A stretch of 64,000 bases of DNA, taken from sequence record NC_028659.1. The stretch is one strand, 5' to 3'. Made by a program: the position numbers and the translations under genes. This document shows, piece by piece, positions 1 through 64,000 of the stretch (positions are counted from its first letter, which is position 1; every line of letters starts with the position of its first letter). Source of the DNA: Klebsiella phage vB_KpnM_KB57. The notes below the pieces were generated by a model. It saw only the letters and a list, made by a program, of their open reading frames with translations, did no database searches and had not been told where the DNA came from.

Positions 1-1989
1 ATGATAATCGAGCGTAATGAGAAGAAGGTAGAAGTTAGTACCAACGTCAAACGCTATCAGGCTGGTATCGCGATTAATGCTGAAACTTTCAGTATCTTGA
101 TCGATGGTATTTATGAGGACAAGATCCTTGCTGCCTGTCGTGAACCCCTGTTCAATGCGGTAGATGCACACACAGAAGCCGGATGCCGGGATAAACCGAT
201 TATCATCCACTCCCCAACTGACCTAGAACCGTGGTATTCTGTCAAGGATGGTGGTATTGGGATGGACTTTGACATGGTTACCCAGACCTTCATGATGCTG
301 GGGTCGTCCACCAAACGTGAATCCAACGATCTGATCGGTGCGAAAGGTATTGGTTCCAAGGCCCCGTTCACCGTTACGGACATGTTCAGTGTCATCTCCA
401 TCAAAGATGGTACTAAAACTGTGTACTCTGTTCATAAAGACCAAGGGATACCTGAGGTTGTGCCTCTCCACGAGTCAAAAACCATAGAAGAAAATGGTGT
501 TGAAATCAAATTCAACGTTGACCCGGCAGAGACTGAGAAATACCGCCGTGCAATTATCAGTTGCCTGCGTTATGCTAAGTTCCCTTACGAGATCAATGAC
601 CCATTTGTGACTTCATCTATTCGAGACCGTACCTACCCGGTGCAGTATACGTTCAAAGATGAAGAATCTGGTTGGATGCTGGAAATGTATTCGTCGGTAT
701 CTAACAATGCTGATAGCGTTGTGGTTATGGGACAACAGCCGTACAAATCAAAGTTTCTGAGCAATAACCCTGAATGGCCCCTGATGATGGTGTCCATCCC
801 AATCGGGGATTGCGATGTCAATCCGGGACGTGAATGGACTATCGAGGGCAAGAATGACCGTGGCTTCGAAGAGCGCCTTAAGACATTCGTTCAGACGGCC
901 CTTGATCGCCGTGGTGAAGAAATTTACCATGAACTCCGTAAGCTTCCAAAACTTGCGGATGTTCTGGAGTATATGAAGCGAGTTGGCGGGTGGTTTGCTA
1001 CAAAATACGGCGCAAAATACATTGCGGAATTGTTCAGAGATTATGTTGACTCTGTAAGCGTCAAGGAATGTGTAACTTACAACGGCCACGGGGAGAAGCG
1101 TAGAACTGACAAAGACTATTCATATGCGGATATGATGAATGGTTACCATCTTGTATACAACGACGACAATAAGCTGGTTAGAAGTAAATGTAATCAGTTG
1201 TTTGATGTAACAGGCAAGGCCGTCTATCTGACGGACAATCTTGGTGTGGCACAAATGTGTGATAATCCATTCTTTGCGGGAATGATCCATAAGCTGTCGG
1301 ATTTGGAAAAGCGTCCAGCATCGAAATCGGATAAAAAGTATGGCGGCTATAGCCTGTATGAACCAGGGCATCCAGTATGGATCATTGAGCAGAGTGGAGC
1401 TATTAGGAAAACACGTATCTCCCGTGCGGAATTTGATGATATCAAATATGCCATGATCTATTCTGGTGGTCAGGCACGAGGGACTTGTGACCTTGGGTCT
1501 ACGGCGTACCTTTCTAACCGTCATCAACCGGAGACCTTCTTGTCAGATCTTGGTATTGATGATAAATTATACATCGTACCTTTAAACCGAGTGAGTTGGC
1601 TGGATGATGATGTTAGGATGATTACACAGGACGACCTTTATAAGGTTGCAAGTTCAAACCTGTTGGATTATCATCTTAATCAGTTAACCAGACAGCGTGA
1701 GTATCGCTCTCTCTTGGACGACTTAAAGGGAATAGGTGTAGAGGTTGTCAAAGATCCTGAATACAAGGAAAAGGTTAATATGGCTAGTACCCTTTACCAT
1801 GTTAAAGGTTATTATAGTGCAGAAAGAACTGCGAAGAGAATCGTCAATGGACGTATTCGTGTTGGGAAAAGCCTGATTAACAAGGTAAAAGAACGTTACC
1901 CGTTACTGAAGCACATCCCGATGGAGCATTTTAACTCACCAGAGGTGGCTGAGTATCGTAAATTTATTGATAGCAAAGGAGAGAAATAA
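1..1989 (+). CDS. rIIA: rIIA-like membrane-associated protein with N-terminal GHKL/HATPase domain (possibly 5'-truncated by window edge)
   Basis: GHKL motifs readable in translation: N-box FNAVDAH, G1 DGGIGM, G2 GAKGIGSKAPF; ~660 aa; immediately followed by a second large early ORF as in T4 rIIA-rIIB. Confidence 0.6.
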   Translation: MIIERNEKKVEVSTNVKRYQAGIAINAETFSILIDGIYEDKILAACREPLFNAVDAHTEAGCRDKPIIIHSPTDLEPWYSVKDGGIGMDFDMVTQTFMMLGSSTKRESNDLIGAKGIGSKAPFTVTDMFSVISIKDGTKTVYSVHKDQGIPEVVPLHESKTIEENGVEIKFNVDPAETEKYRRAIISCLRYAKFPYEINDPFVTSSIRDRTYPVQYTFKDEESGWMLEMYSSVSNNADSVVVMGQQPYKSKFLSNNPEWPLMMVSIPIGDCDVNPGREWTIEGKNDRGFEERLKTFVQTALDRRGEEIYHELRKLPKLADVLEYMKRVGGWFATKYGAKYIAELFRDYVDSVSVKECVTYNGHGEKRRTDKDYSYADMMNGYHLVYNDDNKLVRSKCNQLFDVTGKAVYLTDNLGVAQMCDNPFFAGMIHKLSDLEKRPASKSDKKYGGYSLYEPGHPVWIIEQSGAIRKTRISRAEFDDIKYAMIYSGGQARGTCDLGSTAYLSNRHQPETFLSDLGIDDKLYIVPLNRVSWLDDDVRMITQDDLYKVASSNLLDYHLNQLTRQREYRSLLDDLKGIGVEVVKDPEYKEKVNMASTLYHVKGYYSAERTAKRIVNGRIRVGKSLINKVKERYPLLKHIPMEHFNSPEVAEYRKFIDSKGEK

Positions 1990-3224
1990 TGAGTGATCTT
2001 TTTAAATCCCGTGCAGATGCTCGTGTTTGTGCTGCAAGTCGTGGTATGAAGGTTGTGGACCGTGGTGTATCCCCAGCGGTGCTGGCAGAGGGGCGTTGGA
2101 TGGTTGTCCCCAAAGATAGTATTGGTGCTTCCCCGGAAAAGACGATTTCCTTCGATATGGAAACTTACCCTGCGCCAACTGCCTCTATGTTCTTTGCGAG
2201 TCGGGGAGAGGCCCGAGCATTCTCCAAGACTGTACAGAATGCGAAGATTATCGATCATGCAAAGACAACAGCAGGACATGACAAAGAGGAGGGAGTTGTC
2301 AAGGACCTTGGCAAGCGTGGTAAGCGCTGGGAAGTGGTGTTCGTGGTTTCTGATGTAGAAGTGAGCGTTACTGTTCCTCAGCTTCCAGAACCTACACCTG
2401 TGCCTATTAAGATTTCGGTTGTTGATGACACGAAAGCTGATCCCATTGTCATCATGACACCAGGCAACGTTTCCATCACACTTCCAGATGGAACCATTCA
2501 TACTCTGGGCAGTAACAGCGAAATCTTTAACGACGTCGGTATGTTGCTGTTAAACAACAAGATCGACGAAGCCGTAGCGCTTATTGAAGCGGGGATCGCT
2601 GCAAAAGCTGAAGTGGCAATCGACCTTGGACCGGATATGAAGCTGCTAGACGGAATTCTGTACTGGCACGGTATCAAACAAGAAAGCGGTATTGCTCGCC
2701 GTATTGTTTCCGATATCGAGACCGGGAAGTTCGATAACCGTTATGTCGAGTTCATGCGGAAGCTGATGCTCAATCCTTCTTACAAATCGGTTGAAATGCT
2801 GTACGACTTCCTGGAGCATAACAAGTTCGAGATTCTGGAGAATGGCAACATCTTGGCCTACAAGGGTCTTAAACGCACTGAGAATGGTCCTCGTGACTGG
2901 TTCACAGGCTTGGTCCCTAACTGGGCTAACACCACAGTCACTATGCCAAGAAACATGGTTGAAGATGACCCAACCAAAGCTTGTAGCCAGGGTTTACATA
3001 TCGCCTCTAAGGAATATGCCCGTGATTATGGTAATGTGGTTGAGGTATCTGTTGACCCGGCAGACATTGTTAGCGTACCATATAACTACAATAACAAGAA
3101 ATGCCGCTGCTGCCGCTATGAGGTATTGACAGGAAAAGAAAAGCCAGCAGGTGCTCCTGATGTTATTGTTGTGGGTGTAAGGGGTGCTATCCTAGACGAA
3201 ATTTATCTCGATAAGGAGGATTAA
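1989..3224 (+). CDS. rIIB-like protein (by position after rIIA; no motif recognised)
   Basis: 411-aa ORF, start overlaps rIIA stop (TAATG-type coupling), stop overlaps next gene start; synteny with rIIA. Confidence 0.4.
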   Translation: MSDLFKSRADARVCAASRGMKVVDRGVSPAVLAEGRWMVVPKDSIGASPEKTISFDMETYPAPTASMFFASRGEARAFSKTVQNAKIIDHAKTTAGHDKEEGVVKDLGKRGKRWEVVFVVSDVEVSVTVPQLPEPTPVPIKISVVDDTKADPIVIMTPGNVSITLPDGTIHTLGSNSEIFNDVGMLLLNNKIDEAVALIEAGIAAKAEVAIDLGPDMKLLDGILYWHGIKQESGIARRIVSDIETGKFDNRYVEFMRKLMLNPSYKSVEMLYDFLEHNKFEILENGNILAYKGLKRTENGPRDWFTGLVPNWANTTVTMPRNMVEDDPTKACSQGLHIASKEYARDYGNVVEVSVDPADIVSVPYNYNNKKCRCCRYEVLTGKEKPAGAPDVIVVGVRGAILDEIYLDKED

Positions 3225-4531
3225 TGTCTGATTTTGGAGTGGGAACGGAAGAGGCCTTAGGTGCTATCATTGAAGGCAAAAACGTTTTCATTACGGGACC
3301 TGGTGGTAGTGGCAAGAGCCATCTGATCAAAACAATCCAATCCCTGTATCCAAGTTCAACATTAACAGTGGCCCCGACAGGGGTCGCTTCACTTAATGTT
3401 GATGGAATGACAACTCATCGAGCTTTCGGGTTATCAATGGGGATAGCCACAGAAGATGATGGTAAGACAGTAAAAACTAAACCTAAAAAACTTTTAAAAA
3501 GCAAATCTCTTGAGCGTATCATTATTGATGAAATATCTATGGTGCGAGCCGACAAATTGTGGGAAATGGATCAGAAACTACGTGTTGCGAGAAGGGAGCC
3601 TAAGAAAGCTTTCGGCGGTCTTCAGGTCATCATGTTTGGTGATTTCTTTCAGAACCCTCCAGTTCTGACAGATTCTGAAGAAAACGCTTACTTCGAACTC
3701 CACAGCACAGAATTATCGTGTTTCTCAGACACTTGGGGAGAGATAAATCCATACCCTGTACTTCTTGACAAGATTTATCGTCAAAACAGCGTGCATTTTT
3801 CATCGCTATTGAATCATATGAGGAAAGGCGAGCGTATTGATGAAATAGTTAAATTCCTCAACAATCAGTGCTATTCAAAAGGTGCAGCACTGAATGCGAT
3901 TACCCTGACTTCAACTAATGCCGCGGCGGAACGTATCAACAAAAAGCATTACGATCAGATACCGGGTGAAGAGGTTATTTACAAAGCCTCCAAAACAGGA
4001 GATTTTGCCCAGCGTCCAGTTGCTGAGAGTCTACACCTCAAGGTAGGGACTCGTGTCATGATCACCGTTAATGATCAGAATCCAGATGAAGACGGTCCTA
4101 AATTTGTAAACGGAACACGGGGTATTATCAAGGCCCTAAGGAAGTTTTCGGTAGATGTAGAACTGGAAGACGGCAAGGTTGTAGAGATCGAAAAGAATGT
4201 CTGGGAAAATGTTGAATACTTCCCAAGAAAGGTTATCAAGAATGGTAAGACTGAAGAGGAATTGGAAAAGATTGTTGTTGGAACATATACAAACTTACCC
4301 ATTCGCCTTGGTTATGCAGTGACCATTCACAAAGCTCAAGGCTTGACTTTGCCAGAGGTTAATATAGACTTTGGTTATGGAGCTTTTGCTCCTGGGATGG
4401 CCTATGTTGCCTTTAGCAGGGCCACTTCTACAAAAGGTTTAAGATTGTTGCGTCCGGTTAAAGAACGTGATATTATCGTAGACCAAAGAATTGTTAAATT
4501 CTACAAAGACACATTCCCAGGAAAATTTTAG
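3224..4531 (+). CDS. dda: Dda/RecD-like SF1 DNA helicase
   Basis: Walker A GPGGSGKSH, Walker B IIIDEISMV, motif III-like VIMFGDFFQ, motif VI-like VTIHKAQGLT. Confidence 0.8.
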   Translation: MSDFGVGTEEALGAIIEGKNVFITGPGGSGKSHLIKTIQSLYPSSTLTVAPTGVASLNVDGMTTHRAFGLSMGIATEDDGKTVKTKPKKLLKSKSLERIIIDEISMVRADKLWEMDQKLRVARREPKKAFGGLQVIMFGDFFQNPPVLTDSEENAYFELHSTELSCFSDTWGEINPYPVLLDKIYRQNSVHFSSLLNHMRKGERIDEIVKFLNNQCYSKGAALNAITLTSTNAAAERINKKHYDQIPGEEVIYKASKTGDFAQRPVAESLHLKVGTRVMITVNDQNPDEDGPKFVNGTRGIIKALRKFSVDVELEDGKVVEIEKNVWENVEYFPRKVIKNGKTEEELEKIVVGTYTNLPIRLGYAVTIHKAQGLTLPEVNIDFGYGAFAPGMAYVAFSRATSTKGLRLLRPVKERDIIVDQRIVKFYKDTFPGKF

Positions 4532-4540
4532 GAGAAAATA

Positions 4541-4999
4541 ATGGCATCATATTCTCGTCTGGAGCTGGTAGACAAGTTCCGCAAAGAACTTGAAGTATGG
4601 AATCAATGGCAGGTTCCTCGCTCTGAAAAAGCTATGGACACTACCCACATCCAAATGGCCTCTCTTGACGAGATGATGTCTGCTTATGGGTATGTCCCTC
4701 GTCGTCTTTCTAACTTCCCAGAAGTTAAAGATGGTCGCTTTGGCTACCAGCTTGCATTCCCTCGATGTAAAAAGATTTGTCGCCCATTCTTTATCTCGTT
4801 ACAGGATGCAGTTAGCATCCATAATGGCAATGGGTACAAGGGGAATCCATTCCGTAGGTTGGGGGATCGCATGAGTTTTGCTCTACAGAACCGTATTGTT
4901 GAGCAGGTGGCGGTTCAGAGGGACAAGTCTTTGGAAGGTGGTATCAAATCAACTAAGAAGTGGATTAAGTTCTATGAGGAGAACAAAAATGCAGGTTGA
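4541..4999 (+). CDS. hypothetical early protein
   Basis: 152-aa ORF, SD-like GGAGAAAATAATG, co-oriented. Confidence 0.4.
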   Translation: MASYSRLELVDKFRKELEVWNQWQVPRSEKAMDTTHIQMASLDEMMSAYGYVPRRLSNFPEVKDGRFGYQLAFPRCKKICRPFFISLQDAVSIHNGNGYKGNPFRRLGDRMSFALQNRIVEQVAVQRDKSLEGGIKSTKKWIKFYEENKNAG

Positions 5000-5171
5000 A
5001 GACTTCACTGACCTGAGTAAGGTAACAACAGAAAAGCTAATGAAACTCCGTGATATCGCTCAAGATTATCACGATGAGATGCAGCAAGCTGAACTGGAAG
5101 CGTGGGAAAGACTCCAAGATATAATTCATGAAATTGTCAAGAGGGCGAAGAATGTTCAAACGTCTAATTAA
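4989..5171 (+). CDS. hypothetical small protein (start chosen at ATG 4989 after GAGGAG)
   Basis: in-frame ATG with SD inside track ORF 4878-5171. Confidence 0.25.
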   Translation: MQVEDFTDLSKVTTEKLMKLRDIAQDYHDEMQQAELEAWERLQDIIHEIVKRAKNVQTSN

Positions 5172-5466
5172 CTGGCTCTTTGCCAAAGAGGATGAAACCA
5201 CAGAAAATGAAGTTCGGGTATTTGACTTCACAGAACAAGGTCCTGGACATGATATCGCTATACGAGTCATCAATGATGGTGAATACGCAGAGGCAGTGGT
5301 TGCCCTGAAACTTGCGGATCTGCCGCCTGCGGTTGGTGATTTCATCGTCGTAGTTTTAGATGGTGTCCACAATACTTTTGTGGTAGAAACTTCAGAAGGT
5401 GTGAGCCTGACTGTTACTAAATTGACCCTAACTCGTTATGAAGGCGCAGAAGATGAAACATCGTGA
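5149..5466 (+). CDS. hypothetical protein
   Basis: ORF 5128-5466, plausible start at 5149. Confidence 0.35.
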   Translation, partial: RMFKRLINWLFAKEDETTENEVRVFDFTEQGPGHDIAIRVINDGEYAEAVVALKLADLPPAVGDFIVVVLDGVHNTFVVETSEGVSLTVTKLTLTRYEGAEDETS

Positions 5467-5935
5467 AAATATTTGTAAGCTTATTGATGATTTGAAACGC
5501 ATCGCAAGTCAAGCAACACCAGGTAAGTGGTGGATAGATTCACATGGTCATGCTATGGTTGCATTTTCAACGGAAGATGCTGGCATGGAAACAGTGTTTG
5601 TGACAGACGGAAATATGGGTCCGGTTGTGCGCCATGAGAACACAGGTAATCTTTCGGCTTGGCGCAATGATATGGATGCAACATACATTGCGACTGCCTG
5701 CCCTCAGAATGTGCTGGCAGTTCTGGAATATCTAAGTTCTGGTGCTAACGCGTGGAATACCATAAGCACTTATATGGAAACTCGCCTGCATGGTGATGCA
5801 GCCGCTTTACGTAATGATGTAAGCCGGAAGTTGTTTGATGACGGTTGTCATAGTGCAGCAGTCCATGCAATTCAGTTTATCGAGGCACTCATTGACCAGA
5901 ATATTGAATTAAAGGCCGAACTGGAGTCTAAATGA
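5453..5935 (+). CDS. hypothetical protein
   Basis: ORF with ATG at 5453 (MKHRENICK...). Confidence 0.4.
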   Translation: MKHRENICKLIDDLKRIASQATPGKWWIDSHGHAMVAFSTEDAGMETVFVTDGNMGPVVRHENTGNLSAWRNDMDATYIATACPQNVLAVLEYLSSGANAWNTISTYMETRLHGDAAALRNDVSRKLFDDGCHSAAVHAIQFIEALIDQNIELKAELESK

Positions 5936-6168
5936 TCAAAGATTGTTTTGGGAATGAGGCGAGAGTTGGCGACAAGATCGCCTTCTCTCAAGGCAATGCT
6001 GGAGCAAAAAAGTGGGAATTCGGGGAGATTACCCGGATAACCGATAAGTGCATATATTTTCATGGTCGCGCCGGGGGAATGTTCCGTGACTGGCGTGATG
6101 ATACCGAGCTTCGCCGTGGAGAAGGCGCGTTCGTAATTAATTTAGAAGCGAGAGGACTTAATGAGTAA
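5932..6168 (+). CDS. hypothetical protein
   Basis: 78-aa ORF, ATGA overlap with previous. Confidence 0.35.
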   Translation: MIKDCFGNEARVGDKIAFSQGNAGAKKWEFGEITRITDKCIYFHGRAGGMFRDWRDDTELRRGEGAFVINLEARGLNE

Positions 6169-6445
6169 AGCCGCACTTCCTGTAGAGATCGAATTCAGTT
6201 ATGACCACCCTACTGCGGGTGTCGTCACCGTCGAAGCACTTTATTCTGTGATGGAAGGCGACCGTAACAGTCGTGAAAGCGATGTAGATTACAACGGTTT
6301 CCAAGATTTGGAGTATTATGCTGTATTCTCTGGAGGCAAACAGATCTACGTTGACATTCCAGATGATGTCCTATACCATCATTTACGCGAGTATATTCGC
6401 AATCTTGAAATTGTAGGTTGCTTCCAGGAAGAGGAGGAGTTTTAA
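6161..6445 (+). CDS. hypothetical protein
   Basis: 94-aa ORF, overlapping start/stop with neighbours. Confidence 0.35.
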   Translation: MSKAALPVEIEFSYDHPTAGVVTVEALYSVMEGDRNSRESDVDYNGFQDLEYYAVFSGGKQIYVDIPDDVLYHHLREYIRNLEIVGCFQEEEEF

Positions 6446-6663
6446 TGAAACACGAAGTTAAAGTCGTCGAATTCGAATTCAATAACCACAGTGGTCCAAA
6501 TTACGTGGCTAAAGTTTTGGCAGAACATCTTGATGAAGGATATACTATCGCAGGGCAATCTGAAAGCGCTAGATATCTGACCTACACCCTAGTTAAAATT
6601 ATTCCAATTTCCATGACGGGTACGGTAACAAATGCCGATCACCAAGGGGTCAGTTTCCACTAA
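6445..6663 (+). CDS. hypothetical protein
   Basis: ATG 6445 preceded by GGAGGAG; 72 aa. Confidence 0.35.
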   Translation: MKHEVKVVEFEFNNHSGPNYVAKVLAEHLDEGYTIAGQSESARYLTYTLVKIIPISMTGTVTNADHQGVSFH

Positions 6664-6673
6664 GGGAGGCCGT

Positions 6674-7366
6674 TTGAAGAAGAAAGTGATCATTCTTTAT
6701 GATTACACTTCGGTCATGGCCCGTCCTTGGTTAGAGGCTGGCTATGAAGTTTGGACTTTTGATGGTCAACATTCACCAGGAGTCACCCGCGAGGGTGACC
6801 TTGTTAAAGTCGGGATGTGGTTCTTCCACGACAAGACCGTTCAACAAGCTCAAGAGATCAAAGAAATGGTTGGTGACAATGTCCACATCGTCTTTGGTTT
6901 CCCGGAATGTACTCACCTGACCAATGCAGGTTCACGTCATTGGGCTAAGAAAAGAGCAGCAAACCCTAACTTCCAGAAGGAAGCAATGGAACTTTGCCTA
7001 TTGGTAGAGAAGGTTGGAGATTTATATAATGTTCCGTGGGCCTTTGAAAACCCTGTCGGTGTTCTCTCTTCAATGTATCGAAAACCTGATTACATGTTTG
7101 ATCCTTGTGATCTTGGTGGTTGGCTACCTTTGATAGATGTTCATCCACTCTACCCGCATATATATCCCCCACGGGATCAGTACAAGAAAAAGACTTGCCT
7201 TTGGTGGGGAAATAACTTTATTGGCCCAGAGAAAAAGCCGTTGCCATCCTTATACAAGGACAATCCGGGATGGAAAAAATGCGGAGGAAAATCTTTGAAA
7301 ACAAAAAACATACGCAGTTGTACCCCGAGGTCTTTGGCAATTGCAGTTTATGAGGCAAATAAGTGA
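6674..7366 (+). CDS. compact C5-cytosine-methyltransferase-like protein (possible DNA-modification enzyme); start uncertain (6632/6674/6686/6716)
   Basis: translation shows GFPEC (motif IV-like, Cys displaced vs PCQ), ENPVG (motif VI ENV), C-terminal CTPRSLAIAV (motif X-like); no Gly-rich motif I seen. Confidence 0.3.
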   Translation: MKKKVIILYDYTSVMARPWLEAGYEVWTFDGQHSPGVTREGDLVKVGMWFFHDKTVQQAQEIKEMVGDNVHIVFGFPECTHLTNAGSRHWAKKRAANPNFQKEAMELCLLVEKVGDLYNVPWAFENPVGVLSSMYRKPDYMFDPCDLGGWLPLIDVHPLYPHIYPPRDQYKKKTCLWWGNNFIGPEKKPLPSLYKDNPGWKKCGGKSLKTKNIRSCTPRSLAIAVYEANK

Positions 7367-7929
7367 CTCGTGAAAGAGACGACCTTGGAAAGTTCACCGA
7401 ATCTTCTTCAAAAAAAGAATACGGTGGAATGCAGGTCTGTAAGAAATGTGGGGAGGAAAAGGAATGTACCCATAAGAACTTCAGGATAAATACAAAAGGT
7501 GGTAATAGGGTATCCTCCATTTGCAGGGCGTGTCAGTATAAAGACCAAAAAGAGAAACACTTAGCATCAAGAAATGATATTGAGTACCTCAAGAAAAGGA
7601 GGGAAAGAGGAAAAAGATATCGGGAGTCTAACCGTGATAAGGTGTTGTTCAATAACTATTCTCGTCTCGACAAGATAAAGGGTAGGGTTTCTGATCTTAC
7701 CCTTGAAGATGTCAGAAGGATTATACGAAGCCCTTGTATCTATTGTGGTGATAAGGGGGATGTTGGTCTTGATCGTATCGACAATTCTATTGGACATTCG
7801 GTTGAAAACGTCCTGCCGTGTTGTTCTGTCTGCAACAAGGCTAGAAGTGATTTCTTTTCTGTAGAAGAGATGATGACCATAATAGGGCCTGCTATTAGAG
7901 AGGTTCGTAATAGGAGATGTAATGGGTAA
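7363..7929 (+). CDS. HNH homing endonuclease
   Basis: Cys pairs CKKCG...CRAC and HNH core CGDKGDVGLDRIDN...HSVENVLPCCSVCNKAR; inserted between MTase-like gene and primase-helicase. Confidence 0.7.
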   Translation: MTRERDDLGKFTESSSKKEYGGMQVCKKCGEEKECTHKNFRINTKGGNRVSSICRACQYKDQKEKHLASRNDIEYLKKRRERGKRYRESNRDKVLFNNYSRLDKIKGRVSDLTLEDVRRIIRSPCIYCGDKGDVGLDRIDNSIGHSVENVLPCCSVCNKARSDFFSVEEMMTIIGPAIREVRNRRCNG

Positions 7930-9940
7930 TGGACCGGATTGGGCGGCGTATCGCAAAGGTGGCAATGAAAACCCAAGAGCAGGTTTTGGAAGTAATCGCG
8001 GAGGCAAGTTGAATTATAGTAACAATCGAGTAGAAGAGACCCTGGAATCAGTGCTGTCTGGCACCCGCATCATGGCTGTTCCCGAAATGAGTCTCTCTCT
8101 TGAAGCAGCACAGTATTTTAAGATCCGTTCTGCGGTATCCCCGGCGGATGGTATCACCCCGGTAGCAACATACTTGCCCTATTATGACAAGTATGGGAAA
8201 CTGACGGGATTCAAGAAACGTGACTGGACGTTACAGAAGGAAAAGACAGGACACTTTTCAACTGTTGGTGCTGTGAAGGCATCATCTCAGTTCTTTGGAC
8301 AGCATGAAGCCTCTATGGGTGTTGGTCGTAAGCAGATTAATATCGTGGAAGGTGAAGGTGACGTATGCGCCGCATGGCAGGCAGCGTATGAGATGGTAAA
8401 GGCTATGTCTACCAGCCCAAAAGCCAGTAAAGGCGTTAAGGACTGGGCCGATAGCATCCTAAAAGGTATCCGTCATATCCAGAACGACGAAGACATTGGC
8501 GGTCTTCCGACACTACCCTATGTTGGATTAAACTGTGGTACTGCAAACGCTGTTGATACTTTCGCAAACAACGAGAAGTTCATTCGCAGTTATGAGAAGG
8601 TAGTCTTGGGCTTTGATAACGACGAAGCCACAGCATTAGAAAAAGAAAAGAAAATAAAGAAAGGTAAAGAAGCAACCGACGATGTCGCTAGCTTCCTGCT
8701 GTCAGAAAACATTTACGTTGTGCGATATCCTAACGAGCGTAATGACCCGGATGGCTTTAAAGACATTCGTGACATGTATGATGCAGGTAAGGTACGCGAG
8801 CTTTATGCAATGTTTACCAAAGCAGACGATCGCTATGTCCCTGATAAGCTTATCGGTCTTAAGGATATTACCATTGAGAATCTTCGCAAGAAGAAAAAAG
8901 ATGGTGTTCCATTACCGGGACTCCCTGGTCTCTATAACCTGACCCGTGGTCCTCGTACAGGTGAGCTTTGGACATTGACAGGTCCGTCTGGTGGTGGTAA
9001 GTCTACAATCTCTCGTAAGATTGAATACGCGATCATTGATTATCTTCGTGATATGTCAATTCCCCGCCTAGATGGCTGGACCGAGAGTGAGAAAGTAGCC
9101 ATCATCCGTCTGGAAGAGGATGAAGAAGAGTCTGTAAACAGCTTGTATGCTGAAGAGCTGAAGGTGGACCCTAAGGCATTTGTTGCTGACCCGGAGCAGT
9201 TCTTAACCGAAGAGCAACACCTTGAGATTCACCAACGCTGGATTCGGGAAGATAAGATTAAGATCTTTGATCACTTCGGTTCTATCCCGACAGACCAGCT
9301 TATTCAGAAACTTAAGCAGATGGTGTTCCTTGATGGTTGTAAATGGATCATCCTCGATCACCTATCAATGGTAATCTCTGGTCTTAAGTCCGACAACGAA
9401 CGTCGAGACCTTGATAACATCATGACCGAGTTGGCAGCTTTCTGTAAGAAGTACGATGTTTTCATCTTATCAATCAGCCACATGAAGCGTAAAGAACTTC
9501 AGCTTCCGAAAGATAAAGATGGGAATCTATTACCGTTCTGGTATCCGGTCCGTAAAGAAGACCTGCGCGGTTCTGCGGCCCTTGAACAACTCTCATGGGT
9601 GGTTCTGGGTGTTGAACCAGAAGAGCTTCCTGACCGCTCCCGTGGACGTGTACGTATCGTGGTGCTGAAGAACCGCCCACACAAAAAACTGGGTATCGCT
9701 GATACAATGGTTATGGATGACAACGGGCAGTTCTCCGATGCTTCCGGTTGGGAATGGGAAGATGGAATGTTCAAGCTTAATGGTGAAGTTATGCTTCGTC
9801 CTCAGAGCCTGATCCATCAACTCTCCCTGGAAACTCCGGTTGGAAAGGTAAATGTCCCGGCACCTGAGTATAAGCCAACCATCGATCTTGACAGGACCCC
9901 CGTTCCTACTCTTGGTCCTGACGATGATACGCCTTTTTAA
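7922..9940 (+). CDS. bifunctional DNA primase/helicase (T7 gp4-like)
   Basis: 672 aa; helicase Walker A GPSGGGKST, DnaB-like C-terminal half; N-terminal primase region; start overlaps HNH stop. Confidence 0.8.
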   Translation: MGNGPDWAAYRKGGNENPRAGFGSNRGGKLNYSNNRVEETLESVLSGTRIMAVPEMSLSLEAAQYFKIRSAVSPADGITPVATYLPYYDKYGKLTGFKKRDWTLQKEKTGHFSTVGAVKASSQFFGQHEASMGVGRKQINIVEGEGDVCAAWQAAYEMVKAMSTSPKASKGVKDWADSILKGIRHIQNDEDIGGLPTLPYVGLNCGTANAVDTFANNEKFIRSYEKVVLGFDNDEATALEKEKKIKKGKEATDDVASFLLSENIYVVRYPNERNDPDGFKDIRDMYDAGKVRELYAMFTKADDRYVPDKLIGLKDITIENLRKKKKDGVPLPGLPGLYNLTRGPRTGELWTLTGPSGGGKSTISRKIEYAIIDYLRDMSIPRLDGWTESEKVAIIRLEEDEEESVNSLYAEELKVDPKAFVADPEQFLTEEQHLEIHQRWIREDKIKIFDHFGSIPTDQLIQKLKQMVFLDGCKWIILDHLSMVISGLKSDNERRDLDNIMTELAAFCKKYDVFILSISHMKRKELQLPKDKDGNLLPFWYPVRKEDLRGSAALEQLSWVVLGVEPEELPDRSRGRVRIVVLKNRPHKKLGIADTMVMDDNGQFSDASGWEWEDGMFKLNGEVMLRPQSLIHQLSLETPVGKVNVPAPEYKPTIDLDRTPVPTLGPDDDTPF

Positions 9941-9946
9941 GGAGAA

Positions 9947-10417
9947 ATGATGATTCAGAAACGTGAGCGCGGAGGGGAGAGAAATCTCCTTCCAGTTACT
10001 GATTTAATTCAGCGACCAGAAGTAGAGTTCTATGAGATTTCCGGTGTCTTGCCAGAGAAGATCCTTGAATTTTCTGAGAAGCTTTCTAAGGTAAAAATCA
10101 CCACTACCGCCATAACTCTTGACGAATTTTATCCCTTAGATGTTTATCTCCCAGAGTGGGTAAACAAAGACGTTGGAGATTTTTTATCGGATAATTCCAT
10201 TGGTCCCCATCTTGACCATTGTATCTCAAGGGTAGCATCGGCTTTGGCGGCGACTATTGATGATCAGATTGGTGATGCAAAGGAGATTGTCTTCTCTCAT
10301 GCGGATACCATTTTGTATGCAAACACAGAAGGTAAAATCGGGTATCTGTGGTTAGTGATCAACAAAACTGAACGGTCACTTATGCTGCAATCAGAAATAT
10401 CTTTCAAAGTAGTCTAA
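9947..10417 (+). CDS. hypothetical protein
   Basis: 156-aa ORF with SD AAGGAGAAATG. Confidence 0.4.
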   Translation: MMIQKRERGGERNLLPVTDLIQRPEVEFYEISGVLPEKILEFSEKLSKVKITTTAITLDEFYPLDVYLPEWVNKDVGDFLSDNSIGPHLDHCISRVASALAATIDDQIGDAKEIVFSHADTILYANTEGKIGYLWLVINKTERSLMLQSEISFKVV

Positions 10418-10474
10418 ATACCAACTGAGAGGTGGGCGACGGTACAGTCTAGCCCACCTTGAATAGGAGGAATC

Positions 10475-13189
10475 ATTAAAGGTCTGTTTATACTGGATAA
10501 CGAGGCCGATGGCCTGTTAGACGAAGTAACGAAGTACCATTGTACTTTGCTGAAAGAATTTGGGGTCAACAACTGGAATCTGTTTTTAGACCCCGCACAC
10601 CCAGAATATGAAAGCGCTGTAGCCTTTGCCAGGAGCAAGAAGGATGTTAACCTTACAATTCGTTCATACGATGAGCTGGAAAGCTTCCTGAAGACTTGTA
10701 GAGCCATTGCGTGTCACAACCTGTTTGGTTATGACCTGCGTCTGTGGAAGAAGTTATCGGGCATTGAATATGATATGTTCAAAGACCCGAAGTGCATGGG
10801 GACGATTGGGGATACACAGGTAAATCTCTACGACACCCTCTCTATGAGCCGTGTGCTTTATCCTGACCGTCCATTACCTAACGGTTGCCCTGACTCTGTT
10901 CTTAACCCGGTAACCGGGAAACGAGACCGTGTAGGTCCTCATGGCCTGTTGGCCTGGGGCTACCGCGTAGCAAACAAGAAAGTTCAGATCGATGACTGGC
11001 GTAACCAACCCTTGTGGGAATACGTTAATCGTGTCTGGGAAGACGTTTTAATCAACGAGTTAGTATGGCAATCCCTGATCGATGAATCTACAGGTGCTCG
11101 CTGGCCTGATGACAAGCAGTTCATGTACAAAGATAAACCGGAAGGGATGCGGCAGATCAACTGGAAGAACGCGCTACGCCGCCGTATGTTGACTGATTAC
11201 CTGATGATTGAGCAAGAAATTCAGGGTGTTCCATTCAATAAGCATGAAGCTGAAAAGCTGAGAGACCGTATTGATGTAATGATGAAAGAGATTGAGGAAG
11301 AAGTAGAACCTCAACTCCCGCTCAAAGAGATGACGAAGTCTCAACAGCCAAAATTCCCTGCTAGTCCTTTTGATGGTGCAGGAAGAATTTCCCATCACGG
11401 GTGGAATTGGTTAGAATACAAGCTGGGATATCCAGTTAATCGTGAAGCGCTGGAATTCAAAGGTCCACCGAAGACGGCGTTTAAAGGTAACGGTGATGTA
11501 AGTGCAGCAGGGGAAAGATACTGTATCCAGAATGGTGTTGAAGACCCGGCAGCGATGCCATACTTCATTAGAAGCCAGATAAAGAAAGAGAATACCCTTG
11601 TCCCATTGCCACCAGACCTAATGGAAAAGGCAATTGCCGATCTTCGTGCTGGAAAGATGCCAGACCTGATGGTTCCGATGAAGATCTCGAACCAGGACGA
11701 CATCAAGAAGTACCTGATCCGCGATGCGGGATGGAAACCAACGCTCTGGCGTGTTAAAGATGTGACGAAAGACCAGTTCAAAAAGACCCGTGATGATGCG
11801 GAGATTGATGGTCTGGTGCGTAAGTACATCGAAGAACTTGGAGAGTCCGAGTATAAATCTCTGATTCTTGAGCACTTAAATAATAGTGACGCAAAGTTCA
11901 ATATCTCGGAAAACAAGTTCGACCATCGTCATGGTTCTGATCGTGTTTACGAGGAGATCTTCAAGAAGTTCAGACGCAAAGCTCGTCAACTGCCGACTTC
12001 ACCACAGTTGAAGGATAACTTTGGCAAGCTGTGTCCTAACCTTGAAGTTATCGATGTTCACTTGGCTAAACAGATTGTTAAGTGGCTGTCATTACGTAAC
12101 CGTCGTTCTGTTCTCGACCCTATTGACGAGGATAAAAACGATACAGGGCTGTTGAATCATCCTCGCCTGGCGATTGATGGAAAACTTCCAGCTCGTTTCT
12201 CTGGTATCACTAACACCGGGCGTTGTAAGCACACCATTTGTGCAAACATGCCTAAACCAGACCCTAAGGTGTTACTGGGTAAAGAGATGCGCGGCCTCTG
12301 GGGTGTTACCGATGAATATTACCAGGTAGGTATCGATGGTTCTAACCTCGAAGGTATGATCGCGGCGTGGGGTGCATATCAGTTCGATGGTGGTGAATAC
12401 CTCCGTATCATGGAAAGTGGAGATGCCCACGCACGAAACGCCGAGGCATACACCAAAGCTTCTGGTACTCTGGTAACGCGTAACGGTGGTAAAGGGGTAA
12501 CCTACGGCATCATGTATGGTGCTCAGGCAGCTAAGATTGCAGCAATGCTTCACATTTCCCTTGACAAGGCACAGGCGGTAATCGATGCTTTCTGGGATAG
12601 TAACTTTGGTTTGAAAGGTCGTAAGGAATGGCTTGAAAACTTCTGGGAAGCAACGGGTAAACGTTATATCCCTGGTCTCGATGGTCGTAAGATTTGGACC
12701 CGTTCTAAGCACTCTCTTCTGAATGCTTTCCAGCAAAACGGTGGTGCATCTCTATTCGATCTGGTGGGTATCCTTCTTCATTGGGAACTGATCAAACGTG
12801 GCTGGTATGATGATGACGTTCGTCGCCTGATTTACTACCATGATGAATACCAGCTCCAGGTTCCTAAGAAATACTTGAAGAAGTGGGAGTTTGACACCCT
12901 GGAAGAGGCAACAGCTTTCGTAAAAGAATGGGAAGCAAAAGGCCGCGTATTTGACGGGCATGAGTGGAGAAAGGCCGTCAAAGATGAAAATGGTGATAAA
13001 GTCAAGGATGCGGAAGGTAATACAGTCTACGAGGGTATTTTTGGAGAGGATGGTAAAATTCACATCCAGTATTGCCCTGTAGGTGAAATGGTCGTAAGAT
13101 GTGTAGAGAAGGCAGCTCGTATCATGGGCAGTCCTGTACATATCACAGGGGCATATCTGACTGGTCGTAACTGGGCAGAGTGTCACTAA
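10475..13189 (+). CDS. family A DNA polymerase with 3'-5' exonuclease (T7 gp5-like); true start upstream of first ATG/TTG, probably non-canonical ATT at 10475
   Basis: Exo I motif ILDNEADGL encoded at 10487-10513 upstream of track start 10547; pol motif A GIDGSNLEGM, motif B RNGGKGVTYGIMYG, motif C YYHDEYQ; perfect SD AGGAGG at 10465-10470. Confidence 0.85.
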   Translation: MKGLFILDNEADGLLDEVTKYHCTLLKEFGVNNWNLFLDPAHPEYESAVAFARSKKDVNLTIRSYDELESFLKTCRAIACHNLFGYDLRLWKKLSGIEYDMFKDPKCMGTIGDTQVNLYDTLSMSRVLYPDRPLPNGCPDSVLNPVTGKRDRVGPHGLLAWGYRVANKKVQIDDWRNQPLWEYVNRVWEDVLINELVWQSLIDESTGARWPDDKQFMYKDKPEGMRQINWKNALRRRMLTDYLMIEQEIQGVPFNKHEAEKLRDRIDVMMKEIEEEVEPQLPLKEMTKSQQPKFPASPFDGAGRISHHGWNWLEYKLGYPVNREALEFKGPPKTAFKGNGDVSAAGERYCIQNGVEDPAAMPYFIRSQIKKENTLVPLPPDLMEKAIADLRAGKMPDLMVPMKISNQDDIKKYLIRDAGWKPTLWRVKDVTKDQFKKTRDDAEIDGLVRKYIEELGESEYKSLILEHLNNSDAKFNISENKFDHRHGSDRVYEEIFKKFRRKARQLPTSPQLKDNFGKLCPNLEVIDVHLAKQIVKWLSLRNRRSVLDPIDEDKNDTGLLNHPRLAIDGKLPARFSGITNTGRCKHTICANMPKPDPKVLLGKEMRGLWGVTDEYYQVGIDGSNLEGMIAAWGAYQFDGGEYLRIMESGDAHARNAEAYTKASGTLVTRNGGKGVTYGIMYGAQAAKIAAMLHISLDKAQAVIDAFWDSNFGLKGRKEWLENFWEATGKRYIPGLDGRKIWTRSKHSLLNAFQQNGGASLFDLVGILLHWELIKRGWYDDDVRRLIYYHDEYQLQVPKKYLKKWEFDTLEEATAFVKEWEAKGRVFDGHEWRKAVKDENGDKVKDAEGNTVYEGIFGEDGKIHIQYCPVGEMVVRCVEKAARIMGSPVHITGAYLTGRNWAECH

Positions 13190-13194
13190 TTACA

Positions 13195-13214
13195 GGGGCT
13201 TCGGCCCCTTTTTT
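13195..13214 (+). terminator. rho-independent terminator after DNA polymerase
   Basis: GGGGCTTCGGCCCC + TTTTTT. Confidence 0.7.
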
Positions 13215-13227
13215 CATAGGAGAGACC

Positions 13228-13455
13228 ATGTTTCCGAACAAACCTAAAGAAGCAACCCATTATTTTATGTATCCAGGACATCCTACTCCTGGCGGCAATT
13301 GGGCGTACTATGTCAGCTTTTTCAGGAAAGTTGCAGGTGAGTGGATGGTGTACACTACCGATACCGACAATGAGTACCCCGGCTGGTCATTGGCTTCTAG
13401 ACGCTATAAGAATAAAAGCTTCGAGACCATGATTGAATATTTGCAAGAAATTTAA
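13228..13455 (+). CDS. hypothetical small protein
   Basis: ATG 13228 after SD AGGAGA, downstream of polymerase terminator. Confidence 0.35.
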   Translation: MFPNKPKEATHYFMYPGHPTPGGNWAYYVSFFRKVAGEWMVYTTDTDNEYPGWSLASRRYKNKSFETMIEYLQEI

Positions 13456-13463
13456 AAATAGTG

Positions 13464-13492
13464 TTGACAGCCGTTTCGAATAGCATTAAAGT
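13464..13492 (+). promoter_or_regulatory. near-consensus sigma70 promoter TTGACA-17-TAAAGT with A/T-rich UP region
   Basis: read directly; drives 676-aa/139-aa cassette. Confidence 0.6.
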
Positions 13493-13550
13493 GTATCACA
13501 TGAAGACGAGAGACCTCGCTTCAAAATAACTTCACAAACAGGAGAACGAA

Positions 13551-15581
13551 ATGACCGCAAAATATGAAACCGTACCTTACGCTGACTTCGTAAAAGCTCT
13601 GAAAGCTCAGTTCGCTGTCATGCAAGCGCTGGGTGCGCTTTACACGGTCGATGTACCGAAAGATGAACTGTACGATCTGTACCTCGACTCTTTCCCGGAA
13701 GGCACCAATCTGATGTATAAAGAGCGCCGTGAATATGACTGTAACTGCTGCAAGAGCTACATCCGTACTCTGGGCCGAGTAGTCGCGATTCACAACGGCA
13801 AGCTGGTCTCTATTTGGGACGTTAAAGTTGGTGGTTACTACCAAGTTGTTGCCGATGCGATGAAAGCGCGTGTTGAAAGCGCCGAGATCCGCGATCGCTT
13901 CTTCCACTTCGAAGGCCGCGTTGGTACTGAGAGCAACGTAGCTCTGCTGGAAAATGGGAAAACCAAAACCTGGACCCACTTCCATCAGGCCCTGCCTCGC
14001 GAACTGGTTAAACGTGGTGAAGATATCCCTTCTGCCCTGGGTGAGTACCGTGACAACGCAACTGTGCTGGCACGTTCTCTGAAAGATATCGATATGGACT
14101 CTGCCGAAACGGTAATGGACCTGATCAACCAAGGCTCTCTGTACCGTGGTGATGAGAAAAAGCACATTGTTGCTGCCTTTATTAAGGCGAAACGTGCATA
14201 CGACAAAACGCCGGAAGATCAGCGAATGAACTTCTGCTGGAAACAAAGTGAAACGCTGGGTAAACTGGGCCGCTTCCGTAATGATGTCATCGGTACACTG
14301 ATGAGCGATCTGGCAGAAGGTATTGATCTTGAAGCCGCAGTGAAGTCCTTTGAAGACAAAGTCTCAGGGACCAACTACAAGCGTACTACAGCTCTGGTAA
14401 CTCCGGGCATGATCAAGGCAGCACAAGAGAAGGTTGAAGCCCTCGGCTTGACTGAATCTCTGGCACGTCGCTTTGCGGTGACCTCTGACCTGACGATCAA
14501 CAACGTGTTGTTTGCTGACCGTTCTGCAAAGGCCCAGATGAACGTATTCGAGCAACTGGCAGCGTCAACCAAAAACGCGCCGAAGTCACTGTCGAAAGTA
14601 GAAGAGATCAGCATTGAGGATTTCATCAACAACGTTCTGCCGAAAGCGGACACTATCGAAGCGCTGGTTGAAGGTCGTCTGACACCGAACCTGATGAGCC
14701 TGGTTGCCCCGGCAAACGCAGGTGCTCCTAACCTGTTCAAATGGGATAACGGCTTCTCCTGGTCGTATAATGGCGAAGTAACTGACTCCATCAAGGAGCG
14801 TGTGAAAGCCGCTGGCGGTAGCGTGACTGGTGACCTGCGTGTTTCGTTGTCCTGGTACAACAGTGATGACCTCGACCTGCACGTATTCGAGCCTGGTGGT
14901 GGTCAAATTTACTTCGGTAACAAACGTGGCCGCTCAACGGGTACGCTGGATGTGGATATGAATGCCTATGGCAAGTCAGACGCACACCATCCGGTTGAGA
15001 ACGTTACGTGGGAAAATGAGCGTAATATCACGGAAGGTGTTTACAAGGTTGTTGTTAACAACTATAATAAGCGCATGACTGATCGCGTTGGCTTCGAAGT
15101 ACAGATGGAATACAAAGGCCAAGTGTTCAACTTTGCATACCCGCAAGCTTTGGGTAATAGCAAGAGCCAGACCGTTGTAACCTTTAAGTATTCTCGTGCG
15201 AAAGGTGTTGAAATTGTAGACAGCATCGGGCATACTAAGCAATCTAAAGAAGTATGGGGCGTCTCTACCGAGACCTTCCAGAAAGTTTCTCTGGTGCTGA
15301 ATTCTCCTAACTTCTGGGATGGTCAGACCAAAGGTAACAAACACTACTTCTTTATGCTGGAAGGTTGCATTAACCCTGACGATACTCGTGGCTTCTACAA
15401 TGAGTATCTGCGTGACGAGCTGCATGAGCATCGTAAAGTGTTCGAAGTGTTGGGTTCCAAGCTCAAAGCTGAACACTCCACTGATCAACTGAGCGGCCTG
15501 GGCTTCTCGTCTACCCAGCGTAACGAGTTGGTTGTGAAGGTTACTGGTTCTTTCAACCGCACCCTGAAGATTAAATTCTGA
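13551..15581 (+). CDS. abundant early protein of unknown function (676 aa), host-optimised codon usage
   Basis: consensus sigma70 promoter upstream, SD CAGGAGAACGAAATG, strong CTG/CGT/GGT/AAA/GAA/TTC/TAC codon bias like the capsid and SSB genes; no recognisable motif. Confidence 0.6.
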   Translation: MTAKYETVPYADFVKALKAQFAVMQALGALYTVDVPKDELYDLYLDSFPEGTNLMYKERREYDCNCCKSYIRTLGRVVAIHNGKLVSIWDVKVGGYYQVVADAMKARVESAEIRDRFFHFEGRVGTESNVALLENGKTKTWTHFHQALPRELVKRGEDIPSALGEYRDNATVLARSLKDIDMDSAETVMDLINQGSLYRGDEKKHIVAAFIKAKRAYDKTPEDQRMNFCWKQSETLGKLGRFRNDVIGTLMSDLAEGIDLEAAVKSFEDKVSGTNYKRTTALVTPGMIKAAQEKVEALGLTESLARRFAVTSDLTINNVLFADRSAKAQMNVFEQLAASTKNAPKSLSKVEEISIEDFINNVLPKADTIEALVEGRLTPNLMSLVAPANAGAPNLFKWDNGFSWSYNGEVTDSIKERVKAAGGSVTGDLRVSLSWYNSDDLDLHVFEPGGGQIYFGNKRGRSTGTLDVDMNAYGKSDAHHPVENVTWENERNITEGVYKVVVNNYNKRMTDRVGFEVQMEYKGQVFNFAYPQALGNSKSQTVVTFKYSRAKGVEIVDSIGHTKQSKEVWGVSTETFQKVSLVLNSPNFWDGQTKGNKHYFFMLEGCINPDDTRGFYNEYLRDELHEHRKVFEVLGSKLKAEHSTDQLSGLGFSSTQRNELVVKVTGSFNRTLKIKF

Positions 15582-15587
15582 TGAAAA

Positions 15588-15607
15588 CGGGGTTGCAACC
15601 AACCCCG
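15588..15607 (+). promoter_or_regulatory. 8-bp perfect hairpin CGGGGTTG-CAAC-CAACCCCG immediately after stop of 676-aa gene (no T-tract)
   Basis: seen in sequence. Confidence 0.4.
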
Positions 15608-15810
15608 GTAACTGATAGACTCGTTGCATGTCTGGAGGGGTTCGCTCCTCCAGAAAATCCTTACCAAAGGATATGCAATGAGTTCGGGTGTGCGTACATA
15701 ACTGCAAAGAAAATGTTGCACTCCTTTACGTACCGGGCAACTGAACAACAATTGGCTGCGATTCTTGAAGAACGCAGCATACTGAAAAACTAAAAGAGGA
15801 GAACAAAAAT

Positions 15811-16230
15811 ATGTCAATCATCAATACTACCATCGCAAATACCGCTACCCTGTTCGAACTGGCTACCCGTAAAAAACTGCGTTTTGCAAGCCCGAAAGGT
15901 CTACTGACCACAGAAGATCTGTGGGATCTGCCGATGACTGGTAATACCAGCCTGGATACGGTTTCCAAACTGGCTAACCGTGATGTGAAAGCATCTGCTG
16001 AAGAAAGTTTCGTTGTCGAGGCCAGTGCTGTAAATGGCGAAGCAAACCTGAAGCTGGATATCCTGAAGTACATCATCTCGGTGCGTAAAGCGGAGATCGC
16101 GGATCGCCAGGCAGCGAAAGAGAAGGTTGAGCGTAAGCGTAAACTTCTGGACCTGCTGGCAGAGAAGGATAATGAGAAAGATGCAGCGATGTCTCGTGAA
16201 GAGATCCTGAAAGAGCTGGAATCTCTGTAA
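15811..16230 (+). CDS. unknown protein (139 aa) with K/E-rich coiled-coil C-terminus; co-transcribed with the 676-aa gene
   Basis: SD AAGAGGAGAACAAAAATATG, same codon bias, followed by rho-independent terminator. Confidence 0.55.
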   Translation: MSIINTTIANTATLFELATRKKLRFASPKGLLTTEDLWDLPMTGNTSLDTVSKLANRDVKASAEESFVVEASAVNGEANLKLDILKYIISVRKAEIADRQAAKEKVERKRKLLDLLAEKDNEKDAAMSREEILKELESL

Positions 16231-16241
16231 TCTGCCCGCCA

Positions 16242-16262
16242 AGGCCCTTCTGGGCCTTTTTG
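16242..16262 (+). terminator. rho-independent terminator ending the two-gene cassette
   Basis: AGGCCC-TTCT-GGGCCT + TTTTT. Confidence 0.7.
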
Positions 16263-16275
16263 TGTTGGAGGATAA

Positions 16276-16635
16276 ATGAAAGTAACTGGCAAACAAACTA
16301 TTGTACAGAATGTGGAAGTAGATATCTCTGATGAAGAGATCATGAATATTGTCAAGGCACAAACACCAGACTACCTCGCAGATGTCCTCACCAAAGAACT
16401 GCTGAGGGACTTCATCTATAGATTACCAGCAGATTTTACTGGTGAGCGGGCCGTGTGGGAAACACGTAAAAGAGGATATGAACCGTTTCTTGTACTTGTC
16501 CATGTAGACGCCTGGTGGGACTACCACAACAATGTTGGTGTGGATGAAGAAGTCAGACCGCTCACCGAAGAAGAAACGGCAAAATATAATATGATTTGCG
16601 GTTTGCGGGACTACATTAAGGAGCTGCAAAAATAA
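16276..16635 (+). CDS. hypothetical protein
   Basis: 119 aa, SD TTGGAGGATAAATG. Confidence 0.45.
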   Translation: MKVTGKQTIVQNVEVDISDEEIMNIVKAQTPDYLADVLTKELLRDFIYRLPADFTGERAVWETRKRGYEPFLVLVHVDAWWDYHNNVGVDEEVRPLTEEETAKYNMICGLRDYIKELQK

Positions 16636-16647
16636 TTCAAAAGCCTC

Positions 16648-16676
16648 TTGACTTCATGGTTGAGGGGCTTTATTGT
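16648..16676 (+). promoter_or_regulatory. sigma70-like promoter TTGACT-17-TATTGT ahead of small membrane-protein genes
   Basis: read directly; overlaps imperfect hairpin. Confidence 0.35.
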
Positions 16677-16704
16677 TATGGAAGCTAAATAACCTGGAGG
16701 GTGT

Positions 16705-16872
16705 ATGTTAGAGGCAATCAATTATTTCTTTTTAGTTCTGGCAGCAGTGGCCTGTGTTTCTTGTGCCTTCGGCGCTGTCTTTTCAAAAGATGAAACACAC
16801 CGCACGGTGTACGTAGGTTGTGCAGTCATCAACGCTGCTTTTACGGTGCATCTCTGGAGTATCGCCCTATGA
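16705..16872 (+). CDS. small membrane protein (55 aa; below ORF-track cutoff)
   Basis: ATG after GGAGGG; hydrophobic MLEAINYFFLVLAAVACVSC...; stop overlaps next start. Confidence 0.35.
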   Translation: MLEAINYFFLVLAAVACVSCAFGAVFSKDETHRTVYVGCAVINAAFTVHLWSIAL

Positions 16873-17063
16873 AGCTTTCACATTTTATTTATGCAGTGTT
16901 AGGCCTTATGGCCCTGACCATGCTGACAACGTTGGGGCTTTCATTTACAGCAGACCATGAGCAACAAACAAAAGAAATTTTGGGAGCAGGTTTCGGTATG
17001 TTTATGCTTGAATTCTTCCTGCTTCTTTTGGGCGGTGTGATTGTCGATACTTCCGGCTGGTAA
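16869..17063 (+). CDS. small membrane protein
   Basis: ATGA overlap; two hydrophobic segments. Confidence 0.4.
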   Translation: MKLSHFIYAVLGLMALTMLTTLGLSFTADHEQQTKEILGAGFGMFMLEFFLLLLGGVIVDTSGW

Positions 17064-17073
17064 GGAGAAATAA

Positions 17074-17280
17074 ATGCGTGGATTCATGCCTTGGGTGCGT
17101 CCGTTGGTTATTGTGATTGTTGTTGCAGTTGTCGCCTACATATCGCTTGACATCGCAGATAACGTGACCCATAATTGCAAGCCTAACGGTGAGCAACGCC
17201 TTGCTAACTCGGTTGATGGTGTTATCGTTGAGAACAAACTGATCTGCGACGGTGGTCGAGTGAAGTGGTCTCGCTACTAA
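17074..17280 (+). CDS. small membrane protein
   Basis: SD TAAGGAGAAATAAATG; N-terminal TM VRPLVIVIVVAVVAYISL. Confidence 0.4.
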   Translation: MRGFMPWVRPLVIVIVVAVVAYISLDIADNVTHNCKPNGEQRLANSVDGVIVENKLICDGGRVKWSRY

Positions 17281-17313
17281 ATTCTGACTAAATAATCTCA
17301 AGAGGAGATTCAA

Positions 17314-17562
17314 ATGAAAAAGATTATCCTAGCCGCCCTGCTCGCGCTTTCTTGCTCTGCACAAGCAACAGAGTTTTATCCTGAAGCAAACCCGAATGAT
17401 ATTAACGAGTCCGTTGATAGTGAACTGGCAAAGTCCCTACTGAAACGCGACACCCTTGAATTGAAAATTAAAATCGCAGAGCTTGAAGTGGAACTTGCCA
17501 AAATGAAGAAGACTCAAGTTCTATACAGCATTGCCCTTGAATCAATGGAGAAAAACAAATGA
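17314..17562 (+). CDS. small secreted/periplasmic coiled-coil protein
   Basis: signal peptide MKKIILAALLALSCSAQA; SD AAGAGGAGATTCAAATG. Confidence 0.45.
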   Translation: MKKIILAALLALSCSAQATEFYPEANPNDINESVDSELAKSLLKRDTLELKIKIAELEVELAKMKKTQVLYSIALESMEKNK

Positions 17563-18647
17563 CGATTACTCGCGGCCTTATCTTCGGAAAGTTTGCACCG
17601 CTGACCAACGGACATATTGAATTCATTCGCCAGGCGGCTTCTCAGGTTAGTGCTCTGTATCTGTTCCTGTCCTATGACCAGAAATTCGTTGACGCACAAC
17701 CAGAGTGGATTCGTCCTAAGCTGGGACTTGCTGATCGTTATCGTGACCTGCTGGATGTCATTGCCGACGAGGGACTTGACAACGTGAAGGTAGACTACGT
17801 TGATGAGTCGAATATCCCAGGATACCCTGAAGGCAGTGCTGCCTATGCAAAACTGATCCGTGAAAAGCAACCGTTCGTTAAGTACGATTTTGCTTTCTCT
17901 TCTGAGCCGGAGTATGAGTCTTACTTCAGTGAGTTCTTCCCTGAAGCGAAGCATGTAGTTATCGACGCAGAACGTAAAGCTGTTCCTATCTCAGCCACGA
18001 TGATCCGTAATGATCCGTACAACAACTTCTACAACCTAGCGTGGCCTGCACGTAAGCGCTTCATGAAGAAGGTTGCCATCATTGGTGTTGAGAGTACGGG
18101 CAAGACAACCTTGACACAACATCTGGCGCATACCTTCGGTGCTGGTTGGATTCCTGAGATCGGGAGGCTTATCTGTGAGCGTGAATACCACTCCAGTGAG
18201 TTAGCAATGTCTCGTGGAGACTATCTTCGTATCGCAATGGAGCATCGCCTGAAGGAAATGGAGTTAGCTGGTTGGGGTGGTTGTGGGGTTATGTTCTCTG
18301 ACACCACAAACCTGATCACTCATTTCTCTGGTATTTGTGCAGACAAGATCGACTACTCCGATCTTCTGTTCCGCACACTGAGCCGTGAAGAGAGCTACAA
18401 CTTCTACGACCTATTCCTGTTCCTAACACCAGAGGTCCCGTGGGTTGCTGATCCTCTTCGCTTGCAGGATACGCCAGAAAAGCGTAAAGAAACACATTCT
18501 TTGCTTGACACAATGATCAGGACATCTTACGATACAAGCAAGGTGGTAGTTATCTCAGGAAGTGATTACAAAGAACGTACTCAGAAAGCCGAAGAAGCTG
18601 TCCGTAAATTGCTGAATATCAAAGGAGAACAGAATGGGGTTTCCTAA
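17559..18647 (+). CDS. nadR: NadR-type bifunctional NMN adenylyltransferase / ribosylnicotinamide kinase
   Basis: N-terminal nucleotidyltransferase motif GKFAPLTNGH (HxGH), C-terminal kinase Walker A GVESTGKTTL; 362 aa. Confidence 0.8.
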   Translation: MTITRGLIFGKFAPLTNGHIEFIRQAASQVSALYLFLSYDQKFVDAQPEWIRPKLGLADRYRDLLDVIADEGLDNVKVDYVDESNIPGYPEGSAAYAKLIREKQPFVKYDFAFSSEPEYESYFSEFFPEAKHVVIDAERKAVPISATMIRNDPYNNFYNLAWPARKRFMKKVAIIGVESTGKTTLTQHLAHTFGAGWIPEIGRLICEREYHSSELAMSRGDYLRIAMEHRLKEMELAGWGGCGVMFSDTTNLITHFSGICADKIDYSDLLFRTLSREESYNFYDLFLFLTPEVPWVADPLRLQDTPEKRKETHSLLDTMIRTSYDTSKVVVISGSDYKERTQKAEEAVRKLLNIKGEQNGVS

Positions 18648-18897
18648 ACTTGAGATTGGTGATTTAGTATTGGTTCCCCAGTGGAACGGTAAGGAATCTG
18701 TAGAAATTTGTCAGTACCGTGGAGCAACAGGAAACCTGATGTTGATGGTATATCATCCTGATGCAGTTTTGAAATCTCAAAGTGAGCGTTTCATTCGGGA
18801 CACCGACAGTATGCCGTACAGTGTTAGCATCGTTCGTAAGAGCGATTCAGAGGCATGGGCTAGACTCATGGTAAAAATATCCACACAAAAAGGATAA
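18634..18897 (+). CDS. hypothetical protein
   Basis: 87-aa ORF overlapping nadR end. Confidence 0.4.
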   Translation: MGFPKLEIGDLVLVPQWNGKESVEICQYRGATGNLMLMVYHPDAVLKSQSERFIRDTDSMPYSVSIVRKSDSEAWARLMVKISTQKG

Positions 18898-18901
18898 CAA
18901 G

Positions 18902-19267
18902 ATGAACGTAACTAATTCAAGCATGAAGCAGGCTTTTGGTGTTCTGAAGGTTATTTTGGAAAAGGCACCTGAATTAGCGGAAGGTCTTCAGGCTTATGCC
19001 AACTGTCGTGAGCAAGGGTTCTCCATCATGAAGTTGGACTGCTCCGGTGGAGAAGATAATTGTCGCCAAGTGTCATTCTCAGAATGTCGTAACAGTGATC
19101 AGATCACTGTGTACTGGGGCGGGACTCGTGACTTCAATTTCCAAACTAACATCCCAACTGATGATACTTATTTCAATCGCCATAAATTCTTCGGCTATGA
19201 GGAGTACGAAGAGGTGGCTGACTGGATTATTGCATACTTGAAGGGTGATAACGATGGATCAAACTAA
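18902..19267 (+). CDS. hypothetical protein
   Basis: 121-aa ORF. Confidence 0.4.
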   Translation: MNVTNSSMKQAFGVLKVILEKAPELAEGLQAYANCREQGFSIMKLDCSGGEDNCRQVSFSECRNSDQITVYWGGTRDFNFQTNIPTDDTYFNRHKFFGYEEYEEVADWIIAYLKGDNDGSN

Positions 19268-19664
19268 GCTGGAAATTCTCCACTTCTTAGAGAAGTCTTT
19301 GGAGGAAAAGCAGGGATGGACGTACCACAAAGAGGTAGCTGATAAATTTGGCGAGCCTGCCACTACAGAGGCCCTAGCTTCTCTTATCGGGAATGGTAAA
19401 GTGATGGATTGCGGCTGCGGGTGTTCCGGTATGATGATCACCCCTGCGGGTCTTGAGGATATTCGCCCACCAAAACGTATCATGGTGTGGAAAACAGAAT
19501 CCGGGAAGGTTGTCAGGCTGACCCATATGTCAGATGACCACTTGCGGAACGCCATCATTTGGTTGCTGACAGACTCCAGTCTTACTGATGAGTACGAGGG
19601 TTATGGCATCACACAATGGTTGGTGGCTATGTCTCGCGAGCTGCACAGCCGTGTGACTGCCTAA
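19254..19664 (+). CDS. hypothetical protein
   Basis: ATG 19254; 136 aa. Confidence 0.4.
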   Translation: MDQTKLEILHFLEKSLEEKQGWTYHKEVADKFGEPATTEALASLIGNGKVMDCGCGCSGMMITPAGLEDIRPPKRIMVWKTESGKVVRLTHMSDDHLRNAIIWLLTDSSLTDEYEGYGITQWLVAMSRELHSRVTA

Positions 19665-20005
19665 TGGCTAAGGTTCTCAACTTTTACCACATCGGTAAAG
19701 TGATCCCTGAGAATGCTGAATACATGGGGCGAGCCATGCCCCATCTTGGTTTGAAACAATCTAAGTTTGCTAATAAGTTCAAATTGAATAAAGATGGTTC
19801 TAACCGAGCCGAAGTTATTGAGCGCTATCGCGTGTGGTTGTGGCAACAGATCCGTTCTGGGAAAATTACTATTCAAGATCTTCTTGACTTGGATGGTAAA
19901 GACCTTGTATGCTTCTGTAAACAGCCGAACAAAGAGGTGGCATGTCATTGTGATGTGATACTTGCGGCAATCGAATGGGCAAAACAGAGGAGTCAAAATG
20001 TCTAA
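19664..20005 (+). CDS. hypothetical Cys-containing protein (CFCKQP...ACHCDVI)
   Basis: TAATG coupling with previous gene. Confidence 0.4.
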   Translation: MAKVLNFYHIGKVIPENAEYMGRAMPHLGLKQSKFANKFKLNKDGSNRAEVIERYRVWLWQQIRSGKITIQDLLDLDGKDLVCFCKQPNKEVACHCDVILAAIEWAKQRSQNV

Positions 20006-20147
20006 AGAATTTATGGACTGGTTTGATAAAAACGCACCAGTACATCTTTATCCAGATGCAGAGGAGCGTGAAATCCTCCAGTTAATGTGTTGGTTGGCAT
20101 GGAGAGATGGGATCAGGTCTGTCTTACCAGTTGTAATGGAGGGTTAA
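19998..20147 (+). CDS. hypothetical small protein
   Basis: SD CAGAGGAGTCAAAATG. Confidence 0.3.
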   Translation: MSKEFMDWFDKNAPVHLYPDAEEREILQLMCWLAWRDGIRSVLPVVMEG

Positions 20148-20149
20148 AA

Positions 20150-20386
20150 ATGGCTATTCATGCAAAAAGTAATGGTCTACTGATCGGAGGTAAGATCATC
20201 GAGGAGACACTGACAGGCTGGGTTTTCCAGGCAATGGATAACAAAGGTACTAATTTTGTGTTCAAGTCAGATGAGAAGAACCAAGTTTTTGACGGACCGA
20301 ATGCTGTTGACGAAGCAATGGCTTGGCAAACTAAAGTTCGGTCAGAAATGAAAAATAAAAAGAAAAAGGGGCGCAAAAATGGCTAA
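20150..20386 (+). CDS. hypothetical small basic-tailed protein
   Basis: SD GGAGGGTTAAAAATG. Confidence 0.35.
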   Translation: MAIHAKSNGLLIGGKIIEETLTGWVFQAMDNKGTNFVFKSDEKNQVFDGPNAVDEAMAWQTKVRSEMKNKKKKGRKNG

Positions 20387-20636
20387 AGATACATGGGAAG
20401 TATTTCATGATGACGATGAAATAAAGGTCATTGTCTCAGGCTCTCTTGAGGTAGGTTCCGGGTGGCGATCTTACAGCGACGTGTGTTCAGAGATTAATAG
20501 TATTGAAGATGCAAAACTTATCGCAGCAGCACCGGAATTGCTTGACGCGGTTCTGGATCTGAAGTATAAGTTATACGGTAACGGCGCAGCGAATCCTAAA
20601 ATCGAAGCGCTTCTTAAACGATTAACAGGAGAATAA
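20379..20636 (+). CDS. hypothetical protein
   Basis: 85-aa ORF. Confidence 0.4.
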   Translation: MAKDTWEVFHDDDEIKVIVSGSLEVGSGWRSYSDVCSEINSIEDAKLIAAAPELLDAVLDLKYKLYGNGAANPKIEALLKRLTGE

Positions 20637-20638
20637 CC

Positions 20639-21361
20639 ATGAATACAAATCTGTACATTAAGACAGCGTGGACCGACTTTTATGGCTGGTCAAAACTTGA
20701 ATACCTTTGGCTCCTCATCTGCTCGGCATCGATCGCCATTGTCTCCTTGACTATGGGCGGTGGGTTAGTAGAGTTCATCTCTTCTGTCACCGGGATCATC
20801 GGGGCTATCCTAGTGGCAAAAGGTAAGCTCTCCAGTTATTACTGGGGCTTTGTGGCAACGGTGCTGTATGCATATATCTCCTTCACGTACAAGTTGTACG
20901 GTGAGACGATTATGTACACCCTGTTGTTCACCCCCATGCAGGTCATTGGTGGGGTAATCTGGGCGCGTAAGTTAACCGTCTCTGCGGATGGTGAACGTGC
21001 GGATGTCATCAAGAAGTATCTGACCACAAAACAGCGCTGGATTGTTGGTATCGGGACATTGGTGACGATCGGATTATACGCCGAGTTCGTTAGCCTGCTG
21101 AAAGGGAGTATGCCGGGTCTAGATTCTGCTACAGCAATCCTGTCGGTTCTGGCAACCTACCTGATGATGGTTCGTTATGCAGAACAATGGTATGTCTGGA
21201 TTATTGTTAACGTGGTTGCTGTGGCTCTGTGGATTCAGACAGCAATGCATCATGAAACACAAGGATGGGCAGTCCTTGCAATGTGGGTGACTTTCCTGTT
21301 AAACTCTGTGTACGGTGCTTACAAATGGCGTAAAACAGAAAAGGAAACTACACATGCGTGA
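20639..21361 (+). CDS. pnuC: PnuC-type nicotinamide riboside transporter
   Basis: 240 aa polytopic membrane protein with PnuC-like segments (WGF...YAYISF, WYVWIIVNVVAVALWIQ). Confidence 0.75.
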   Translation: MNTNLYIKTAWTDFYGWSKLEYLWLLICSASIAIVSLTMGGGLVEFISSVTGIIGAILVAKGKLSSYYWGFVATVLYAYISFTYKLYGETIMYTLLFTPMQVIGGVIWARKLTVSADGERADVIKKYLTTKQRWIVGIGTLVTIGLYAEFVSLLKGSMPGLDSATAILSVLATYLMMVRYAEQWYVWIIVNVVAVALWIQTAMHHETQGWAVLAMWVTFLLNSVYGAYKWRKTEKETTHA

Positions 21362-21572
21362 TTTAATCATCCCCGCAGCCATCAGTGTCTCAGTGTTCTT
21401 TATTGTACTTGGAATTTCTATCGCACTTGGGTATTATCTGGCTATCAGTGCTGGTCAGGTGTTCGGAACGCTGGGTTTCGGTGAGTACACTGAAACATCT
21501 GTTGCAGTCGGTAGTGCTTCTGGATTACTTCTTGGTATGGCCTCTTTTGGCATAAGTTCAGGTGCAGTATGA
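21354..21572 (+). CDS. small membrane protein
   Basis: ATG 21354 overlapping pnuC end; hydrophobic. Confidence 0.35.
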   Translation: MRDLIIPAAISVSVFFIVLGISIALGYYLAISAGQVFGTLGFGEYTETSVAVGSASGLLLGMASFGISSGAV

Positions 21573-21751
21573 AAACTCGGGTAATTATGTTCTTGGCAGT
21601 ATTTTTTGGAGTCATTATGTGCTCCATAACAGTAGCTCTGTGCGGCGGAGCTAAATTCGGAACTATGGAATTTGGGTGGATCTTAGGTACAGGGATGACG
21701 GTAGGGGCAGTTGGTGGATTATTGGCAGCAGGGTTGCCAGACTATAAGTAA
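21569..21751 (+). CDS. small membrane protein
   Basis: 60 aa, two hydrophobic helices. Confidence 0.35.
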   Translation: MKTRVIMFLAVFFGVIMCSITVALCGGAKFGTMEFGWILGTGMTVGAVGGLLAAGLPDYK

Positions 21752-21759
21752 GGTGAAAA

Positions 21760-22329
21760 GTGAAAAGAACAAAGCATATCAATAAGAATGCTTTCCGCAA
21801 GGTGGGGCGTTATGCCCTGCCATTCGCGGTGGCAATCACAGTTGCAGGTTGTGAGCAAGCAGACATTGACATGAAGATGTACAAAAATGTTGATGAGTGT
21901 ATTGCAGATACTCACAAACCGGATCAGTGTCGGGCAGCAAGACAAGAAGCAGAAAAGGTCGCAAATGAAACTGCACCACGCTATGCTACTTATTCTGACT
22001 GCTACGCGGAGTTCGGTGACCAGTGCAGACACAACCCAAGCAGTTCAGATGGTGGCTCTTCGTGGATGCCGTTGATGATGGGGTACATGATGGGTAACAG
22101 CATGAATTCCGGCTATCATTCAGCACCATTGTATCAGAATCGCTCAGGTCAGTATATGGACAATAAATTCCGTAACTACAATACACGTCCTGGTCAAACG
22201 TTCAAGGTGACAAGCTCTGCGGCAAAGCCAACAGTACAGTCTCCCCGTACAACAGTTTCTCGCAGCACCACATCTTCTCGTGGTGGTTTTGGAAGCTCTG
22301 TGAGCAGTCGTTCATCTTTTGGAGGGTAG
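21760..22329 (+). CDS. lipoprotein homologous to E. coli YgiB (DUF1190)
   Basis: MKRTKHINKNAFRK..., lipobox VAGC, conserved NADDC/ECxxA...APKYAT..DCxAEFG, SWMPLMxGYMMG, C-terminal RGGFG...S.S..GG, all shared with YgiB as recalled. Confidence 0.6.
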   Translation: MKRTKHINKNAFRKVGRYALPFAVAITVAGCEQADIDMKMYKNVDECIADTHKPDQCRAARQEAEKVANETAPRYATYSDCYAEFGDQCRHNPSSSDGGSSWMPLMMGYMMGNSMNSGYHSAPLYQNRSGQYMDNKFRNYNTRPGQTFKVTSSAAKPTVQSPRTTVSRSTTSSRGGFGSSVSSRSSFGG

Positions 22330-22332
22330 TCG

Positions 22333-22701
22333 ATGATTGGATTCTGGGAATGGTTTACAATGAATCACAATTGGGTATCTAGCCTGATCCCGCTTGCTAT
22401 GTTTTCCTTCATAGGGTGGTCATTGTCGGGAGGGCTTACTTGGAAGGGAAAAGTGGCCTCCTATGTGTTTTCAGCCGTAATGTTTGGGGTAATGTTCTGG
22501 GCAGTGACTTACTTAGGTGGTTATGGAATGTACCAGCGCCATTATACTACTTGCGCAAAGCCAGAGGCTGTGGCATCATTCTATGTGTTTGATGCAAAGA
22601 AAGAGCGCTGTTATAAACCTGTTGTTGGATTTGCACCTGTTGATGATAATCAGGTAAAGACTCTGACACCGAAACAAATGGAGACTGGAGAATGGCTTTA
22701 A
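22333..22701 (+). CDS. membrane protein
   Basis: 122 aa, 2-3 TM segments. Confidence 0.4.
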   Translation: MIGFWEWFTMNHNWVSSLIPLAMFSFIGWSLSGGLTWKGKVASYVFSAVMFGVMFWAVTYLGGYGMYQRHYTTCAKPEAVASFYVFDAKKERCYKPVVGFAPVDDNQVKTLTPKQMETGEWL

Positions 22702-22976
22702 CTCGTGAAGAACGCACAGGTGCCAAGTTTGTCGAGATGTATGAGGCAAGCTTAGGGGACAATCCTAATCTGGAAGAACAGTTAGTTCTCTCATATTTCA
22801 AGAAAAATGTAGATGATCTGCCCGTGGACCAGTCTGATCCAACAAGTTTCCACAAAGCATTCCGGCAGGTTGACATCTGCCGTAAAGGTTATCAAGACAT
22901 GGTGATTTGGTCTCTGATGTCTGGTGGGGAATTAAATACAATCTGGAAAGTTTTGGAGGAATTTTATGCTAATTGA
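22692..22976 (+). CDS. hypothetical protein
   Basis: 94-aa ORF. Confidence 0.35.
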   Translation: MALTREERTGAKFVEMYEASLGDNPNLEEQLVLSYFKKNVDDLPVDQSDPTSFHKAFRQVDICRKGYQDMVIWSLMSGGELNTIWKVLEEFYAN

Positions 22977-23277
22977 TGAACTTGGTGTTAGTGGCCTTGT
23001 CCCAGATGCTTGGGCAGAGGCATATGGTAAGCCACAAGCTGATCCTCATTCTGTTTTCGCAGAGCTGCTTGGTGTAACACGACAACAAGCGAAGGTAATC
23101 AATTATGAGTATATGTACTCTGAAGAGGCCAAGCATGTTCGGGCGATCAAACTGTGTCATCTGGCGGGAAAAGAAACTCGGTATGTTTACCGGAAGTTTG
23201 CTAACCTTTTAGCAGCTAACGGGGGTCTTGTTCCTCCACTGAGAGAGGTTCTTGAAGAGGTAGATCGGGATGAATAA
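22966..23277 (+). CDS. hypothetical protein
   Basis: 103-aa ORF. Confidence 0.35.
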   Translation: MLIDELGVSGLVPDAWAEAYGKPQADPHSVFAELLGVTRQQAKVINYEYMYSEEAKHVRAIKLCHLAGKETRYVYRKFANLLAANGGLVPPLREVLEEVDRDE

Positions 23278-23674
23278 AATCCGAAAATTTTTCAAATGGT
23301 TATTGGGGTTATTCAGTACAACAACGGTCGTATCTATAGGGAAGGGAAACAGCACTTTTGTTAGCCAAACAACCAAGGTGACCACAATATCTTCTGAAGC
23401 GCTTAATGAGACGCTCAACGAGGCCCTTCGTCAAGCAAGACAAAACAATGAGCGGAGATTGAAAATGTCCCCACCAACGCCACCTTCACCTCCTAAAAGG
23501 CGTGTGGTCGTGGAGGATGGCGGTTATCGCCGGAGAAATGATGATGCGGCGATCATCAATACAACCACGATTAGTGATACGTATACTCATCATACGCCAA
23601 GTCACTCGTCAAGTAGTCATGACTCGTATTCCTCCTGTGATTCGAGTTCATCATTTTCAGGCAGTTGTGATTAA
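23270..23674 (+). CDS. hypothetical protein with N-terminal TM and Ser/Pro-rich tail
   Basis: 134-aa ORF. Confidence 0.35.
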   Translation: MNKIRKFFKWLLGLFSTTTVVSIGKGNSTFVSQTTKVTTISSEALNETLNEALRQARQNNERRLKMSPPTPPSPPKRRVVVEDGGYRRRNDDAAIINTTTISDTYTHHTPSHSSSSHDSYSSCDSSSSFSGSCD

Positions 23675-23683
23675 GGAGATAAA

Positions 23684-23902
23684 ATGAAAATTGGTTTCTT
23701 AGGTCTTTTGGCGTTGGTATTTATCACGCTTAAACTGTGCGGCGTGATCGCCTGGTCGTGGTGGCTTGTTTTACTACCGCTCTACTTCGGTGTTGCCGTT
23801 CTTCTTTTCTTCTTCCTGATGGCGATTATCGGGTGGCTGGGACTGGCAAGTGTAGGCCGTGTAGCTGAAATGATGTCAAATTCAAAAAAGAAAAGAAAGT
23901 AA
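23684..23902 (+). CDS. small membrane protein
   Basis: SD TAAGGAGATAAAATG; two TM. Confidence 0.35.
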   Translation: MKIGFLGLLALVFITLKLCGVIAWSWWLVLLPLYFGVAVLLFFFLMAIIGWLGLASVGRVAEMMSNSKKKRK

Positions 23903-23931
23903 TTGACATAACAAGTGTAAAGGGGTAAGAT
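23903..23931 (+). promoter_or_regulatory. sigma70-like promoter TTGACA-17-TAAGAT
   Basis: read directly upstream of 23956 ORF/ssb. Confidence 0.45.
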
Positions 23932-23955
23932 ACCCCTTCACTAATAAATGGAGGA

Positions 23956-24177
23956 TTGATGACTGAAGAAGTAACCCATACCAACGAAGCACGATTCTTG
24001 GGACTAGACCCCAATCAGTTCGGAACTGTGATTTTCCTCTCAAGTGCCAGCGTTCAGATGGCTGACCATATAAATTCTGAACCCGTCAGAAAAGAAATGG
24101 AACGTTTGATCAGTGAAGGCAAACACGAAACTATCGAAACGGCGTTGGCTGGATTCGTGGTCAGCGTAATGCTGTGA
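23956..24177 (+). CDS. hypothetical protein
   Basis: downstream of sigma70-like promoter, SD AATGGAGGATTGATG. Confidence 0.35.
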   Translation: MMTEEVTHTNEARFLGLDPNQFGTVIFLSSASVQMADHINSEPVRKEMERLISEGKHETIETALAGFVVSVML

Positions 24178-24309
24178 TGCAACTGAGTGGAGCTTCAACC
24201 TTCGCGCAAAACCTTTTGGCGCAAGTTGAAGATATGTTGGTTGATCAACTTCTTGCTGTACCAGTTACACAAGTCGTTGAAGAAAAATCTGAGTAATAAA
24301 GGAGAGAAG

Positions 24310-25530
24310 ATGAGCGTAGTAAACGAATACAAAGACCCAATGTCCGGCAAAGTAAACCACTTCGCAAAGGGCAGCATCAAATTTGTCAGCATCAAGCCCG
24401 TAAAAGATGGCCCGAATGTTGTCAACGGTGTTAAGACCACCTACATCAAGGTTCCAGGTCAGCCTGACAAGAAGATCGAAGCAACCCACGTCATCAGCTT
24501 CCTGATGCAAGATGTTGACGACAATAACAATGTTATCGATCCGCAGAGTACAGGCCAGTGGATCAGCATGGGAGAGAAGAAGCTTCATGCTAGCCATACT
24601 GACAAGGTGCAGGTGAAAATGGACAGCGGGTACAAAGATATCTTAGCAGGTATGGTTGTGTCCTTCCCTCTGAAAGTGTCTAAGAGTGGTGAAAACACCT
24701 ACTACAACGGTACTCTGAGCGGTAAAGTGTTCAACATTTTGGATGAAAGCAAAGCGGGACAACCTGCCCCTCGTCAACAGCAATCTTCTGCCCCAGCAGC
24801 ACAGTCAGGCGGTGGTGTTAAGATCTACGGTGAGATTACCGAAATCGTAGGTAATCTGGCGACTGTTAATGACGAGAAGAACGGCCCCGGCGGTGTAGTT
24901 CTTTCCGATGAACAATTGGCACAGGTATCTGTTGGTGGACGAATGACTGCCTTTGTGGATATGTCTAACGGTAACATCCTGAATGGATTCAAAGCTTACG
25001 GCCCCGCAGGTCAGAACAACGGCGGTTCTGGTGCCAAAGGCAAACGTAGCAATTACGATCCTGTTGGTGTATCTGCTGGTCATGCCATGAATGCTCTGGT
25101 AAACCTGAAGCTGTCAGGCTTTAAGGGCGATGTGGAAGCGGCAGGCAAGATAGTGCATGATGTTACCACCAAACTGATCAAGGAACTTTCAGAAGCTGAA
25201 GGTAAAGATGTTGGTCAGACCGTGGGTAACGCTGTCAAATATGCGGTGACGAACATTGCTGTCAAAGGAAAGACCATCGATGCAGACGAGCTTGAGAAGG
25301 CCACACGCGAAGCGTATGCGCTTGCAGCGACGTTCTACAGCTATGCCAGTGCAACGGCACAGGAAGAGTCGCAGAAGCCGTCACAGCCCATTCAGGAGCG
25401 TTTAACGACACCTCCTGCTCAAGAGGCTCCGGCTATGGATTTTGATGAACCTCCGATGGACTTCGATGATGATATCCCCTTTGCTCCAATCGGACTGCCG
25501 TATGGTCGTAACTTCATCCACTGCATCTAA
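24310..25530 (+). CDS. ssb: single-stranded DNA-binding protein with host-type acidic C-terminal tail
   Basis: C-terminus ...MDFDEPPMDFDDDIPF identical in style to E. coli SSB DDDIPF; SD TAAAGGAGAGAAGATG at 24310; optimised codons. Confidence 0.6.
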   Translation: MSVVNEYKDPMSGKVNHFAKGSIKFVSIKPVKDGPNVVNGVKTTYIKVPGQPDKKIEATHVISFLMQDVDDNNNVIDPQSTGQWISMGEKKLHASHTDKVQVKMDSGYKDILAGMVVSFPLKVSKSGENTYYNGTLSGKVFNILDESKAGQPAPRQQQSSAPAAQSGGGVKIYGEITEIVGNLATVNDEKNGPGGVVLSDEQLAQVSVGGRMTAFVDMSNGNILNGFKAYGPAGQNNGGSGAKGKRSNYDPVGVSAGHAMNALVNLKLSGFKGDVEAAGKIVHDVTTKLIKELSEAEGKDVGQTVGNAVKYAVTNIAVKGKTIDADELEKATREAYALAATFYSYASATAQEESQKPSQPIQERLTTPPAQEAPAMDFDEPPMDFDDDIPFAPIGLPYGRNFIHCI

Positions 25531-25540
25531 GATGTGATTT

Positions 25541-25575
25541 AAAAAGAAAAGGCTCCCAAAAGGGAGCCTTTTTTA
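25541..25575. terminator. bidirectional terminator at the early(+)/late(-) convergence point
   Basis: A-run, GGCTCCC-AAAA-GGGAGCC, T-run. Confidence 0.7.
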
Positions 25576-27336
25576 TTACGGTCTTTGATAGACAGCTACA
25601 TCATATACAGTCCCTCTTCCACAATAGGTTACTTGTAGAATTGTAACTGAATTTGCAGTAGTGCTGATCGCACCACCATTTATGATTTTATAAGATGCAT
25701 CAAGGGTGACGGCGTGTCCGCCAGTTGCATCTTGGAACAGATAGATCGTGGCAGTAAAAGCACTACCAAGATTTGCCCAAGGCCCGATAGTTAAAGTATT
25801 TGTCACATCTACGTTGTAGATGTTATTCATCTTCGTCAGATCAGAACCTGTCCCTCCTGGTGTCCAAGTTGTCCCTACGGAAGGTGTGGTAACAGAACCG
25901 GGGGTTGTTCCTACGAAATTCGCAGTGACCTTCGGAGCCGTCGCTTCACCTGTAATAACGAGGGAGGCACCTTTTAGAGATCCGTATGCCTCTATTGTGG
26001 TGGTTGCCAGAACGGAGTTAGGGTTAATGTCCTTCCCGTTGACATCAATGGAGACACCTGTCAGAGTCCCAAGTACGTTAAGGTTGTTTACGGTTGTTGT
26101 GCCTGTCCCACCATTATTCAGGTTAGCGTTTCCAGTAACTGTAAGGTTGGTGCTTACCGTAGCTTCCCCAGTAACTGCAAGCAGGCCTGTGATGGATAGA
26201 TTTCCTGCAACAGAGCTAGCACTACCGGCTGTAAATCCTCCAGTTAATGTGCTGTTTCCATCGACTGTTAATGAGCTTACTACACCCAGATCCTGAATAG
26301 TGGTACTTCCGAGAGTTGTTATACCATTCACAGTCAGATCAGAACCTATCTCGGCTGTTGTCGTTGTGATAATGGAGTTGGGGAGAATGTCTAAACCATC
26401 AACCCCCACATTGACACCGGACAATGAACCAGTTACTCTTACGTTTTCAAGTTCTGTCGTTCCGGTTACCTTAAGTCTTGGTTCCGTAGAGGCCTTGGAA
26501 GAGTTCCCTCGGATATACACATAGTCGAAGGTGTTATTACCGACACCAGTTAATGACATTGTGGTGTTATCTGCACTAGCTGTCCCATTCACAATAACTG
26601 CGGAAGTCAGATTATTGGTTTGAACAGAGTTAGGAGATATGATAGTCTTCAGATAGTTAGAGGCAGCGGTGTAGTCAAAAGAAAGAGTGGCAGTTTGTCC
26701 AGATAACGAAATTTTCTGGAATTTACCAAGCACACCAGAGGCATCAAGCGTCCCACCAAATTGGGATGTCCCAGAAACAACCAATGTGTTAAGGGTTGAA
26801 GCACCAACCACCGTAAGAGCAGCATAACTTGGAGAAGACCCAGCAAGAGAATTGATCGCTGCTGCGACAGCCAAGTTGACAAATGCAGTTGTCGCTATTG
26901 CACCACTATTACTTCCCTGAGCAGGGGTAGGCGCTGTCGGAGAACCGACAAATGCGGGTGTGTTAAGAGGTGCAAATTTTTCAGAAACTACAACGGAGTC
27001 ATTGTAAACTTTCCAAGCGGTACTTGTGGACGGATCGGCAGGTAAAGTGATAGGTGTAGATGGTGACGCTCCTGGGGCATACCACCAGAAAGTCCCTGCT
27101 GAATTGGTGAAGGAATACAGTTGATTAAAAACTGTCGCCTGTGTACCAGCCACCCAAGGTTGTGGTGGTGTTTTAAAATACACATTGTCAAGAAGCGCTT
27201 TACGTAATGTTGGAATCGTGCTACCATCTTCTACAATAACAGTGTCGATCGCCGATCCGTTGACCACCTTATGGAGACGCTCAGAATCCTCGATAACCTG
27301 ATCCACAGCCTGTTCAAATTGTGTTGTATCAGCCAT
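25576..27336 (-). CDS. tail fibre protein (distal/adhesin-type, T/S/G/N-rich)
   Basis: 586 aa, repetitive beta-rich low-complexity composition, first gene of convergent late block. Confidence 0.5.
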   Translation of the reverse strand: MADTTQFEQAVDQVIEDSERLHKVVNGSAIDTVIVEDGSTIPTLRKALLDNVYFKTPPQPWVAGTQATVFNQLYSFTNSAGTFWWYAPGASPSTPITLPADPSTSTAWKVYNDSVVVSEKFAPLNTPAFVGSPTAPTPAQGSNSGAIATTAFVNLAVAAAINSLAGSSPSYAALTVVGASTLNTLVVSGTSQFGGTLDASGVLGKFQKISLSGQTATLSFDYTAASNYLKTIISPNSVQTNNLTSAVIVNGTASADNTTMSLTGVGNNTFDYVYIRGNSSKASTEPRLKVTGTTELENVRVTGSLSGVNVGVDGLDILPNSIITTTTAEIGSDLTVNGITTLGSTTIQDLGVVSSLTVDGNSTLTGGFTAGSASSVAGNLSITGLLAVTGEATVSTNLTVTGNANLNNGGTGTTTVNNLNVLGTLTGVSIDVNGKDINPNSVLATTTIEAYGSLKGASLVITGEATAPKVTANFVGTTPGSVTTPSVGTTWTPGGTGSDLTKMNNIYNVDVTNTLTIGPWANLGSAFTATIYLFQDATGGHAVTLDASYKIINGGAISTTANSVTILQVTYCGRGTVYDVAVYQRP

Positions 27337-27347
27337 TTAAGGTCTCC

Positions 27348-27668
27348 TTATTTAATTTCTTGTTTATCTTCATCTTCCGCTGCCTTTATAGCTAAACCCC
27401 AGCGAAGTGAGATTAGCTTGCTTATAAGTTGTGGAGCTGCTACAGTAGGTGCATATACCCACATGTACCATTCTGTAAGGGTTCCTTTAAATCCCCAGTA
27501 CAGGAAAACAGCCGTCATGGATGCCAGACCTATATTGCTCCAAAACTTGGTATGTGAGGCCTTATCAGGATCTATAGGGGACCTGACTAAGTCCTTTAGG
27601 AACTTCATTATTCGAGTTGGCATTTTACCTCGGGGATCAATGAGTGAAGAATGGTAATGCCCTGGCAA
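27348..27668 (-). CDS. holin-like small protein with two TM segments (start may be internal Met)
   Basis: hydrophobic IGLASMTAVFLYWGF and WYMWVYAPTVAAPQLISKLISL, charged C-terminus EDEDKQEIK. Confidence 0.3.
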   Translation of the reverse strand: MPGHYHSSLIDPRGKMPTRIMKFLKDLVRSPIDPDKASHTKFWSNIGLASMTAVFLYWGFKGTLTEWYMWVYAPTVAAPQLISKLISLRWGLAIKAAEDEDKQEIK

Positions 27669-28110
27669 TCACCAACAGGCTTATGACAGTTGCAGTTTTT
27701 ATCCATTCCTTTATCGTCGTGTCTTTAAAATTTGCACAAAATATGATAATTTCCATCCAAGTTTGGTAGGAAGAATTTATTACAAAATCAAAGAGTCCGG
27801 GGATTATTAACGGAAACTGCATGGATATTATCTGGCAGAAGAGAATTGGCACTGCTACAGAGAGTGTTAGCTTTTTCTTCCATCCCGATAATATACACGC
27901 AGCACCAAAGATAAAAGAGATATCTAGGAACCAACAAAGATTAAGGTAAAGAGATAGATCGAAAAACTGGGTGTTTGAAGAAAACCACCATAGGAGGGTA
28001 TTCTCAAGAAAGATATGGACCATGCCAAAAACAGACATGATCCTTATACCTTTGTCAGAATGAAACAACAAAATAATAAAGCACAGAAAATAGAATACTG
28101 AGCTTATCAT
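27637..28110 (-). CDS. AT-rich polytopic membrane protein (moron-like)
   Basis: 157 aa, 4-5 TM, GC visibly much lower than flanking fibre genes. Confidence 0.4.
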   Translation of the reverse strand: MISSVFYFLCFIILLFHSDKGIRIMSVFGMVHIFLENTLLWWFSSNTQFFDLSLYLNLCWFLDISFIFGAACILSGWKKKLTLSVAVPILFCQIISMQFPLIIPGLFDFVINSSYQTWMEIIIFCANFKDTTIKEWIKTATVISLLVIARALPFFTH

Positions 28111-28421
28111 TTTGCGGATCTCTCCATTAACATTTGGAATTGTTTGGTGAGGTCTGTTCTTAAATCACCAACATCTTCCTTTATGTCTTTTCTGAGTTCT
28201 GAAACATCATCCCTAATCGCTTTTAACTTTTTATCCAAGATATCATCGAGCTTTTCTTTCGTGACCATTTCGGCCCGTATACGGATGATATCTTTGTCAA
28301 GCTCATCAAGGCGTTCTTGGGTCTTCTTGTAATCAGAGTATGTTACCCTTAGCACTCCAATTAGAACAAAGGTAACGACCCCCCAGACCGCCTTCAGGAT
28401 AGCAAAGAGGTCGATAGACAT
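28107..28421 (-). CDS. membrane-anchored coiled-coil protein
   Basis: N-terminal TM LFAILKAVWGVVTFVLIGVL then heptad-rich ELDKDIIRIRAEMVTKEKLDDILDKKLKAIRDDVSELRKDIKEDV. Confidence 0.35.
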   Translation of the reverse strand: MSIDLFAILKAVWGVVTFVLIGVLRVTYSDYKKTQERLDELDKDIIRIRAEMVTKEKLDDILDKKLKAIRDDVSELRKDIKEDVGDLRTDLTKQFQMLMERSAK

Positions 28422-28430
28422 AGTGCCTCC

Positions 28431-28931
28431 TTAGGCTGTCTGCGGAAGTTCTGGCTGAGGGTCTCCCTTGGTCCATTCTCTGAGATTGATGATATATTTC
28501 TTCATATCCTCAACCTTATCCTCTTCACCAAGCGCAGCATAAGTTGATAGGAGTATTGCGGCCCTTTGGAAAAGTCCTTGTTTCTTATTTTCAAAGATCC
28601 TGTCTTCCATCCAATCCACTTTTTCGAACTCTTCACCATTAAAGATATGAGTTCTATTAGAAAAATCGCTTGGGAGAGATTCTACAAATCGGAAATAACA
28701 ATCCTCAGGGAAAAATCTAGTAGGATCTGTATCTGCCATATAAACTTGACCATTTGTATCATATTGAATATAGATACCTTTCTGGTTAATTTTTAGTTTT
28801 GACAAAAAGTCATACCAATCCTGACCATTTTCATCCTTAAGATATAAGGCGCCTGGGACTGCAACCTTTTCCGGGGAATACCTGGTCCACTTCATATCGG
28901 TTATTTTCATTAAAGCCCCACTGTATACCAA
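28431..28931 (-). CDS. putative tail fibre assembly chaperone
   Basis: 166 aa, immediately downstream of a fibre gene, overlapping its stop; position-based. Confidence 0.35.
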   Translation of the reverse strand: MVYSGALMKITDMKWTRYSPEKVAVPGALYLKDENGQDWYDFLSKLKINQKGIYIQYDTNGQVYMADTDPTRFFPEDCYFRFVESLPSDFSNRTHIFNGEEFEKVDWMEDRIFENKKQGLFQRAAILLSTYAALGEEDKVEDMKKYIINLREWTKGDPQPELPQTA

Positions 28932-29955
28932 ATGCCATCAAGAGCTTTCTGTAAGAATCGGAACCTTATCTCATCAATATCATGCAGATAAAGATCTCCA
29001 CTGGCGTTTGCATCAATCAAGCCAGTCAATACAGAGCCGTCAGGTCCACGCGCAAAACGTCCACCTGAACCATAATTTTCAAAGTCAACGTTAACTTTGT
29101 TTTGCTCACCACTCCAACGAATGTCGGAAACACCGATACTGATATACAGGTCACCATTAGCATTTGCAGCTGTACTGTTCACTGCACGAACAATTGATCT
29201 TCCACCAACAGTTGCGTTGTTGGAGTTTACTACGAGGTTTTGTAACGTAGCTGTACCACTAACACCAAGGCTGGTTGTCTGAATATTACCACCATTATTA
29301 ATGGTTGTCGATGCTAAGGTTCCTGTCGTCATCGTACCTGTGGCTGTAATATTACCCTGGACCCTTAACAGCGCAGTGTTTGTACCAGTTGCATTAAGCT
29401 CCATCATGTTGAATGGTGAAACTGTAGCAGAGTTGTTTACAGGAACAAAGCGGAACCTCATGATATCTACATTAGGTTGTCCAGCTACACCAGGATTATC
29501 ACCAATTACAAAATCTAAATAGGTTTGGTCAGTACCTAAGGTGGTTGTGATGTGTGCAGTATCGCTTGCATCAGATGGGAAGGTAATACGCGGAACAGTC
29601 AAAGGACCTGTCATCGTGTCACCTTCAACATTCACATAACGATTATCCCCTTCAGCTTTACTATAGACCTCTAGATTAGTACGAGCTGTGGCCTTATTCT
29701 CCACATCACTTAAGTTCTGGTCTTTTCTTAAATAATCAGCTGCCATACCAGGAATTTGCTCAGTGGAAATGTAAGACATCCACCAAGTCATCATGTTAAG
29801 AACATAGTTAAGTTCTTCACAAGCGGGCTTCTCACCCAAATCCCAACCTTATCCCAAAGATCAGCGATAGGGGAGATTTTATTTGCGGTATGAGCATTAG
29901 GTAACACGACGTCACTTTCAGCCCATATCTGAAGAGGAATAGTAGGAATTGCCAT
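28910..29955 (-). CDS. tail fibre protein, reading frame interrupted: N-terminal 54 codons (29791-29955, MAIPTIPLQIWAESDVVLPNAHTANKISPIADLWDKVGIW...) in a different frame from the body (28910-29848)
   Basis: good SD+ATG at 29955; body contains fibre motif GDNRYVNVEGDTMTGPLTV; frames overlap 29794-29848. Confidence 0.45.
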
Positions 29956-29964
29956 GATTCTCCC

Positions 29965-30594
29965 TTATAATAGTGTGTTCTCTTCTTCGGAGGTATAGAT
30001 AAGACTGGATAGGCCACCAGTCCCTGTTCGCGATGTGCTTACAGACCCAAAACCGATTGCATAGGAATCGTTTTTAAACCCAAAAGGTAGCCCTTCTGAT
30101 TTTACCAGTCGAAGGTACGTAGGCATAGGGAGCATATCTTTTATTTCTTGTATAGCTGTTTCTATCTCGAAACAACTATTAAAGATATTGATATCAAAAC
30201 GATAATTATCACCTTTGTAAGTGGTAAAATTCTCGGCTCCGAAGAGTTGCTTCAGCGTCCCAATCACCTCAGGTCTGGTCCCGTGTTTAGCTGTGCTTGA
30301 GAGCAGGATTGTGATAATGGCACGATAATTCATATCACTCAAGCCATTTCTGTCAATCCCCACTTGAGCACCAATCTCATCCAAGTTGACCCCTCCGGCA
30401 TTCTGGAGGAGACGCCCTTCTGCAAGATTGACCATCATCTCATCTACAGCCTTCATTCGTTCCAAATACACGGATAAAAATTTTACAAGGTTTTCTTTTT
30501 CCCGTAAAAAGTCCCCCGGCAGGTAGTCAATACCGTCCGAAACGAAATCATCCAATGGATGGATGTGGTTGACATCTTTTATCGTATCTGCCAT
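29965..30594 (-). CDS. baseplate/tail structural protein
   Basis: 209 aa, located between baseplate J-like gene and fibre genes. Confidence 0.35.
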   Translation of the reverse strand: MADTIKDVNHIHPLDDFVSDGIDYLPGDFLREKENLVKFLSVYLERMKAVDEMMVNLAEGRLLQNAGGVNLDEIGAQVGIDRNGLSDMNYRAIITILLSSTAKHGTRPEVIGTLKQLFGAENFTTYKGDNYRFDINIFNSCFEIETAIQEIKDMLPMPTYLRLVKSEGLPFGFKNDSYAIGFGSVSTSRTGTGGLSSLIYTSEEENTLL

Positions 30595-30602
30595 AATCCC
30601 TC

Positions 30603-32096
30603 TTAGATTATCTGTAGGAATGTAATATTATCAGTGTCGATAGAGAATACCTCATCCATCCCTGCAACAACATCAGAGGTTGTATAAGAAGTATCAGGAT
30701 CTCCGACGTTCTTGACATCCACATAAAGTTGTGTAAATCTACCAGCAGAGATAGAAGAACCTACAGCAGATACAAGCTGGATATTGTATAAAGTGTCAGC
30801 AATGTTAAGCGGGTCAATAACACCTTTGAGGGCGGACTTTATAGTATCCTGTTCAGTGGTTGAGAGGACCTTTCCTTTATAACGGACACGGATAGCCAAA
30901 TCCCGTGCCTGTGCTTTACTGTGATAAATTCGTTCTGTCTGATTATCCTCAGTAGGGACATCATAAAAAACATTACCATAGGTAGCGTTAGACAAAGCAA
31001 TTGAATTATAAAGTGCCTTGCTAATATCTTCAGTAGACCCACCATACACCACGGTCTCAAACTTATACGGTGGTATTCCATTCTGGTCTGTAGTCCCTGT
31101 GTTATTTGAGAAGATTTTAACCTTACTTACACCACTCACCCCAAGGACAGCACTCACCACCGCAGGTCTGGTCGCAGCCGCACTCGATGCTGTTGTGTTA
31201 GAAGCCCTGACCTTGTATTCGGTGTCGGTCTCAACATCTGTACCCTCTGTGAAGGCATTCATGTTGTTAAGGCTGATGAACCCACCCGGTGTTGGGGAAA
31301 TCGAGGTTACGGTGTTTTTCTCTCTCGACAGTTCACCTGCCTCAACAGCAACAACATCCATTGTGATTGTACGTTCACCAACAATTGGTGATGTCCTGAA
31401 ATCAACACGGCTATTAAGGCCGATCATTTCAAGATTAGTATCATACCCAATGTACAATGCCCCGTTTTGAGAGTCAATGATGATCCTATCATTATTAAGC
31501 TCGGAGGTATTGTTGACAATAAAGCTCTTGACAGAGGCCATGAAAGTGTTAAGCTGAGAGCTATTAGGGGTTTTATTGGTCAACTGAAGAGTTGTTTGAC
31601 TTGTTGTTCCGGTGTTTTGATTATTGATCTGGAAACTATAAGTACCTACAACCCAGTCCTTATTGAGAATTTTTTGTGCCAGTATGTTACCCGCAAGGGT
31701 GGTGTCGTCATTTAATACAAATGTACCACTATCAAGTGTATATGTGTTTTGGGCATATACCATGTTGTAAGGGACAGTATTGTTAACTGTCATCTCAACA
31801 GACCCTGAACTTTTTGTTTTTCCTCGACGATAAACACCTCTTCTGGAAAGCAACTCATCAAGGTAAATACCTTCAGCTCCAGCAAGGGTCTGAGCGGAAT
31901 AGATGGATGCTGCCAGAAGGATAATCTGGTATTCTCTCTCGTTAAAGATGGTTGTCAACTTGTCAGCAATTGTGTTAGCTTGCGTGTTGAAATTTTCACC
32001 GAAAGTTCTAATGAGGGTCTGTTTTGTGTCTGCGATAAGGTCATCAAGAGAGGGGATAGTGAAACCGTAATCGCTCAATCCATATTGAGTTGCCAA
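30603..32096 (-). CDS. baseplate wedge protein (baseplate J / gp6-like)
   Basis: 497 aa, N-terminal region typical of Baseplate_J family, position in baseplate block. Confidence 0.45.
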   Translation of the reverse strand: MATQYGLSDYGFTIPSLDDLIADTKQTLIRTFGENFNTQANTIADKLTTIFNEREYQIILLAASIYSAQTLAGAEGIYLDELLSRRGVYRRGKTKSSGSVEMTVNNTVPYNMVYAQNTYTLDSGTFVLNDDTTLAGNILAQKILNKDWVVGTYSFQINNQNTGTTSQTTLQLTNKTPNSSQLNTFMASVKSFIVNNTSELNNDRIIIDSQNGALYIGYDTNLEMIGLNSRVDFRTSPIVGERTITMDVVAVEAGELSREKNTVTSISPTPGGFISLNNMNAFTEGTDVETDTEYKVRASNTTASSAAATRPAVVSAVLGVSGVSKVKIFSNNTGTTDQNGIPPYKFETVVYGGSTEDISKALYNSIALSNATYGNVFYDVPTEDNQTERIYHSKAQARDLAIRVRYKGKVLSTTEQDTIKSALKGVIDPLNIADTLYNIQLVSAVGSSISAGRFTQLYVDVKNVGDPDTSYTTSDVVAGMDEVFSIDTDNITFLQII

Positions 32097-32184
32097 TTCG
32101 TCCTCCTTTCAGGACCATGATTCTTTTGTATATTTTACCATACGTGGCAGTGTTTTGCAAATAAAGGGGGAGGGGTCATAAATG

Positions 32185-32208
32185 AAAAAACCACCCCGGA
32201 GGGTGGTT
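32185..32208 (-). terminator. rho-independent terminator (minus strand) at stop of short fibre gene
   Basis: ACCACCCTCCGGGGTGGT + T6 on minus strand. Confidence 0.55.
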
Positions 32209-33034
32209 AGTTACCGGACAGAGAATTTTCCAAGGCTGAAAGGCGCTTGTCAAGATCTTCCTGCACCGCAATTGTTGCTCTAAGTATCCAAAATAAGAGT
32301 TCTTCTTTTCTAAAAGCGAATTCTTCACCTGCGGGAGTATCCCCATTCGCTTCCCAGCTATCATAGCAGAAAGCTGAATACTTGGTCCAATCGAGACCGT
32401 GTTTGAGCATGACCTTAATAGCATCCTGCACAGTAGGCCCTGAATGAAGCCTAGCAGCACCCTTTTCAGAAGAGTATTTAGACAACCATTGCCATACAGA
32501 ATCTAGTTTCCCAATTTCATAAAAAGCTTTTGCTTCTGTAGGTGTGATTTGTCGAAGATTTGTTTTCTTCTTTTTATTTGAGGTGGAGATTACACTGTTA
32601 ACTGCATACACTTGACTCCAACGCAGGGATGTTGTACCGTTGGACAATACATTGTCTACCTTAGGAGAAAATGATGCTAAAGGTGTTGATATTTGAACAC
32701 CATAAGTTCTTTGCACAGGGCTAAGGGCAATGGTGTCAACATGTGTTCCGATCTCATTCCCAGTAGTAGAGAAATAATATAAGTTCTGCCAACTATTAGA
32801 AAGACTATCCAAAACTTGCTGTACAGTAGCCCCCGAGTGAGTCCCTATGACGGAGGCGCCTGTGATACCTGTTACTTCACTTCTTTTCAGAAGTCCTATA
32901 TCGGTGATGAACTTATTAATGGATGTCTTCTCAGTGTCAGTGGAAGATTGGATAATAATTTCATCACTGCCTGTTACAAGAGTTTTATCAGAAAGATTTT
33001 TTATCTTGATAACAGGTAGTTCTATTGTAGCCAT
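32207..33034 (-). CDS. short tail fibre protein
   Basis: 275 aa; N-terminal MATIELPVIKIKNLSD... attachment-like; followed by terminator. Confidence 0.4.
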   Translation of the reverse strand: MATIELPVIKIKNLSDKTLVTGSDEIIIQSSTDTEKTSINKFITDIGLLKRSEVTGITGASVIGTHSGATVQQVLDSLSNSWQNLYYFSTTGNEIGTHVDTIALSPVQRTYGVQISTPLASFSPKVDNVLSNGTTSLRWSQVYAVNSVISTSNKKKKTNLRQITPTEAKAFYEIGKLDSVWQWLSKYSSEKGAARLHSGPTVQDAIKVMLKHGLDWTKYSAFCYDSWEANGDTPAGEEFAFRKEELLFWILRATIAVQEDLDKRLSALENSLSGN

Positions 33035-33202
33035 TTTTTACCCCCAATTAACCCATATTTAGAGACCGCAATTTTATCATCTGTCGTTAAAATCCCACCC
33101 ATAAGAATTGTAGAACTAAATCGGGCCATGATTATTTTGTATATTTTATCACGCAAGACATTGATTTGCAACAATAGCAAGGGATGCAAAAAGTCAAGAG
33201 AT

Positions 33203-33228
33203 TAAAACAAAAAGGCCCGTAAGGGCCT
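33203..33228 (-). terminator. rho-independent terminator (minus strand)
   Basis: AGGCCCTTACGGGCCT + TTTTTGTT on minus strand. Confidence 0.55.
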
Positions 33229-33233
33229 CTTTA

Positions 33234-34061
33234 TTATGGAATTGTGGATGGGTCTGTAGGGATTGTGTCCCCAGCATATTTCCCACCGGTTCCAAAGTTA
33301 ATGTTGTAAATCTGCTGCTCTGAGTTCAACAGTTCTGCATATGTCATACCAGAAGCATCGATATCAACAAAGTGCATACGATAAAGGACAAATGATTTAC
33401 AAGAGTTGTTTACCAATGAACCGAAGCCAGATGCAGCACCCCATACAGGAAGGTCTTGGTAATAAACTGTAGAAGTGAAATCAGTCCCAGCTTTATCTGA
33501 TTGCAGACCCATCAGTGCGGGAGCACTCTGAACCGTATTCGGCAGACGAAAAACGATCAGTCTGTTAGATGATGGAGACGTCTGCGAAGCAATCAGCGCT
33601 TCTGTTGCGGATGTTGCACCAGTCCCTGCTCCGGCTCTTGTCACACGATAGTGCATGAAGAGTGCAAATTTATGGTCATTTTGGTGTGTAGCAACATACT
33701 CCATGATGCCCGGAGTTTGGAATCTACCCCTGTGACCTGCGACTTGGTTCGCCTGGGAAAGAATACCATGCAACCCGCCCTTTGGCGTTCTTTCAAACTT
33801 AGCCTCAGGGGTGGCCCCTGTAAGACCAAGTGTATTTGACCAAGTGAATGCCAGATCGGCCTCAGTCTTCCCAGTCAATCTTGTTGCTTCAGAAACCGCA
33901 AGATTGGGGATTCCGGTAACAACAGAAGTGAAATCAATATTACCAAGCTGGCTGGCATCCAGCAATGCCAGCGAACCATCGGTAAGGCCTGGGTAGGCCC
34001 TCAGTTGAGGCAGTCTACTATCTGTAAACTGAGCGCCTTTCAGGTTATAAAGAATGCCCAT
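33234..34061 (-). CDS. hypothetical virion/fibre-associated protein
   Basis: 275 aa, within fibre cluster, followed by terminator. Confidence 0.35.
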   Translation of the reverse strand: MGILYNLKGAQFTDSRLPQLRAYPGLTDGSLALLDASQLGNIDFTSVVTGIPNLAVSEATRLTGKTEADLAFTWSNTLGLTGATPEAKFERTPKGGLHGILSQANQVAGHRGRFQTPGIMEYVATHQNDHKFALFMHYRVTRAGAGTGATSATEALIASQTSPSSNRLIVFRLPNTVQSAPALMGLQSDKAGTDFTSTVYYQDLPVWGAASGFGSLVNNSCKSFVLYRMHFVDIDASGMTYAELLNSEQQIYNINFGTGGKYAGDTIPTDPSTIP

Positions 34062-34070
34062 TTAATCCCC

Positions 34071-36395
34071 TTATCTATAGAAGTGATTTTTTGTAAGAAT
34101 ATCTGCAACACCGTCCCTTGCAGGAACGTTTGTATAGCCAGTGCCAAGAGAGAATCCATCTCCACCATAACACAATGCTGTGCCTCCTGCATTGCTAAGG
34201 TGCGTTCTGTCAATGGAGTTTTCGATCCAAGTTCCGCCGGAGTTATAAATAACGTTACCAACATTAGAAGAGGTATCTGTTCTCAGGTAATAGTCCCCTG
34301 AAGATCCTCCGGTTGGTAAGGCAGTTCCTGTCCATGTTCCTTTATACACTAACTGATTAGTTGTTAATCCGGTAAGCGTGGAACCGTTAAAGAAAGACCA
34401 CGGCAAAATGCCATATTTGGCAGCAACTTGTTTCTCTGTCATTCCTGGGAATGTAGGATCAATTGCATCTGTTGCAGCAGACAGGAGAATCTCATATGTA
34501 TTGGCATATCTTCCAGGCATGATTCTTGAATACCAGTCAGAAAGCTCATACAAGATACCAGTTTTAGCAAATTGGTCTTCTTGTTGTTGCACAACAATTC
34601 GTGTTCCGTTCCAAGTCATGGTTCTCTGACCAAGGATAGTCAAGAACAATGTCTTAATATCCCTTGCGCCAGCAAGTTGAGCCATTTGCATGGACACTTC
34701 TCGTAATTGAGCCGCATTCAGGTCTGTGCTTGGTTGGTTATTTTGACCATGCCATACAACAATCGTCTGTGCCTTGTAGTTATCTCCCCAAGAAAGAATT
34801 TCTTTCTTGAACATTCCGAGAACTTGCTCAGAAGTAGAACCACCATAAGACCTGACTTCACCAGTTACACCTGTTGCAGAAATGATCTGTGTTCCAGAGG
34901 ACCCGCTACCAAACATGGAATCGCCGATCAGCAACTGCTTGCTTCCAAGAACTTCTTGGATCAGTGTCATAACTTGAGCCTTCATTCTGACACCAACCGG
35001 AACATCATTTTTATCTGTTCTACGGACTTCCCATTCGTCAGAATTTGATGTGCATCTTAGGGCAACAGAACCGCCAGCAGCCACCGTAATCACAACATCA
35101 TCATTCATGACCTTAATCCATCCAGAACCATCATACCATCCATAATCACCAACGGCATAGGTGTCTGCACCTATTACTCCTGTTGAGGTGGCTTGGTATA
35201 CCCCGTTCTTAATTGGGTCGGTCGGTAGAGATGCAGGGGTGAATTCTCCTGCGTAGAAAAGTCTGTCTGAGGAGCTTGGAATAGCTACCCATGTTGGTGT
35301 AAGTCGAGCACCACCCGCAGTTTGGTTGGTCAAGAACATCAGCTTATCGCCCTGTTTCACTTCCATCGCATCAAACCAGCCGTCGGCAGTTATGGTAAAG
35401 TACATATCAGGTGCTCTTTGAGCACCACGCCCTGGGGATGGTTGAATTGCCCAAGCAGCGCCGTCATAAACAAGATGATCTCCAAGATAGATATCTTGAC
35501 CATTCCATGTTCCGGGGGTCGTTTCTGAGATGTTATTGTTGCTATTATATACTTCATAGGTATAATAGTCACCAGCATTAAACGTTCCCGTCGGTGTGCT
35601 TACCGGAGTGCTAGTGAAGCGCCCCTTTTTAACTTTGGACTGCAATGCCCCAGGAGAATATGCCCCAACAAAAGCTTTTCCTGTGAACTGAAGACCTGCT
35701 GATTTTCTAAACTGTAAAGAAACACCAGAGGTATTTACACCGATCATCGCCTTACAGATATGGGATGGGAATTGCGCCCATCCTGAACCTGCTTTACGAA
35801 TAGTTCTGACAGAAATCTCTGCCATTGCTGCACGCATAGGTTCCGGTCTGGCATCTACAACATCTGCGGCTACTGGGATGATATTTGCCGTTACCTCATC
35901 AGCGAGGTTCTTCATCAGCACCACTTGCTCACCTAAGGCGAATAGTGGAATAGTGACGTGACCATCAACTGCAACTAAAAGGGCATAACGAAGAGTAACG
36001 GGGTCTCTTAGGCCATATACATACCCAGTATCTGGACTTAGAGATACAGGAACCAATTGAGACATCTCTTCATCGAGAGAAGTTAGGCCAACACTTGCTT
36101 CAGGGATCTTGAGCATTGGCATGGTAACCGTTCCGTTAACGGAAACAAGCATAGCATATTTTTTAGTAACAGGATCTCTTAGACCAAAAACATAGCCTGT
36201 TTCGGCACTCATACTTTCAGGAAGGAGTGTAGCCACCTCATCAGCGAGGTTGTTAAGGGTAATCACCCCCTGCCCAGCAGACAGAATTGGAATCTCTACC
36301 GTCCCTGCTGTTGTTACCCGTAAAGCAGATCTCTGAGTAACAGGATCTCTTAGACCAAAAACATAACCTGTTTCCGGGCTAAGGTTTTCTGGCAA
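34071..36395 (-). CDS. tail fibre/tailspike with N-terminal triple tandem repeat and C-terminal SGNH (GDSL) esterase domain
   Basis: 3 x ~58-aa repeats (ETGYVFGLRDPVT...); SGNH blocks: LLIGDSMFGSGSSG (I), SYGGS (II), VWHGQNN (III), DRTH (V). Confidence 0.55.
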   Translation of the reverse strand: MPENLSPETGYVFGLRDPVTQRSALRVTTAGTVEIPILSAGQGVITLNNLADEVATLLPESMSAETGYVFGLRDPVTKKYAMLVSVNGTVTMPMLKIPEASVGLTSLDEEMSQLVPVSLSPDTGYVYGLRDPVTLRYALLVAVDGHVTIPLFALGEQVVLMKNLADEVTANIIPVAADVVDARPEPMRAAMAEISVRTIRKAGSGWAQFPSHICKAMIGVNTSGVSLQFRKSAGLQFTGKAFVGAYSPGALQSKVKKGRFTSTPVSTPTGTFNAGDYYTYEVYNSNNNISETTPGTWNGQDIYLGDHLVYDGAAWAIQPSPGRGAQRAPDMYFTITADGWFDAMEVKQGDKLMFLTNQTAGGARLTPTWVAIPSSSDRLFYAGEFTPASLPTDPIKNGVYQATSTGVIGADTYAVGDYGWYDGSGWIKVMNDDVVITVAAGGSVALRCTSNSDEWEVRRTDKNDVPVGVRMKAQVMTLIQEVLGSKQLLIGDSMFGSGSSGTQIISATGVTGEVRSYGGSTSEQVLGMFKKEILSWGDNYKAQTIVVWHGQNNQPSTDLNAAQLREVSMQMAQLAGARDIKTLFLTILGQRTMTWNGTRIVVQQQEDQFAKTGILYELSDWYSRIMPGRYANTYEILLSAATDAIDPTFPGMTEKQVAAKYGILPWSFFNGSTLTGLTTNQLVYKGTWTGTALPTGGSSGDYYLRTDTSSNVGNVIYNSGGTWIENSIDRTHLSNAGGTALCYGGDGFSLGTGYTNVPARDGVADILTKNHFYR
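35874..36395 (-). repeat. in-frame triple tandem repeat (~174 nt unit) at 5' end of SGNH tail fibre gene
   Basis: three ~58-aa units PExxSxETGYVFGLRDPVTxxxALxVxxxGTVxxPxL... Confidence 0.55.
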
Positions 36396-37348
36396 AATCC
36401 TTGAGTACCCAGGGAAGCAATATATTCCGAAAGTTGTTTCAGCACCTCTTGAGAAGGGACTCTCCTTCCAGTCAGCTCCAATGTTCCGTTATTATTGATA
36501 TACTCATCAGACATATATCCATACTCAGAACTTTTCACAAGAACATTCTGTTGGTTAGGGATATTCCCGTCCGCTATCTGAGCTTGGGCATCGGCTACCG
36601 TTGCGAATGTGCGAAGCGTCTTGGCTATTGCAGCAGAGCCTGGCATACTCGCAACTTCTTGTGCAACCCCTGCGTTATTAAGATAGGCTTTAAAAGAAAC
36701 AGAGCTTCCTGATCCTTGGGGGACTTGGAAATATTGTCCAGAAGTTGTTGCCGCAAGGCCAGCCGCAGTGTTTGGATATAGATTTCCAAATTCTGAAGCC
36801 TGAAGTACGTAAGCCTCGGCTTGATTTTTGGCCTCAACAGCCTCATCTTTTGCTTCTACCGCCTCATTTTTTATCTCGGTAACTTCATCTAATAGGCTTA
36901 ACCCTCCAACGGTAAGCCATTCAGATCCTGTATTGGACGGTGTTGATCCAGCAGGTACAGATTTTGGAAAAGTACCCGACCAAGTGTAACATTGTGCCCC
37001 CGACATATGCCAAATAGCATCGGTTGTGTAGGTAAGGGTCGCTCCTTCCTCAAAAGAACCGTCCACAAGTGTCAAACCAAGGTCGTGGAGTGCTCTTCTC
37101 CAAAGTTCTCTTGTATTTGCGCGATCGGTATCAAGACTTTTCTGAACTCCCTCGCCATCTTCTGTGCCGATAATACCAGCCCCACCAGGTCCTGTCAAGG
37201 ATGATTTATTTGCCAAGTCAAGGTCTGAGATAACCTGAGAGGCGGTGGCCTTTTTGGTCTTATCCGGTTGTTCTACAACAAGGTAGTCGTCTCCGACCAC
37301 TTGGGTTGCAGAGGGTAACTCCGCAATTTTAATTGTTTCTAAGGCCAT
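36350..37348 (-). CDS. tail fibre/tailspike N-terminal module protein
   Basis: N-terminus MALETIKIAELPSATQVVGDDYLVVEQPDKTKKAT shares the ELPSA anchor motif with the 37540-39501 spike; 3' end overlaps the next fibre ORF. Confidence 0.45.
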   Translation of the reverse strand: MALETIKIAELPSATQVVGDDYLVVEQPDKTKKATASQVISDLDLANKSSLTGPGGAGIIGTEDGEGVQKSLDTDRANTRELWRRALHDLGLTLVDGSFEEGATLTYTTDAIWHMSGAQCYTWSGTFPKSVPAGSTPSNTGSEWLTVGGLSLLDEVTEIKNEAVEAKDEAVEAKNQAEAYVLQASEFGNLYPNTAAGLAATTSGQYFQVPQGSGSSVSFKAYLNNAGVAQEVASMPGSAAIAKTLRTFATVADAQAQIADGNIPNQQNVLVKSSEYGYMSDEYINNNGTLELTGRRVPSQEVLKQLSEYIASLGTQGFCQKTLARKQVMFLV

Positions 37349-37539
37349 CTTTTATCCTCCAAGAAATTCGCCTGAGACAGTCTATGGTGATTGTCATATA
37401 ATTGTTAAAGCTTTGCATGGCGAAGGTGGGCCACCATATCCGCCACAACAGGTTGTTCTTCACTAATCTTTGCAGGCCATAGTTAGTACGAATGGTTGCG
37501 TATGCCATTATTGTGGCCCATTTTCATTTCTATGTTGTT

Positions 37540-39501
37540 TTATGAAAAAGCTACTGTTTCTATAGGGTAGGTAGCGTAAATCGGTGTTCCTGCCGGAACA
37601 GCGGTTACTATCGCCGGATTTATTGTCACGCGATAAATCCCGCCCGATACGTAAGGCGCTCTAGTCACGACAGTTTTTAAATCTGCCCCATCAACTCCCG
37701 CTCCAGGTATAGTTATTTGGAGGCCTGCTGACTTTGTATTAGTCGCGGCCCAATCTAGACCTGCCGTATTAGCTTCTATGTAATTCTGTCCGGCAGCGGC
37801 TGCCTTGATAGCATCGTTACTGTTCACCAGCGCCCCGCTCTTAGTGACGAGCCAGCCTCCTCCAGCAATAGCGGGATCTGTTGAACTCTTGTAGACACGA
37901 TCGCCCTGAACGAATGGATGGCCTACAGGGAAGGTGGTTCCTGCCGCTAAATATATTCTTCCTGGCTGGACTAATGCCCCCCTTCCTCCGTTGGCGGCAG
38001 AGGATTTGACAATAGGAAAATTGCAACCGCGAACATCCAATATATCTGCATAGATATGGAGTGCTGTACCGTTTGGTGCGTTGTTCTCATCCTGGGAAAT
38101 AACGCCATCAAAAGAACAGGTGATCTGGCTGTTTCTTGTTAATATACCAACCCCTTCACCTGTCGTGTGAGCCATATCAATAGTTAGTGCATTAGCTTTC
38201 AATCCTTTAATACGTAGGTTGCTCATGTAACCTTTGATGAAAGAACCAGCTCCATTTGCTACAACGTTTGAAATATCAATATCCGAGCCAACTGTAGAAC
38301 TGGCCCCGGTGTATATTGATAATCTACCAGACGTGTTGCCATCGCGAATTGTGAAGTTTCTGCATGGTCCTGTATAGGCTCCAGATACGACACCCCAGCT
38401 TGTGGTTATCGCTGGTGTGGTGGCAATATCGACTGGGGTGATAGACCATTGCTCAATAAAAAATTCTCGGCAACCAACAACGGAAATACCAGTCGGAATA
38501 AGGCCGGATGCTGTGTTTATGCTGCTGTCAGGGTATAACTGCACCCCGCGAATAGTAAAATCACGGCTTTTTTCAAGGTGTATTGGCTGACGGCAGCCGA
38601 TGGCGACGACGTTCTCAATCAGAATGTTACTAGCCATGTCTGAATCTGGCGTCTCCAGCGCATAATTTCCAGCACCTGCAATGCCAATACCAATTCCCCA
38701 AAAATCATTAGAGTTCCCCGTCCCTGTGACGCCATTAATGATGACGTTGCGGATTTCTTTCCTCCCCCATGTCTGGACAAGGTTTAGTTCTATAGGGTCG
38801 CCCTTGTGCGCTGTTGCATAGATGTGATTAAGAGAAATGCGAGTAACAGGCGAGCCTGATGCTCCCTGCCCAAGAATCCCATAGTTGTTGTTCGCTAACG
38901 TAAGCCCGTCAATGTCAACCACACCAGGTGAATCCAGAGGGCCGATAAGGATTGCGGCTGTTGCGGTTGAATTCTCCGCGCGAATATTCTTACATACAAA
39001 GTCGCCACCAACATGGCGAACATTGCATTTGCTAAATTTAGCCCTTTCAAGTCTCGCGTTCTTGACCTGAACAACTGTTGCACCAGTACCTATTAAGGTT
39101 CCTCCGAACCATTCAACACCTTCAATACGTAGCGTTTGACCCGATGTAAGGTTATAAACACCATCTGCATTAATCTGGCGTGAAGATGCCGCCGCATCTA
39201 TTACCATTTGGTTCAGGGCGGCTGTAACACTAGGATAAATTCCAGAATTCAAGTAAATTTCGGGTGTAAGATATTGAATGCCGTCTTGTACCGTCCCTCC
39301 TTGCGTAAGACCTGATTTCCCTGCTCCAGTTGGCTGTGCCAGCTCCGCCAGCACTGACTGTTCAACGGCATCTTCAAGATGATTTAAAACTTGAAATAAA
39401 GTTGCCTTCTTTGTATCATCTGGCTGATCAACTACGATTAGGTCATCTTCTGTTAGAGTGTCCGCACTTGGCAACTCTGAAATTTTAACACTCTGTAGCA
39501 T
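37540..39501 (-). CDS. tailspike with right-handed beta-helix body (probable polysaccharide depolymerase)
   Basis: start set at MLQSVKISELPSADTL (ATG 39501 after AGG); long run of short beta-strand repeats (NVVANGAGSF, IRGVQLYPDSS...). Confidence 0.5.
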   Translation of the reverse strand: MLQSVKISELPSADTLTEDDLIVVDQPDDTKKATLFQVLNHLEDAVEQSVLAELAQPTGAGKSGLTQGGTVQDGIQYLTPEIYLNSGIYPSVTAALNQMVIDAAASSRQINADGVYNLTSGQTLRIEGVEWFGGTLIGTGATVVQVKNARLERAKFSKCNVRHVGGDFVCKNIRAENSTATAAILIGPLDSPGVVDIDGLTLANNNYGILGQGASGSPVTRISLNHIYATAHKGDPIELNLVQTWGRKEIRNVIINGVTGTGNSNDFWGIGIGIAGAGNYALETPDSDMASNILIENVVAIGCRQPIHLEKSRDFTIRGVQLYPDSSINTASGLIPTGISVVGCREFFIEQWSITPVDIATTPAITTSWGVVSGAYTGPCRNFTIRDGNTSGRLSIYTGASSTVGSDIDISNVVANGAGSFIKGYMSNLRIKGLKANALTIDMAHTTGEGVGILTRNSQITCSFDGVISQDENNAPNGTALHIYADILDVRGCNFPIVKSSAANGGRGALVQPGRIYLAAGTTFPVGHPFVQGDRVYKSSTDPAIAGGGWLVTKSGALVNSNDAIKAAAAGQNYIEANTAGLDWAATNTKSAGLQITIPGAGVDGADLKTVVTRAPYVSGGIYRVTINPAIVTAVPAGTPIYATYPIETVAFS

Positions 39502-39621
39502 CCTATATTTACCCCTCTTCTTAACATTAGTACATTTTACCACAAAGTTCAAAGATTTAAAAGCACAATGGTCTGCCTTAGGTAGCACAGACCTGAAAGA
39601 AATCTTGAATTGTGATAATTT

Positions 39622-40236
39622 TTATTTTATAGTGTTTATAGCCTTATCGCCTGGGGTAACCACGGGGTCACTTTTTCTGGTCAGAAGGGTCCCTGGTGGT
39701 ACAGGGTTTGCCATATCACCCGCCCAAGTATTCCACCAAGTTGCATCACCAGTCTTAGGTAATCTAAAGTTGATAAGGTAGTATAACTTATTTCCCCAAG
39801 GTATCCAACCCTCATCACCGCAAAGGGTTGTTGTTTCAGGATTTGGCGTCGGGTAGTAGTAATCATCAGCACCCACGAAGGCTATTCTTACAATCTCCTG
39901 CTCTTTTGTTAAGACTTCAAAAAAGGCAGAATAGCTTCTTGTTGTATGGTCCATTACAGACTGGAAATCTGCAATTTCTAAAACATCCGGTTCAAGACGG
40001 GTTATTTCCTTTATCTTATTATCAAGGACCGTCTTCATAACTTTTTTACTTATGTAGGTTCTATATGGAAATCCAAAGGTCTCATCAAAATACCAATCCC
40101 CTGCCCACACATTAAACCTTAGCCATAAGCGCTGTCGTAGACTTACTTGATTGGATTCTATCAACTGAAGACCTGTAGAAACATCAAGATCTCCAGTAAC
40201 AGGGTCCATCAAGAAGTCAGAATAAAGAGTTGCCAT
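39622..40236 (-). CDS. baseplate protein (gp25/W-like region LRQRLWLRFNVWAGDWYFDETFGFP)
   Basis: 204 aa, motif resembling GPW/gp25 family, position next to spike. Confidence 0.4.
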   Translation of the reverse strand: MATLYSDFLMDPVTGDLDVSTGLQLIESNQVSLRQRLWLRFNVWAGDWYFDETFGFPYRTYISKKVMKTVLDNKIKEITRLEPDVLEIADFQSVMDHTTRSYSAFFEVLTKEQEIVRIAFVGADDYYYPTPNPETTTLCGDEGWIPWGNKLYYLINFRLPKTGDATWWNTWAGDMANPVPPGTLLTRKSDPVVTPGDKAINTIK

Positions 40237-40245
40237 CTATTCCCC

Positions 40246-40947
40246 TCATGCATTTGGAGCATCGGTATTGTTCTGACCACCATCATCTGTCCAAGTATAG
40301 TGATGTGTATGGCGAATAAAATAATCATAAAAATCATTCATGTTTACACCCCGCGCAGTAATAATATTGCCATCAGGGGTAACTTGAGCACCATTCATCT
40401 TAATCGTACCACCAGATTCTGCTGTCAGGTTTGCCGCACCATTATCGAACTTGAAATTCCCAGATTGGTCAACCACTAATTTTCCTACTGGCGTCTCCAG
40501 CGTGAAATCACCAGCAGGCGTCATTGAGAAATGCACCTTGTCGTTCCAAAGTTCAACATTGTCTGGATCGATCGTCATGGCATTCCCATCGCTGTGAACA
40601 CCAATTATCGCCCACCCAGGAAACATATTGTGTGTTGTCTGGTCATTATTATCATTCTCATTCCTTTCTGAGAAGCTCAGACCCACAATATCACCAGGTT
40701 TCACAGGAATCGTTAGGCGGGCTTTTCCTCCATTACCTGAAGGCATTGATAGGGGAACATCAAAAACAGAGCCATAGGCATCCACAGTCCCATCTGGGAA
40801 GTTTGTACTCGCAAGGGGCTGAACTGTTGCAGACGGGATGCTATAGTCCACATCAACTACCGTTGCCCTTAGCCCTGTGTGAATATCTCTGGCCTGTTTT
40901 GCAAACCACTGATTAAGTGCTGCATCCATACGGGTTATTGCTGCCAT
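40246..40947 (-). CDS. baseplate central spike (gpV / Mu gp45-like)
   Basis: C-terminal ...FIRHTHHYTWTDDGGQNNTDAPNA resembles the HxH..GG..T apex motif of gpV spikes; start at internal ATG overlapping upstream stop. Confidence 0.5.
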   Translation of the reverse strand: MAAITRMDAALNQWFAKQARDIHTGLRATVVDVDYSIPSATVQPLASTNFPDGTVDAYGSVFDVPLSMPSGNGGKARLTIPVKPGDIVGLSFSERNENDNNDQTTHNMFPGWAIIGVHSDGNAMTIDPDNVELWNDKVHFSMTPAGDFTLETPVGKLVVDQSGNFKFDNGAANLTAESGGTIKMNGAQVTPDGNIITARGVNMNDFYDYFIRHTHHYTWTDDGGQNNTDAPNA

Positions 40948-41936
40948 TAGGCCTCCACAATTCCACCACGGGTTTCTGCAAGTCCTAACTCTGTGATCCA
41001 ATCCCCACCTTCGAGCTGGCCTTTGTGAGTTAAGTATACAACCTTGTAAAAACCTGTGTATTTCTGGCTCTTTAAAAATACAGTTGATTCTGGTATGATT
41101 GCACCATTCATTTCTGTTACCACCACCAACCCCGCGTCCTCTTTTATTTCTGCGGAAGTAGGTACATGAGGCTTAGATGATTTTTTCTTAGACTTGGCCC
41201 TTTTTTCCTTTCTCCTCTTTGCAGGCTCAGGGTTCTGTGGCGTTGGTGAATCATGCATACCAGATTCAGCACTGATCTCAAAAACTGCCCTTTGAAATCT
41301 TTTCCCTTGCGTCGTCCAATATACAGCACCATCTTGAACACTGAAAGTAGATCCTGTATTCTTGGCTAATCTCTCCAAGTTATTTGCGGCGAGGCCCGTA
41401 AAGGACATAGAGTGCTGAAGCGTTTGGTCGCCAAACTTGACGATCTTCCCAATGGGGAGCTTCATATCAGAAGCAAGGTCACTGACTACCGTGTCTATTG
41501 GCGTACCTTTCTTATAAGAGCGAGAGGTCTTTGCCGTTTTAATATTTACTGTTGCATCCCCGAGGATCATCTTTGTCTGACGGGTATTGCCGTCCCACTT
41601 ATCCTGAACAAACTCTACGGTCCCAGAAAAGATAGTCTGATTCTCGCCATCAAACCCGGCCTCAAGAACGATCGCAATGGACTCACGTTGGTTAGCATCG
41701 AGGTAGCTCACCGTCTCATCGGAGAGGTTGTAGATGGTAACATAACCCTTATTAGGCTCCTTCGAATTGTCCTTCTTGACCTCAAACTCGATGTTTGCGG
41801 CACCAGTTTCATTACTGATATAATACGCATCTTTAGCATTCTGGTTGGTATAGTCAGATATATTGGTAGGCTTTTCACCAACATACACTGGTTTACCTAT
41901 CGTTAGCTTATAGGTTCTTGTTCTGTAAGCAGGCAT
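40947..41936 (-). CDS. baseplate hub-associated protein
   Basis: 329 aa, lysine-rich internal segment, between tail proteins and spike. Confidence 0.35.
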   Translation of the reverse strand: MPAYRTRTYKLTIGKPVYVGEKPTNISDYTNQNAKDAYYISNETGAANIEFEVKKDNSKEPNKGYVTIYNLSDETVSYLDANQRESIAIVLEAGFDGENQTIFSGTVEFVQDKWDGNTRQTKMILGDATVNIKTAKTSRSYKKGTPIDTVVSDLASDMKLPIGKIVKFGDQTLQHSMSFTGLAANNLERLAKNTGSTFSVQDGAVYWTTQGKRFQRAVFEISAESGMHDSPTPQNPEPAKRRKEKRAKSKKKSSKPHVPTSAEIKEDAGLVVVTEMNGAIIPESTVFLKSQKYTGFYKVVYLTHKGQLEGGDWITELGLAETRGGIVEA

Positions 41937-41939
41937 TGT

Positions 41940-42293
41940 TTACTCCTCATCGGTAGTTACCTCATCATCAGGAGACGAGTAAAGTAGTTGCAAGTCTGAC
42001 AAAAATCCAATATTGTATCTCCCTACACGTTTAGTGGATTGAGTAAAAGAAAATACTCTCAACTGACCATCGGGGATATTGTCAAGATATTTGAAAGGTG
42101 CAAATATATCAAAAATTGTAGTCAATTTGAAAGATATTGTAGGATCAGAACCAACATCCCCGAAATAGACGAGCCAAGACTCGTCTCTCTCGTTCCATTG
42201 AAAACGCATTTCATAAGTTTGGCTGTCCAGAACCACACGCATCGTCTGATCAGCAAAACCGTCTATGTCCCAAGAAAATGTGATCGCTGCCAT
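41940..42293 (-). CDS. hypothetical tail protein
   Basis: 117 aa ORF in tail block. Confidence 0.3.
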   Translation of the reverse strand: MAAITFSWDIDGFADQTMRVVLDSQTYEMRFQWNERDESWLVYFGDVGSDPTISFKLTTIFDIFAPFKYLDNIPDGQLRVFSFTQSTKRVGRYNIGFLSDLQLLYSSPDDEVTTDEE

Positions 42294-43165
42294 TAGTTAC
42301 CTACCGCTTTATTATAGTCGAGGGTATTTCCATTCAGATCCTTGAGTTTACCGTCCGGCGTCAGTGTTCCAACCACTTGATCTTGCTTGGTATAATCCCC
42401 AATTCCCATATCGTTTGCAACCTTTTGCCAACCATCTTGGTTAGGTCCGGCAAACTTGGTTCTCCTTGCGGTGACTTCTACTTCATCGTCAGTGGCGGAA
42501 GACTGAACAGCGCCTTTCTGTTTTGTTTTTCCGCCTGACTTTTTAGGGTCTGTATACACCGTAGCCAAGGCTGTCTTCCCAAGAGTAAAAGTACGGAACT
42601 CAGTAAACTCAAGTTGAAAAACCAGCGCTGCCCCATCTGAATTGCTGCGGCTTGCTTCCAAAGAAGTAAGGATATAGTTTTCAATGATGCGGTCTTCCGT
42701 TACAAGCGTAACGATTTGGCGATCAGTGATGAGCCTTTCCAAAACCTCCAAGGCCTTTTCTGGGCGGCGGGATTCTACCGGGTTGTTAGGGTCGGTGTCT
42801 TTGTCGATGTAGTTGTTCTCAATCATGTAGAGTGGCGAGCTATTGATTCTCGCACTGAAAGAGAATTTACCATCCTCTATCACACCATGATCACTGTACT
42901 TGACCTTATTCTCTACTGCGTAGGAGGTTTTGTCAACAGTTCTTGTATACGTATGGTCTTCAACGACATCAAATAAAATCGCAATATTGTCCGTATAGTT
43001 TTTATTTTTTAATTCTACATTCCTTCCGCCATTGTTAAGGCCGCTTGCAAATAAAGTATATTGAACTTCACTACTGGCATTCTGAGCCGTAGAGACTTTT
43101 TGCTCAACGTTTGCTGTAGCCTTACCTTGTTGCGGTTTGGACTGGTTGCTTGCTACAACTGCCAT
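42293..43165 (-). CDS. tail/baseplate assembly protein
   Basis: 290 aa, directly downstream of tape measure gene. Confidence 0.35.
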   Translation of the reverse strand: MAVVASNQSKPQQGKATANVEQKVSTAQNASSEVQYTLFASGLNNGGRNVELKNKNYTDNIAILFDVVEDHTYTRTVDKTSYAVENKVKYSDHGVIEDGKFSFSARINSSPLYMIENNYIDKDTDPNNPVESRRPEKALEVLERLITDRQIVTLVTEDRIIENYILTSLEASRSNSDGAALVFQLEFTEFRTFTLGKTALATVYTDPKKSGGKTKQKGAVQSSATDDEVEVTARRTKFAGPNQDGWQKVANDMGIGDYTKQDQVVGTLTPDGKLKDLNGNTLDYNKAVGN

Positions 43166-43221
43166 AAAACCTCCTCAATAAGCTTGTTATGATTTTATCA
43201 TAAATCTTCAAATAAAACAAC

Positions 43222-43241
43222 GAAAAAGGGGCCGAAGCCCC
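43222..43241 (-). terminator. rho-independent terminator (minus strand) downstream of 42293-43165 gene region / before it, just 3' of tape measure
   Basis: GGGGCTTCGGCCCC + TTTTT on minus strand. Confidence 0.55.
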
Positions 43242-43246
43242 TTGTA

Positions 43247-45655
43247 TTAATCTGGGACACCAAGGATTAAATTGATGTTACCCATATTCGATGCTTCGAT
43301 TTGCTGGTCAATCATATCCTTCAGCTCTCCAGCATCCAGTTTGATAGTTATTTCGCCAGAGACAGGCTCGGTAGGAATAACCATCGGAGGGGTAGCAGAA
43401 GACTTACCATTCGCCCCAGGTATCTGATTGTTCAGATAATCCAGGGTTGCCTTATCAGGACCCCAGAGGTTAGAGAACCAGCTTCCTGTTTTTCCACTGA
43501 CAATGCTATCATGCACATTGGAGAACACTTTACCACGCTCTTCGTTGAAGTCGCTGTACGGATTATATCTGTCGTTAAGTTCAGATCCTAAAGTGAACAG
43601 GGACAGCAGTCCACCTAAGGAACCCGCTCCTTTAAAGAACTTACCTACACGAGAGAATCTACCGCCCTTAGCAGGACCAGCTCCACCACCCTCTCCACCT
43701 TTAGGTGTGGCCCCATCGCCTTTACCAAAAACAGCACCAATAGTCTTGATCGCCCCAGCTAGGCCAGCGATCTTAGCTAGGATGTTGAACACCCGGACCA
43801 GGGATGTAGCAAAGAATATAGCACCTATACCCCAACCCACCCAGTTCCATGTCTTAGAAATTTCTTCGCCATTCTTCCTGAACACGGGAACATATCTCTC
43901 TAAGATAGCATTGACCATTATAAAGGCGTTATACAAAGCATAAGGTATCTTCATAAATCCGTCTATGAATCCTGCGACAAACTGACCCACGGCAGCGGCG
44001 AGTGGACCATTAGAATCCAAGATTTTGGCAAGAGTGTTAAATGTCTCTGTCATCTTATCGCCGAAACCAGATTCGAAGATCTTGTTCTGGAAGTTCATCC
44101 AAGTCTGGGTAAGGCGTTGCATAGCAACTCGGTTACCTTGTAAAGCTTTCTGTAGTGCGCCACCCTTGTTAGCAGCTTCTGCGTAGTATTTAGCAACGAA
44201 CGGAAGCACTTTAGCAGCTTTCAGTTCCCCATCCTTCATCATATCCATCAACTTCTCCACGTTGATGGATGAGTCGTTAAAAGCTTCTTGCGATGCCTTC
44301 ACGAACACCTGTAATGATCCGGGGATACCCTCGGCAAGCTGTTGCTTAAGTTCTTCAGACATGATCTGTCCTTTGCCCATCATCTGTTGAATAGCTGTAA
44401 TACCGCGTTGGTATTTTACAGGGTCAACCTGAAGAGCAGTTGCATACTCAGAGAATGACTTGAAGAGTTCGTCGTTTTGTGATTTAGTAAGCACACCGTT
44501 TGCTGCGATAGACATTTGTGTGTAACCCTGCGCAGCTACCTTAAGGTCGAGACCTAAACGATACGCCTGGTTTCTCACAAATTCAATACGCTTACCAGCC
44601 TCTGCGGAGTCATCGGACACCATCAGCATTGTTGCTTCCATACCCTGGAAGAACTGTCCAGTTTTCAGAACGCTTGCAGCGGCATTGAACGCTCCGTATG
44701 CTGCTGTAACACTGATTAATGTGCTGCGTAGATTTCTCAAGCCATCATTCAAAGAAAGAGTATTAGCGCTGGCCTTACGGAGTCCGGTTTCCATAGAGGC
44801 AAGTTCTGCACGGAAATTTGATGCCTTCATGTTCCCGCTCTTCATGTAGCGGTTAACTAAGGAATCATAACCTGGCAATTTCCTTGCATATTTATCACCA
44901 TACTTGGCACGAAGACGAATGTTGGCGTTAGATATTGTGCTAATCTTCGCTTCCCGTGCTCTTGCTCTTCTACCAGCTTCCCGCTCTGCGTCGCGGGCCA
45001 TTTTCTCTCTGGCTTTATTGTCAGCTTTATCCTGCTTGACTTGTTCACGACGCATACGTGCGTGATCACGCTCCATTGCCTTACGTTGTTGTGCTGCAAG
45101 ATGAGGATCGTAAGGTGTTGCATTAGCGTTCAGTATTGGTGAACCACCGCCGCCAGCACCCTTATTTTTCAGACTTGCTTCATATGCTGCCATACGTGCA
45201 GCAGAAATGGAAGGGTTAGTTCCATAAGCACCGTTCTTAGCAGCAAGTTTTTCTTGTTGACGGAGCTGTGCCTTCAGGGCATTATAGTTTGCCTGCGACT
45301 CTGGAGATCGACCAGCAGTTAGTCTGGAGACAGCAGCCTTACGACGTGCCTTTTCAATCTTATCAATGGCTTCACGAGCACGAGCTTCTTTCTTTGCCAT
45401 TGCGATATTGTGAGCTGTGGTCTTAGCCGCCTCTGCACGTTCAGTTTGATTGAGTCTTTTATTAACCATTCTCGCCTGCATGGCGGAACGTTTCAGGGCA
45501 GCAGCAGGGTCGGCCTTAGCAGAAGAAAAAGCCTTCCCGGTCTTTTCCCATTCGGAACGAATTTGCTTTACAGCTTTCAAGGCGCGTCCAAAGGATGTTT
45601 TGTCAACATCCCATGTCACCTTGTTGACTGTGGAAGTCACTATAATATTTGCCAT
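43247..45655 (-). CDS. tail tape measure protein
   Basis: 802 aa, long A/K/E/R-rich coiled-coil N-half, hydrophobic middle, position after frameshifted chaperone. Confidence 0.7.
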   Translation of the reverse strand: MANIIVTSTVNKVTWDVDKTSFGRALKAVKQIRSEWEKTGKAFSSAKADPAAALKRSAMQARMVNKRLNQTERAEAAKTTAHNIAMAKKEARAREAIDKIEKARRKAAVSRLTAGRSPESQANYNALKAQLRQQEKLAAKNGAYGTNPSISAARMAAYEASLKNKGAGGGGSPILNANATPYDPHLAAQQRKAMERDHARMRREQVKQDKADNKAREKMARDAEREAGRRARAREAKISTISNANIRLRAKYGDKYARKLPGYDSLVNRYMKSGNMKASNFRAELASMETGLRKASANTLSLNDGLRNLRSTLISVTAAYGAFNAAASVLKTGQFFQGMEATMLMVSDDSAEAGKRIEFVRNQAYRLGLDLKVAAQGYTQMSIAANGVLTKSQNDELFKSFSEYATALQVDPVKYQRGITAIQQMMGKGQIMSEELKQQLAEGIPGSLQVFVKASQEAFNDSSINVEKLMDMMKDGELKAAKVLPFVAKYYAEAANKGGALQKALQGNRVAMQRLTQTWMNFQNKIFESGFGDKMTETFNTLAKILDSNGPLAAAVGQFVAGFIDGFMKIPYALYNAFIMVNAILERYVPVFRKNGEEISKTWNWVGWGIGAIFFATSLVRVFNILAKIAGLAGAIKTIGAVFGKGDGATPKGGEGGGAGPAKGGRFSRVGKFFKGAGSLGGLLSLFTLGSELNDRYNPYSDFNEERGKVFSNVHDSIVSGKTGSWFSNLWGPDKATLDYLNNQIPGANGKSSATPPMVIPTEPVSGEITIKLDAGELKDMIDQQIEASNMGNINLILGVPD

Positions 45656-45666
45656 AATTTCCTCAA

Positions 45667-45700
45667 TAAAAAAGCCAGGCTCCTGAAAAGGAACCTGGCT
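45667..45700 (-). terminator. hairpin + T-tract between frameshifted chaperone stop and tape measure start (partial terminator/attenuator)
   Basis: AGCCAGGTTCC-TTTTCA-GGAGCCTGGCT + TTTTTTATT on minus strand. Confidence 0.45.
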
Positions 45701-45705
45701 TGAGA

Positions 45706-46092
45706 TTAACCTCTTCTGCCTTTGCTTCGGGGTTTAGCTGCTTCGGCGTCTGCTCTCGATTTCTCTTCTTTCTCATGGACATCGTTGATGAAATCTTCGA
45801 CATCGAGATACTCATTGAGCTTGAGCAAATATTCCATATCGGCAGACTCAAGGGAGATATAAGACTCTCCCTTAAAGTTCTTCAGAGCACGGCACCAGAG
45901 ATAGTCGAACCACGTCAGGGAACTATTTTTTCTTGCATAATCAATAGCTCTTTGGACGACTTTAGAAATTTTGGACGGTGTTACTCCGCTGCCACTTCCG
46001 TCGGTTCCTGATCCACCGTCGCCACTTGGTGAACCATCCCGAAGTTGCCCAGAAGTCCCTGAAGGTCTGCGAAACCGTCTTTCGTGAAAAAA
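45706..46092 (-). CDS. -1 frameshift extension of tail assembly chaperone (gpE'/GT-like), ~250-aa fusion with 45981-46461 product
   Basis: -1 frame open from slippery site 46086-46092 to TAA at 45706-45708, Gly/Ser-rich linker then acidic domain. Confidence 0.4.
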   Translation of the reverse strand, partial: FFHERRFRRPSGTSGQLRDGSPSGDGGSGTDGSGSGVTPSKISKVVQRAIDYARKNSSLTWFDYLWCRALKNFKGESYISLESADMEYLLKLNEYLDVEDFINDVHEKEEKSRADAEAAKPRSKGRRG

Positions 46093-46461
46093 CAGCCGTA
46101 GTTAATCTTCAGAACCTCCGCTACCAATTTGATCAGGTCCAACATCTTATCCTGGAAGACCGTATCAATATCAATCTTGCCAGCCATTCCGTTCACAGAC
46201 ACATCTTCAAGGATGAGTTCGAATAATTTTTCGATATCATCTTGCTCCATCTGCTCAAATAGGTATAGAATTGCGGTAGGTAGTGCTTCAGAGAGGTTAG
46301 ACCCTCCGGTAAACAATGCACCACTAATAGTAGCCATTGGAACTGCGATATAACGACCAATCTTCGGAAGGTTTTTCATAACCTTGGACGGAGACCAGTG
46401 TGTGATTACAAAGTTCTTACCAGCCAGATCGATTTCTGTGGTAGGTCTAAAATTCATCATG
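45981..46461 (-). CDS. tail assembly chaperone (gpE/gpG-like), zero-frame product
   Basis: ATG 46461 after AGGAG; contains slippery T_TTT_TTC in frame. Confidence 0.5.
46086..46092 (-). promoter_or_regulatory. -1 programmed frameshift slippery heptamer T_TTT_TTC in tail assembly chaperone
   Basis: correct phase relative to zero frame; -1 frame stays open ~380 nt. Confidence 0.45.
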
Positions 46462-46541
46462 TGTACGCTCCTGCGTCTTTTAAGGTTGTTATATCCATGC
46501 GTGTTTGAAAAGGCCACATCCTTGTGGCACACGAAACGCTA

Positions 46542-47015
46542 TTAGACGATACCTGCAAGGCCAGCCAGACCGAAGCCTGTAGCGTACAGAGTATCTGGGC
46601 TTAACCATGCGTCCAGGATTCCGATTTCCCAATCCATCTGGCCAACTTCAGTACCGTAGGTCAGGTCAGGCTGTTTCTGAATCCAACCAACTGTGCTCAG
46701 ACCCATACCTTGGGAGCCTTCAAGAAGGACAGGGAAGAAAATCAGGCCAGTGATGGAAGCTTGTTTCTGCCAGTTAGCCAAGTATCCGTTCCATACCGAA
46801 GTGTTCTGTAGAGAGACCGTCAGGACACCAGATTGGTTACGAGACAGCGCTGCTGACAGTTCACCATCAACCCCCATGTGGGGGATGATGTTATCTTCGT
46901 TGCGAGCAACGACGATCTTGGTATCCGCTGCGAACCCAGTGACGCGCTGAGTCATCATATAGAGACGCGCTTTCTGTGGGTCGTAAGCATACGGGGTTAA
47001 AATTCTAGTATCCAT
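46542..47015 (-). CDS. tail tube protein
   Basis: 157 aa directly downstream of sheath gene. Confidence 0.55.
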   Translation of the reverse strand: MDTRILTPYAYDPQKARLYMMTQRVTGFAADTKIVVARNEDNIIPHMGVDGELSAALSRNQSGVLTVSLQNTSVWNGYLANWQKQASITGLIFFPVLLEGSQGMGLSTVGWIQKQPDLTYGTEVGQMDWEIGILDAWLSPDTLYATGFGLAGLAGIV

Positions 47016-47018
47016 TTA

Positions 47019-48515
47019 TTACACTCCTGCTGTTACTTGTCCGCTGGAAGAAGTAGACCCGGTTTTGTCTAGCAGAACAGAGATGCGGATCTTGACGAAA
47101 TGCAGGGCGCTGTTGTAGACTAGCTCTACCTTAACGTTGTTAAGAGTACGAGATGCCAGGTCATTAGATGGTATGTTTGCACGAAGCGGGATTGTTACAA
47201 CCGGATCGTAGAACACTTTGTTGACGGAATCATACCCGGTCAGAATAGAGCCGTTGGTAATACCGACATTCAGAGGACTGTTCATCAGGACTGACTTCAG
47301 GTTCGGCAGATCATCATCGCTCATTTTCATGGACAGGCCAAGATTAGAACGGCGAGACATGTAGGCGAAGATACTTTCTTCACTTCTGAACTTCAGCCAG
47401 TGACCAAAACGGACAACATCGACATACTGACCGGAGGCACACTTACCTTCCCAGAATGCGCCGACACCATTAATCATACGATAGAAGTTCAGGTTCTGGC
47501 CCCAGATAGCTGGACGCTCAGAAGAACTCAGGGTCGGAGCAATAACACCCGGCATTGTCTTCAGGTGGATTGAGTCACCATAGGATGGGTCATTAGATGC
47601 CATTGCACCGATGATACCACCTTCAGGGAATGCACTATCAGCAAGCGGGTCATACATACCAATGCTAGTATCATACTGAAGTGCTTTCAGTTGATTAGCA
47701 ATAGAATCTCCGTCGACAACTTTTGACAGCGGATCGGATGTTGAATAGACGTGAAGCTTATAGTTAGCAGCAGCATAAGCGGCAGCTCCCAGAATTGCAG
47801 AAGAAACATGTTGTTCTGTGCTCAGGAAGTACCAGTTGCTGTTTGCAGTTTCTACCTGTGGTAGAACACCGCTTACAGTCTCAGTTGAGTTGTTAGTCAG
47901 TGTGCAATCACCGGAGTCAACACCGATGCTAAACGGCTCGCCGATAACATCAGAAGATGTTGCCATGATGCCTTGGTCAGATTCGGTTGTAACCACCTCA
48001 TCATTGTTAGTAGCTAGCAGAGAGCCATCACCTTTCGGAGTGATTGTTACAACACCAGTTGTAGCTACTGCGCCGACAATTACATTAAGCGTGGTATCGG
48101 AGTTGATTGCAGATGCCAGGGCTGTTGCAATACTCTCTGGTGTAGATGCGGTAGTAACAGGAATAACGATGCTTTTAGTATACGCACCTGCTGCAACGTT
48201 GAAACTTACCGGGTTATTAGGATCTACGTTAGTCTGCCCTGTGAAATCGATAACTGTTGATTCCCATGCTTGTCTTCCGATCATAAGCGCTTGGGGGCGG
48301 AAAGTCCCAGCAAAGGCTTTTGTCGCAAAAGTATACGCAGGGGAACCTACAGCGAAACCATCAGCAGCGAGTTCATCCAGATCTGTATATGTACGTACTC
48401 GTTCTGGGAAAACGTTGTGAATTGCGATAAATAGAGGGGTTTCAAACCCTACGGTGTCGATTGGTTGTGTCCCGAGAACAACCGTTACGTCAACAACCTT
48501 ATCATTATAAGCCAT
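47019..48515 (-). CDS. contractile tail sheath protein
   Basis: 498 aa, position upstream of tube, composition typical of sheath. Confidence 0.65.
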   Translation of the reverse strand: MAYNDKVVDVTVVLGTQPIDTVGFETPLFIAIHNVFPERVRTYTDLDELAADGFAVGSPAYTFATKAFAGTFRPQALMIGRQAWESTVIDFTGQTNVDPNNPVSFNVAAGAYTKSIVIPVTTASTPESIATALASAINSDTTLNVIVGAVATTGVVTITPKGDGSLLATNNDEVVTTESDQGIMATSSDVIGEPFSIGVDSGDCTLTNNSTETVSGVLPQVETANSNWYFLSTEQHVSSAILGAAAYAAANYKLHVYSTSDPLSKVVDGDSIANQLKALQYDTSIGMYDPLADSAFPEGGIIGAMASNDPSYGDSIHLKTMPGVIAPTLSSSERPAIWGQNLNFYRMINGVGAFWEGKCASGQYVDVVRFGHWLKFRSEESIFAYMSRRSNLGLSMKMSDDDLPNLKSVLMNSPLNVGITNGSILTGYDSVNKVFYDPVVTIPLRANIPSNDLASRTLNNVKVELVYNSALHFVKIRISVLLDKTGSTSSSGQVTAGV

Positions 48516-48547
48516 TGATTTCCTCTTCTTCTATTTCTTTCATAAAG

Positions 48548-49093
48548 TTATTGTTGATCATCTGGAGCCGGATAGTAATAAACCATCTCTGCATTCACCC
48601 TCTCGATATCCTCGAAAGCTCCTGTATCTGTCACTCCAACGCAGACGTTAAAAGTGATAAGTACAGTTGCACGGTTTTCGAAGGTTTGCATGTTCAACGG
48701 AACTCTCTGGCGCGATACCGTTGAGGAAGAAGAATATGCAAATGGGGAATTGGTTGGAAAATACTTGTCGCAGATGTAGGGGAGGCTCAAGGCCTGTAGA
48801 ATCCGAGTTAATGCATTTGATGCTTTTCCTCGAAATGCTGTCAGGTTGTAAACCACCTCGTAGTTGTGAGTTATTACAGCGTTACCGCTCTCATCTACCC
48901 ACTCGTTCGCAGCCCAGTCCATCTGGTCAGCGGTAACTTGGTTGAGCATGATGAACTCACCCTCTACCTTGGATATGACGTCTCCGTCCCCGTCAATTAT
49001 TTTTCTCCCCGTGACTTCTTTGCAAAATCTGGCGAGCGTAACTGCGAGGGCGTCAAAAATATCATCGGAGTTTGTTACGAAGTCTGCCATCAT
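48548..49093 (-). CDS. hypothetical tail completion/terminator protein
   Basis: 181 aa between neck genes and sheath. Confidence 0.3.
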   Translation of the reverse strand: MMADFVTNSDDIFDALAVTLARFCKEVTGRKIIDGDGDVISKVEGEFIMLNQVTADQMDWAANEWVDESGNAVITHNYEVVYNLTAFRGKASNALTRILQALSLPYICDKYFPTNSPFAYSSSSTVSRQRVPLNMQTFENRATVLITFNVCVGVTDTGAFEDIERVNAEMVYYYPAPDDQQ

Positions 49094-49527
49094 AGGCCTC
49101 CTTCTGTCCCCGCAGGCGTAGAGATCACATACGCTCTGTAACGGCTAACCCCTGTCGTCTGATACGGATCAGACTTGATAACAGTAAACCATTCCATTTC
49201 CCCACGGGAATTCATGAGCTGGATTTGGTCTGCTAGCAGGAAAGAACCTTCGACAGGACCTTTAAGAAGAGTTGACGAATATACAGTGAATGAATCATAC
49301 TGTCTGCCGCCAGCCTCGGTCAACTGAGAAGTGTAGTCTCTTGCTGCCTTGCCTGTCAGAGGCTGAACAACGCATTCCAAGACATCAAACTCTTCATACT
49401 GAATAGCGATCTCTTGGTTTTCGAATGGATTGCCTGGGTCTGGCTGGGAAAAAGTACGATGTCTCCCGATGAAAGTCTTTCTCGGAATCAGCTTATTCCT
49501 GCCTATTAATCTGTAGCCTGGTGTCAT
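49090..49527 (-). CDS. neck/head-tail joining protein
   Basis: 145 aa, overlapping starts/stops in connector block. Confidence 0.3.
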   Translation of the reverse strand: MTPGYRLIGRNKLIPRKTFIGRHRTFSQPDPGNPFENQEIAIQYEEFDVLECVVQPLTGKAARDYTSQLTEAGGRQYDSFTVYSSTLLKGPVEGSFLLADQIQLMNSRGEMEWFTVIKSDPYQTTGVSRYRAYVISTPAGTEGGL

Positions 49528-49997
49528 TTAGTCCCCTTCCCAGTGGAAATCTTATAGGTTGCAGATGACTTCAGGTCGCCGTAGTGGAACATGGCCTCTT
49601 TAAATCCTTTGACATCGGCCCATGCATCAGATACGATGTTATTAGGGAACAGACCACCTTCGATGACATATCGAATCTTGTCTGCACCTGCTTGACCGAT
49701 TTGTTTCAGGACTGGAGTCGGGTCTTGCGCTCCCGCCGCCAATTGACCGAAGAGGTCGATCTGAAATTTTTTAAGTTCTTTCTGGAAAAGAACGCCCGCG
49801 CTAGTCATGAAAGTACGAGCCGGGAGGTTATTCCAACCCTCTTGATGAATCGCTGCAAGAGTTGCAGTATTCAGGCCAGAATAGTGAGGATCGTCGAAAA
49901 AGCCGTAGCTTACCTGACGATAATCAAGCTTCTTAACCGCATTAAAGAAGTTCATAAGCTGGCTAAGATCTTGCGTACTTGTGAATTTTGGTATCAT
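49524..49997 (-). CDS. head completion/connector protein
   Basis: 157 aa. Confidence 0.3.
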   Translation of the reverse strand: MIPKFTSTQDLSQLMNFFNAVKKLDYRQVSYGFFDDPHYSGLNTATLAAIHQEGWNNLPARTFMTSAGVLFQKELKKFQIDLFGQLAAGAQDPTPVLKQIGQAGADKIRYVIEGGLFPNNIVSDAWADVKGFKEAMFHYGDLKSSATYKISTGKGTK

Positions 49998-50062
49998 GAC
50001 TGCATCCGTTTAGGTATTTTACCACATTATCTTAGCAAAATCAACGATAAACGTTTGGATAG

Positions 50063-50581
50063 TTAGCAAGGCCAACGGCGAGGGTATCGACGAGGAATTC
50101 CTGGAACACCAGTTTGTGGAATTATGCCACCAACATCGAAAGGTCCACGGGAGTTTCTGTCGTATTTAACACGGTTGAACTCGTCTTCACGAACGCCACC
50201 AACGATAACAAGGCCTCTGACCGCACTTAAGCAATCATTGACATAGTCAGGGTTTTCAAGCAGCCAGTCGAGGAAGTCTTTCCAATTCTGGTAAGGAGAC
50301 CCACCTTTGATCTGGATAGTTTCATCACCAATCTTTTCAAGGCGGTCCGTGATTGATGCCTCTCCTGTGTTCACTTCCTGAAGAATCAACCAACGTACCA
50401 CGTCAACAAGAGTATTGTAAATAACGTAGTAAACGGTACATGGCGTGTTATCATCACTGGGGTAATTAGCCTTTGATTTCTCTATTGCCAAAAAGGCAAG
50501 GATAATCTCGTCGGGTAAGACTTCCGGGGAAATGGACCCAAGGAGCAGGCGAATATAAGCAACAATTTCTTGGTCTGTCAT
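50063..50581 (-). CDS. head-tail connector protein
   Basis: 172 aa. Confidence 0.3.
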   Translation of the reverse strand: MTDQEIVAYIRLLLGSISPEVLPDEIILAFLAIEKSKANYPSDDNTPCTVYYVIYNTLVDVVRWLILQEVNTGEASITDRLEKIGDETIQIKGGSPYQNWKDFLDWLLENPDYVNDCLSAVRGLVIVGGVREDEFNRVKYDRNSRGPFDVGGIIPQTGVPGIPRRYPRRWPC

Positions 50582-50651
50582 TTTCGCTCCTTCAAGCTCT
50601 TCTATTTATCAATATCTTATCATATAACGTCGATTTTGTCATCAAAAACAC

Positions 50652-50679
50652 TTGACATCATGGAACAGAGTGCTATTCT
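50652..50679 (+). promoter_or_regulatory. sigma70-like promoter TTGACA-16-TATTCT for opposite-strand moron
   Basis: read directly. Confidence 0.5.
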
Positions 50680-50705
50680 CAAAGAAAATTATTGAGGAGA
50701 ATCCC

Positions 50706-51104
50706 ATGAAAACAGTAATAGCAGGTGTTATCACAGCCCTCGTTGTCTCGGGTGGACTTATCTACTTTATGAAAACCAACCCCAATATGAACAAACTCGA
50801 CGATGTTTCTTCAAGCTGGTTGTCTGATGAAGAAAAAACAGAGGCCATTCATCGGATTGCTGGGATGAAGTGCGATACAGAATTCAGAAAGGCATTCATT
50901 CCCGGCACTCTGACGACGCAGACAGGTATGTTAGATGAGATGGAAGAACAAGAAGATAGTTTCCAAGTAATGAGGAATATGGGGATAGTCAACGGTACTG
51001 TTCTTGCAACAGGAACTTACATCTGTAAATATTATAAAGATGGTCGCCAACCTTATCTTCAGGTATCTTTGAAACCAGAGGCGAGACCGCTACTAAAAAA
51101 ATAA
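50706..51104 (+). CDS. membrane-anchored protein encoded on the opposite strand inside the structural module (moron)
   Basis: own sigma70-like promoter, SD ATTGAGGAGAATCCCATG, N-terminal TM VIAGVITALVVSGGLIYF, bidirectional terminator downstream. Confidence 0.5.
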   Translation: MKTVIAGVITALVVSGGLIYFMKTNPNMNKLDDVSSSWLSDEEKTEAIHRIAGMKCDTEFRKAFIPGTLTTQTGMLDEMEEQEDSFQVMRNMGIVNGTVLATGTYICKYYKDGRQPYLQVSLKPEARPLLKK

Positions 51105-51126
51105 GGCCCCGGAGGGCCTTTATATT
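51095..51126. terminator. bidirectional terminator (A6-ATAA GGCCC-CGGA-GGGCC TTTATATT)
   Basis: ends + strand moron and minus-strand 51125-51424 gene. Confidence 0.55.
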
Positions 51127-51424
51127 ACGCCATAATGCCAGCAGCCTTCAGCTTGGAAAGAAGGGCATTAAAGTCGGTAACCAGTCCAGCTACGTCAGTC
51201 GCAACCGTATTGGCCTGTGTTGCCGCCATTTTAACACCGCCAACCACAGAAGTGGTTGCAGCTACGGGAGCAAAAGTGGTAGGCTTACCAGTAATATCGG
51301 CCCATGCCACAGATCCGCCACTGCCAGCGGCAGCAATAACATCAGCGAAGGAAATAACTCCGCCAGTTGCAATGTCAATCAGTTTTGTACCGTAGACCAG
51401 TCCAGCTACACCAGATGTTGCCAT
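51125..51424 (-). CDS. small virion protein (ITGKPTTFAP motif)
   Basis: 99 aa, Ala/Gly/Thr-rich. Confidence 0.35.
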   Translation of the reverse strand: MATSGVAGLVYGTKLIDIATGGVISFADVIAAAGSGGSVAWADITGKPTTFAPVAATTSVVGGVKMAATQANTVATDVAGLVTDFNALLSKLKAAGIMA

Positions 51425-51443
51425 TTTAAATCTCCTAAGATTA

Positions 51444-51842
51444 TTACTTCAGTGCGGATTCGAAGTCAGCTAACATATTTTCAAATGTCTTGCTCTTCGA
51501 CAGGGTAACACCCTTGTTTGCTGCGAATTCAGCAAGTTTGTCTTTACTACCTTTTTTGTCGGCTTCATCAAGCAGTGCAGATGCTTCAGCAAGAAGTGCC
51601 TTTACGTCCACAGAGTCTGTCTCAATGATTTCTGTATTATCTTCTACAACCTGTTCAACAACGGTTTCTTCCGCTTTTGGTCTAACCGTAACAGGTTTAA
51701 CTTCAGACGGAGGTGTAATGTCCCCGTTAAAGAACACGATGAAGTTGCCCATCCTCAGAGTAGAGGTCTTGGCGTCTACAGGAAGACCGGACAGGTCTGC
51801 AAGTTCCTGGAAAAACTCCATGAAAGAACGAAAAGCCTTCAT
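51444..51842 (-). CDS. hypothetical acidic protein
   Basis: 132 aa. Confidence 0.35.
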   Translation of the reverse strand: MKAFRSFMEFFQELADLSGLPVDAKTSTLRMGNFIVFFNGDITPPSEVKPVTVRPKAEETVVEQVVEDNTEIIETDSVDVKALLAEASALLDEADKKGSKDKLAEFAANKGVTLSKSKTFENMLADFESALK

Positions 51843-51973
51843 TTGCTTACCAAGACGAAGCCATTTAGGGGTAAGCGGCTTGAAGCGCTAATGTTCAATT
51901 CGGGAATGTATGCCCCAAAGAACTTGAAAAGCTCTACCTTGTTCGGGAAAATGCGATAATTTTGATTTGCCAT
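51839..51973 (-). CDS. small protein (44 aa) with strong SD between capsid terminator and next gene
   Basis: AAAGGAGATTCTATG; ATGA overlap with downstream gene. Confidence 0.3.
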   Translation of the reverse strand: MANQNYRIFPNKVELFKFFGAYIPELNISASSRLPLNGFVLVSK

Positions 51974-52032
51974 AGAATCTCCTTTGGTCCTCATAAACCT
52001 CTTGACATATAAGATCACCATGCTAATCTTAA

Positions 52033-52067
52033 AATGAAAAAAGGGAGAGGTGATTAACACCTCCCCC
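52033..52067 (-). terminator. strong rho-independent terminator directly after major capsid gene (minus strand)
   Basis: GGGGGAGGTG-TTAA-TCACCTC(T)CCC + TTTTTT on minus strand. Confidence 0.65.
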
Positions 52068-52091
52068 TCTTAGAGGTAGCTTTAAGCTATA

Positions 52092-53105
52092 TTACGCGAA
52101 AGTACCAGTCAGTTTAACAACCAGCTCTGGGCGGCAGTTAACTGTCAGGAAGGAGGTTTCAGATTCAACCTTCTCTTCACGCAGGTAAGCAGAAGATTTG
52201 TACCACAGGTACAGTTCTTGTGCCGGAGTGTTCGCTTCACGAACATCGTCTGCTGGCGCGTAGTGGATCTGGAACATGTTGTCGATACCGCGTGGCAGCA
52301 TGTAAGCTTCACCGTCCGGGATGTAGCCGGAGATATCTTCGATGTACAGAACGTTCTTATGAACGAAGGAACGGTTGTTAGCGTTCTCTTGTCCGTCACC
52401 AAGACGACGGCGCAGCGGTTCTTGAGTGGAACTGTAGTATTGGTATGCGTTCATGATCAGCGGGTGACCTACGAAAGCAGAGAACCATTTACGAGAAGCC
52501 AGGACTACGATGTCGTAGTTGTTTCCGTTGTCACCAGCGTTGTCGATGATGAATGCACGACCATCGTTTTCGAGCAGGTCAGACGGGTCAACTGCAACGT
52601 CAGTGAAATCTACGTTAACAACTTCCTGGGTAACACCCCATTCGGTGAAGTAGTTATACTGAGCGGTCGGGTCCTGCGGTGCCCAAGATTTACCCATGAT
52701 TGCCTGAAGCATTGCTTTTTCTTTAAGCTGTTCATGAGAAATACGGATACGACGAACAACACGTTCAACTACATCCTGTACAGATTTAGGAGCGTCCGCA
52801 GTGAAATATTTACGGAAGTTCTGTACGTCTGCCGGAGTGATCTGACGATCCAGCGGGAAGAACGGGATGTTGAAGTTTTTCAGTTGGGCCTTTTCAGTAC
52901 CAACGTAGTTACGTTCACCCTGACGACGACGAGCTGGGAAGTCGGTTACAACTTCGTCAACACGCTCGATCTGGGCGATAGTAGAGACACCGTGATAAGC
53001 CTCGAAAAGGTTCATGTTGGTGATCATACGGTACTGACGAGGTACAATTTCCAGAGTTGCGCCTAGGTCAACGATCTGGAAATCATTAGTGCGTACTACT
53101 GCCAT
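52092..53105 (-). CDS. major capsid protein
   Basis: 337 aa, strongest host-optimised codon usage, SD AAGGAGAAAATAATG, followed by strong terminator, flanked by decoration/scaffold/protease genes. Confidence 0.6.
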   Translation of the reverse strand: MAVVRTNDFQIVDLGATLEIVPRQYRMITNMNLFEAYHGVSTIAQIERVDEVVTDFPARRRQGERNYVGTEKAQLKNFNIPFFPLDRQITPADVQNFRKYFTADAPKSVQDVVERVVRRIRISHEQLKEKAMLQAIMGKSWAPQDPTAQYNYFTEWGVTQEVVNVDFTDVAVDPSDLLENDGRAFIIDNAGDNGNNYDIVVLASRKWFSAFVGHPLIMNAYQYYSSTQEPLRRRLGDGQENANNRSFVHKNVLYIEDISGYIPDGEAYMLPRGIDNMFQIHYAPADDVREANTPAQELYLWYKSSAYLREEKVESETSFLTVNCRPELVVKLTGTFA

Positions 53106-53125
53106 TATTTTCTCCTTGGTGTAGA

Positions 53126-53548
53126 TTAGATAGACGTTACTGGGATCTCAACGGAGCCGTCGTAATATTTATCAGTGATCTTCAGACCTTTGGCCTCAAG
53201 AGCAGCGATAGCAGCAGCGTTGATAGCAGTAGTACCGTCAGCAAAGAACAGTTTGGATTTGTTCAGGGTCAGACCACGAACAGCAACCACGAAATTGTAT
53301 TTTTGACCAACTACGAAAGGACGTGGCATGGTGTAAGAAGAAGTCACCAGGTCGCGGTCGGTGATTACACCAAATGCGCTTGCAGCGTCGGCAGTTGCAG
53401 CCAGAGTACCATCAGACTTAACGATCATACCGGCCTTCAGCCCTGCGGAATAAGTGATTTCCATTTCCAGGAAGCTGTAGCCCTGATCAGAAGAATCAAC
53501 TTTACCCAGGACGATGTCAGAGTAGAACCCTTGAATCGGATTAGCCAT
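53126..53548 (-). CDS. head decoration protein
   Basis: 140 aa, immediately upstream of capsid gene. Confidence 0.4.
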   Translation of the reverse strand: MANPIQGFYSDIVLGKVDSSDQGYSFLEMEITYSAGLKAGMIVKSDGTLAATADAASAFGVITDRDLVTSSYTMPRPFVVGQKYNFVVAVRGLTLNKSKLFFADGTTAINAAAIAALEAKGLKITDKYYDGSVEIPVTSI

Positions 53549-53567
53549 TTATATTATCTCCTCGATA

Positions 53568-54563
53568 TTAGGCAGTTTTGCGAGCGCGAGCAGCTTCTAG
53601 AGCTTTCTGCACGTTAGCTTTAAGAACATCTTCGGCGGACTTAGCTAGGTCTTCAGTAACAACCTCTTGGTTGATACCATTTTCCTGAGTACCGAACTCT
53701 TTCTTCACAGTTTCAACTTCTGTTTCCAGTTCGCTAATACGAGCTTGGGCTTTTTCCAGAAGAGCTACCACTGGGGCGTTAGCTTTTTCAATGATGAAGT
53801 CAGCAAGAGATTCATGGTCTTCTTCAGCGGCAAAAGTAAAACCTTTGGCTTTTGTAAGAGCATTTTTCTTTTCTGCTTCAACAGCAGCCTTGATAATCAG
53901 TTCTGCTTGGGCATTTTTTGCATTAGCTTCTTCAAGCTTTTTAACCAGGTCCAGGTACTCCTGGGATTTGGTTACATCAACAGTATCGGACACAGAGGTC
54001 TCCTTGTTTTCAATTGTATTTTGAACAGGTACGTCTGGTTTAGCAGCGTCCTTGATGACCTCAGTCTCCTGAGTGTCTTTGGCATCAAAAATGACACCGT
54101 GCTCTGCAACACCCTTCTCAAACATCTGTTGGAGTTTGATTAGTTCATATTGCTTCACAAGGTCCAGCTCTTCACCTGCATTTGCAGCTTTGGCGATAGA
54201 GATGGACTCCATCTTCGATTCTAACCATTCTTGGTTATCATCATTCCAACGTTGCAGCCATTCATCATCAGGATTTTCAGCAGCAGCGTTTTCCAGTTCT
54301 GTTTCGAAGCCCAAAAGTTTGGCAAGGAGTTCAGCATCACTACTCCACATATCGAAGAAGCGACGAAGGAATTCTTCAAAGCTCATATCGACAGTAACTT
54401 GGCGAAGTGCCTTAACCACGTCTTTGGTAATCTGTTCAGGTGCAAGGTCAGACTTCATCAGAAGACTAACCGGACGCATATTTGCAGAATAACCTTGACT
54501 CTCGTGGCAGAGTGCGATACCCTTATCCTTAATAGTTTTGGCCTTGACTACGAGTGCGCTCAT
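53568..54563 (-). CDS. scaffolding protein
   Basis: 331 aa, acidic, long coiled-coil/E-K rich C-half. Confidence 0.5.
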   Translation of the reverse strand: MSALVVKAKTIKDKGIALCHESQGYSANMRPVSLLMKSDLAPEQITKDVVKALRQVTVDMSFEEFLRRFFDMWSSDAELLAKLLGFETELENAAAENPDDEWLQRWNDDNQEWLESKMESISIAKAANAGEELDLVKQYELIKLQQMFEKGVAEHGVIFDAKDTQETEVIKDAAKPDVPVQNTIENKETSVSDTVDVTKSQEYLDLVKKLEEANAKNAQAELIIKAAVEAEKKNALTKAKGFTFAAEEDHESLADFIIEKANAPVVALLEKAQARISELETEVETVKKEFGTQENGINQEVVTEDLAKSAEDVLKANVQKALEAARARKTA

Positions 54564-55189
54564 TCGTTTTCCTCGGCAATCTCAATCCCGAAATCGAGTC
54601 CGGTGATTTCACCAGTCTCCTTGTCTGTGTAGCCAGAGCATTGAATGCTCAGTCCACCGACAGCGTTGGCCTTTTTCAAGAGCCACAGTTCAGGATCATT
54701 GTATTTAACCTTAGCTACCCAGGTGCCAGCTTTAATGATTTGCTCGCTACCGATAACCACGACATCAAACTCTTCTTGAATCCAAGTCTTCTCGATGGTA
54801 AAGGCATCAGTCTCGACAATGTGGAACAGGTTCTCTTTAACAAGACCAGCCGCTCGCGCAGCATCGAAACTTTCCTTACCTTTGACGATTGTCTCTGGAG
54901 ACATCCATTCACCGTGGGCATCCCTAGTGTTTGGTTCATAAATGACTTCGTAAGAAATCATTTGTTCTCCAGCATCTTTGACAACAGATACAGGCTTGGC
55001 ATTCTTTTGAATTGCTGTCTTCTTCAGCCCTACATGGAGTACATCTTTAGATGCTTTCTCAATAGCGGCTTCAGGAGATAGGCCTGAATCAATCAGGCCA
55101 TTTGCGAGAACCAGCACCTTGCTCTTCTGAATGAGAGACAGATTCGATACTGATGCAGGAAGGTCAGCAATACTTGAGTATTTCATCAT
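54560..55189 (-). CDS. prohead protease
   Basis: 209 aa, DAHGEW segment, position between portal and scaffold, ATGA overlap. Confidence 0.45.
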   Translation of the reverse strand: MMKYSSIADLPASVSNLSLIQKSKVLVLANGLIDSGLSPEAAIEKASKDVLHVGLKKTAIQKNAKPVSVVKDAGEQMISYEVIYEPNTRDAHGEWMSPETIVKGKESFDAARAAGLVKENLFHIVETDAFTIEKTWIQEEFDVVVIGSEQIIKAGTWVAKVKYNDPELWLLKKANAVGGLSIQCSGYTDKETGEITGLDFGIEIAEENE

Positions 55190-55253
55190 TTTCCCCGTTG
55201 ATAGTTATTTTAACACCGTTTATTTTCTTTTGCAAGTTATTTCAGTGAGTTGC

Positions 55254-56801
55254 TTAGTTATCCAAGTTAGAGACAGAATTATCTCTTACTTTAGACGTCC
55301 CATTACCAGAAGTACCTTGCTTCATTCCATCACCGGAGCGACTGGTATCTTCCCCAAGGATCTTGAGTAGTTCCTCTTGAGATGTGTTTTCAGGAATCTC
55401 TTCATCAAACCCACCAACCTCAAGGATCTTGTTGATAACTGTAGGTGTCTTCGGCAGATAACCAACAGCACCAATTCTCTGAACAAATTTGGAGAAGCTT
55501 TCCATATCAACTTCCTGGATAGCTCCAGGCTTAAGTCTTGGCATGTCTTCATCAGACAAACGGATATTATTAAGAGCGAGTAGTTGAGGAATCAAGTTCT
55601 TGTTGAATGATTCACAAATAATATCGATATCTCGTTGAACAAAATGTCCGTGGATTGTTTGTTTTGATTCCGACAGGTTGTAAGACCCTTGACCATCATT
55701 CCCTAAGTTGATGAATCCCGCACCAAATCTGTCCAAGATCGCCTTCTTACGCTCTTGTATTAGGTCCTTGGTACTGTACTGTTTACCAACCCCATCGATT
55801 CCCTTAAGGGTCATCTTATACTGCTCACCGCCCTTATCATTCATATCTGAAGGTAAGATGAAGTAAGATTGTTCACCTGAATGTGCGTTTGCAGCGTCAG
55901 CCATCAGGCCACGAACCATATCTGCTTCAGGTGATCTCGGGTCCATAGATGCCTTATTCAGAATTGAAGAAGGGATCTTTAATTCAATGATACCGCCGAG
56001 GTCCTTAGATGCCCCTATAACTTCGAGGTTTTCGATCAGGATTTTTTCACGGAATGCACGGTAACAACCAACAAGAGGTGATACACCTGTAGGGTTTGAT
56101 TCTGTCCCACCAAGAGACATTATCATCAACTTATTCACAGGAATGAATTTCTCATCCGCACTTCCTGACAGATTTGTGACGAGACTCATGGCCCCAGCAA
56201 TCTGGTTCATCCCGTTCTGGAAATTAGCAAAAGCTAGTGCGCTTTGATAAACACCTGTGATTGTCCTTCCATCATCGCTGAAGACAAAAGGTTTTGTACG
56301 AGAGAGGCTTGACTGAGGACGGAAAGCAATTTTGTCGATCGTCATATAGCCTGCGTACTTAGATGGCGCGGATTCTGTTCTGTAGACCTTTTCGAATACA
56401 GAGAAACCATACTCGTTAAATGTCGCAGCACTTCTCGCCACATCGCGAAGCGTCTGTTGGTTAGCAAGATTCTTCAGAGCATACTCGACGAAATCTGCCG
56501 CTTTTTTAGACTCTTCACTATCTCGGTTGAAAAGAATTTTAAAATCATTGAAAGCCTTGGTGACAAAAACATATTTCGTATCCAGCGCTGTGGCAACAGT
56601 ATGGTCTTGCTTCATGGAATCCACTGTTGCGAGGAACATAGGCCAGCGGAGTTCTTCAACCTTCATAATCTCAGATTCAGCACGAATCTGAGACAATGCT
56701 CCACTACCCAGTTCTCCAGTACGGACACGACTCACAGCAAGGTTTTCATTCCCTGCTTTTGCCACCGCATTCTTTCTTTTTCTGTTTCTGCGATTTGACA
56801 C
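55254..56801 (-). CDS. portal protein
   Basis: 515 aa directly downstream of large terminase. Confidence 0.6.
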   Translation of the reverse strand: MSNRRNRKRKNAVAKAGNENLAVSRVRTGELGSGALSQIRAESEIMKVEELRWPMFLATVDSMKQDHTVATALDTKYVFVTKAFNDFKILFNRDSEESKKAADFVEYALKNLANQQTLRDVARSAATFNEYGFSVFEKVYRTESAPSKYAGYMTIDKIAFRPQSSLSRTKPFVFSDDGRTITGVYQSALAFANFQNGMNQIAGAMSLVTNLSGSADEKFIPVNKLMIMSLGGTESNPTGVSPLVGCYRAFREKILIENLEVIGASKDLGGIIELKIPSSILNKASMDPRSPEADMVRGLMADAANAHSGEQSYFILPSDMNDKGGEQYKMTLKGIDGVGKQYSTKDLIQERKKAILDRFGAGFINLGNDGQGSYNLSESKQTIHGHFVQRDIDIICESFNKNLIPQLLALNNIRLSDEDMPRLKPGAIQEVDMESFSKFVQRIGAVGYLPKTPTVINKILEVGGFDEEIPENTSQEELLKILGEDTSRSGDGMKQGTSGNGTSKVRDNSVSNLDN

Positions 56802-56816
56802 GAGTCATCCCCTCTA

Positions 56817-58340
56817 TTATAATCGTGTATACATAGTCGGAGCAACAATCCTTGGGATTACGACAGGTCTGATGATCTCCGTTTTCTCCAGGAAGTTAAT
56901 ACCTGAAGAGATGGCGTCAACCCAGTCGTCCTTACGGGACACAGTGCTTCGCTCGCCATTAAATTTCTCAAGTTCATTCATGAGGGCTTCATATGTCTTT
57001 GCGTCAAAACTGTTACGGACAATACGAACAAAGCCTTGTTGTGCAAGCTGGGCAAAGGGTGCGAAACGAGTAAGTTTCGACTTGTTGCCTGGCGTAGGGT
57101 CTTTCTCAACCACATAACCATCCGCGAGCAATGCTCTTGAGCTGGTGAGGAATTCGCTTATACCAGCTTGGCCTGGGTCAACTGAGAAAATAATCGTTAC
57201 ATCATCACCATCATGTTCTGCTTGTTTTTTGATAATTGCATCACGTTCGCCAGCCTTCTTACAGAAGCGGCCTTGAGTTCCTGTGGAATAGAGACCATCA
57301 TCAACGAACTCGGCACAATAATCACCGGATAAATAGTAAAAACCCTCGGTGTCTTTACTCACTTTCACGGAGGCTGTAAAGTCAGGATGTCTGTTACCAG
57401 ATGTCCTTTCAGTTCCTGCCTTATCGTATGGCCTTACAGATGTGCAACCTAAAGGTAGACATGCCACCTCTTTCAAATAGGATCTTTGAAAATAGTTTGC
57501 ACCCTCAGGGCGAGCATTCCAGTTACCATAAAGTAACTGTGCCTTTTCAACTTCAGGAAGCCCTTTCAGGAATGCCAGATATTCTTTGTTATTCTCCAGC
57601 ATCGGAGGGTTATCATAAATGTTAGCGGAGATGAAGGAAAATGTCAGAGCATCGTCGGCGTCATCACCATAAAGCTCTCTCAGTTCTTCTTGAGACTCAC
57701 CCCAGACAAAGTTACCATCTTGACGGAGGAACCAACGGATGACACCGTCACGCTCAGGGATTGGATATCCATCATCGTCAAGATACCAATCGATAAGTTC
57801 TTTTATTTTGTGATCCGGGTCCGGGTTACAAGAAATTACCATGCGACTTGGGTATTTAGATTCAGAACGTAGACGAGAGATTAGGTAGTCGATCTGCTCC
57901 CATTCGAACTGGCATCCTTCATCGAAACCAACAAAAGTGTACTGAAGACCCTGGTGGTTAAGTTTGTCCTTCACATATTCCATGTGAGACCATTTTACCT
58001 TTGCGCCAGGACGACCCTTTTTGAATGTCTGTGTCTCCGCGTCAAAGTATGGGAATATTGCCTCAAGCTCTTTCTCTCTAAAGCGTGGTTTCCATGCATC
58101 AGGTAGTTCATTATAAATGCTTTGTGCTGTATCAAATAAACCACCCTGGCCTTTCAACTGAGGTGTGGTTCTACGGAACATGATACAGTTCGATTTTGGA
58201 TCATCGATATATGCTAAAGGCATTAATTGTAACAGATACGATTTACCTGACCCCGCAGCGCCCCCAATGATCAGGATTTGCGCCTTATTTTCCAGGATCA
58301 TTTTCTGCTTAGGGCTGGCGGGTCCAAAAGTCTTACTCAA
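56817..58340 (-). CDS. terL: terminase large subunit
   Basis: Walker A IIGGAAGSGKSY, 507 aa, C-terminal nuclease-like region. Confidence 0.85.
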   Translation of the reverse strand: MSKTFGPASPKQKMILENKAQILIIGGAAGSGKSYLLQLMPLAYIDDPKSNCIMFRRTTPQLKGQGGLFDTAQSIYNELPDAWKPRFREKELEAIFPYFDAETQTFKKGRPGAKVKWSHMEYVKDKLNHQGLQYTFVGFDEGCQFEWEQIDYLISRLRSESKYPSRMVISCNPDPDHKIKELIDWYLDDDGYPIPERDGVIRWFLRQDGNFVWGESQEELRELYGDDADDALTFSFISANIYDNPPMLENNKEYLAFLKGLPEVEKAQLLYGNWNARPEGANYFQRSYLKEVACLPLGCTSVRPYDKAGTERTSGNRHPDFTASVKVSKDTEGFYYLSGDYCAEFVDDGLYSTGTQGRFCKKAGERDAIIKKQAEHDGDDVTIIFSVDPGQAGISEFLTSSRALLADGYVVEKDPTPGNKSKLTRFAPFAQLAQQGFVRIVRNSFDAKTYEALMNELEKFNGERSTVSRKDDWVDAISSGINFLEKTEIIRPVVIPRIVAPTMYTRL

Positions 58341-58429
58341 AGGACCTCCATTATTATATGCTATAGGAGGATTTTACCACGAAAGATCATAAAAATAAAG
58401 CCCTTATCACTAAATAAGGGCCTTGTCAA

Positions 58430-58720
58430 TCACTTTTGAGGTGTAAATATGTTACGAATGTATGCCTGAAGGATAAGTAACTTGCTACGTGTATCCGCTG
58501 CTTCAAGATTATTTTTCTTAACAATAGCACTGTTTTTAGCGTTATCAGCACCATAAGGAAGTGGTGTTGGGTCAGTAGGTGGGATCATAGCGTAAGCAGG
58601 GGGCTTAGAAAGCACCTCAGAGGGATTAAACTTCTCAACCACTGGAACTACCTTCTGTGGAGACTCGCATCCAACCAGCATGATTACAGAGAGGAATATG
58701 GCAAGCAAACTCTTTCTCAT
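58430..58720 (-). CDS. o-spanin (outer-membrane lipoprotein)
   Basis: signal + lipobox LVGC, Pro-rich, start overlaps i-spanin stop. Confidence 0.55.
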   Translation of the reverse strand: MRKSLLAIFLSVIMLVGCESPQKVVPVVEKFNPSEVLSKPPAYAMIPPTDPTPLPYGADNAKNSAIVKKNNLEAADTRSKLLILQAYIRNIFTPQK

Positions 58721-59121
58721 TTAACCCCCAAGCTTTCATTATAGATATCAACAAAATCGTTATCCAGCCCAAACTTTTTACCTGCTTCAGATTTGTTATA
58801 TGCCTCTTGTTTTTCATCGAGGCGAGACCTAAGCAGTTCATTCTTAGCTTTCTCTTCTGCAAGCTGACGACTTAGTTCATCCGAAAAGTCTTGCTGCCCA
58901 TTTTTAAAATCTTGATTTGCATCTTTGTTGTTTCTCATTTGCAGATCCCATTTGTTATCCGTATCATTAACTCCACGGCTATAGGCCTGCTGTATTTGGT
59001 AATCATACCACCCCTTAACTTCAAAAGCGCCCCACAGGAGCGCCAGAGAAAGGACAGCAATGATAACCAGTTTGGTATGTCCCTTGATAAAGGTCAAAAC
59101 CATACTGATAAAATCCATCAT
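58717..59121 (-). CDS. i-spanin (N-terminal TM + periplasmic coiled coil)
   Basis: TM LVIIAVLSLALLWGAF then coiled-coil SRQLAEEKAKNELLRSRLDEKQEAY. Confidence 0.55.
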   Translation of the reverse strand: MMDFISMVLTFIKGHTKLVIIAVLSLALLWGAFEVKGWYDYQIQQAYSRGVNDTDNKWDLQMRNNKDANQDFKNGQQDFSDELSRQLAEEKAKNELLRSRLDEKQEAYNKSEAGKKFGLDNDFVDIYNESLGVK

Positions 59122-60575
59122 GAGAGATCCCCATCACAATCTAATAATTCAACAATGGTCACTTTATTTCGAGGCGCTTTATCTTCTCGGTTTACAGATA
59201 CTCTACCATCACCCTCGTATTCAAGGGCAAGTGGGTCTTCCACGTCAACTTTAAAGAGGCAAGCTCCAGGTTCTATCGCTCCTGCGTGCCAACTGCCCTG
59301 AACCCCATTCTTGCATAAGAGCTTGTACCTCTCTTGTGCAGCATCAAGATCAAAATAAATCCTGATCTTATCTAGCATCTCTGGATTGTCGATGCTATTG
59401 CTGTTAAGACCGAATACGTGTTTTTCGGTATGCGCCTGCATCATGTAAAAATGCACAGCACTAGATACAGCCCAGAATTCCTTGAAATACAGGCGATCGG
59501 TGTTTTTACGCAGGCGTTGGAAAACATTGAAGATATCTTTAGCTTCGAGATTAAAACGCCGTTGGCCTTTACGCTTGTCGGTGATAGTGGCAATCGTGCT
59601 GATAGCAATATCACCTGCATTATCCAGTTTATCAAATAATCCCTCAAATGAAAACGGCTCTTTTGTATCGAAGAGTTCTTCAACGTTTGTCCCATACATA
59701 CCGCTAAGATGCTTTTTGGCATCTTCCCAGCTTTCCATTTTGAGACTTGCGGCTGCTACACCTAACTTCATTGTCTCACGTCGGGAGATTGTATAGCCAC
59801 GGGCCTCATACTTGGATGCTCGGAGCATACTGATAATTGGGTAATCTGTGGCCGGATTAAGCACCAACACTTTTTGTGCAGCATGTTTAAGGAAACGACT
59901 ATCAAACACCCATGTTTCATCACCAAATGAGAAGGCACCCATATTGATGGTATAGTCAAACTTATCAAAGATCTGCCCAGCGTTCTCAAATACCGAGAAT
60001 GCAATGCATTGCAGCACCGGATTAGAACCCTCTGAAAACATAATGCTTTTATCTGTCATGCCAATATTACGAACATATGAGACTTTCTTCTTTCTACTTT
60101 CGAGCAGTTTTTCAATACCATCCCAAGTCGATTCAGAGATATCAGACAGATCAAAAGGGCAGTCACTGGCAAACTTATCTTCCATCTCCAAGATCTCTTG
60201 CTTAGACACTTTCTGAGAAAGAACCTTGAATCTTGGCGCACGGGATTCCCATACCTCTTTCCCATTGTCTAAAATGAAGAAATCACGATAAACACGTTTC
60301 TCTTCATTGTATCCCATCGTTTTAGGTGACAGGTCATGTTCACCTTTTCGTAGGTCTATATCCATCATGTAAGTAATGAAGATCTCCAAGTCATCCCATG
60401 AACGGAAGTACAGGTCGAGATCATTAACTTCCCGGTTGGTAAAGAGAGCCGTGATAGCGCCACCTGCGATTATAACATCGAGGCTACGAAGGATATGGTA
60501 AATATCCTCAGAGAAAAAACTTTTTAGTAAACGGTATTCTCGAAGATGCTCATTCTTCTCGTAAGTGTGGATCAT
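59118..60575 (-). CDS. Pol-beta-superfamily nucleotidyltransferase (CCA-adding-enzyme-like GG...DxD motif), ~486 aa
   Basis: IIAGGAITALFTNREVNDLDLYF = hG[GS]x12 DxD with same spacing as class II CCA enzymes; start set at ATG 60575 after AAGGAGA. Confidence 0.5.
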   Translation of the reverse strand: MIHTYEKNEHLREYRLLKSFFSEDIYHILRSLDVIIAGGAITALFTNREVNDLDLYFRSWDDLEIFITYMMDIDLRKGEHDLSPKTMGYNEEKRVYRDFFILDNGKEVWESRAPRFKVLSQKVSKQEILEMEDKFASDCPFDLSDISESTWDGIEKLLESRKKKVSYVRNIGMTDKSIMFSEGSNPVLQCIAFSVFENAGQIFDKFDYTINMGAFSFGDETWVFDSRFLKHAAQKVLVLNPATDYPIISMLRASKYEARGYTISRRETMKLGVAAASLKMESWEDAKKHLSGMYGTNVEELFDTKEPFSFEGLFDKLDNAGDIAISTIATITDKRKGQRRFNLEAKDIFNVFQRLRKNTDRLYFKEFWAVSSAVHFYMMQAHTEKHVFGLNSNSIDNPEMLDKIRIYFDLDAAQERYKLLCKNGVQGSWHAGAIEPGACLFKVDVEDPLALEYEGDGRVSVNREDKAPRNKVTIVELLDCDGDLS

Positions 60576-60612
60576 TCTGGTCTCCTTTAGTAAGTTACTT
60601 TTAGAGTGTACC

Positions 60613-60642
60613 AGAAAAAGAAAAGCCCCGCAAGAGCGGGGC
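60613..60642 (-). terminator. rho-independent terminator (minus strand) between tRNA array and nucleotidyltransferase gene
   Basis: GCCCCGC-TCTT-GCGGGGC + TTTTCTTTTTC on minus strand. Confidence 0.6.
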
Positions 60643-60803
60643 GAGGCAAAGGAGAGGAGATATAAGAATTTATTGTTATAAGAATTTTGCATTCAGTGCC
60701 TGTGCCACCAGGGTGATGGTTTCGTCCTTACGGCTTGTCCACCTGAACAACATGGCTTTTCACCATTGATCATACGAAAAGGCTTTCGTCTACACTGAAA
60801 TTT

Positions 60804-60885
60804 TGGATGCGTGGATGGGAGTCGAACCCACAATTTTCGGCTTATGAGGCCAACGTGATCTATATATCCGTTTCACTAACACGCA
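60804..60885 (-). tRNA. tRNA-Met/Ile2 (anticodon CAT) with enlarged D-loop
   Basis: hand-folded: acceptor, anticodon stem TTGGC/GCCGA loop CTCATAA, T-loop TTCGACT. Confidence 0.45.
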
Positions 60886-60973
60886 ATTATTTGGTGCAAC
60901 CTTCAGGTAACGATCCTGACTATCTGGCTTTTCAGGCCAGCACACATCCGTCTATGTCAAAGTTGCATAATGT

Positions 60974-61049
60974 GGTGGGCGACAGGGGACTCGAACCCCC
61001 AAAATTCGGAATCTAAATCCGACACGTATACCAATTCCATCAATCGCCC
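60974..61049 (-). tRNA. tRNA with anticodon TAG (Leu codon CUA) but short variable arm
   Basis: hand-folded cloverleaf, A73, T-loop TTCGAGT. Confidence 0.4.
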
Positions 61050-61084
61050 GTGCGCTTGGGTCCGAAGAAGTCCAAGCCTTAATT

Positions 61085-61160
61085 TGGTGGAGTCACTGAG
61101 AATCGAACTCAGTTCTACAAGGTGCAAGCCTGTAATTTTATCCAAATAAACTATAACCCC
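61085..61160 (-). tRNA. tRNA-Ala (TGC)
   Basis: anticodon loop CTTGCAC; T-loop TTCGATT. Confidence 0.5.
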
Positions 61161-61163
61161 AAT

Positions 61164-61236
61164 TGGTGTGGATGGAAGGACTCGAACCTACATCAAACGG
61201 CTTCGTAGACCGTTGCCTGTCCGTCAGGACACCCAC
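61164..61236 (-). tRNA. tRNA-Arg (ACG)
   Basis: anticodon loop CTACGAA; small D-arm. Confidence 0.5.
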
Positions 61237-61242
61237 ATAATT

Positions 61243-61319
61243 TGGTCTCCATAGAGTGACTCGAACACTCAACCTCCTGGTCCCAAACCAGGCGCTCTAC
61301 ACTATTGAGCTACACGGAG
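61243..61319 (-). tRNA. tRNA-Pro (TGG)
   Basis: perfect anticodon stem CCTGG/CCAGG, loop TTTGGGA. Confidence 0.6.
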
Positions 61320-61463
61320 AGATAGGTGCAGAATTTTAATTATCCCAGACACTGCAACTGGTATCGCTGGCTAGCTAATATCATGCCCCGTTAGGGTACA
61401 ATTGGTTTGATACGTCGAACTCATTTTGAGTGCCTTCCGGCAATTTACATCAACATATCAAAT

Positions 61464-61539
61464 TGGCGAGGATAACGGGATTCGAACCCGTGACTCCGGC
61501 GTGACAGGCCAGTATGTTTGCCGCTAATACCATATCCCC
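61464..61539 (-). tRNA. tRNA-Asp (GTC)
   Basis: anticodon loop CTGTCAC; T-loop TTCGAAT. Confidence 0.55.
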
Positions 61540-61546
61540 ATGAATT

Positions 61547-61631
61547 TGGCGACGAGCGTAGGAATTGAACCTACATAGAGCTAATGCTCGCGGATTAACA
61601 GTCCGCCGTTCTACCAATGAACCAGCTCGTC
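61547..61631 (-). tRNA. tRNA with anticodon GTT (Asn) carrying a 15-nt stem-forming variable arm (85 nt)
   Basis: perfect acceptor GACGAGC/GCTCGTC, D-stem GTTC/GAAC, anticodon stem GCGGA/TCCGC, variable GAGC-ATTA-GCTC-TAT. Confidence 0.45.
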
Positions 61632-61691
61632 ATTTAAATACTTTATCAGTGAAAACAACCTTTTGCAAGAATTATTTTAACCGATTCAATT

Positions 61692-61767
61692 TGGTGGGAA
61701 GGGAGGGATTTGAACCCATCGTCTCTTCGCTTAAAAGGCGAATGCCTGGCCGCTCGGCTACCTACCC
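61692..61767 (-). tRNA. tRNA-Lys (TTT), imperfect stems
   Basis: anticodon stem TTCGC/GCGAA loop CTTTTAA; T-loop TTCAAAT. Confidence 0.45.
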
Positions 61768-61847
61768 AAATATTTGCCCCTTGACGGTATCCAACCCGTG
61801 ATCCCATCTCGCCTGTCGTAGACCGGGCTGCTGACAGTCCAGCAATT

Positions 61848-61940
61848 TGGAGGAAGATAATGGAGTCGAACCATCACCGGGGGATCGCCCCGATGGGCCA
61901 GGGTTCAAATCTGGTTGCGTACCACTACGCCCTATCTTCC
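61848..61940 (-). tRNA. tRNA-Ser (TGA), type II
   Basis: 93 nt, long variable arm, acceptor GGAAGAT/ATCTTCC. Confidence 0.55.
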
Positions 61941-62022
61941 GAATTCAATGGCATTTAAGCCAGTTAGTGTTTCCCTGGATTTATACACGCTGGTTCACTA
62001 ACCCCACACTCGTGTTTAAATT

Positions 62023-62116
62023 TGGCGGAAGATGCAAGACTTGAACTCGCACACCCCTTTCGGAGCTACTGTCTCTTTAGCAAAGAGATCCCTTACCTGA
62101 TTAGGGTTAATCTTCC
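62023..62116 (-). tRNA. tRNA-Ser (GCT), type II
   Basis: 94 nt, anticodon stem TCTCT/AGAGA loop TTGCTAA. Confidence 0.5.
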
Positions 62117-62262
62117 AATTGTTCTTTAATTTCTTTACGAAGATCTTCTTTTTCTTTCGCACGAGTAATAGGGACTGATTGAATTTCTTCTGCAACACCA
62201 CAGTTACTACCGTGGAGCCTACAGCGTCCAAACACTTTCTTGCAACGCAAAAGTTTCTGCAT
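62107..62262 (-). CDS. small ORF (51 aa, Cys-containing) inside tRNA array
   Basis: GGAGGATTTATG start; 3' end overlaps 5' end of tRNA-Ser(GCT). Confidence 0.3.
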   Translation of the reverse strand: MQKLLRCKKVFGRCRLHGSNCGVAEEIQSVPITRAKEKEDLRKEIKEQLED

Positions 62263-62277
62263 AAATCCTCCATAAAG

Positions 62278-62368
62278 TGGCGGTGGAAGTAGGATTCGAA
62301 CCTACGGACCCCTTTTGGGGGCCTACACCTTTCCAAGGTGCTGTCTTAAACCTCTCGACCATTCCACC
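62278..62368 (-). tRNA. tRNA-Ser (GGA), type II
   Basis: 91 nt, anticodon loop TTGGAAA, long variable arm. Confidence 0.5.
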
Positions 62369-62443
62369 AAATTCGCGGCAGATATCGTACAAACGAAAAT
62401 CTCGACTAGAACACATGACGTGGGAAGATAGAGATAATCACGT

Positions 62444-62519
62444 ATCTGCAAATTGGGGTGACCTATGGGACTTGAACCCATGACTGCCCGGATCACAACC
62501 GGGAATTCTACCAACTGAA
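62444..62519 (-). tRNA. tRNA-His (GTG)
   Basis: perfect anticodon stem CCCGG/CCGGG loop TTGTGAT. Confidence 0.55.
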
Positions 62520-62579
62520 TTAAGGCCACATTTCAGTGCTCTCTTTGATGCCGCTGTACGAAGTACGGAAGCTGGAAAG

Positions 62580-62654
62580 CACTCAAAAATGGCAGGAGAT
62601 GGTGGATTCGAACCACCGATGCTGATATCAAAGACCAGTGCCGTAACCGCTTGG
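62580..62654 (-). tRNA. tRNA-Gln (TTG)
   Basis: acceptor AGGAGAT/ATCTCCT, anticodon loop CTTTGAT. Confidence 0.55.
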
Positions 62655-62778
62655 CTAATCTCCTATACGCGCCTCGTGATCCTTGGTAATTTGTATATCT
62701 CTGTTGCAAATAGAGGCTAGTGACAAATACGGTAATCAAAAGACGACTTCGTGGATGCCTCCACTCTCCCACCGGATA

Positions 62779-62855
62779 TGGCAGGGACCCTGGGATTCGA
62801 ACCCAGAACCTGCGGATTTGGAATCCGCTGCACTAGCCAGTTGTGCTAAGTCCCT
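62779..62855 (-). tRNA. tRNA-Trp (CCA)
   Basis: anticodon stem GCGGA/TCCGC loop TTCCAAA. Confidence 0.55.
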
Positions 62856-62864
62856 ATAACGTAA

Positions 62865-62934
62865 CGGGGCGACCCTGAATCGAACAGGGAACTACCACTG
62901 ACGAGTGGCCTGTTTACCATTAGCCTATCGCCCC
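62865..62934 (-). tRNA. tRNA-like element with intact acceptor/T-arm but defective anticodon arm (possible pseudo-tRNA)
   Basis: GGGGCGA/TCGCCCC acceptor, T-loop TTCGATT, anticodon region folds only as 4-nt-loop hairpin; no CCA. Confidence 0.3.
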
Positions 62935-62940
62935 CTTATT

Positions 62941-63062
62941 TGGTGCGGCAACACAGGTAATGAGTCTGCTCGGACATGAGAGGTGATCAACCTCCATAAA
63001 ATGCCAGCCGCAACATTAACCGGTATGTTTGCAGCCCCATCTTCGTGATGGCACGTTACCGC
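62941..63062 (-). ncRNA. atypical ~120-nt tRNA-like element (acceptor-like ends GCGGTAA/TTGCCGC + CCA, internal hairpin with GAT loop) - not a canonical tRNA
   Basis: hand inspection; 3' end shares the ...TTATTTGG junction pattern of neighbouring tRNAs. Confidence 0.2.
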
Positions 63063-63068
63063 ATTATT

Positions 63069-63144
63069 TGGCACTCCCACCGAGGATCGAACTCGGATTT
63101 CCAGATTGAAAGTCTGACGGCCTGTCCATTTAGCCGATAGGAGC
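63069..63144 (-). tRNA. tRNA-Glu (TTC)
   Basis: anticodon stem TCAGA/TCTGG loop CTTTCAA; T-stem CCGAG/CTCGG. Confidence 0.5.
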
Positions 63145-63215
63145 ATTTTTTGGTGTGGTACTCTAAACAATTCTTCTGACGATACAGATGCCTCTTGTTT
63201 ATTTCCCACATTATT

Positions 63216-63289
63216 TGGAGCGTCTAGAGGGAATCGAACCCTACTCTGCGAGGCTTGGAAGGCCTGCGACACACCTCGTGCTTAGACGC
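63216..63289 (-). tRNA. tRNA-Gly (TCC)
   Basis: perfect acceptor GCGTCTA/TAGACGC, anticodon loop CTTCCAA. Confidence 0.5.
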
Positions 63290-63296
63290 CTTAAAT

Positions 63297-63371
63297 TGGT
63301 GGGAGTATCTGGGATCGAACCAGAGACCTCTCGATTATCGATCGAGCGTTCTACCGCTGAACTATACCCCC
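63297..63371 (-). tRNA. tRNA-Ile (GAT)
   Basis: anticodon stem CTCGA/TCGAG loop TCGATAA. Confidence 0.55.
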
Positions 63372-63377
63372 ATTAAT

Positions 63378-63464
63378 TGGTGCGCCGTGATAGAGTCGAA
63401 CTACCCGAGCCTTTTGAGCAACAGATTTACAGTCTGTCCCGCTACCCCTACGGTCTAACGACGC
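63378..63464 (-). tRNA. tRNA-Tyr (GTA), type II
   Basis: 87 nt, anticodon stem ACAGA/TCTGT loop CTGTAAA, long variable arm. Confidence 0.55.
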
Positions 63465-63466
63465 AT

Positions 63467-63817
63467 TTAACCTTGTTTGAACTGAACAATATCTGTTGTG
63501 AATGGCTTACTCATAGGAGTAGATTTCTTATCATCAACATTAGTTGTTTCAGCTTCTTCATTCTCTTCATCGAAGTAATCAGAAAGCATTTGTTCACCTT
63601 TCTCAATTACAAATCGAGCAATATTTTCCCTGATATTGTCCTTTGTTGTAGCGCTTGTCATAAGGTCTTTTAGCACTTTATGAGCATCAGGAATCATAGC
63701 AATCATATTGGTCTTAAGGTCAAGGATATTCTTCTCAAGCTGAATAGCATTAGACTCTTCTTTAAGGGGTCTACCTTTTCCTCTACGACGCTTTGTAAGT
63801 TGTTGTTTTACTGCCAT
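63467..63817 (-). CDS. hypothetical protein (116 aa) within tRNA array
   Basis: ORF between tRNA-Tyr and tRNA-Cys, basic N-terminus, acidic C-half. Confidence 0.4.
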   Translation of the reverse strand: MAVKQQLTKRRRGKGRPLKEESNAIQLEKNILDLKTNMIAMIPDAHKVLKDLMTSATTKDNIRENIARFVIEKGEQMLSDYFDEENEEAETTNVDDKKSTPMSKPFTTDIVQFKQG

Positions 63818-63902
63818 AATAACCCCACTTATTAATGTTATCAGATTTAAATTTATCTGTCAAGGGCCATTTTATCATTTTTTATAAAAATATTCAACAA
63901 CT

Positions 63903-63976
63903 TGGAGCACGGTAGGTGAATCGAACACCTGACATTCGGTTTGCAGCCGAAGCTGTTGCCACTCCAGCAACCGTGC
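63903..63976 (-). tRNA. tRNA-Cys (GCA)
   Basis: anticodon stem TTCGG/CCGAA loop CTGCAAA; D-stem GCTG/CAGC. Confidence 0.55.
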
Positions 63977-64000
63977 TTTTGTGGGACCCGATTATTTCAA

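What the first reader, a model, noticed from the sequence alone, without database searches (positions are those of the whole stretch)
13456..16262. Self-contained, host-codon-optimised two-gene cassette (676 aa + 139 aa) of unknown function under a near-consensus sigma70 promoter
The segment between the polymerase terminator (13195-13214) and the terminator at 16242-16262 has TTGACA-17-TAAAGT with an A/T-rich UP region. Two ORFs follow (13551-15581, 15811-16230). Their codon usage is E. coli high-expression type (CTG, CGT, GGT, AAA, GAA, TTC, TAC), as in the capsid and SSB genes and unlike the surrounding early genes (TTA, AGA, ATA common). That signature means very high early abundance. I recognise no motif in either protein: no Walker box and no known catalytic signature. 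The second protein is a K/E-rich coiled coil. Abundant, host-RNAP-transcribed early proteins of unknown function are classic anti-defence or host-takeover candidates (Ocr/Alt-style). The bias could also reflect recent acquisition.
Basis: partly seen in the sequence, partly recalled or inferred. Interest (0 to 1): 0.75.

Follow-up and report, generated by a model that had tools for sequence, protein, structure and literature searches.

The report
Widespread abundant phage gene pair, unknown function
This is a real, self-contained and probably very highly expressed operon, but its two main proteins belong to a huge, ancient and still uncharacterised phage gene pair (DUF8224 plus a small helical partner) that repeatedly sits next to RNA-repair genes, so it is not a recent import and does not look like an Ocr- or Alt-type effector.

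Summary
Window 13464-16265 of this Mydovirus (Vequintavirinae) Klebsiella phage is a self-contained operon.

The 139-aa and 676-aa genes rank 3rd and 4th of 71 ORFs for CAI (0.54, 0.51). Only the major head (0.69) and head decoration (0.61) genes are higher.

- The 676-aa protein is Pfam DUF8224 / PHROG 1735, an uncharacterised family with 6,915 clusters at 50% identity.
- The 139-aa helical protein is its obligate downstream neighbour in about 135 loci from phages and prophages of many phyla. The Kuttervirus pair is also codon-optimised, so recent acquisition is rejected.
- Only one domain has a known fold: a TerD-like beta-sandwich inserted at about aa 412-566. Short variants without it also lack the partner.
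- In cyanophage Ma-LMM01 the pair is middle class, not early.
- Both proteins have near-neutral pI, and no Ocr- or Alt-like features were found.

Recurrent neighbours are RNA-repair and ADP-ribose enzymes: RtcB, Thg1-like, Tpt1, Macro, RlaP, RNA ligase and PNK.

Best reading (about 0.35): an abundant stoichiometric complex serving an RNA/tRNA damage response. The function is untested.

The parts
13194..13217 (+). Intrinsic terminator ending the DNA polymerase transcription unit. It is the left landmark only: the 75-aa ORF 13228-13455 lies between it and the cassette promoter and is not part of the cassette.
   Evidence: Hairpin AGGGGCTTCGGCCCCT followed by a T-run.
13440..13463 (+). A/T-rich UP-element-like stretch just upstream of the -35 hexamer. 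It overlaps the end of the 75-aa ORF.
   Evidence: Read directly from the sequence. Function is inferred.
13464..13492 (+). Sigma70-type promoter TTGACA-17-TAAAGT, the left edge of the conserved cassette.
   Evidence: 10/12 match. Homology with Iguana_ER37 starts exactly at 13464, with TTGACA kept and the -10 reading TAAATT. One such match alone is not statistically significant.
13540..13544 (+). Shine-Dalgarno sequence AGGAG of the 676-aa gene.
   Evidence: Read directly from the sequence.
13551..15581 (+). g676: a 676-aa DUF8224 (PF26675) / PHROG 1735 protein, 75.9 kDa, pI 6.5, CAI 0.51.
   Evidence: AF2 model pLDDT 77.6.
13740..13979 (+). Span holding the family-wide invariant residues Cys64, Cys67 and His143, a candidate structural metal site.
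   Evidence: These residues are conserved in both long and short variants. Metal binding is inferred, not tested.
14811..15245 (+). TerD-like beta-sandwich (aa about 421-565; the gap in short variants spans about 412-566). It carries the invariant acidic residues D440, D442, D467, D469 and E483 and is an inserted domain.
15581..15793 (+). g70: a lineage-specific 70-aa ORF with low CAI (0.20), inserted between the two conserved genes.
   Evidence: Absent in VLCpiM5b. 88.6% aa identity in Erwinia phage Hena1. Substitutions are mostly at the third codon position.
15588..15653 (+). Two strong RNA hairpins just 3' of the g676 stop: 15588-15607, and 15632-15653 with a UUCG loop. Possibly an intra-operon mRNA stabiliser or attenuator.
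   Evidence: Fold of 15578-15800 gives -79 kcal/mol, z -5.7. The stems are invariant in 6 phages and the changes fall in loops or as G-U pairs. Function is inferred.
15796..15801 (+). Shine-Dalgarno sequence GAGGAG of the 139-aa gene.
   Evidence: Read directly from the sequence.
15811..16230 (+). g139: a 139-aa all-helical partner protein (PHROG 2018), pI 5.7, CAI 0.54. It has a conserved N-terminal motif F..A.R.K.RF....G.L..EDLWDL and a long helix at 71-126.
16241..16265 (+). Intrinsic terminator closing the operon.
   Evidence: Hairpin AAGGCCCTTCTGGGCCTT followed by a T-run.

Best explanation
**What is shown**
The segment is a self-contained operon: promoter, DUF8224 gene, a lineage-specific 70-aa ORF in a highly structured RNA stretch, a helical partner gene, and a terminator. 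DUF8224 and the partner form an obligate, tightly linked gene pair. The pair is an ancient accessory module of medium and large tailed phages and prophages across many bacterial phyla. Codon use predicts that both proteins are made in near-capsid amounts.

**What is inferred**
- The two proteins form a stoichiometric, probably non-catalytic binding or scaffolding complex.
- Its target is common to all bacteria, most likely RNA (tRNA or other RNA damaged during infection).
- It works with or alongside RNA end-healing and sealing enzymes and ADP-ribose-processing enzymes. The effect would be to keep the translation apparatus working when host defences cut or modify RNA, that is, counter-defence by protection or repair.
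- The family-wide invariant Arg, Trp and Tyr residues and the Cys-Cys-His cluster of the core would form the binding surface and a structural metal site.
- The inserted TerD-like, probably Ca-binding, sandwich is the module with which the small helical protein co-occurs. It probably serves assembly or regulation.
- In this phage, transcription is by host RNA polymerase from a sigma70-type promoter. The timing is unknown here and is middle class in the one relative with data.
For: **Operon anatomy and expression**
- Promoter, terminators and ORFs are in place, and the cassette boundary falls at the promoter.
- CAI ranks 3rd and 4th of 71 ORFs. The Kuttervirus ECML-4 pair is also raised: 0.48 and 0.60 against 0.27-0.39 for its neighbours.

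**Obligate pairing**
- A partner gene lies 3' of the large gene in every genome locus that has downstream DNA.
- In the IMG/VR set, 78 of 78 loci with downstream DNA have the partner, 72 of them within 400 nt.
- The median gap is 22.5 nt, and 40 of 52 gaps are 60 nt or less.
- No other neighbour gene cluster occurs in more than 6 of about 60 loci.

**Family size and conservation**
- 6,915 clusters at 50% identity and 551 phage records.
- 39-54% identity in loci from Proteobacteria, Firmicutes, Actinobacteria, Cyanobacteria, Bacteroidota, Spirochaetes and CPR bins.

**Conserved residues**
- Core residues shared by long and short variants are Y44, C64, C67, H143, R199, Y276, R278, R306, R307, W89/230/398/404/589, E618, R628 and E632.

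**TerD-like insert**
- The insert is missing from the short variants, and none of the three short-variant loci has a partner homologue.

**RNA-repair neighbourhood** (Pfam-confirmed; positions)
- RtcB: L018 (ends 54 nt before the large gene), L036, L038.
- Thg1-like: L023, L026, L047, L072.
- Tpt1: L027, L037, L038, L039.
- Macro, directly upstream: L027, L037, L039.
- RlaP: L023 (directly upstream), L038.
- RNA ligase between the two genes: L035, L037.
- PNK: next but one gene downstream of the short variant in a Xanthomonas phage.
- The pattern recurs in IMG/VR loci: RtcB in L115, Macro in L099, L128, L130 and L161, PNK in L099 and L134. L137 is the same Bradyrhizobium RtcB locus as L018.
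- There are at least six different arrangements.

**Timing**
- The Ma-LMM01 homologues gp014 and gp013 are in the middle class.
Against: - No RNA- or DNA-binding domain was detected by sequence or fold.
- Both proteins are near neutral.
- Only about 10-17% of sampled loci have an RNA-repair neighbour, and many of these are Lachnospiraceae prophages that may not be fully independent.
- The 64-kb window itself has no RNA-repair gene detectable with my seed proteins.
- Other neighbours are DNA-metabolism genes: DNA polymerase and primase here, clamp loader, RNR, ThyX, RecA, and a PD-(D/E)XK nuclease with an SbcC-like ATPase elsewhere. These fit a DNA-directed role equally well.
- Adjacency could reflect only clustering of accessory or counter-defence genes.
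- No complex prediction and no experiment of any kind is available.
Confidence: 0.35

Rival explanations
1. The pair is a DNA-directed structural factor of the replication phase. An abundant complex coats, organises or protects replicating phage DNA, or acts as a recombination or replisome accessory.
For: - The pair sits inside replication and nucleotide-metabolism gene blocks.
  - Here it lies after the methyltransferase, primase/helicase and DNA polymerase genes.
  - In ECML-4 it lies after the clamp loader, RegA and MazG genes.
  - Next to RNR in Cellulophaga and Xanthomonas phages.
  - Between ThyX and RecA in Ma-LMM01.
  - Next to a PD-(D/E)XK nuclease, FtsK-gamma, an SbcC-like ATPase and a DNA methylase in a Burkholderia prophage.
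- It has middle-class expression with the replication genes in Ma-LMM01.
- It has invariant Arg residues.
- It is predicted to be abundant.
Against: - There is no DNA-binding fold or motif.
  - SAP is not detected.
  - The TetR-type HTH resemblance has E about 1 and contradicts the model's secondary structure.
  - The GapR similarity was rejected, hhalign probability 2%.
- pI is near neutral.
- Replication-block location is the default for most non-structural phage genes.
Confidence: 0.2
2. The pair is a direct anti-defence or host-takeover effector, made early in large amounts, that blocks a host protein or sequesters an immune signal (Ocr, Alt or sponge style).
For: - It has a host-type promoter.
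- It is predicted to be abundant.
- It is an accessory, cassette-like unit with a patchy distribution, for example only 30 Escherichia phage records.
- It neighbours counter-defence-type genes.
Against: - 40-54% identity across host phyla and a constant length of about 670 aa are unlike known inhibitors, which are small, fast-evolving and narrow in range.
- It is not acidic.
- It has no ART motif and no PADLOC-related match.
- It is middle class, not early, in Ma-LMM01.
- It is also present in temperate prophages and in a C. difficile 132-kb plasmid record.
Confidence: 0.15
3. The pair has a Ter-like calcium or envelope-stress function. The TerD-like domain would make the complex a Ca-dependent membrane- or ion-linked factor that stabilises the infected cell or times lysis.
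For: - It has a TerD fold with invariant acidic residues.
- Foldseek also finds PLAT/C2-like lipid-binding sandwiches.
- TerD-domain genes are highly transcribed in gut jumbo phages (PMC12880540).
- MoxR-type ATPase genes neighbour the pair in Alteromonas and Bacillus phages, with a COG3864 gene as well in Alteromonas.
Against: - The TerD-like block is an optional insertion. The conserved core exists without it.
- There is no Pfam TerD match.
- There is no predicted membrane segment.
- No ter-operon genes lie nearby.
- The function of TerD itself is unknown, so this reading explains little.
Confidence: 0.1
4. The proteins are virion components, such as internal or ejected proteins or a decoration. 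This would explain capsid-like codon use.
For: - CAI is second only to the head and decoration proteins.
- T4 Alt-type internal proteins set a precedent (own knowledge).
Against: - The pair is on the opposite strand and far from the structural module (25.6-60.7 kb, minus strand), inside the replication block.
- It has a host-type promoter.
- It is middle class, while head and sheath genes are late, in Ma-LMM01.
- It is annotated 'hypothetical', not 'structural', in all records seen.
- No morphogenesis neighbour recurs.
- The virion proteomes I could read did not settle the point.
Confidence: 0.05

Closest known systems
TerD family (tellurite-resistance protein TerD, K. pneumoniae, PDB 2kxt; SCO6318, 2qz7)
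   Different: Here it is one inserted domain in a 676-aa protein whose core exists without it. There is no Pfam TerD or DUF2135 match at E <= 0.1 and no ter operon. TerD proteins are stand-alone proteins of about 190 aa.
Ro60/Rsr with Y RNA and RtcB (bacterial RNA quality-control and repair module)
   Same: As proposed here, a non-catalytic RNA-handling protein encoded next to RNA-repair enzymes such as RtcB. This is a functional analogy, from own knowledge.
Phage T4 tRNA repair (Pnk plus Rnl1) and related phage RNA-repair sets
   Same: RNA ligase, PNK, RtcB, Thg1-like and Tpt1 genes are recurrent neighbours of the pair.
   Different: Neither protein has ligase, kinase or phosphatase motifs or a Pfam match. 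The window phage has no such gene near the cassette.
T7 Ocr / T4 Alt
   Same: Predicted abundant, a host-RNAP promoter, and a non-structural location.
   Different: pI is 6.5 and 5.7, against a strongly acidic DNA mimic. No ART fold or motif was detected. The pair is conserved across phyla rather than lineage-restricted. Relatives are middle class, not immediate-early.

Membership tests
Pfam DUF8224 (PF26675) / PHROG 1735 | Significant profile match over the whole protein. | tested here: met
   PHROG 1735 E 1.8e-298 over residues 9-676. PF26675 is precomputed on P0001, which is 99% identical to g676, and on all listed homologues. It is named DUF8224. The model is absent from the local Pfam copy.
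PHROG 2018 (partner protein) | Profile match, and a position immediately 3' of a DUF8224 gene. | tested here: met
   E 2.1e-43. Adjacent in all loci with downstream DNA.
TerD family (PF02342) | TerD beta-sandwich fold. | tested here: met
TerD family (PF02342) | Sequence-profile match to TerD, and a stand-alone ~190-aa architecture in a ter gene cluster. | tested here: not met
   No Pfam hit at E <= 0.1. No PDB sequence or profile hit. The domain is inserted in a 676-aa protein and has no ter neighbours.
TerD family (PF02342) | Ca-binding acidic motifs. | tested here: inconclusive
   Invariant D440, D442, D467, D469, E483 and N484 lie in the insert. They were not superposed on the TerD Ca sites.
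DUF2135 / COG4676 (YfaP) | Profile match to PF09906. | tested here: not met
   The labels 'DUF2135' (KpS11 record) and COG4676 (AD45-P1 record) exist, but local Pfam gives no hit at E <= 0.1.
SAP DNA-binding domain | Profile match to the SAP motif. | tested here: not met
   The KP12 record carries this label. There is no Pfam SAP hit for the whole protein or for segment 268-335 of 27 homologues at E <= 10.
Ocr-type DNA mimic | A small, strongly acidic protein. | tested here: not met
   75.9 kDa with pI 6.54, and 15.5 kDa with pI 5.68.
Alt/Mod-type ADP-ribosyltransferase | ART fold with an R-S-E or H-Y-E motif. | tested here: not met
   No Pfam, PDB-sequence or fold match. Packaging into virions was not tested.
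GapR / DUF2312 nucleoid protein (for g139) | Profile similarity. | tested here: not met
   hmmsearch E 0.13. hhalign probability 2% over 20 columns.
Known anti-phage defence proteins (PADLOC) | Profile match. | tested here: not met
   No hit below E 0.03 for any of the three ORFs.
Virion structural protein | Detected in purified virions. | not testable with these tools
   The location, the promoter and middle-class expression in a relative argue against it. No usable virion proteome was found.

The most novel reading that the evidence does not exclude
DUF8224 plus its helical partner is a previously unrecognised and nearly universal phage ribonucleoprotein-handling complex. It would act as a 'tRNA/RNA guardian', made in capsid-like amounts, that binds the cell's tRNA or damaged RNA, shields it, or hands it to RtcB, ligase, PNK, Thg1 or Tpt1-type repair enzymes. 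That would give large phages a generic answer to RNA-cleaving and RNA-modifying defences. It would be analogous to Ro60 but with an unrelated fold and a Ca-sensing TerD module.
Probability: 0.25. Interest if true: 0.85.

Novelty: categorically new. Interest (0 to 1): 0.62.

Why it matters
If the pair is as abundant as its codon use predicts, it is one of the largest protein investments these phages make besides the capsid. It occurs in thousands of phage lineages infecting most bacterial phyla, including therapeutic Klebsiella, Salmonella and E. coli phages (Mydovirus, Kuttervirus). Yet nothing is known about it.

A function for this pair would annotate thousands of 'hypothetical proteins' at once. 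The RNA-repair neighbourhood gives a concrete, testable entry point: does a generic, stoichiometric RNA-protection system exist in phages? The work also shows that the TerD fold, itself of unknown function, has been recruited as an insert together with a dedicated partner protein.

'Categorically new' here means that no characterised relative or system matches. The sequences themselves are already in databases as hypothetical proteins.

Tried and rejected
**Sequence and family searches**
- Local Pfam, NCBIfam and PADLOC gave nothing for g676, g139 or g70.
- PDB sequence and profile searches gave nothing significant.

**Fold searches**
- The afdb50 library was unavailable.

**Specific resemblances rejected**
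- GapR for g139.
- SAP and TetR-type HTH for segment 268-335.
- DUF2135 by profile.

**RNA elements**
- Rfam gave nothing in 13000-16800.
- The tRNA genes are far away, at 60.9-64 kb.

**Recent horizontal acquisition as the cause of the codon bias**
- The pair is syntenic in all relatives.
- Codon bias is shared by the Kuttervirus pair.
- The GC3 shift equals that of the head gene.

**A third conserved gene of the module**
- Clustering of about 990 neighbour ORFs found none.

**Literature**
- No paper mentions PF26675 or DUF8224, or DUF2135 together with phage.
- The rV5, KpS8 and phiD3 papers gave no usable information on expression or virion content.
- The Burroughs and Aravind 2016 RNA-repair survey could not be fetched.
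- One literature search was wasted on overly general terms.


Full report
**Identity of the window**

The region 13200-16400 is 99.5-99.8% identical to Klebsiella, Proteus and Raoultella phages of the genus Mydovirus (Vequintavirinae), such as KpS8, KNP2, BIS47 and Mydo. In those records the genes are 'hypothetical protein'. A few labels conflict: 'DNA-directed RNA polymerase', 'SAP DNA-binding domain-containing protein' and 'DUF2135 domain-containing protein'. PHROG searches place the cassette after rIIB, a Dda-like helicase, the primase/helicase and the DNA polymerase. It lies on the strand opposite to, and far from, the structural module, which holds tail fibre, sheath, major head and head decoration genes.

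**Check of the observation**

- Terminator-like hairpins with T-runs lie at 13194-13209 and 16241-16258. The promoter-like site TTGACA-17-TAAAGT lies at 13464-13492 (sequence).
- The ORFs 13551-15581 (676 aa, 'g676') and 15811-16230 (139 aa, 'g139') have strong Shine-Dalgarno sequences.
- A 10/12 promoter match is not significant on its own: the 64-kb window has 28 such sites against 16.8 +/- 4.2 in shuffled sequence.
- The site is nevertheless intergenic and 58 nt upstream of the start codon. In phage Iguana_ER37 the upstream 75-aa ORF is replaced by an HNH endonuclease gene, and homology with the window resumes exactly at the -35 hexamer, with TTGACA retained and the -10 reading TAAATT. The promoter is therefore the left edge of a conserved unit.

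The codon-usage claim is confirmed.
- With the Sharp-Li E. coli index, g139 (0.536) and g676 (0.511) rank 3rd and 4th of 71 ORFs.
- The window median is 0.273 and the sd 0.096.
- Only the major head protein (0.689) and the head decoration protein (0.605) are higher. Tail sheath is 0.385 and DNA polymerase 0.366.

A 70-aa ORF, g70 (15581-15793), overlaps the g676 stop codon and fills the gap between the two genes.
- Its CAI is low (0.20).
- It is an indel. It is absent from Mydoviruses VLCpiM5b and P8734, where a different UUCG hairpin occupies the spot. No ORF separates the two genes in the distant cassettes examined.
- Substitutions against Erwinia phage Hena1 fall mainly on third codon positions (5/5/22), so it is probably translated.
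- Its first 100 nt are almost invariant. The stretch 15578-15800 folds unusually well, at -79 kcal/mol with z -5.7.
- It is 88.6% identical in Hena1, although g676 is only 73% and g139 about 64% identical there.

**The large protein**

g676 matches PHROG 1735 (E 1.8e-298, 'unknown function'). Its homologues carry Pfam PF26675, which is DUF8224. That model is newer than the local Pfam copy, which is why one search was empty.

The family is very large and very conserved.
- It has 6,915 representatives of 50%-identity clusters at E <= 0.001, and 1,243 at E <= 1e-30, almost all 650-700 aa long.
- It occurs in 551 phage records, including the following:
  - Ackermannviridae
  - Bacillus Bastillevirinae
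  - Caulobacter phiCbK-like phages
  - Vibrio, Alteromonas and Cellulophaga phages
  - Microcystis Ma-LMM01
  - Bacillus SP-15
- It was found at 65 loci in genome assemblies of Proteobacteria, Firmicutes, Actinobacteria, Cyanobacteria, Bacteroidota, Spirochaetes, CPR and others. These include prophage-like regions of isolates (Bradyrhizobium, Micromonospora, Salinispora, Paenibacillus) and a C. difficile 132-kb plasmid record.
- Identity to the window protein stays at 40-54% regardless of host phylum. This is a degree of constraint unusual for a phage accessory protein.

**The small protein and the pairing**

g139 matches PHROG 2018. It models as an all-helical protein with pLDDT 84: a short N-terminal helix and hairpin, a helix at 48-63, and a long helix at 71-126. 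It has a conserved N-terminal motif F..A.R.K.RF....G.L..EDLWDL.

A homologue lies directly 3' of the large gene in a wide range of genomes.
- This holds in Kuttervirus ECML-4, Bacillus phage Emiliahah, Caulobacter phage Ccr5 and Ma-LMM01.
- It holds in every genome locus that has downstream DNA.
- In an independent IMG/VR sample, 78 of 78 loci with downstream DNA have the partner. In 72 of them it lies within 400 nt; the rest are up to 2.5 kb away.
- In Cellulophaga phi4:1 it lies 4.6 kb away.
- The median spacing is 22.5 nt, and 40 of 52 gaps are 60 nt or less.
- Clustering of about 990 neighbouring ORFs found no third gene in more than 6 of about 60 loci.
- The ECML-4 pair also has raised CAI, 0.48 and 0.60 against 0.27-0.39 for its neighbours.

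High expression is therefore a property of the module, not of this phage. 'Recent acquisition' does not explain the bias.

**Structure**

An alignment of 60 long and 50 short (~540-aa) family members shows that the short form is the long form minus residues about 412-566. The short form occurs in Xanthomonas, Stenotrophomonas and Burkholderia phages and prophages and in some jumbo phages. The TerD-like sandwich is therefore an inserted domain.
- Residues conserved in both forms are Y44, C64, C67, H143, R199, Y276, R278, R306, R307, five Trp, E618, R628 and E632.
- The insert carries its own invariant acidic set: D440, D442, D467, D469, E483 and N484.
- None of the three short-variant loci has a g139 homologue, even at E <= 10. 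The partner therefore goes with the insert. This rests on three loci.
- Both proteins are near neutral, with pI 6.5 and 5.7.

**Expression timing**

The only usable data are from Ma-LMM01 RNA-seq (PMC5780444, supplement). The homologues gp014 and gp013 are in class B5, 'middle'. Their values are 0, 2.8/2.6, 10.7/11.1 and 10.8/11.2 at the four successive time points. They group with the replication genes, not with the early host-takeover block gp054-063 and not with the late head and sheath genes. In the window phage the sigma70-type promoter allows early transcription but does not prove it.

**Functional lead from gene neighbourhoods**

No third gene is universal. However, the neighbours that do recur are dominated by RNA-repair and ADP-ribose enzymes. 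All of the following were confirmed with Pfam (positions).
- **RtcB:** in Bradyrhizobium (ends 54 nt before the large gene), in a Lachnospiraceae contig, and in the C. difficile plasmid record.
- **Thg1-like tRNA 5'-end repair enzyme:** four loci.
- **Tpt1/KptA:** four loci.
- **Macro domain, directly upstream:** three loci.
- **RlaP:** two loci, directly upstream in Siminovitchia, where the order is Thg1, RlaP, DUF8224, partner.
- **Rnl2-type RNA ligase between the two genes:** two loci.
- **PNK:** next but one gene downstream of the short variant in a Xanthomonas phage.

In all, 12 of about 70 loci have such a neighbour, in at least six different arrangements. The pattern recurs in the IMG/VR sample in 7 of 80 loci, found with seed proteins taken almost entirely from Firmicutes loci. 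One of the seven, L137, is the same Bradyrhizobium RtcB locus as L018. The others show RtcB close downstream of the pair in L115, Macro in L099, L128, L130 and L161, and PNK in L099 and L134.

The window itself has no such gene detectable with these seeds. Elsewhere the neighbours are DNA-metabolism genes, or NAD-salvage genes (NadR and PnuC here, PRPP synthase and NAMPT in 0507-KN2-1).

**Interpretation**

Shown:
- The operon is self-contained.
- The gene pair is obligate, ancient and very widespread.
- Codon use predicts near-capsid abundance.
- The TerD-like domain is an insertion that co-occurs with the partner.

Inferred:
- Abundance, tight coupling and the absence of any catalytic signature point to a stoichiometric binding or scaffolding complex.
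- Cross-phylum conservation points to a universal target.
- The recurrent RNA-repair neighbours and the invariant Arg, Trp and Tyr set point to RNA, perhaps tRNA.

I therefore rank an RNA damage-response role first, at about 0.35. This is counter-defence by protection or repair, analogous but not homologous to Ro60 with RtcB. The other readings rank as follows:
- a DNA-directed replication-phase factor, 0.2
- a Ter-like Ca or envelope function, 0.1
- a virion protein, 0.05

The remainder is 'something else'. None of these has been tested by experiment.

**Comparison with known families, and novelty**

Membership is established only for uncharacterised families (DUF8224, PHROG 1735, PHROG 2018). 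For the TerD family the fold is met, but the sequence profile and the architecture are not. The labels SAP, DUF2135, GapR, Ocr, Alt and 'RNA polymerase' are not supported. No paper in the library mentions the family. The module fits no known kind of system, although identical sequences are already deposited as hypothetical proteins.

**Limits**
- The E. coli CAI index was used as a proxy for Klebsiella.
- The AF2 model has pTM 0.47, so domain packing is uncertain.
- The neighbourhood enrichment has no formal background model.
- Some Lachnospiraceae loci are related to one another.

Noticed in passing
window 15578-15800: The 70-aa ORF between the two cassette genes lies in an unusually structured RNA stretch (-79 kcal/mol, z -5.7). 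It has two invariant hairpins, one with a UUCG loop. The ORF is more conserved between Mydovirus and Erwinia phage Hena1 (88.6% aa) than the flanking genes (73% and 64%). Mydoviruses that lack it carry another UUCG hairpin at the same spot.
   Followed up: partly
window 15040-15068 (+): A promoter-like site TTTACA-17-TATAAT (11/12) lies inside the 676-aa gene, about 770 nt upstream of the 139-aa gene. It could give the partner gene separate transcription.
   Followed up: no
window 56795-56823 (+): A perfect 12/12 sigma70 consensus (TTGACA-17-TATAAT) lies on the + strand, between two minus-strand structural-region genes. It points antisense to the late genes.
   Followed up: no
window 10547-13189; L001, L002, L081: The DNA polymerase gene is intact in the window. 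It is interrupted by an HNH endonuclease gene in KpS11 and KP12. In Iguana_ER37 an HNH gene replaces the 75-aa ORF 13228-13455. This suggests active homing-endonuclease traffic around the cassette.
   Followed up: partly
L035 2047-2685; L037 8160-8798: In two Lachnospiraceae contigs an Rnl2-type RNA ligase gene (Pfam RNA_ligase, E 1e-22) is inserted between the DUF8224 gene and its partner. This is the same position that the 70-aa ORF occupies in the window.
   Followed up: yes
window 60892-63976 (-): A cluster of 19 tRNA genes. One ARAGORN call (62865-62934) has an abnormal two-base anticodon.
   Followed up: no
window 24310-25530 (+): A 406-aa protein of PHROG 4477 (unknown function) has the 8th highest CAI of 71 ORFs (0.41), above the tail sheath. 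It is another probably abundant unknown.
   Followed up: no
window 17559-18647 and 20639-21361 (+); L086 4038-5007: NAD-salvage genes lie a few kb downstream of the cassette (NadR-type NMN adenylyltransferase and a PnuC-like transporter). In Klebsiella phage 0507-KN2-1, ribose-phosphate pyrophosphokinase and nicotinamide phosphoribosyltransferase directly follow the pair.
   Followed up: no
one search hits H77, H84, H85; protein P0047: The DUF8224 gene is fragmented or truncated in Dickeya Limestonevirus records and in Klebsiella phage NDO71 (381 aa). Several small PHROGs (23228, 25920, 21434, 38165) are fragments of it. The gene is either dispensable there or split by inserted elements.
   Followed up: no
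L075 2349-4975; L004 6535-7611: A MoxR-type AAA+ ATPase lies directly beside the pair in Alteromonas phage AD45-P1, together with a COG3864 gene. A MoxR-like ATPase (PHROG 2376) also lies beside it in Bacillus phage Emiliahah.
   Followed up: no
records OY757067, OY978784, OY979426: The feature tables of these Klebsiella phage records appear shifted relative to their sequence. For example, 'ribonucleotide reductase' or 'RNA ligase' is annotated over the 70-aa ORF. Their annotations were ignored.
   Followed up: partly

Follow-up and report, generated by a model that had tools for sequence, protein, structure and literature searches.

A divergent and interrupted gene pair of predicted NARP3 type (NadR/PnuC) in Klebsiella phage vB_KpnM_KB57

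Does Klebsiella phage vB_KpnM_KB57 encode its own route from nicotinamide riboside (NR) to NAD+, and if so, is this route a new one? The question is raised by two genes in the 64,000-nucleotide stretch of NC_028659.1 that we analyzed (here called the window). The original prediction, made from the letters of the window, placed them at 17559–18647 and 20639–21361, and both ORFs are there, on the plus strand. It read the first as an enzyme of the NadR type, the second as a PnuC-like transporter, and proposed that they constitute an undescribed third solution to NAD+ depletion by host defenses. We conclude that the pair is a divergent, interrupted and putative member of the known NARP3 system and not a discovery. 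That it serves as a NARP3-type NAD+ reconstitution module in this Klebsiella Mydovirus (Vequintavirinae) has, in our estimate, a probability of about 0.8.

Predicted NadR-type enzyme and PnuC-type transporter

The first ORF (17559–18647, plus strand) encodes 362 amino acids, matches phrog_3462 (E=3.6e-139) and has the NadR architecture that had been claimed for it. Pfam CTP_transf_like matched residues 8–151 with 25.7 bits (cutoff, 21), delimiting an NMN adenylyltransferase (NMNAT) domain at 17580–18011 (plus strand). It is followed by a P-loop ribosylnicotinamide kinase (RNK) domain at 18069–18578 (plus strand; residues 171–340; Pfam AAA_28, E=2.3e-21). The whole NadR motif set, (H/T)xGH, ISxTxxR and the RNK Walker A, was found: GKFAPLTNGH occupies residues 10–19 (nt 17586–17615), ISATMIR, the second NMNAT motif, residues 144–150 (nt 17988–18008), and GVESTGKTTL, the Walker A, residues 176–185 (nt 18084–18113).

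In line with the original prediction, the N-terminal helix-turn-helix (HTH) is missing. Residues 4–354 aligned with positions 65–408 of the 411 in NCBIfam NadR model NF005988, and profile positions 1–64 were unmatched. An in-frame stop 6 codons 5' of the ATG leaves no room for an upstream HTH in the same frame. TIGR01526 was matched as well (E=1e-51); the NCBIfam equivalog cutoffs were missed with both models (176 bits versus 341.15 for TIGR01526; 163.8 bits versus 201 for NF005988). The best PDB match was Bas30_86 (9X6F/9X6H; E=2.3e-58), with E. coli NadR behind it (E=7e-30). Together, profiles and motifs confirm the assignment of a predicted NadR-type NMNAT/RNK without HTH.

The second ORF (20639–21361, plus strand; 240 amino acids) matched PF04973 NMN_transporter (E=6e-39; 134.2 bits; cutoff, 27.3), phrog_1880 (E=4e-80) and, above its cutoff of 42.45, the PnuC equivalog TIGR01528 (115.6 bits). 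It falls outside the enterobacterial PnuC subfamily NF011926 (55 bits versus a cutoff of 335). The EQWxxWxxxN motif is kept, and a crude hydropathy scan revealed several hydrophobic segments. The PDB entry 4QTN, the Neisseria mucosa PnuC, aligned with 35% identity (E=1.3e-41). Among the NR residues listed for it by Yan et al. (Q124, Q196, N214 and Y242), the Q and N are kept as Q101 and N191, and Q196 and Y242 correspond to T173 and F219. These matches confirm the ORF as encoding a predicted PnuC-type NR transporter; the profile matches of both proteins are far above chance level.

Conserved residues and the predicted route to NAD+

The claim of novelty did not stand. A phage operon of NadR and PnuC was proposed as an additional NAD+ reconstitution route by Osterman et al. 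in 2024, and the route was validated and named NARP3 by Yan et al. (Sci Adv, August 2026; PMC13464706). The latter study used Bas30_86 and Bas30_87, the NadR-like enzyme and PnuC-like transporter of the T5-like phage TrudiRoth (PDB 9X6H/9X6F). Jointly, but not singly, they restored NAD+ and rescued two phages, T7 and lambda, from the Sir2-HerA and DSR1 defenses in a manner dependent on NR (EC50, 3.6 to 5.6 μM); this evidence comes from plasmid-expressed proteins and, as the authors themselves point out, from outside the native phage (PMC13464706).

The KB57 proteins are about 36 to 37% identical to this characterized pair. For residue numbering of Bas30_86 we used Salmonella phage rutana gp104, because it is 100% identical to the crystallized fragment. 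Of 14 residues mapped from the study of Yan et al., either mutated there or located in a pocket, 12 are identical in the KB57 enzyme, and the two others are conservatively replaced (D115 by E and R167 by K). Viewed by site, K10, F11, S37, E80, P84, G89, F110, S112, V139 and I141 of site 2 are kept and D115 is changed, while K163, K168, E230 and D275 of site 1 are kept and R167 is changed. Furthermore, W90, said to stabilize NMN, is Ser in KB57. The transporter retains two of the three NR-contact residues of Bas30_87 (Q94 and N180, corresponding to Q101 and N191); the third, N45, is replaced by Gly both here and in N. mucosa PnuC.

On the basis of homology (about 36% identity), the following route can be proposed. 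The PnuC-like membrane protein would import NR during infection, the kinase domain of the NadR-like enzyme would phosphorylate NR to NMN with ATP, and its NMNAT domain would adenylate NMN to NAD+. The NAD+ pool would thereby be refilled when host NADase defenses (Sir2-HerA, DSR, Thoeris and similar systems) deplete it, or alternatively when phage replication draws on it. Profiles, the structure-sequence match, conserved residues and the experiments on the homologous pair support this reading of the original prediction, and we consider it very likely that the predicted biochemistry holds. The experiments of Yan et al. also make the suggested countering of NAD+-depleting defenses plausible, and counter-defense is probably, if less surely, the role for which the pair is selected in KB57. 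Relatives of KB57 have NARP1 as well, at another place in their genomes, which could make the pair redundant for defense evasion.

Alternatively, the pair could be a general auxiliary metabolic module that serves the NAD+ needs of the phage whatever the host immunity, with NAD+ feeding a phage Sir2-family enzyme and the nucleotide and redox metabolism of a large-genome infection. Indeed, PHROGs assigns both genes to the category "moron, auxiliary metabolic gene and host takeover," a SIR2-family protein (PF02146, E=1e-23) is encoded by PQ569688.1, a near-identical relative, and large and jumbo phages whose metabolic repertoires are extensive commonly have NadR-like and PnuC-like genes. However, the homologous pair neutralizes Sir2-HerA and DSR1 specifically via NAD+ restoration (PMC13464706), and the same lineage has NARP1, a pathway that reuses what NADase effectors directly produce, which points to selection by NAD+-depleting immunity. 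We regard a purely auxiliary module as rather unlikely; the auxiliary and counter-defense roles are compatible and not mutually exclusive.

Linkage of the pair and the ORFs between its genes

A compact two-gene cassette is absent from KB57: the NadR and PnuC genes are separated by 1,991 nt (approximately 2 kb), which, exactly as predicted, hold seven ORFs (18634–20636, plus strand). These are, all on the plus strand, a Phage_tudor ORF (18634–18897), an ORF at 18902–19267, the ORF o3 (19254–19664; phrog_22435), a DUF4326 ORF similar to T4 NrdA.1 (19664–20005), and three further ORFs (19998–20147, 20150–20386 and 20379–20636). Each starts with ATG, has a Shine-Dalgarno-like sequence and matches a PHROG of unknown function. 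Between 17314 and 21361, all junctions between genes lie on one strand and measure −14 to +4 nt, and all genes at 16705–23902 lie on the plus strand with gaps of at most 33 nt. Promoter-like sites were not in excess (18 versus 17.0 ± 4.8 expected from shuffling). Judged solely by this packing, the NadR and PnuC genes are probably cotranscribed.

Close GenBank relatives (Mydovirus, Vequintavirinae) are already annotated with NMNAT and PnuC. Among phage GenBank records, we counted 722 with NadR-like and 817 with PnuC-like genes, with near-identical numbers by genus (NadR-like/PnuC-like: Salmonella, 176/177; Klebsiella, 46/45; Escherichia, 38/38; Bacillus, 24/24; Lactobacillus, 18/18; Erwinia, 14/14). 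With about 720 to 820 phage records, such pairs are far more widespread than in the survey of Yan et al., who gave 124 operon hits (PMC13464706). Phages with these genes include ICP1, phages of Bacillus, Lactobacillus and Enterococcus, and jumbo phages. In IMG/VR, PnuC was on the same strand at 27 of 29 NadR loci, and the two loci lacking it are on contigs that end right after NadR. In all Vequintavirinae-like loci, NadR precedes PnuC on one strand despite changing filler, as expected under selection on the pair.

The original prediction had suggested that the seven ORFs may belong to the module. Most of them do not: the gap contains 1 to 8 ORFs among relatives and differs even inside a genus, so the block genes are mostly variable passengers. 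Their presence differs from one Mydovirus genome to another, and where the two genes of the pair adjoin, as in T5-like phages, ICP1 and jumbo phages, the block is missing. Only DUF4326 and one small ORF stay near NadR across relatives. DUF4326 is a possible accessory, since it alone among the block ORFs has been connected, in a published prediction, with ADP-ribose metabolism. The C-terminal half of o3 is kept just 3' of NadR in Mydovirus, Seunavirus and Henunavirus; o3 had no match in Pfam or PDB. It is conceivable, though quite doubtful, that Mydovirus and Seunavirus run NARP1 and an interrupted NARP3 together as an extended NAD+/ADPr-handling module, with DUF4326 (possibly NADAR-like) and o3 as accessories that process ADP-ribose-derived products.

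The distance between the genes and the seven unrelated genes in it could also mean that NadR and PnuC are functionally uncoupled in KB57, with the transporter carrying another nucleoside or vitamin, and the lack of conservation at one of three Bas30_87 contacts (N45) and two of four 4QTN residues (Q196 and Y242) fits this. However, Bas30_87 is itself substituted at the latter two positions (M162 and F207), yet it binds and imports NR; the KB57 transporter passes the PnuC equivalog cutoff, and the order of the genes is kept in the related loci. Uncoupling is therefore very improbable. Less probable still is that the NadR-like protein acts mainly as the NMNAT partner of a phage Nampt-like enzyme, in a NARP2-like conversion of nicotinamide to NMN and NAD+ with the kinase domain and PnuC secondary: relatives do encode a NAPRTase-family protein beside a Prs-like protein, and phage NadR can co-occur with NadV (Iyer et al. 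2022), but the proteins of the relatives are classed as NARP1, which needs no NMNAT (Osterman et al. 2024), the kinase-site residues are kept in KB57 (with R167 as K), and PnuC is linked with NadR in every informative locus.

Comparison with known systems

As the NARP3 pathway was hypothesized in 2024 and validated in 2026, the discovery value of the KB57 pair is small. Mydovirus phages of Klebsiella are, however, culturable and relevant to phage therapy, and they offer a good system for a test of NARP3 in a native phage.

Like NARP3, KB57 has an NMNAT-RNK enzyme lacking the HTH and a PnuC-type transporter in the same gene order and on the same strand, and it keeps the validated catalytic and NR-contact residues except D115 (E), R167 (K) and N45 (G). 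It differs from Bas30, a T5-like siphovirus, in being a Vequintavirinae myovirus of about 145 kb, in the gap of seven ORFs (versus 1 nt separating the two genes as annotated in rutana, a Bas30-type phage), and in the modest identity with the Ser and Gly replacements of W90 and of N45 in the transporter. With bacterial NadR (E. coli 8X7F, Haemophilus influenzae 1LW7 and Lactococcus 6GYE) the enzyme shares the folds and motifs of both NMNAT and RNK, but not the N-terminal HTH regulator domain or a score above the NCBIfam cutoffs. The transporter has the fold signature of bacterial PnuC (4QTN). Yan et al. note that nadR and pnuC are not linked in E. coli (PMC13464706).

The pair also resembles NARP1 (Adps/Namat) and NARP2 (Nampt/Nmnat; NadV/NatV of KVP40), which are likewise phage-encoded means of rebuilding NAD+ against NAD+-depleting immunity. 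In no phage did Osterman et al. (2024) find NARP1 alongside NARP2; they assigned proteins of Mydo, KpS8, BIS47 and GAP31 to "Adps-associated" Namat and Adps, i.e., to NARP1, which yields NAD+ directly from ADPR-PP and nicotinamide. The lineage appears to have both NARP1 and a NARP3-type pair and could show how phage NAD+ rescue routes are layered. The routes differ in their substrates, which are ADPR and nicotinamide for NARP1, nicotinamide and PRPP for NARP2, and, as predicted for KB57, imported NR.

Identity of the NadR-like enzyme and the PnuC-like transporter

The source of the window is a large virulent myovirus belonging to Mydovirus (Vequintavirinae). Over the first 25 kb, the window shows approximately 97.5% identity to the Klebsiella phages KPP-1 and KpS8, and over the 5 kb around the NadR/PnuC locus, 96.7% identity to Proteus phage Mydo. 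Both predicted plus-strand ORFs, encoding a NadR-like enzyme of 362 aa (17559-18647) and a PnuC-like transporter of 240 aa (20639-21361), were found together with the seven small ORFs between them. The enzyme contains the two motifs on which the original prediction was based, GKFAPLTNGH (residues 10-19) and GVESTGKTTL (residues 176-185), as well as a second NMNAT signature, ISATMIR (residues 144-150). Both genes are already annotated in GenBank records of this phage group, e.g., as gp26 and gp32 of PVP-SE1.

Pfam analysis revealed a cytidylyltransferase-like domain (residues 8-151) as well as a P-loop kinase domain of the AAA_28 family (residues 171-340), and phrog_3462 (nicotinamide-nucleotide adenylyltransferase) matched the enzyme with an E value of 3.6e-139. 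The NCBIfam NadR model was aligned over profile positions 65 to 408 of 411, although the scores remained below the curated cutoffs (176 versus 341 bits and 164 versus 201 bits). The only part missing from this alignment was the N-terminal HTH, in agreement with the predicted absence of the regulatory wHTH domain. Furthermore, an in-frame stop is located 6 codons upstream of the ATG, which rules out a longer NadR-like protein.

The closest solved structure was Bas30_86, the enzyme of the T5-like phage TrudiRoth (E = 2.3e-58), with E. coli NadR far behind (E = 7e-30). For residue numbering, gp104 of Salmonella phage rutana, which is 100% identical to the crystallized Bas30_86 fragment, was used. 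The Bas30_86 residues K10, F11, S37, E80, P84, Y86, G89, Y93, F110, S112, V139, I141, K163, K168, E230, and D275 are identical in the window enzyme, and two are conservatively replaced (D115 by E and R167 by K). W90 (S in the window) and D164 (R) are not conserved, and neither position is among the mutated ones.

The transporter passed the thresholds of Pfam NMN_transporter and the TIGR01528 PnuC equivalog, matched phrog_1880, and was 35% identical to the N. mucosa PnuC structure 4QTN (E = 1.3e-41). In the reference used for Bas30_87, rutana gp105, N45, Q94, and N180 are at the published positions. Q94 and N180 are kept in the window transporter as Q101 and N191, while N45 corresponds to Gly, as it does in 4QTN. 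The signature EQWxxWxxxN was invariant in all eight transporter sequences compared.

The window enzyme is 96% identical to NadR of Salmonella phage PVP-SE1 and 84% identical to that of GAP31, although both of these phages belong to Seunavirus. This pattern points to a probable mosaic exchange of the nadR-like gene among genera.

Relation to the published NAD+ reconstitution pathways

Phage NadR, which combines a HIGH nucleotidyltransferase with a P-loop kinase, was listed by Iyer et al. (2022; PMC9503650) with the phage enzymes of NAD+ synthesis countering NADase effectors. Osterman et al. (2024) considered an NadR-PnuC operon, shown for BASEL phages, as possibly "yet another pathway" beyond NARP1 (Adps/Namat) and NARP2 (Nampt/Nmnat). 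Yan et al. (Sci Adv, 12 Aug 2026; PMC13464706) validated this pathway and named it NARP3. According to this work, Bas30_87 imports nicotinamide riboside (NR), and NAD+ restoration and rescue of T7 and lambda from Sir2-HerA and DSR1 require both Bas30 genes, a single gene being insufficient. The rescue was NR dependent, with an EC50 of 3.6 to 5.6 μM, and the crystal structures 9X6H and 9X6F were reported (PMC13464706).

Together, the profile matches, the top structure match to Bas30_86, and the retention of validated residues support the NadR/PnuC interpretation in substance. We estimate a probability of roughly 85% that the window pair would import NR and convert it via NMN to NAD+. Counter-defense is a reasonably likely selected role of the pair in this phage, held with less confidence than its biochemistry. 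The biology behind the predicted "distinct third solution" thus stands, but its novelty does not, since the pathway had already been proposed by Osterman et al. and validated by Yan et al.

The lineage also harbors other NAD+-related genes, located outside the window in the near-identical relative PQ569688.1 (L010 denotes the part of it used here). Adjacent genes for an NAPRTase-family protein (559 aa) and a Prs-like protein (266 aa) are on the minus strand at 88160-90701 (L010:20160-22701), and a SIR2-family protein gene adjoining that of an ATP-dependent DNA ligase is on the plus strand at 96238-97014 (L010:28238-29014). Osterman et al. list Mydo, KpS8, BIS47, and GAP31 as carriers of Adps and "Adps-associated" Namat, i.e., NARP1. 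Based on this listing, the lineage probably carries NARP1 alongside the NARP3-type pair. Phages combining NARP1 with NARP2 were not encountered by Osterman et al., and we found no discussion of the co-occurrence of NARP1 with NadR/PnuC in Osterman et al. or Yan et al. NARP1 and the NadR/PnuC pair would complement each other: in NARP1, the ADPR and nicotinamide released by cleavage are recycled, and the NadR/PnuC route would supply new pyridine from outside the cell. A role of NadR in a NARP2-like route was rejected, the Nampt-like protein of neighboring genomes being classed as Adps-associated Namat.

Linkage of the two genes and the intervening ORFs

NadR-like genes were detected in 722 and PnuC-like genes in 817 GenBank phage records, with nearly equal genus counts. 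This spread is far broader than the 124 operon matches, mostly from Salmonella and Escherichia, of the NARP3 paper (PMC13464706). Carriers include Vibrio phage ICP1, Bacillus, Lactobacillus, Enterococcus, and Caulobacter phages, and jumbo phages. In IMG/VR, 27 of 29 NadR-like loci had PnuC on the same strand, and the remaining two were on contigs ending directly after NadR. The spacing varies with lineage: the two genes adjoin or overlap each other in T5-like phages, ICP1, and most jumbo-phage loci, and they are separated by 0.4 to 0.75 kb in Henunavirus and Stephanstirmvirinae, and separated by 1.1 to 2.3 kb in Seunavirus and Mydovirus.

It was proposed that the seven ORFs in between (18634-20636) may belong to the module. 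For most of them this was not upheld, because the content of the block varies and the block is absent where the pair is adjacent. Within Mydovirus alone, its size ranges from 5 to 8 ORFs, and the Phage_tudor ORF and the fifth and seventh small ORFs are present in some genomes and missing in others. Two elements, the C-terminal half of the third ORF, o3 (19254-19664), and the DUF4326 ORF (19664-20005), were near NadR in 12 of 12 Vequintavirinae-like and Stephanstirmvirinae-like IMG/VR loci. Their positions differ: in Henunavirus, DUF4326 is located 5' of NadR, and in phi1_175008, it lies 2.4 kb downstream of PnuC. Moreover, DUF4326, a T4 NrdA.1-like family, is spread over approximately 500 phage records, N4 and PB1-like phages among them, and any association with NadR/PnuC is therefore loose; shared synteny may explain the nearness. 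A deep homology search with DUF4326 retrieved stand-alone DUF4326 proteins only, and the published fusions with Macro, with SLOG, and with NADAR were not reproduced at this sensitivity.

o3 (phrog_22435) is limited to approximately 65 phage records, almost exclusively of this phage group, and in Mydovirus, Seunavirus, and Henunavirus, its C-terminal ~60 residues are kept just 3' of NadR. Pfam and PDB searches with o3 gave no match, and PDB sequence searches with DUF4326 and its profile gave no meaningful one. In relaxed Pfam scans of the small and flanking ORFs, the only match was DUF1190 at 21760-22329. None of the nine proteins of the locus was matched in a PADLOC scan.

All gene junctions between 17314 and 21361 have gaps of -14 to +4 nt, and the region 16705-23902 is encoded on a single strand throughout, with gaps of at most 33 nt. 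This packing leaves no space for internal regulatory regions around NadR/PnuC and suggests that the gene string is co-transcribed. A promoter and terminator scan inside the block revealed nothing beyond chance level.

Genomic surroundings and comparison with known systems

The DUF1190 lipoprotein-like ORF, located 3' of PnuC, is 98% identical to its counterpart in Cronobacter phage GAP31, whereas the flanking genes show only 47 to 84% identity, and it is missing in PQ569688.1. These data suggest a recent exchange between genera. Upstream of the NadR block, a strongly conserved phage protein of 676 aa (13551-15581; phrog_1735, E = 1.8e-298) had no match in Pfam or NCBIfam. It follows the DNA polymerase region (~8365-13220), in which, according to the annotation of the close relative L001 (coordinates within ~1 nt), the polymerase gene is in three pieces, with HNH endonuclease genes lying between them. 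This split gene resembles the HNH-associated introns of Pectobacterium phage CB7 of the same subfamily.

When compared to the Bas30 pair of NARP3, the window pair shares most of the validated enzyme residues, but its overall identity is only about 36 to 37% and its two genes are interrupted by other ORFs. In summary, the window pair is a predicted NARP3-family member, divergent and interrupted.
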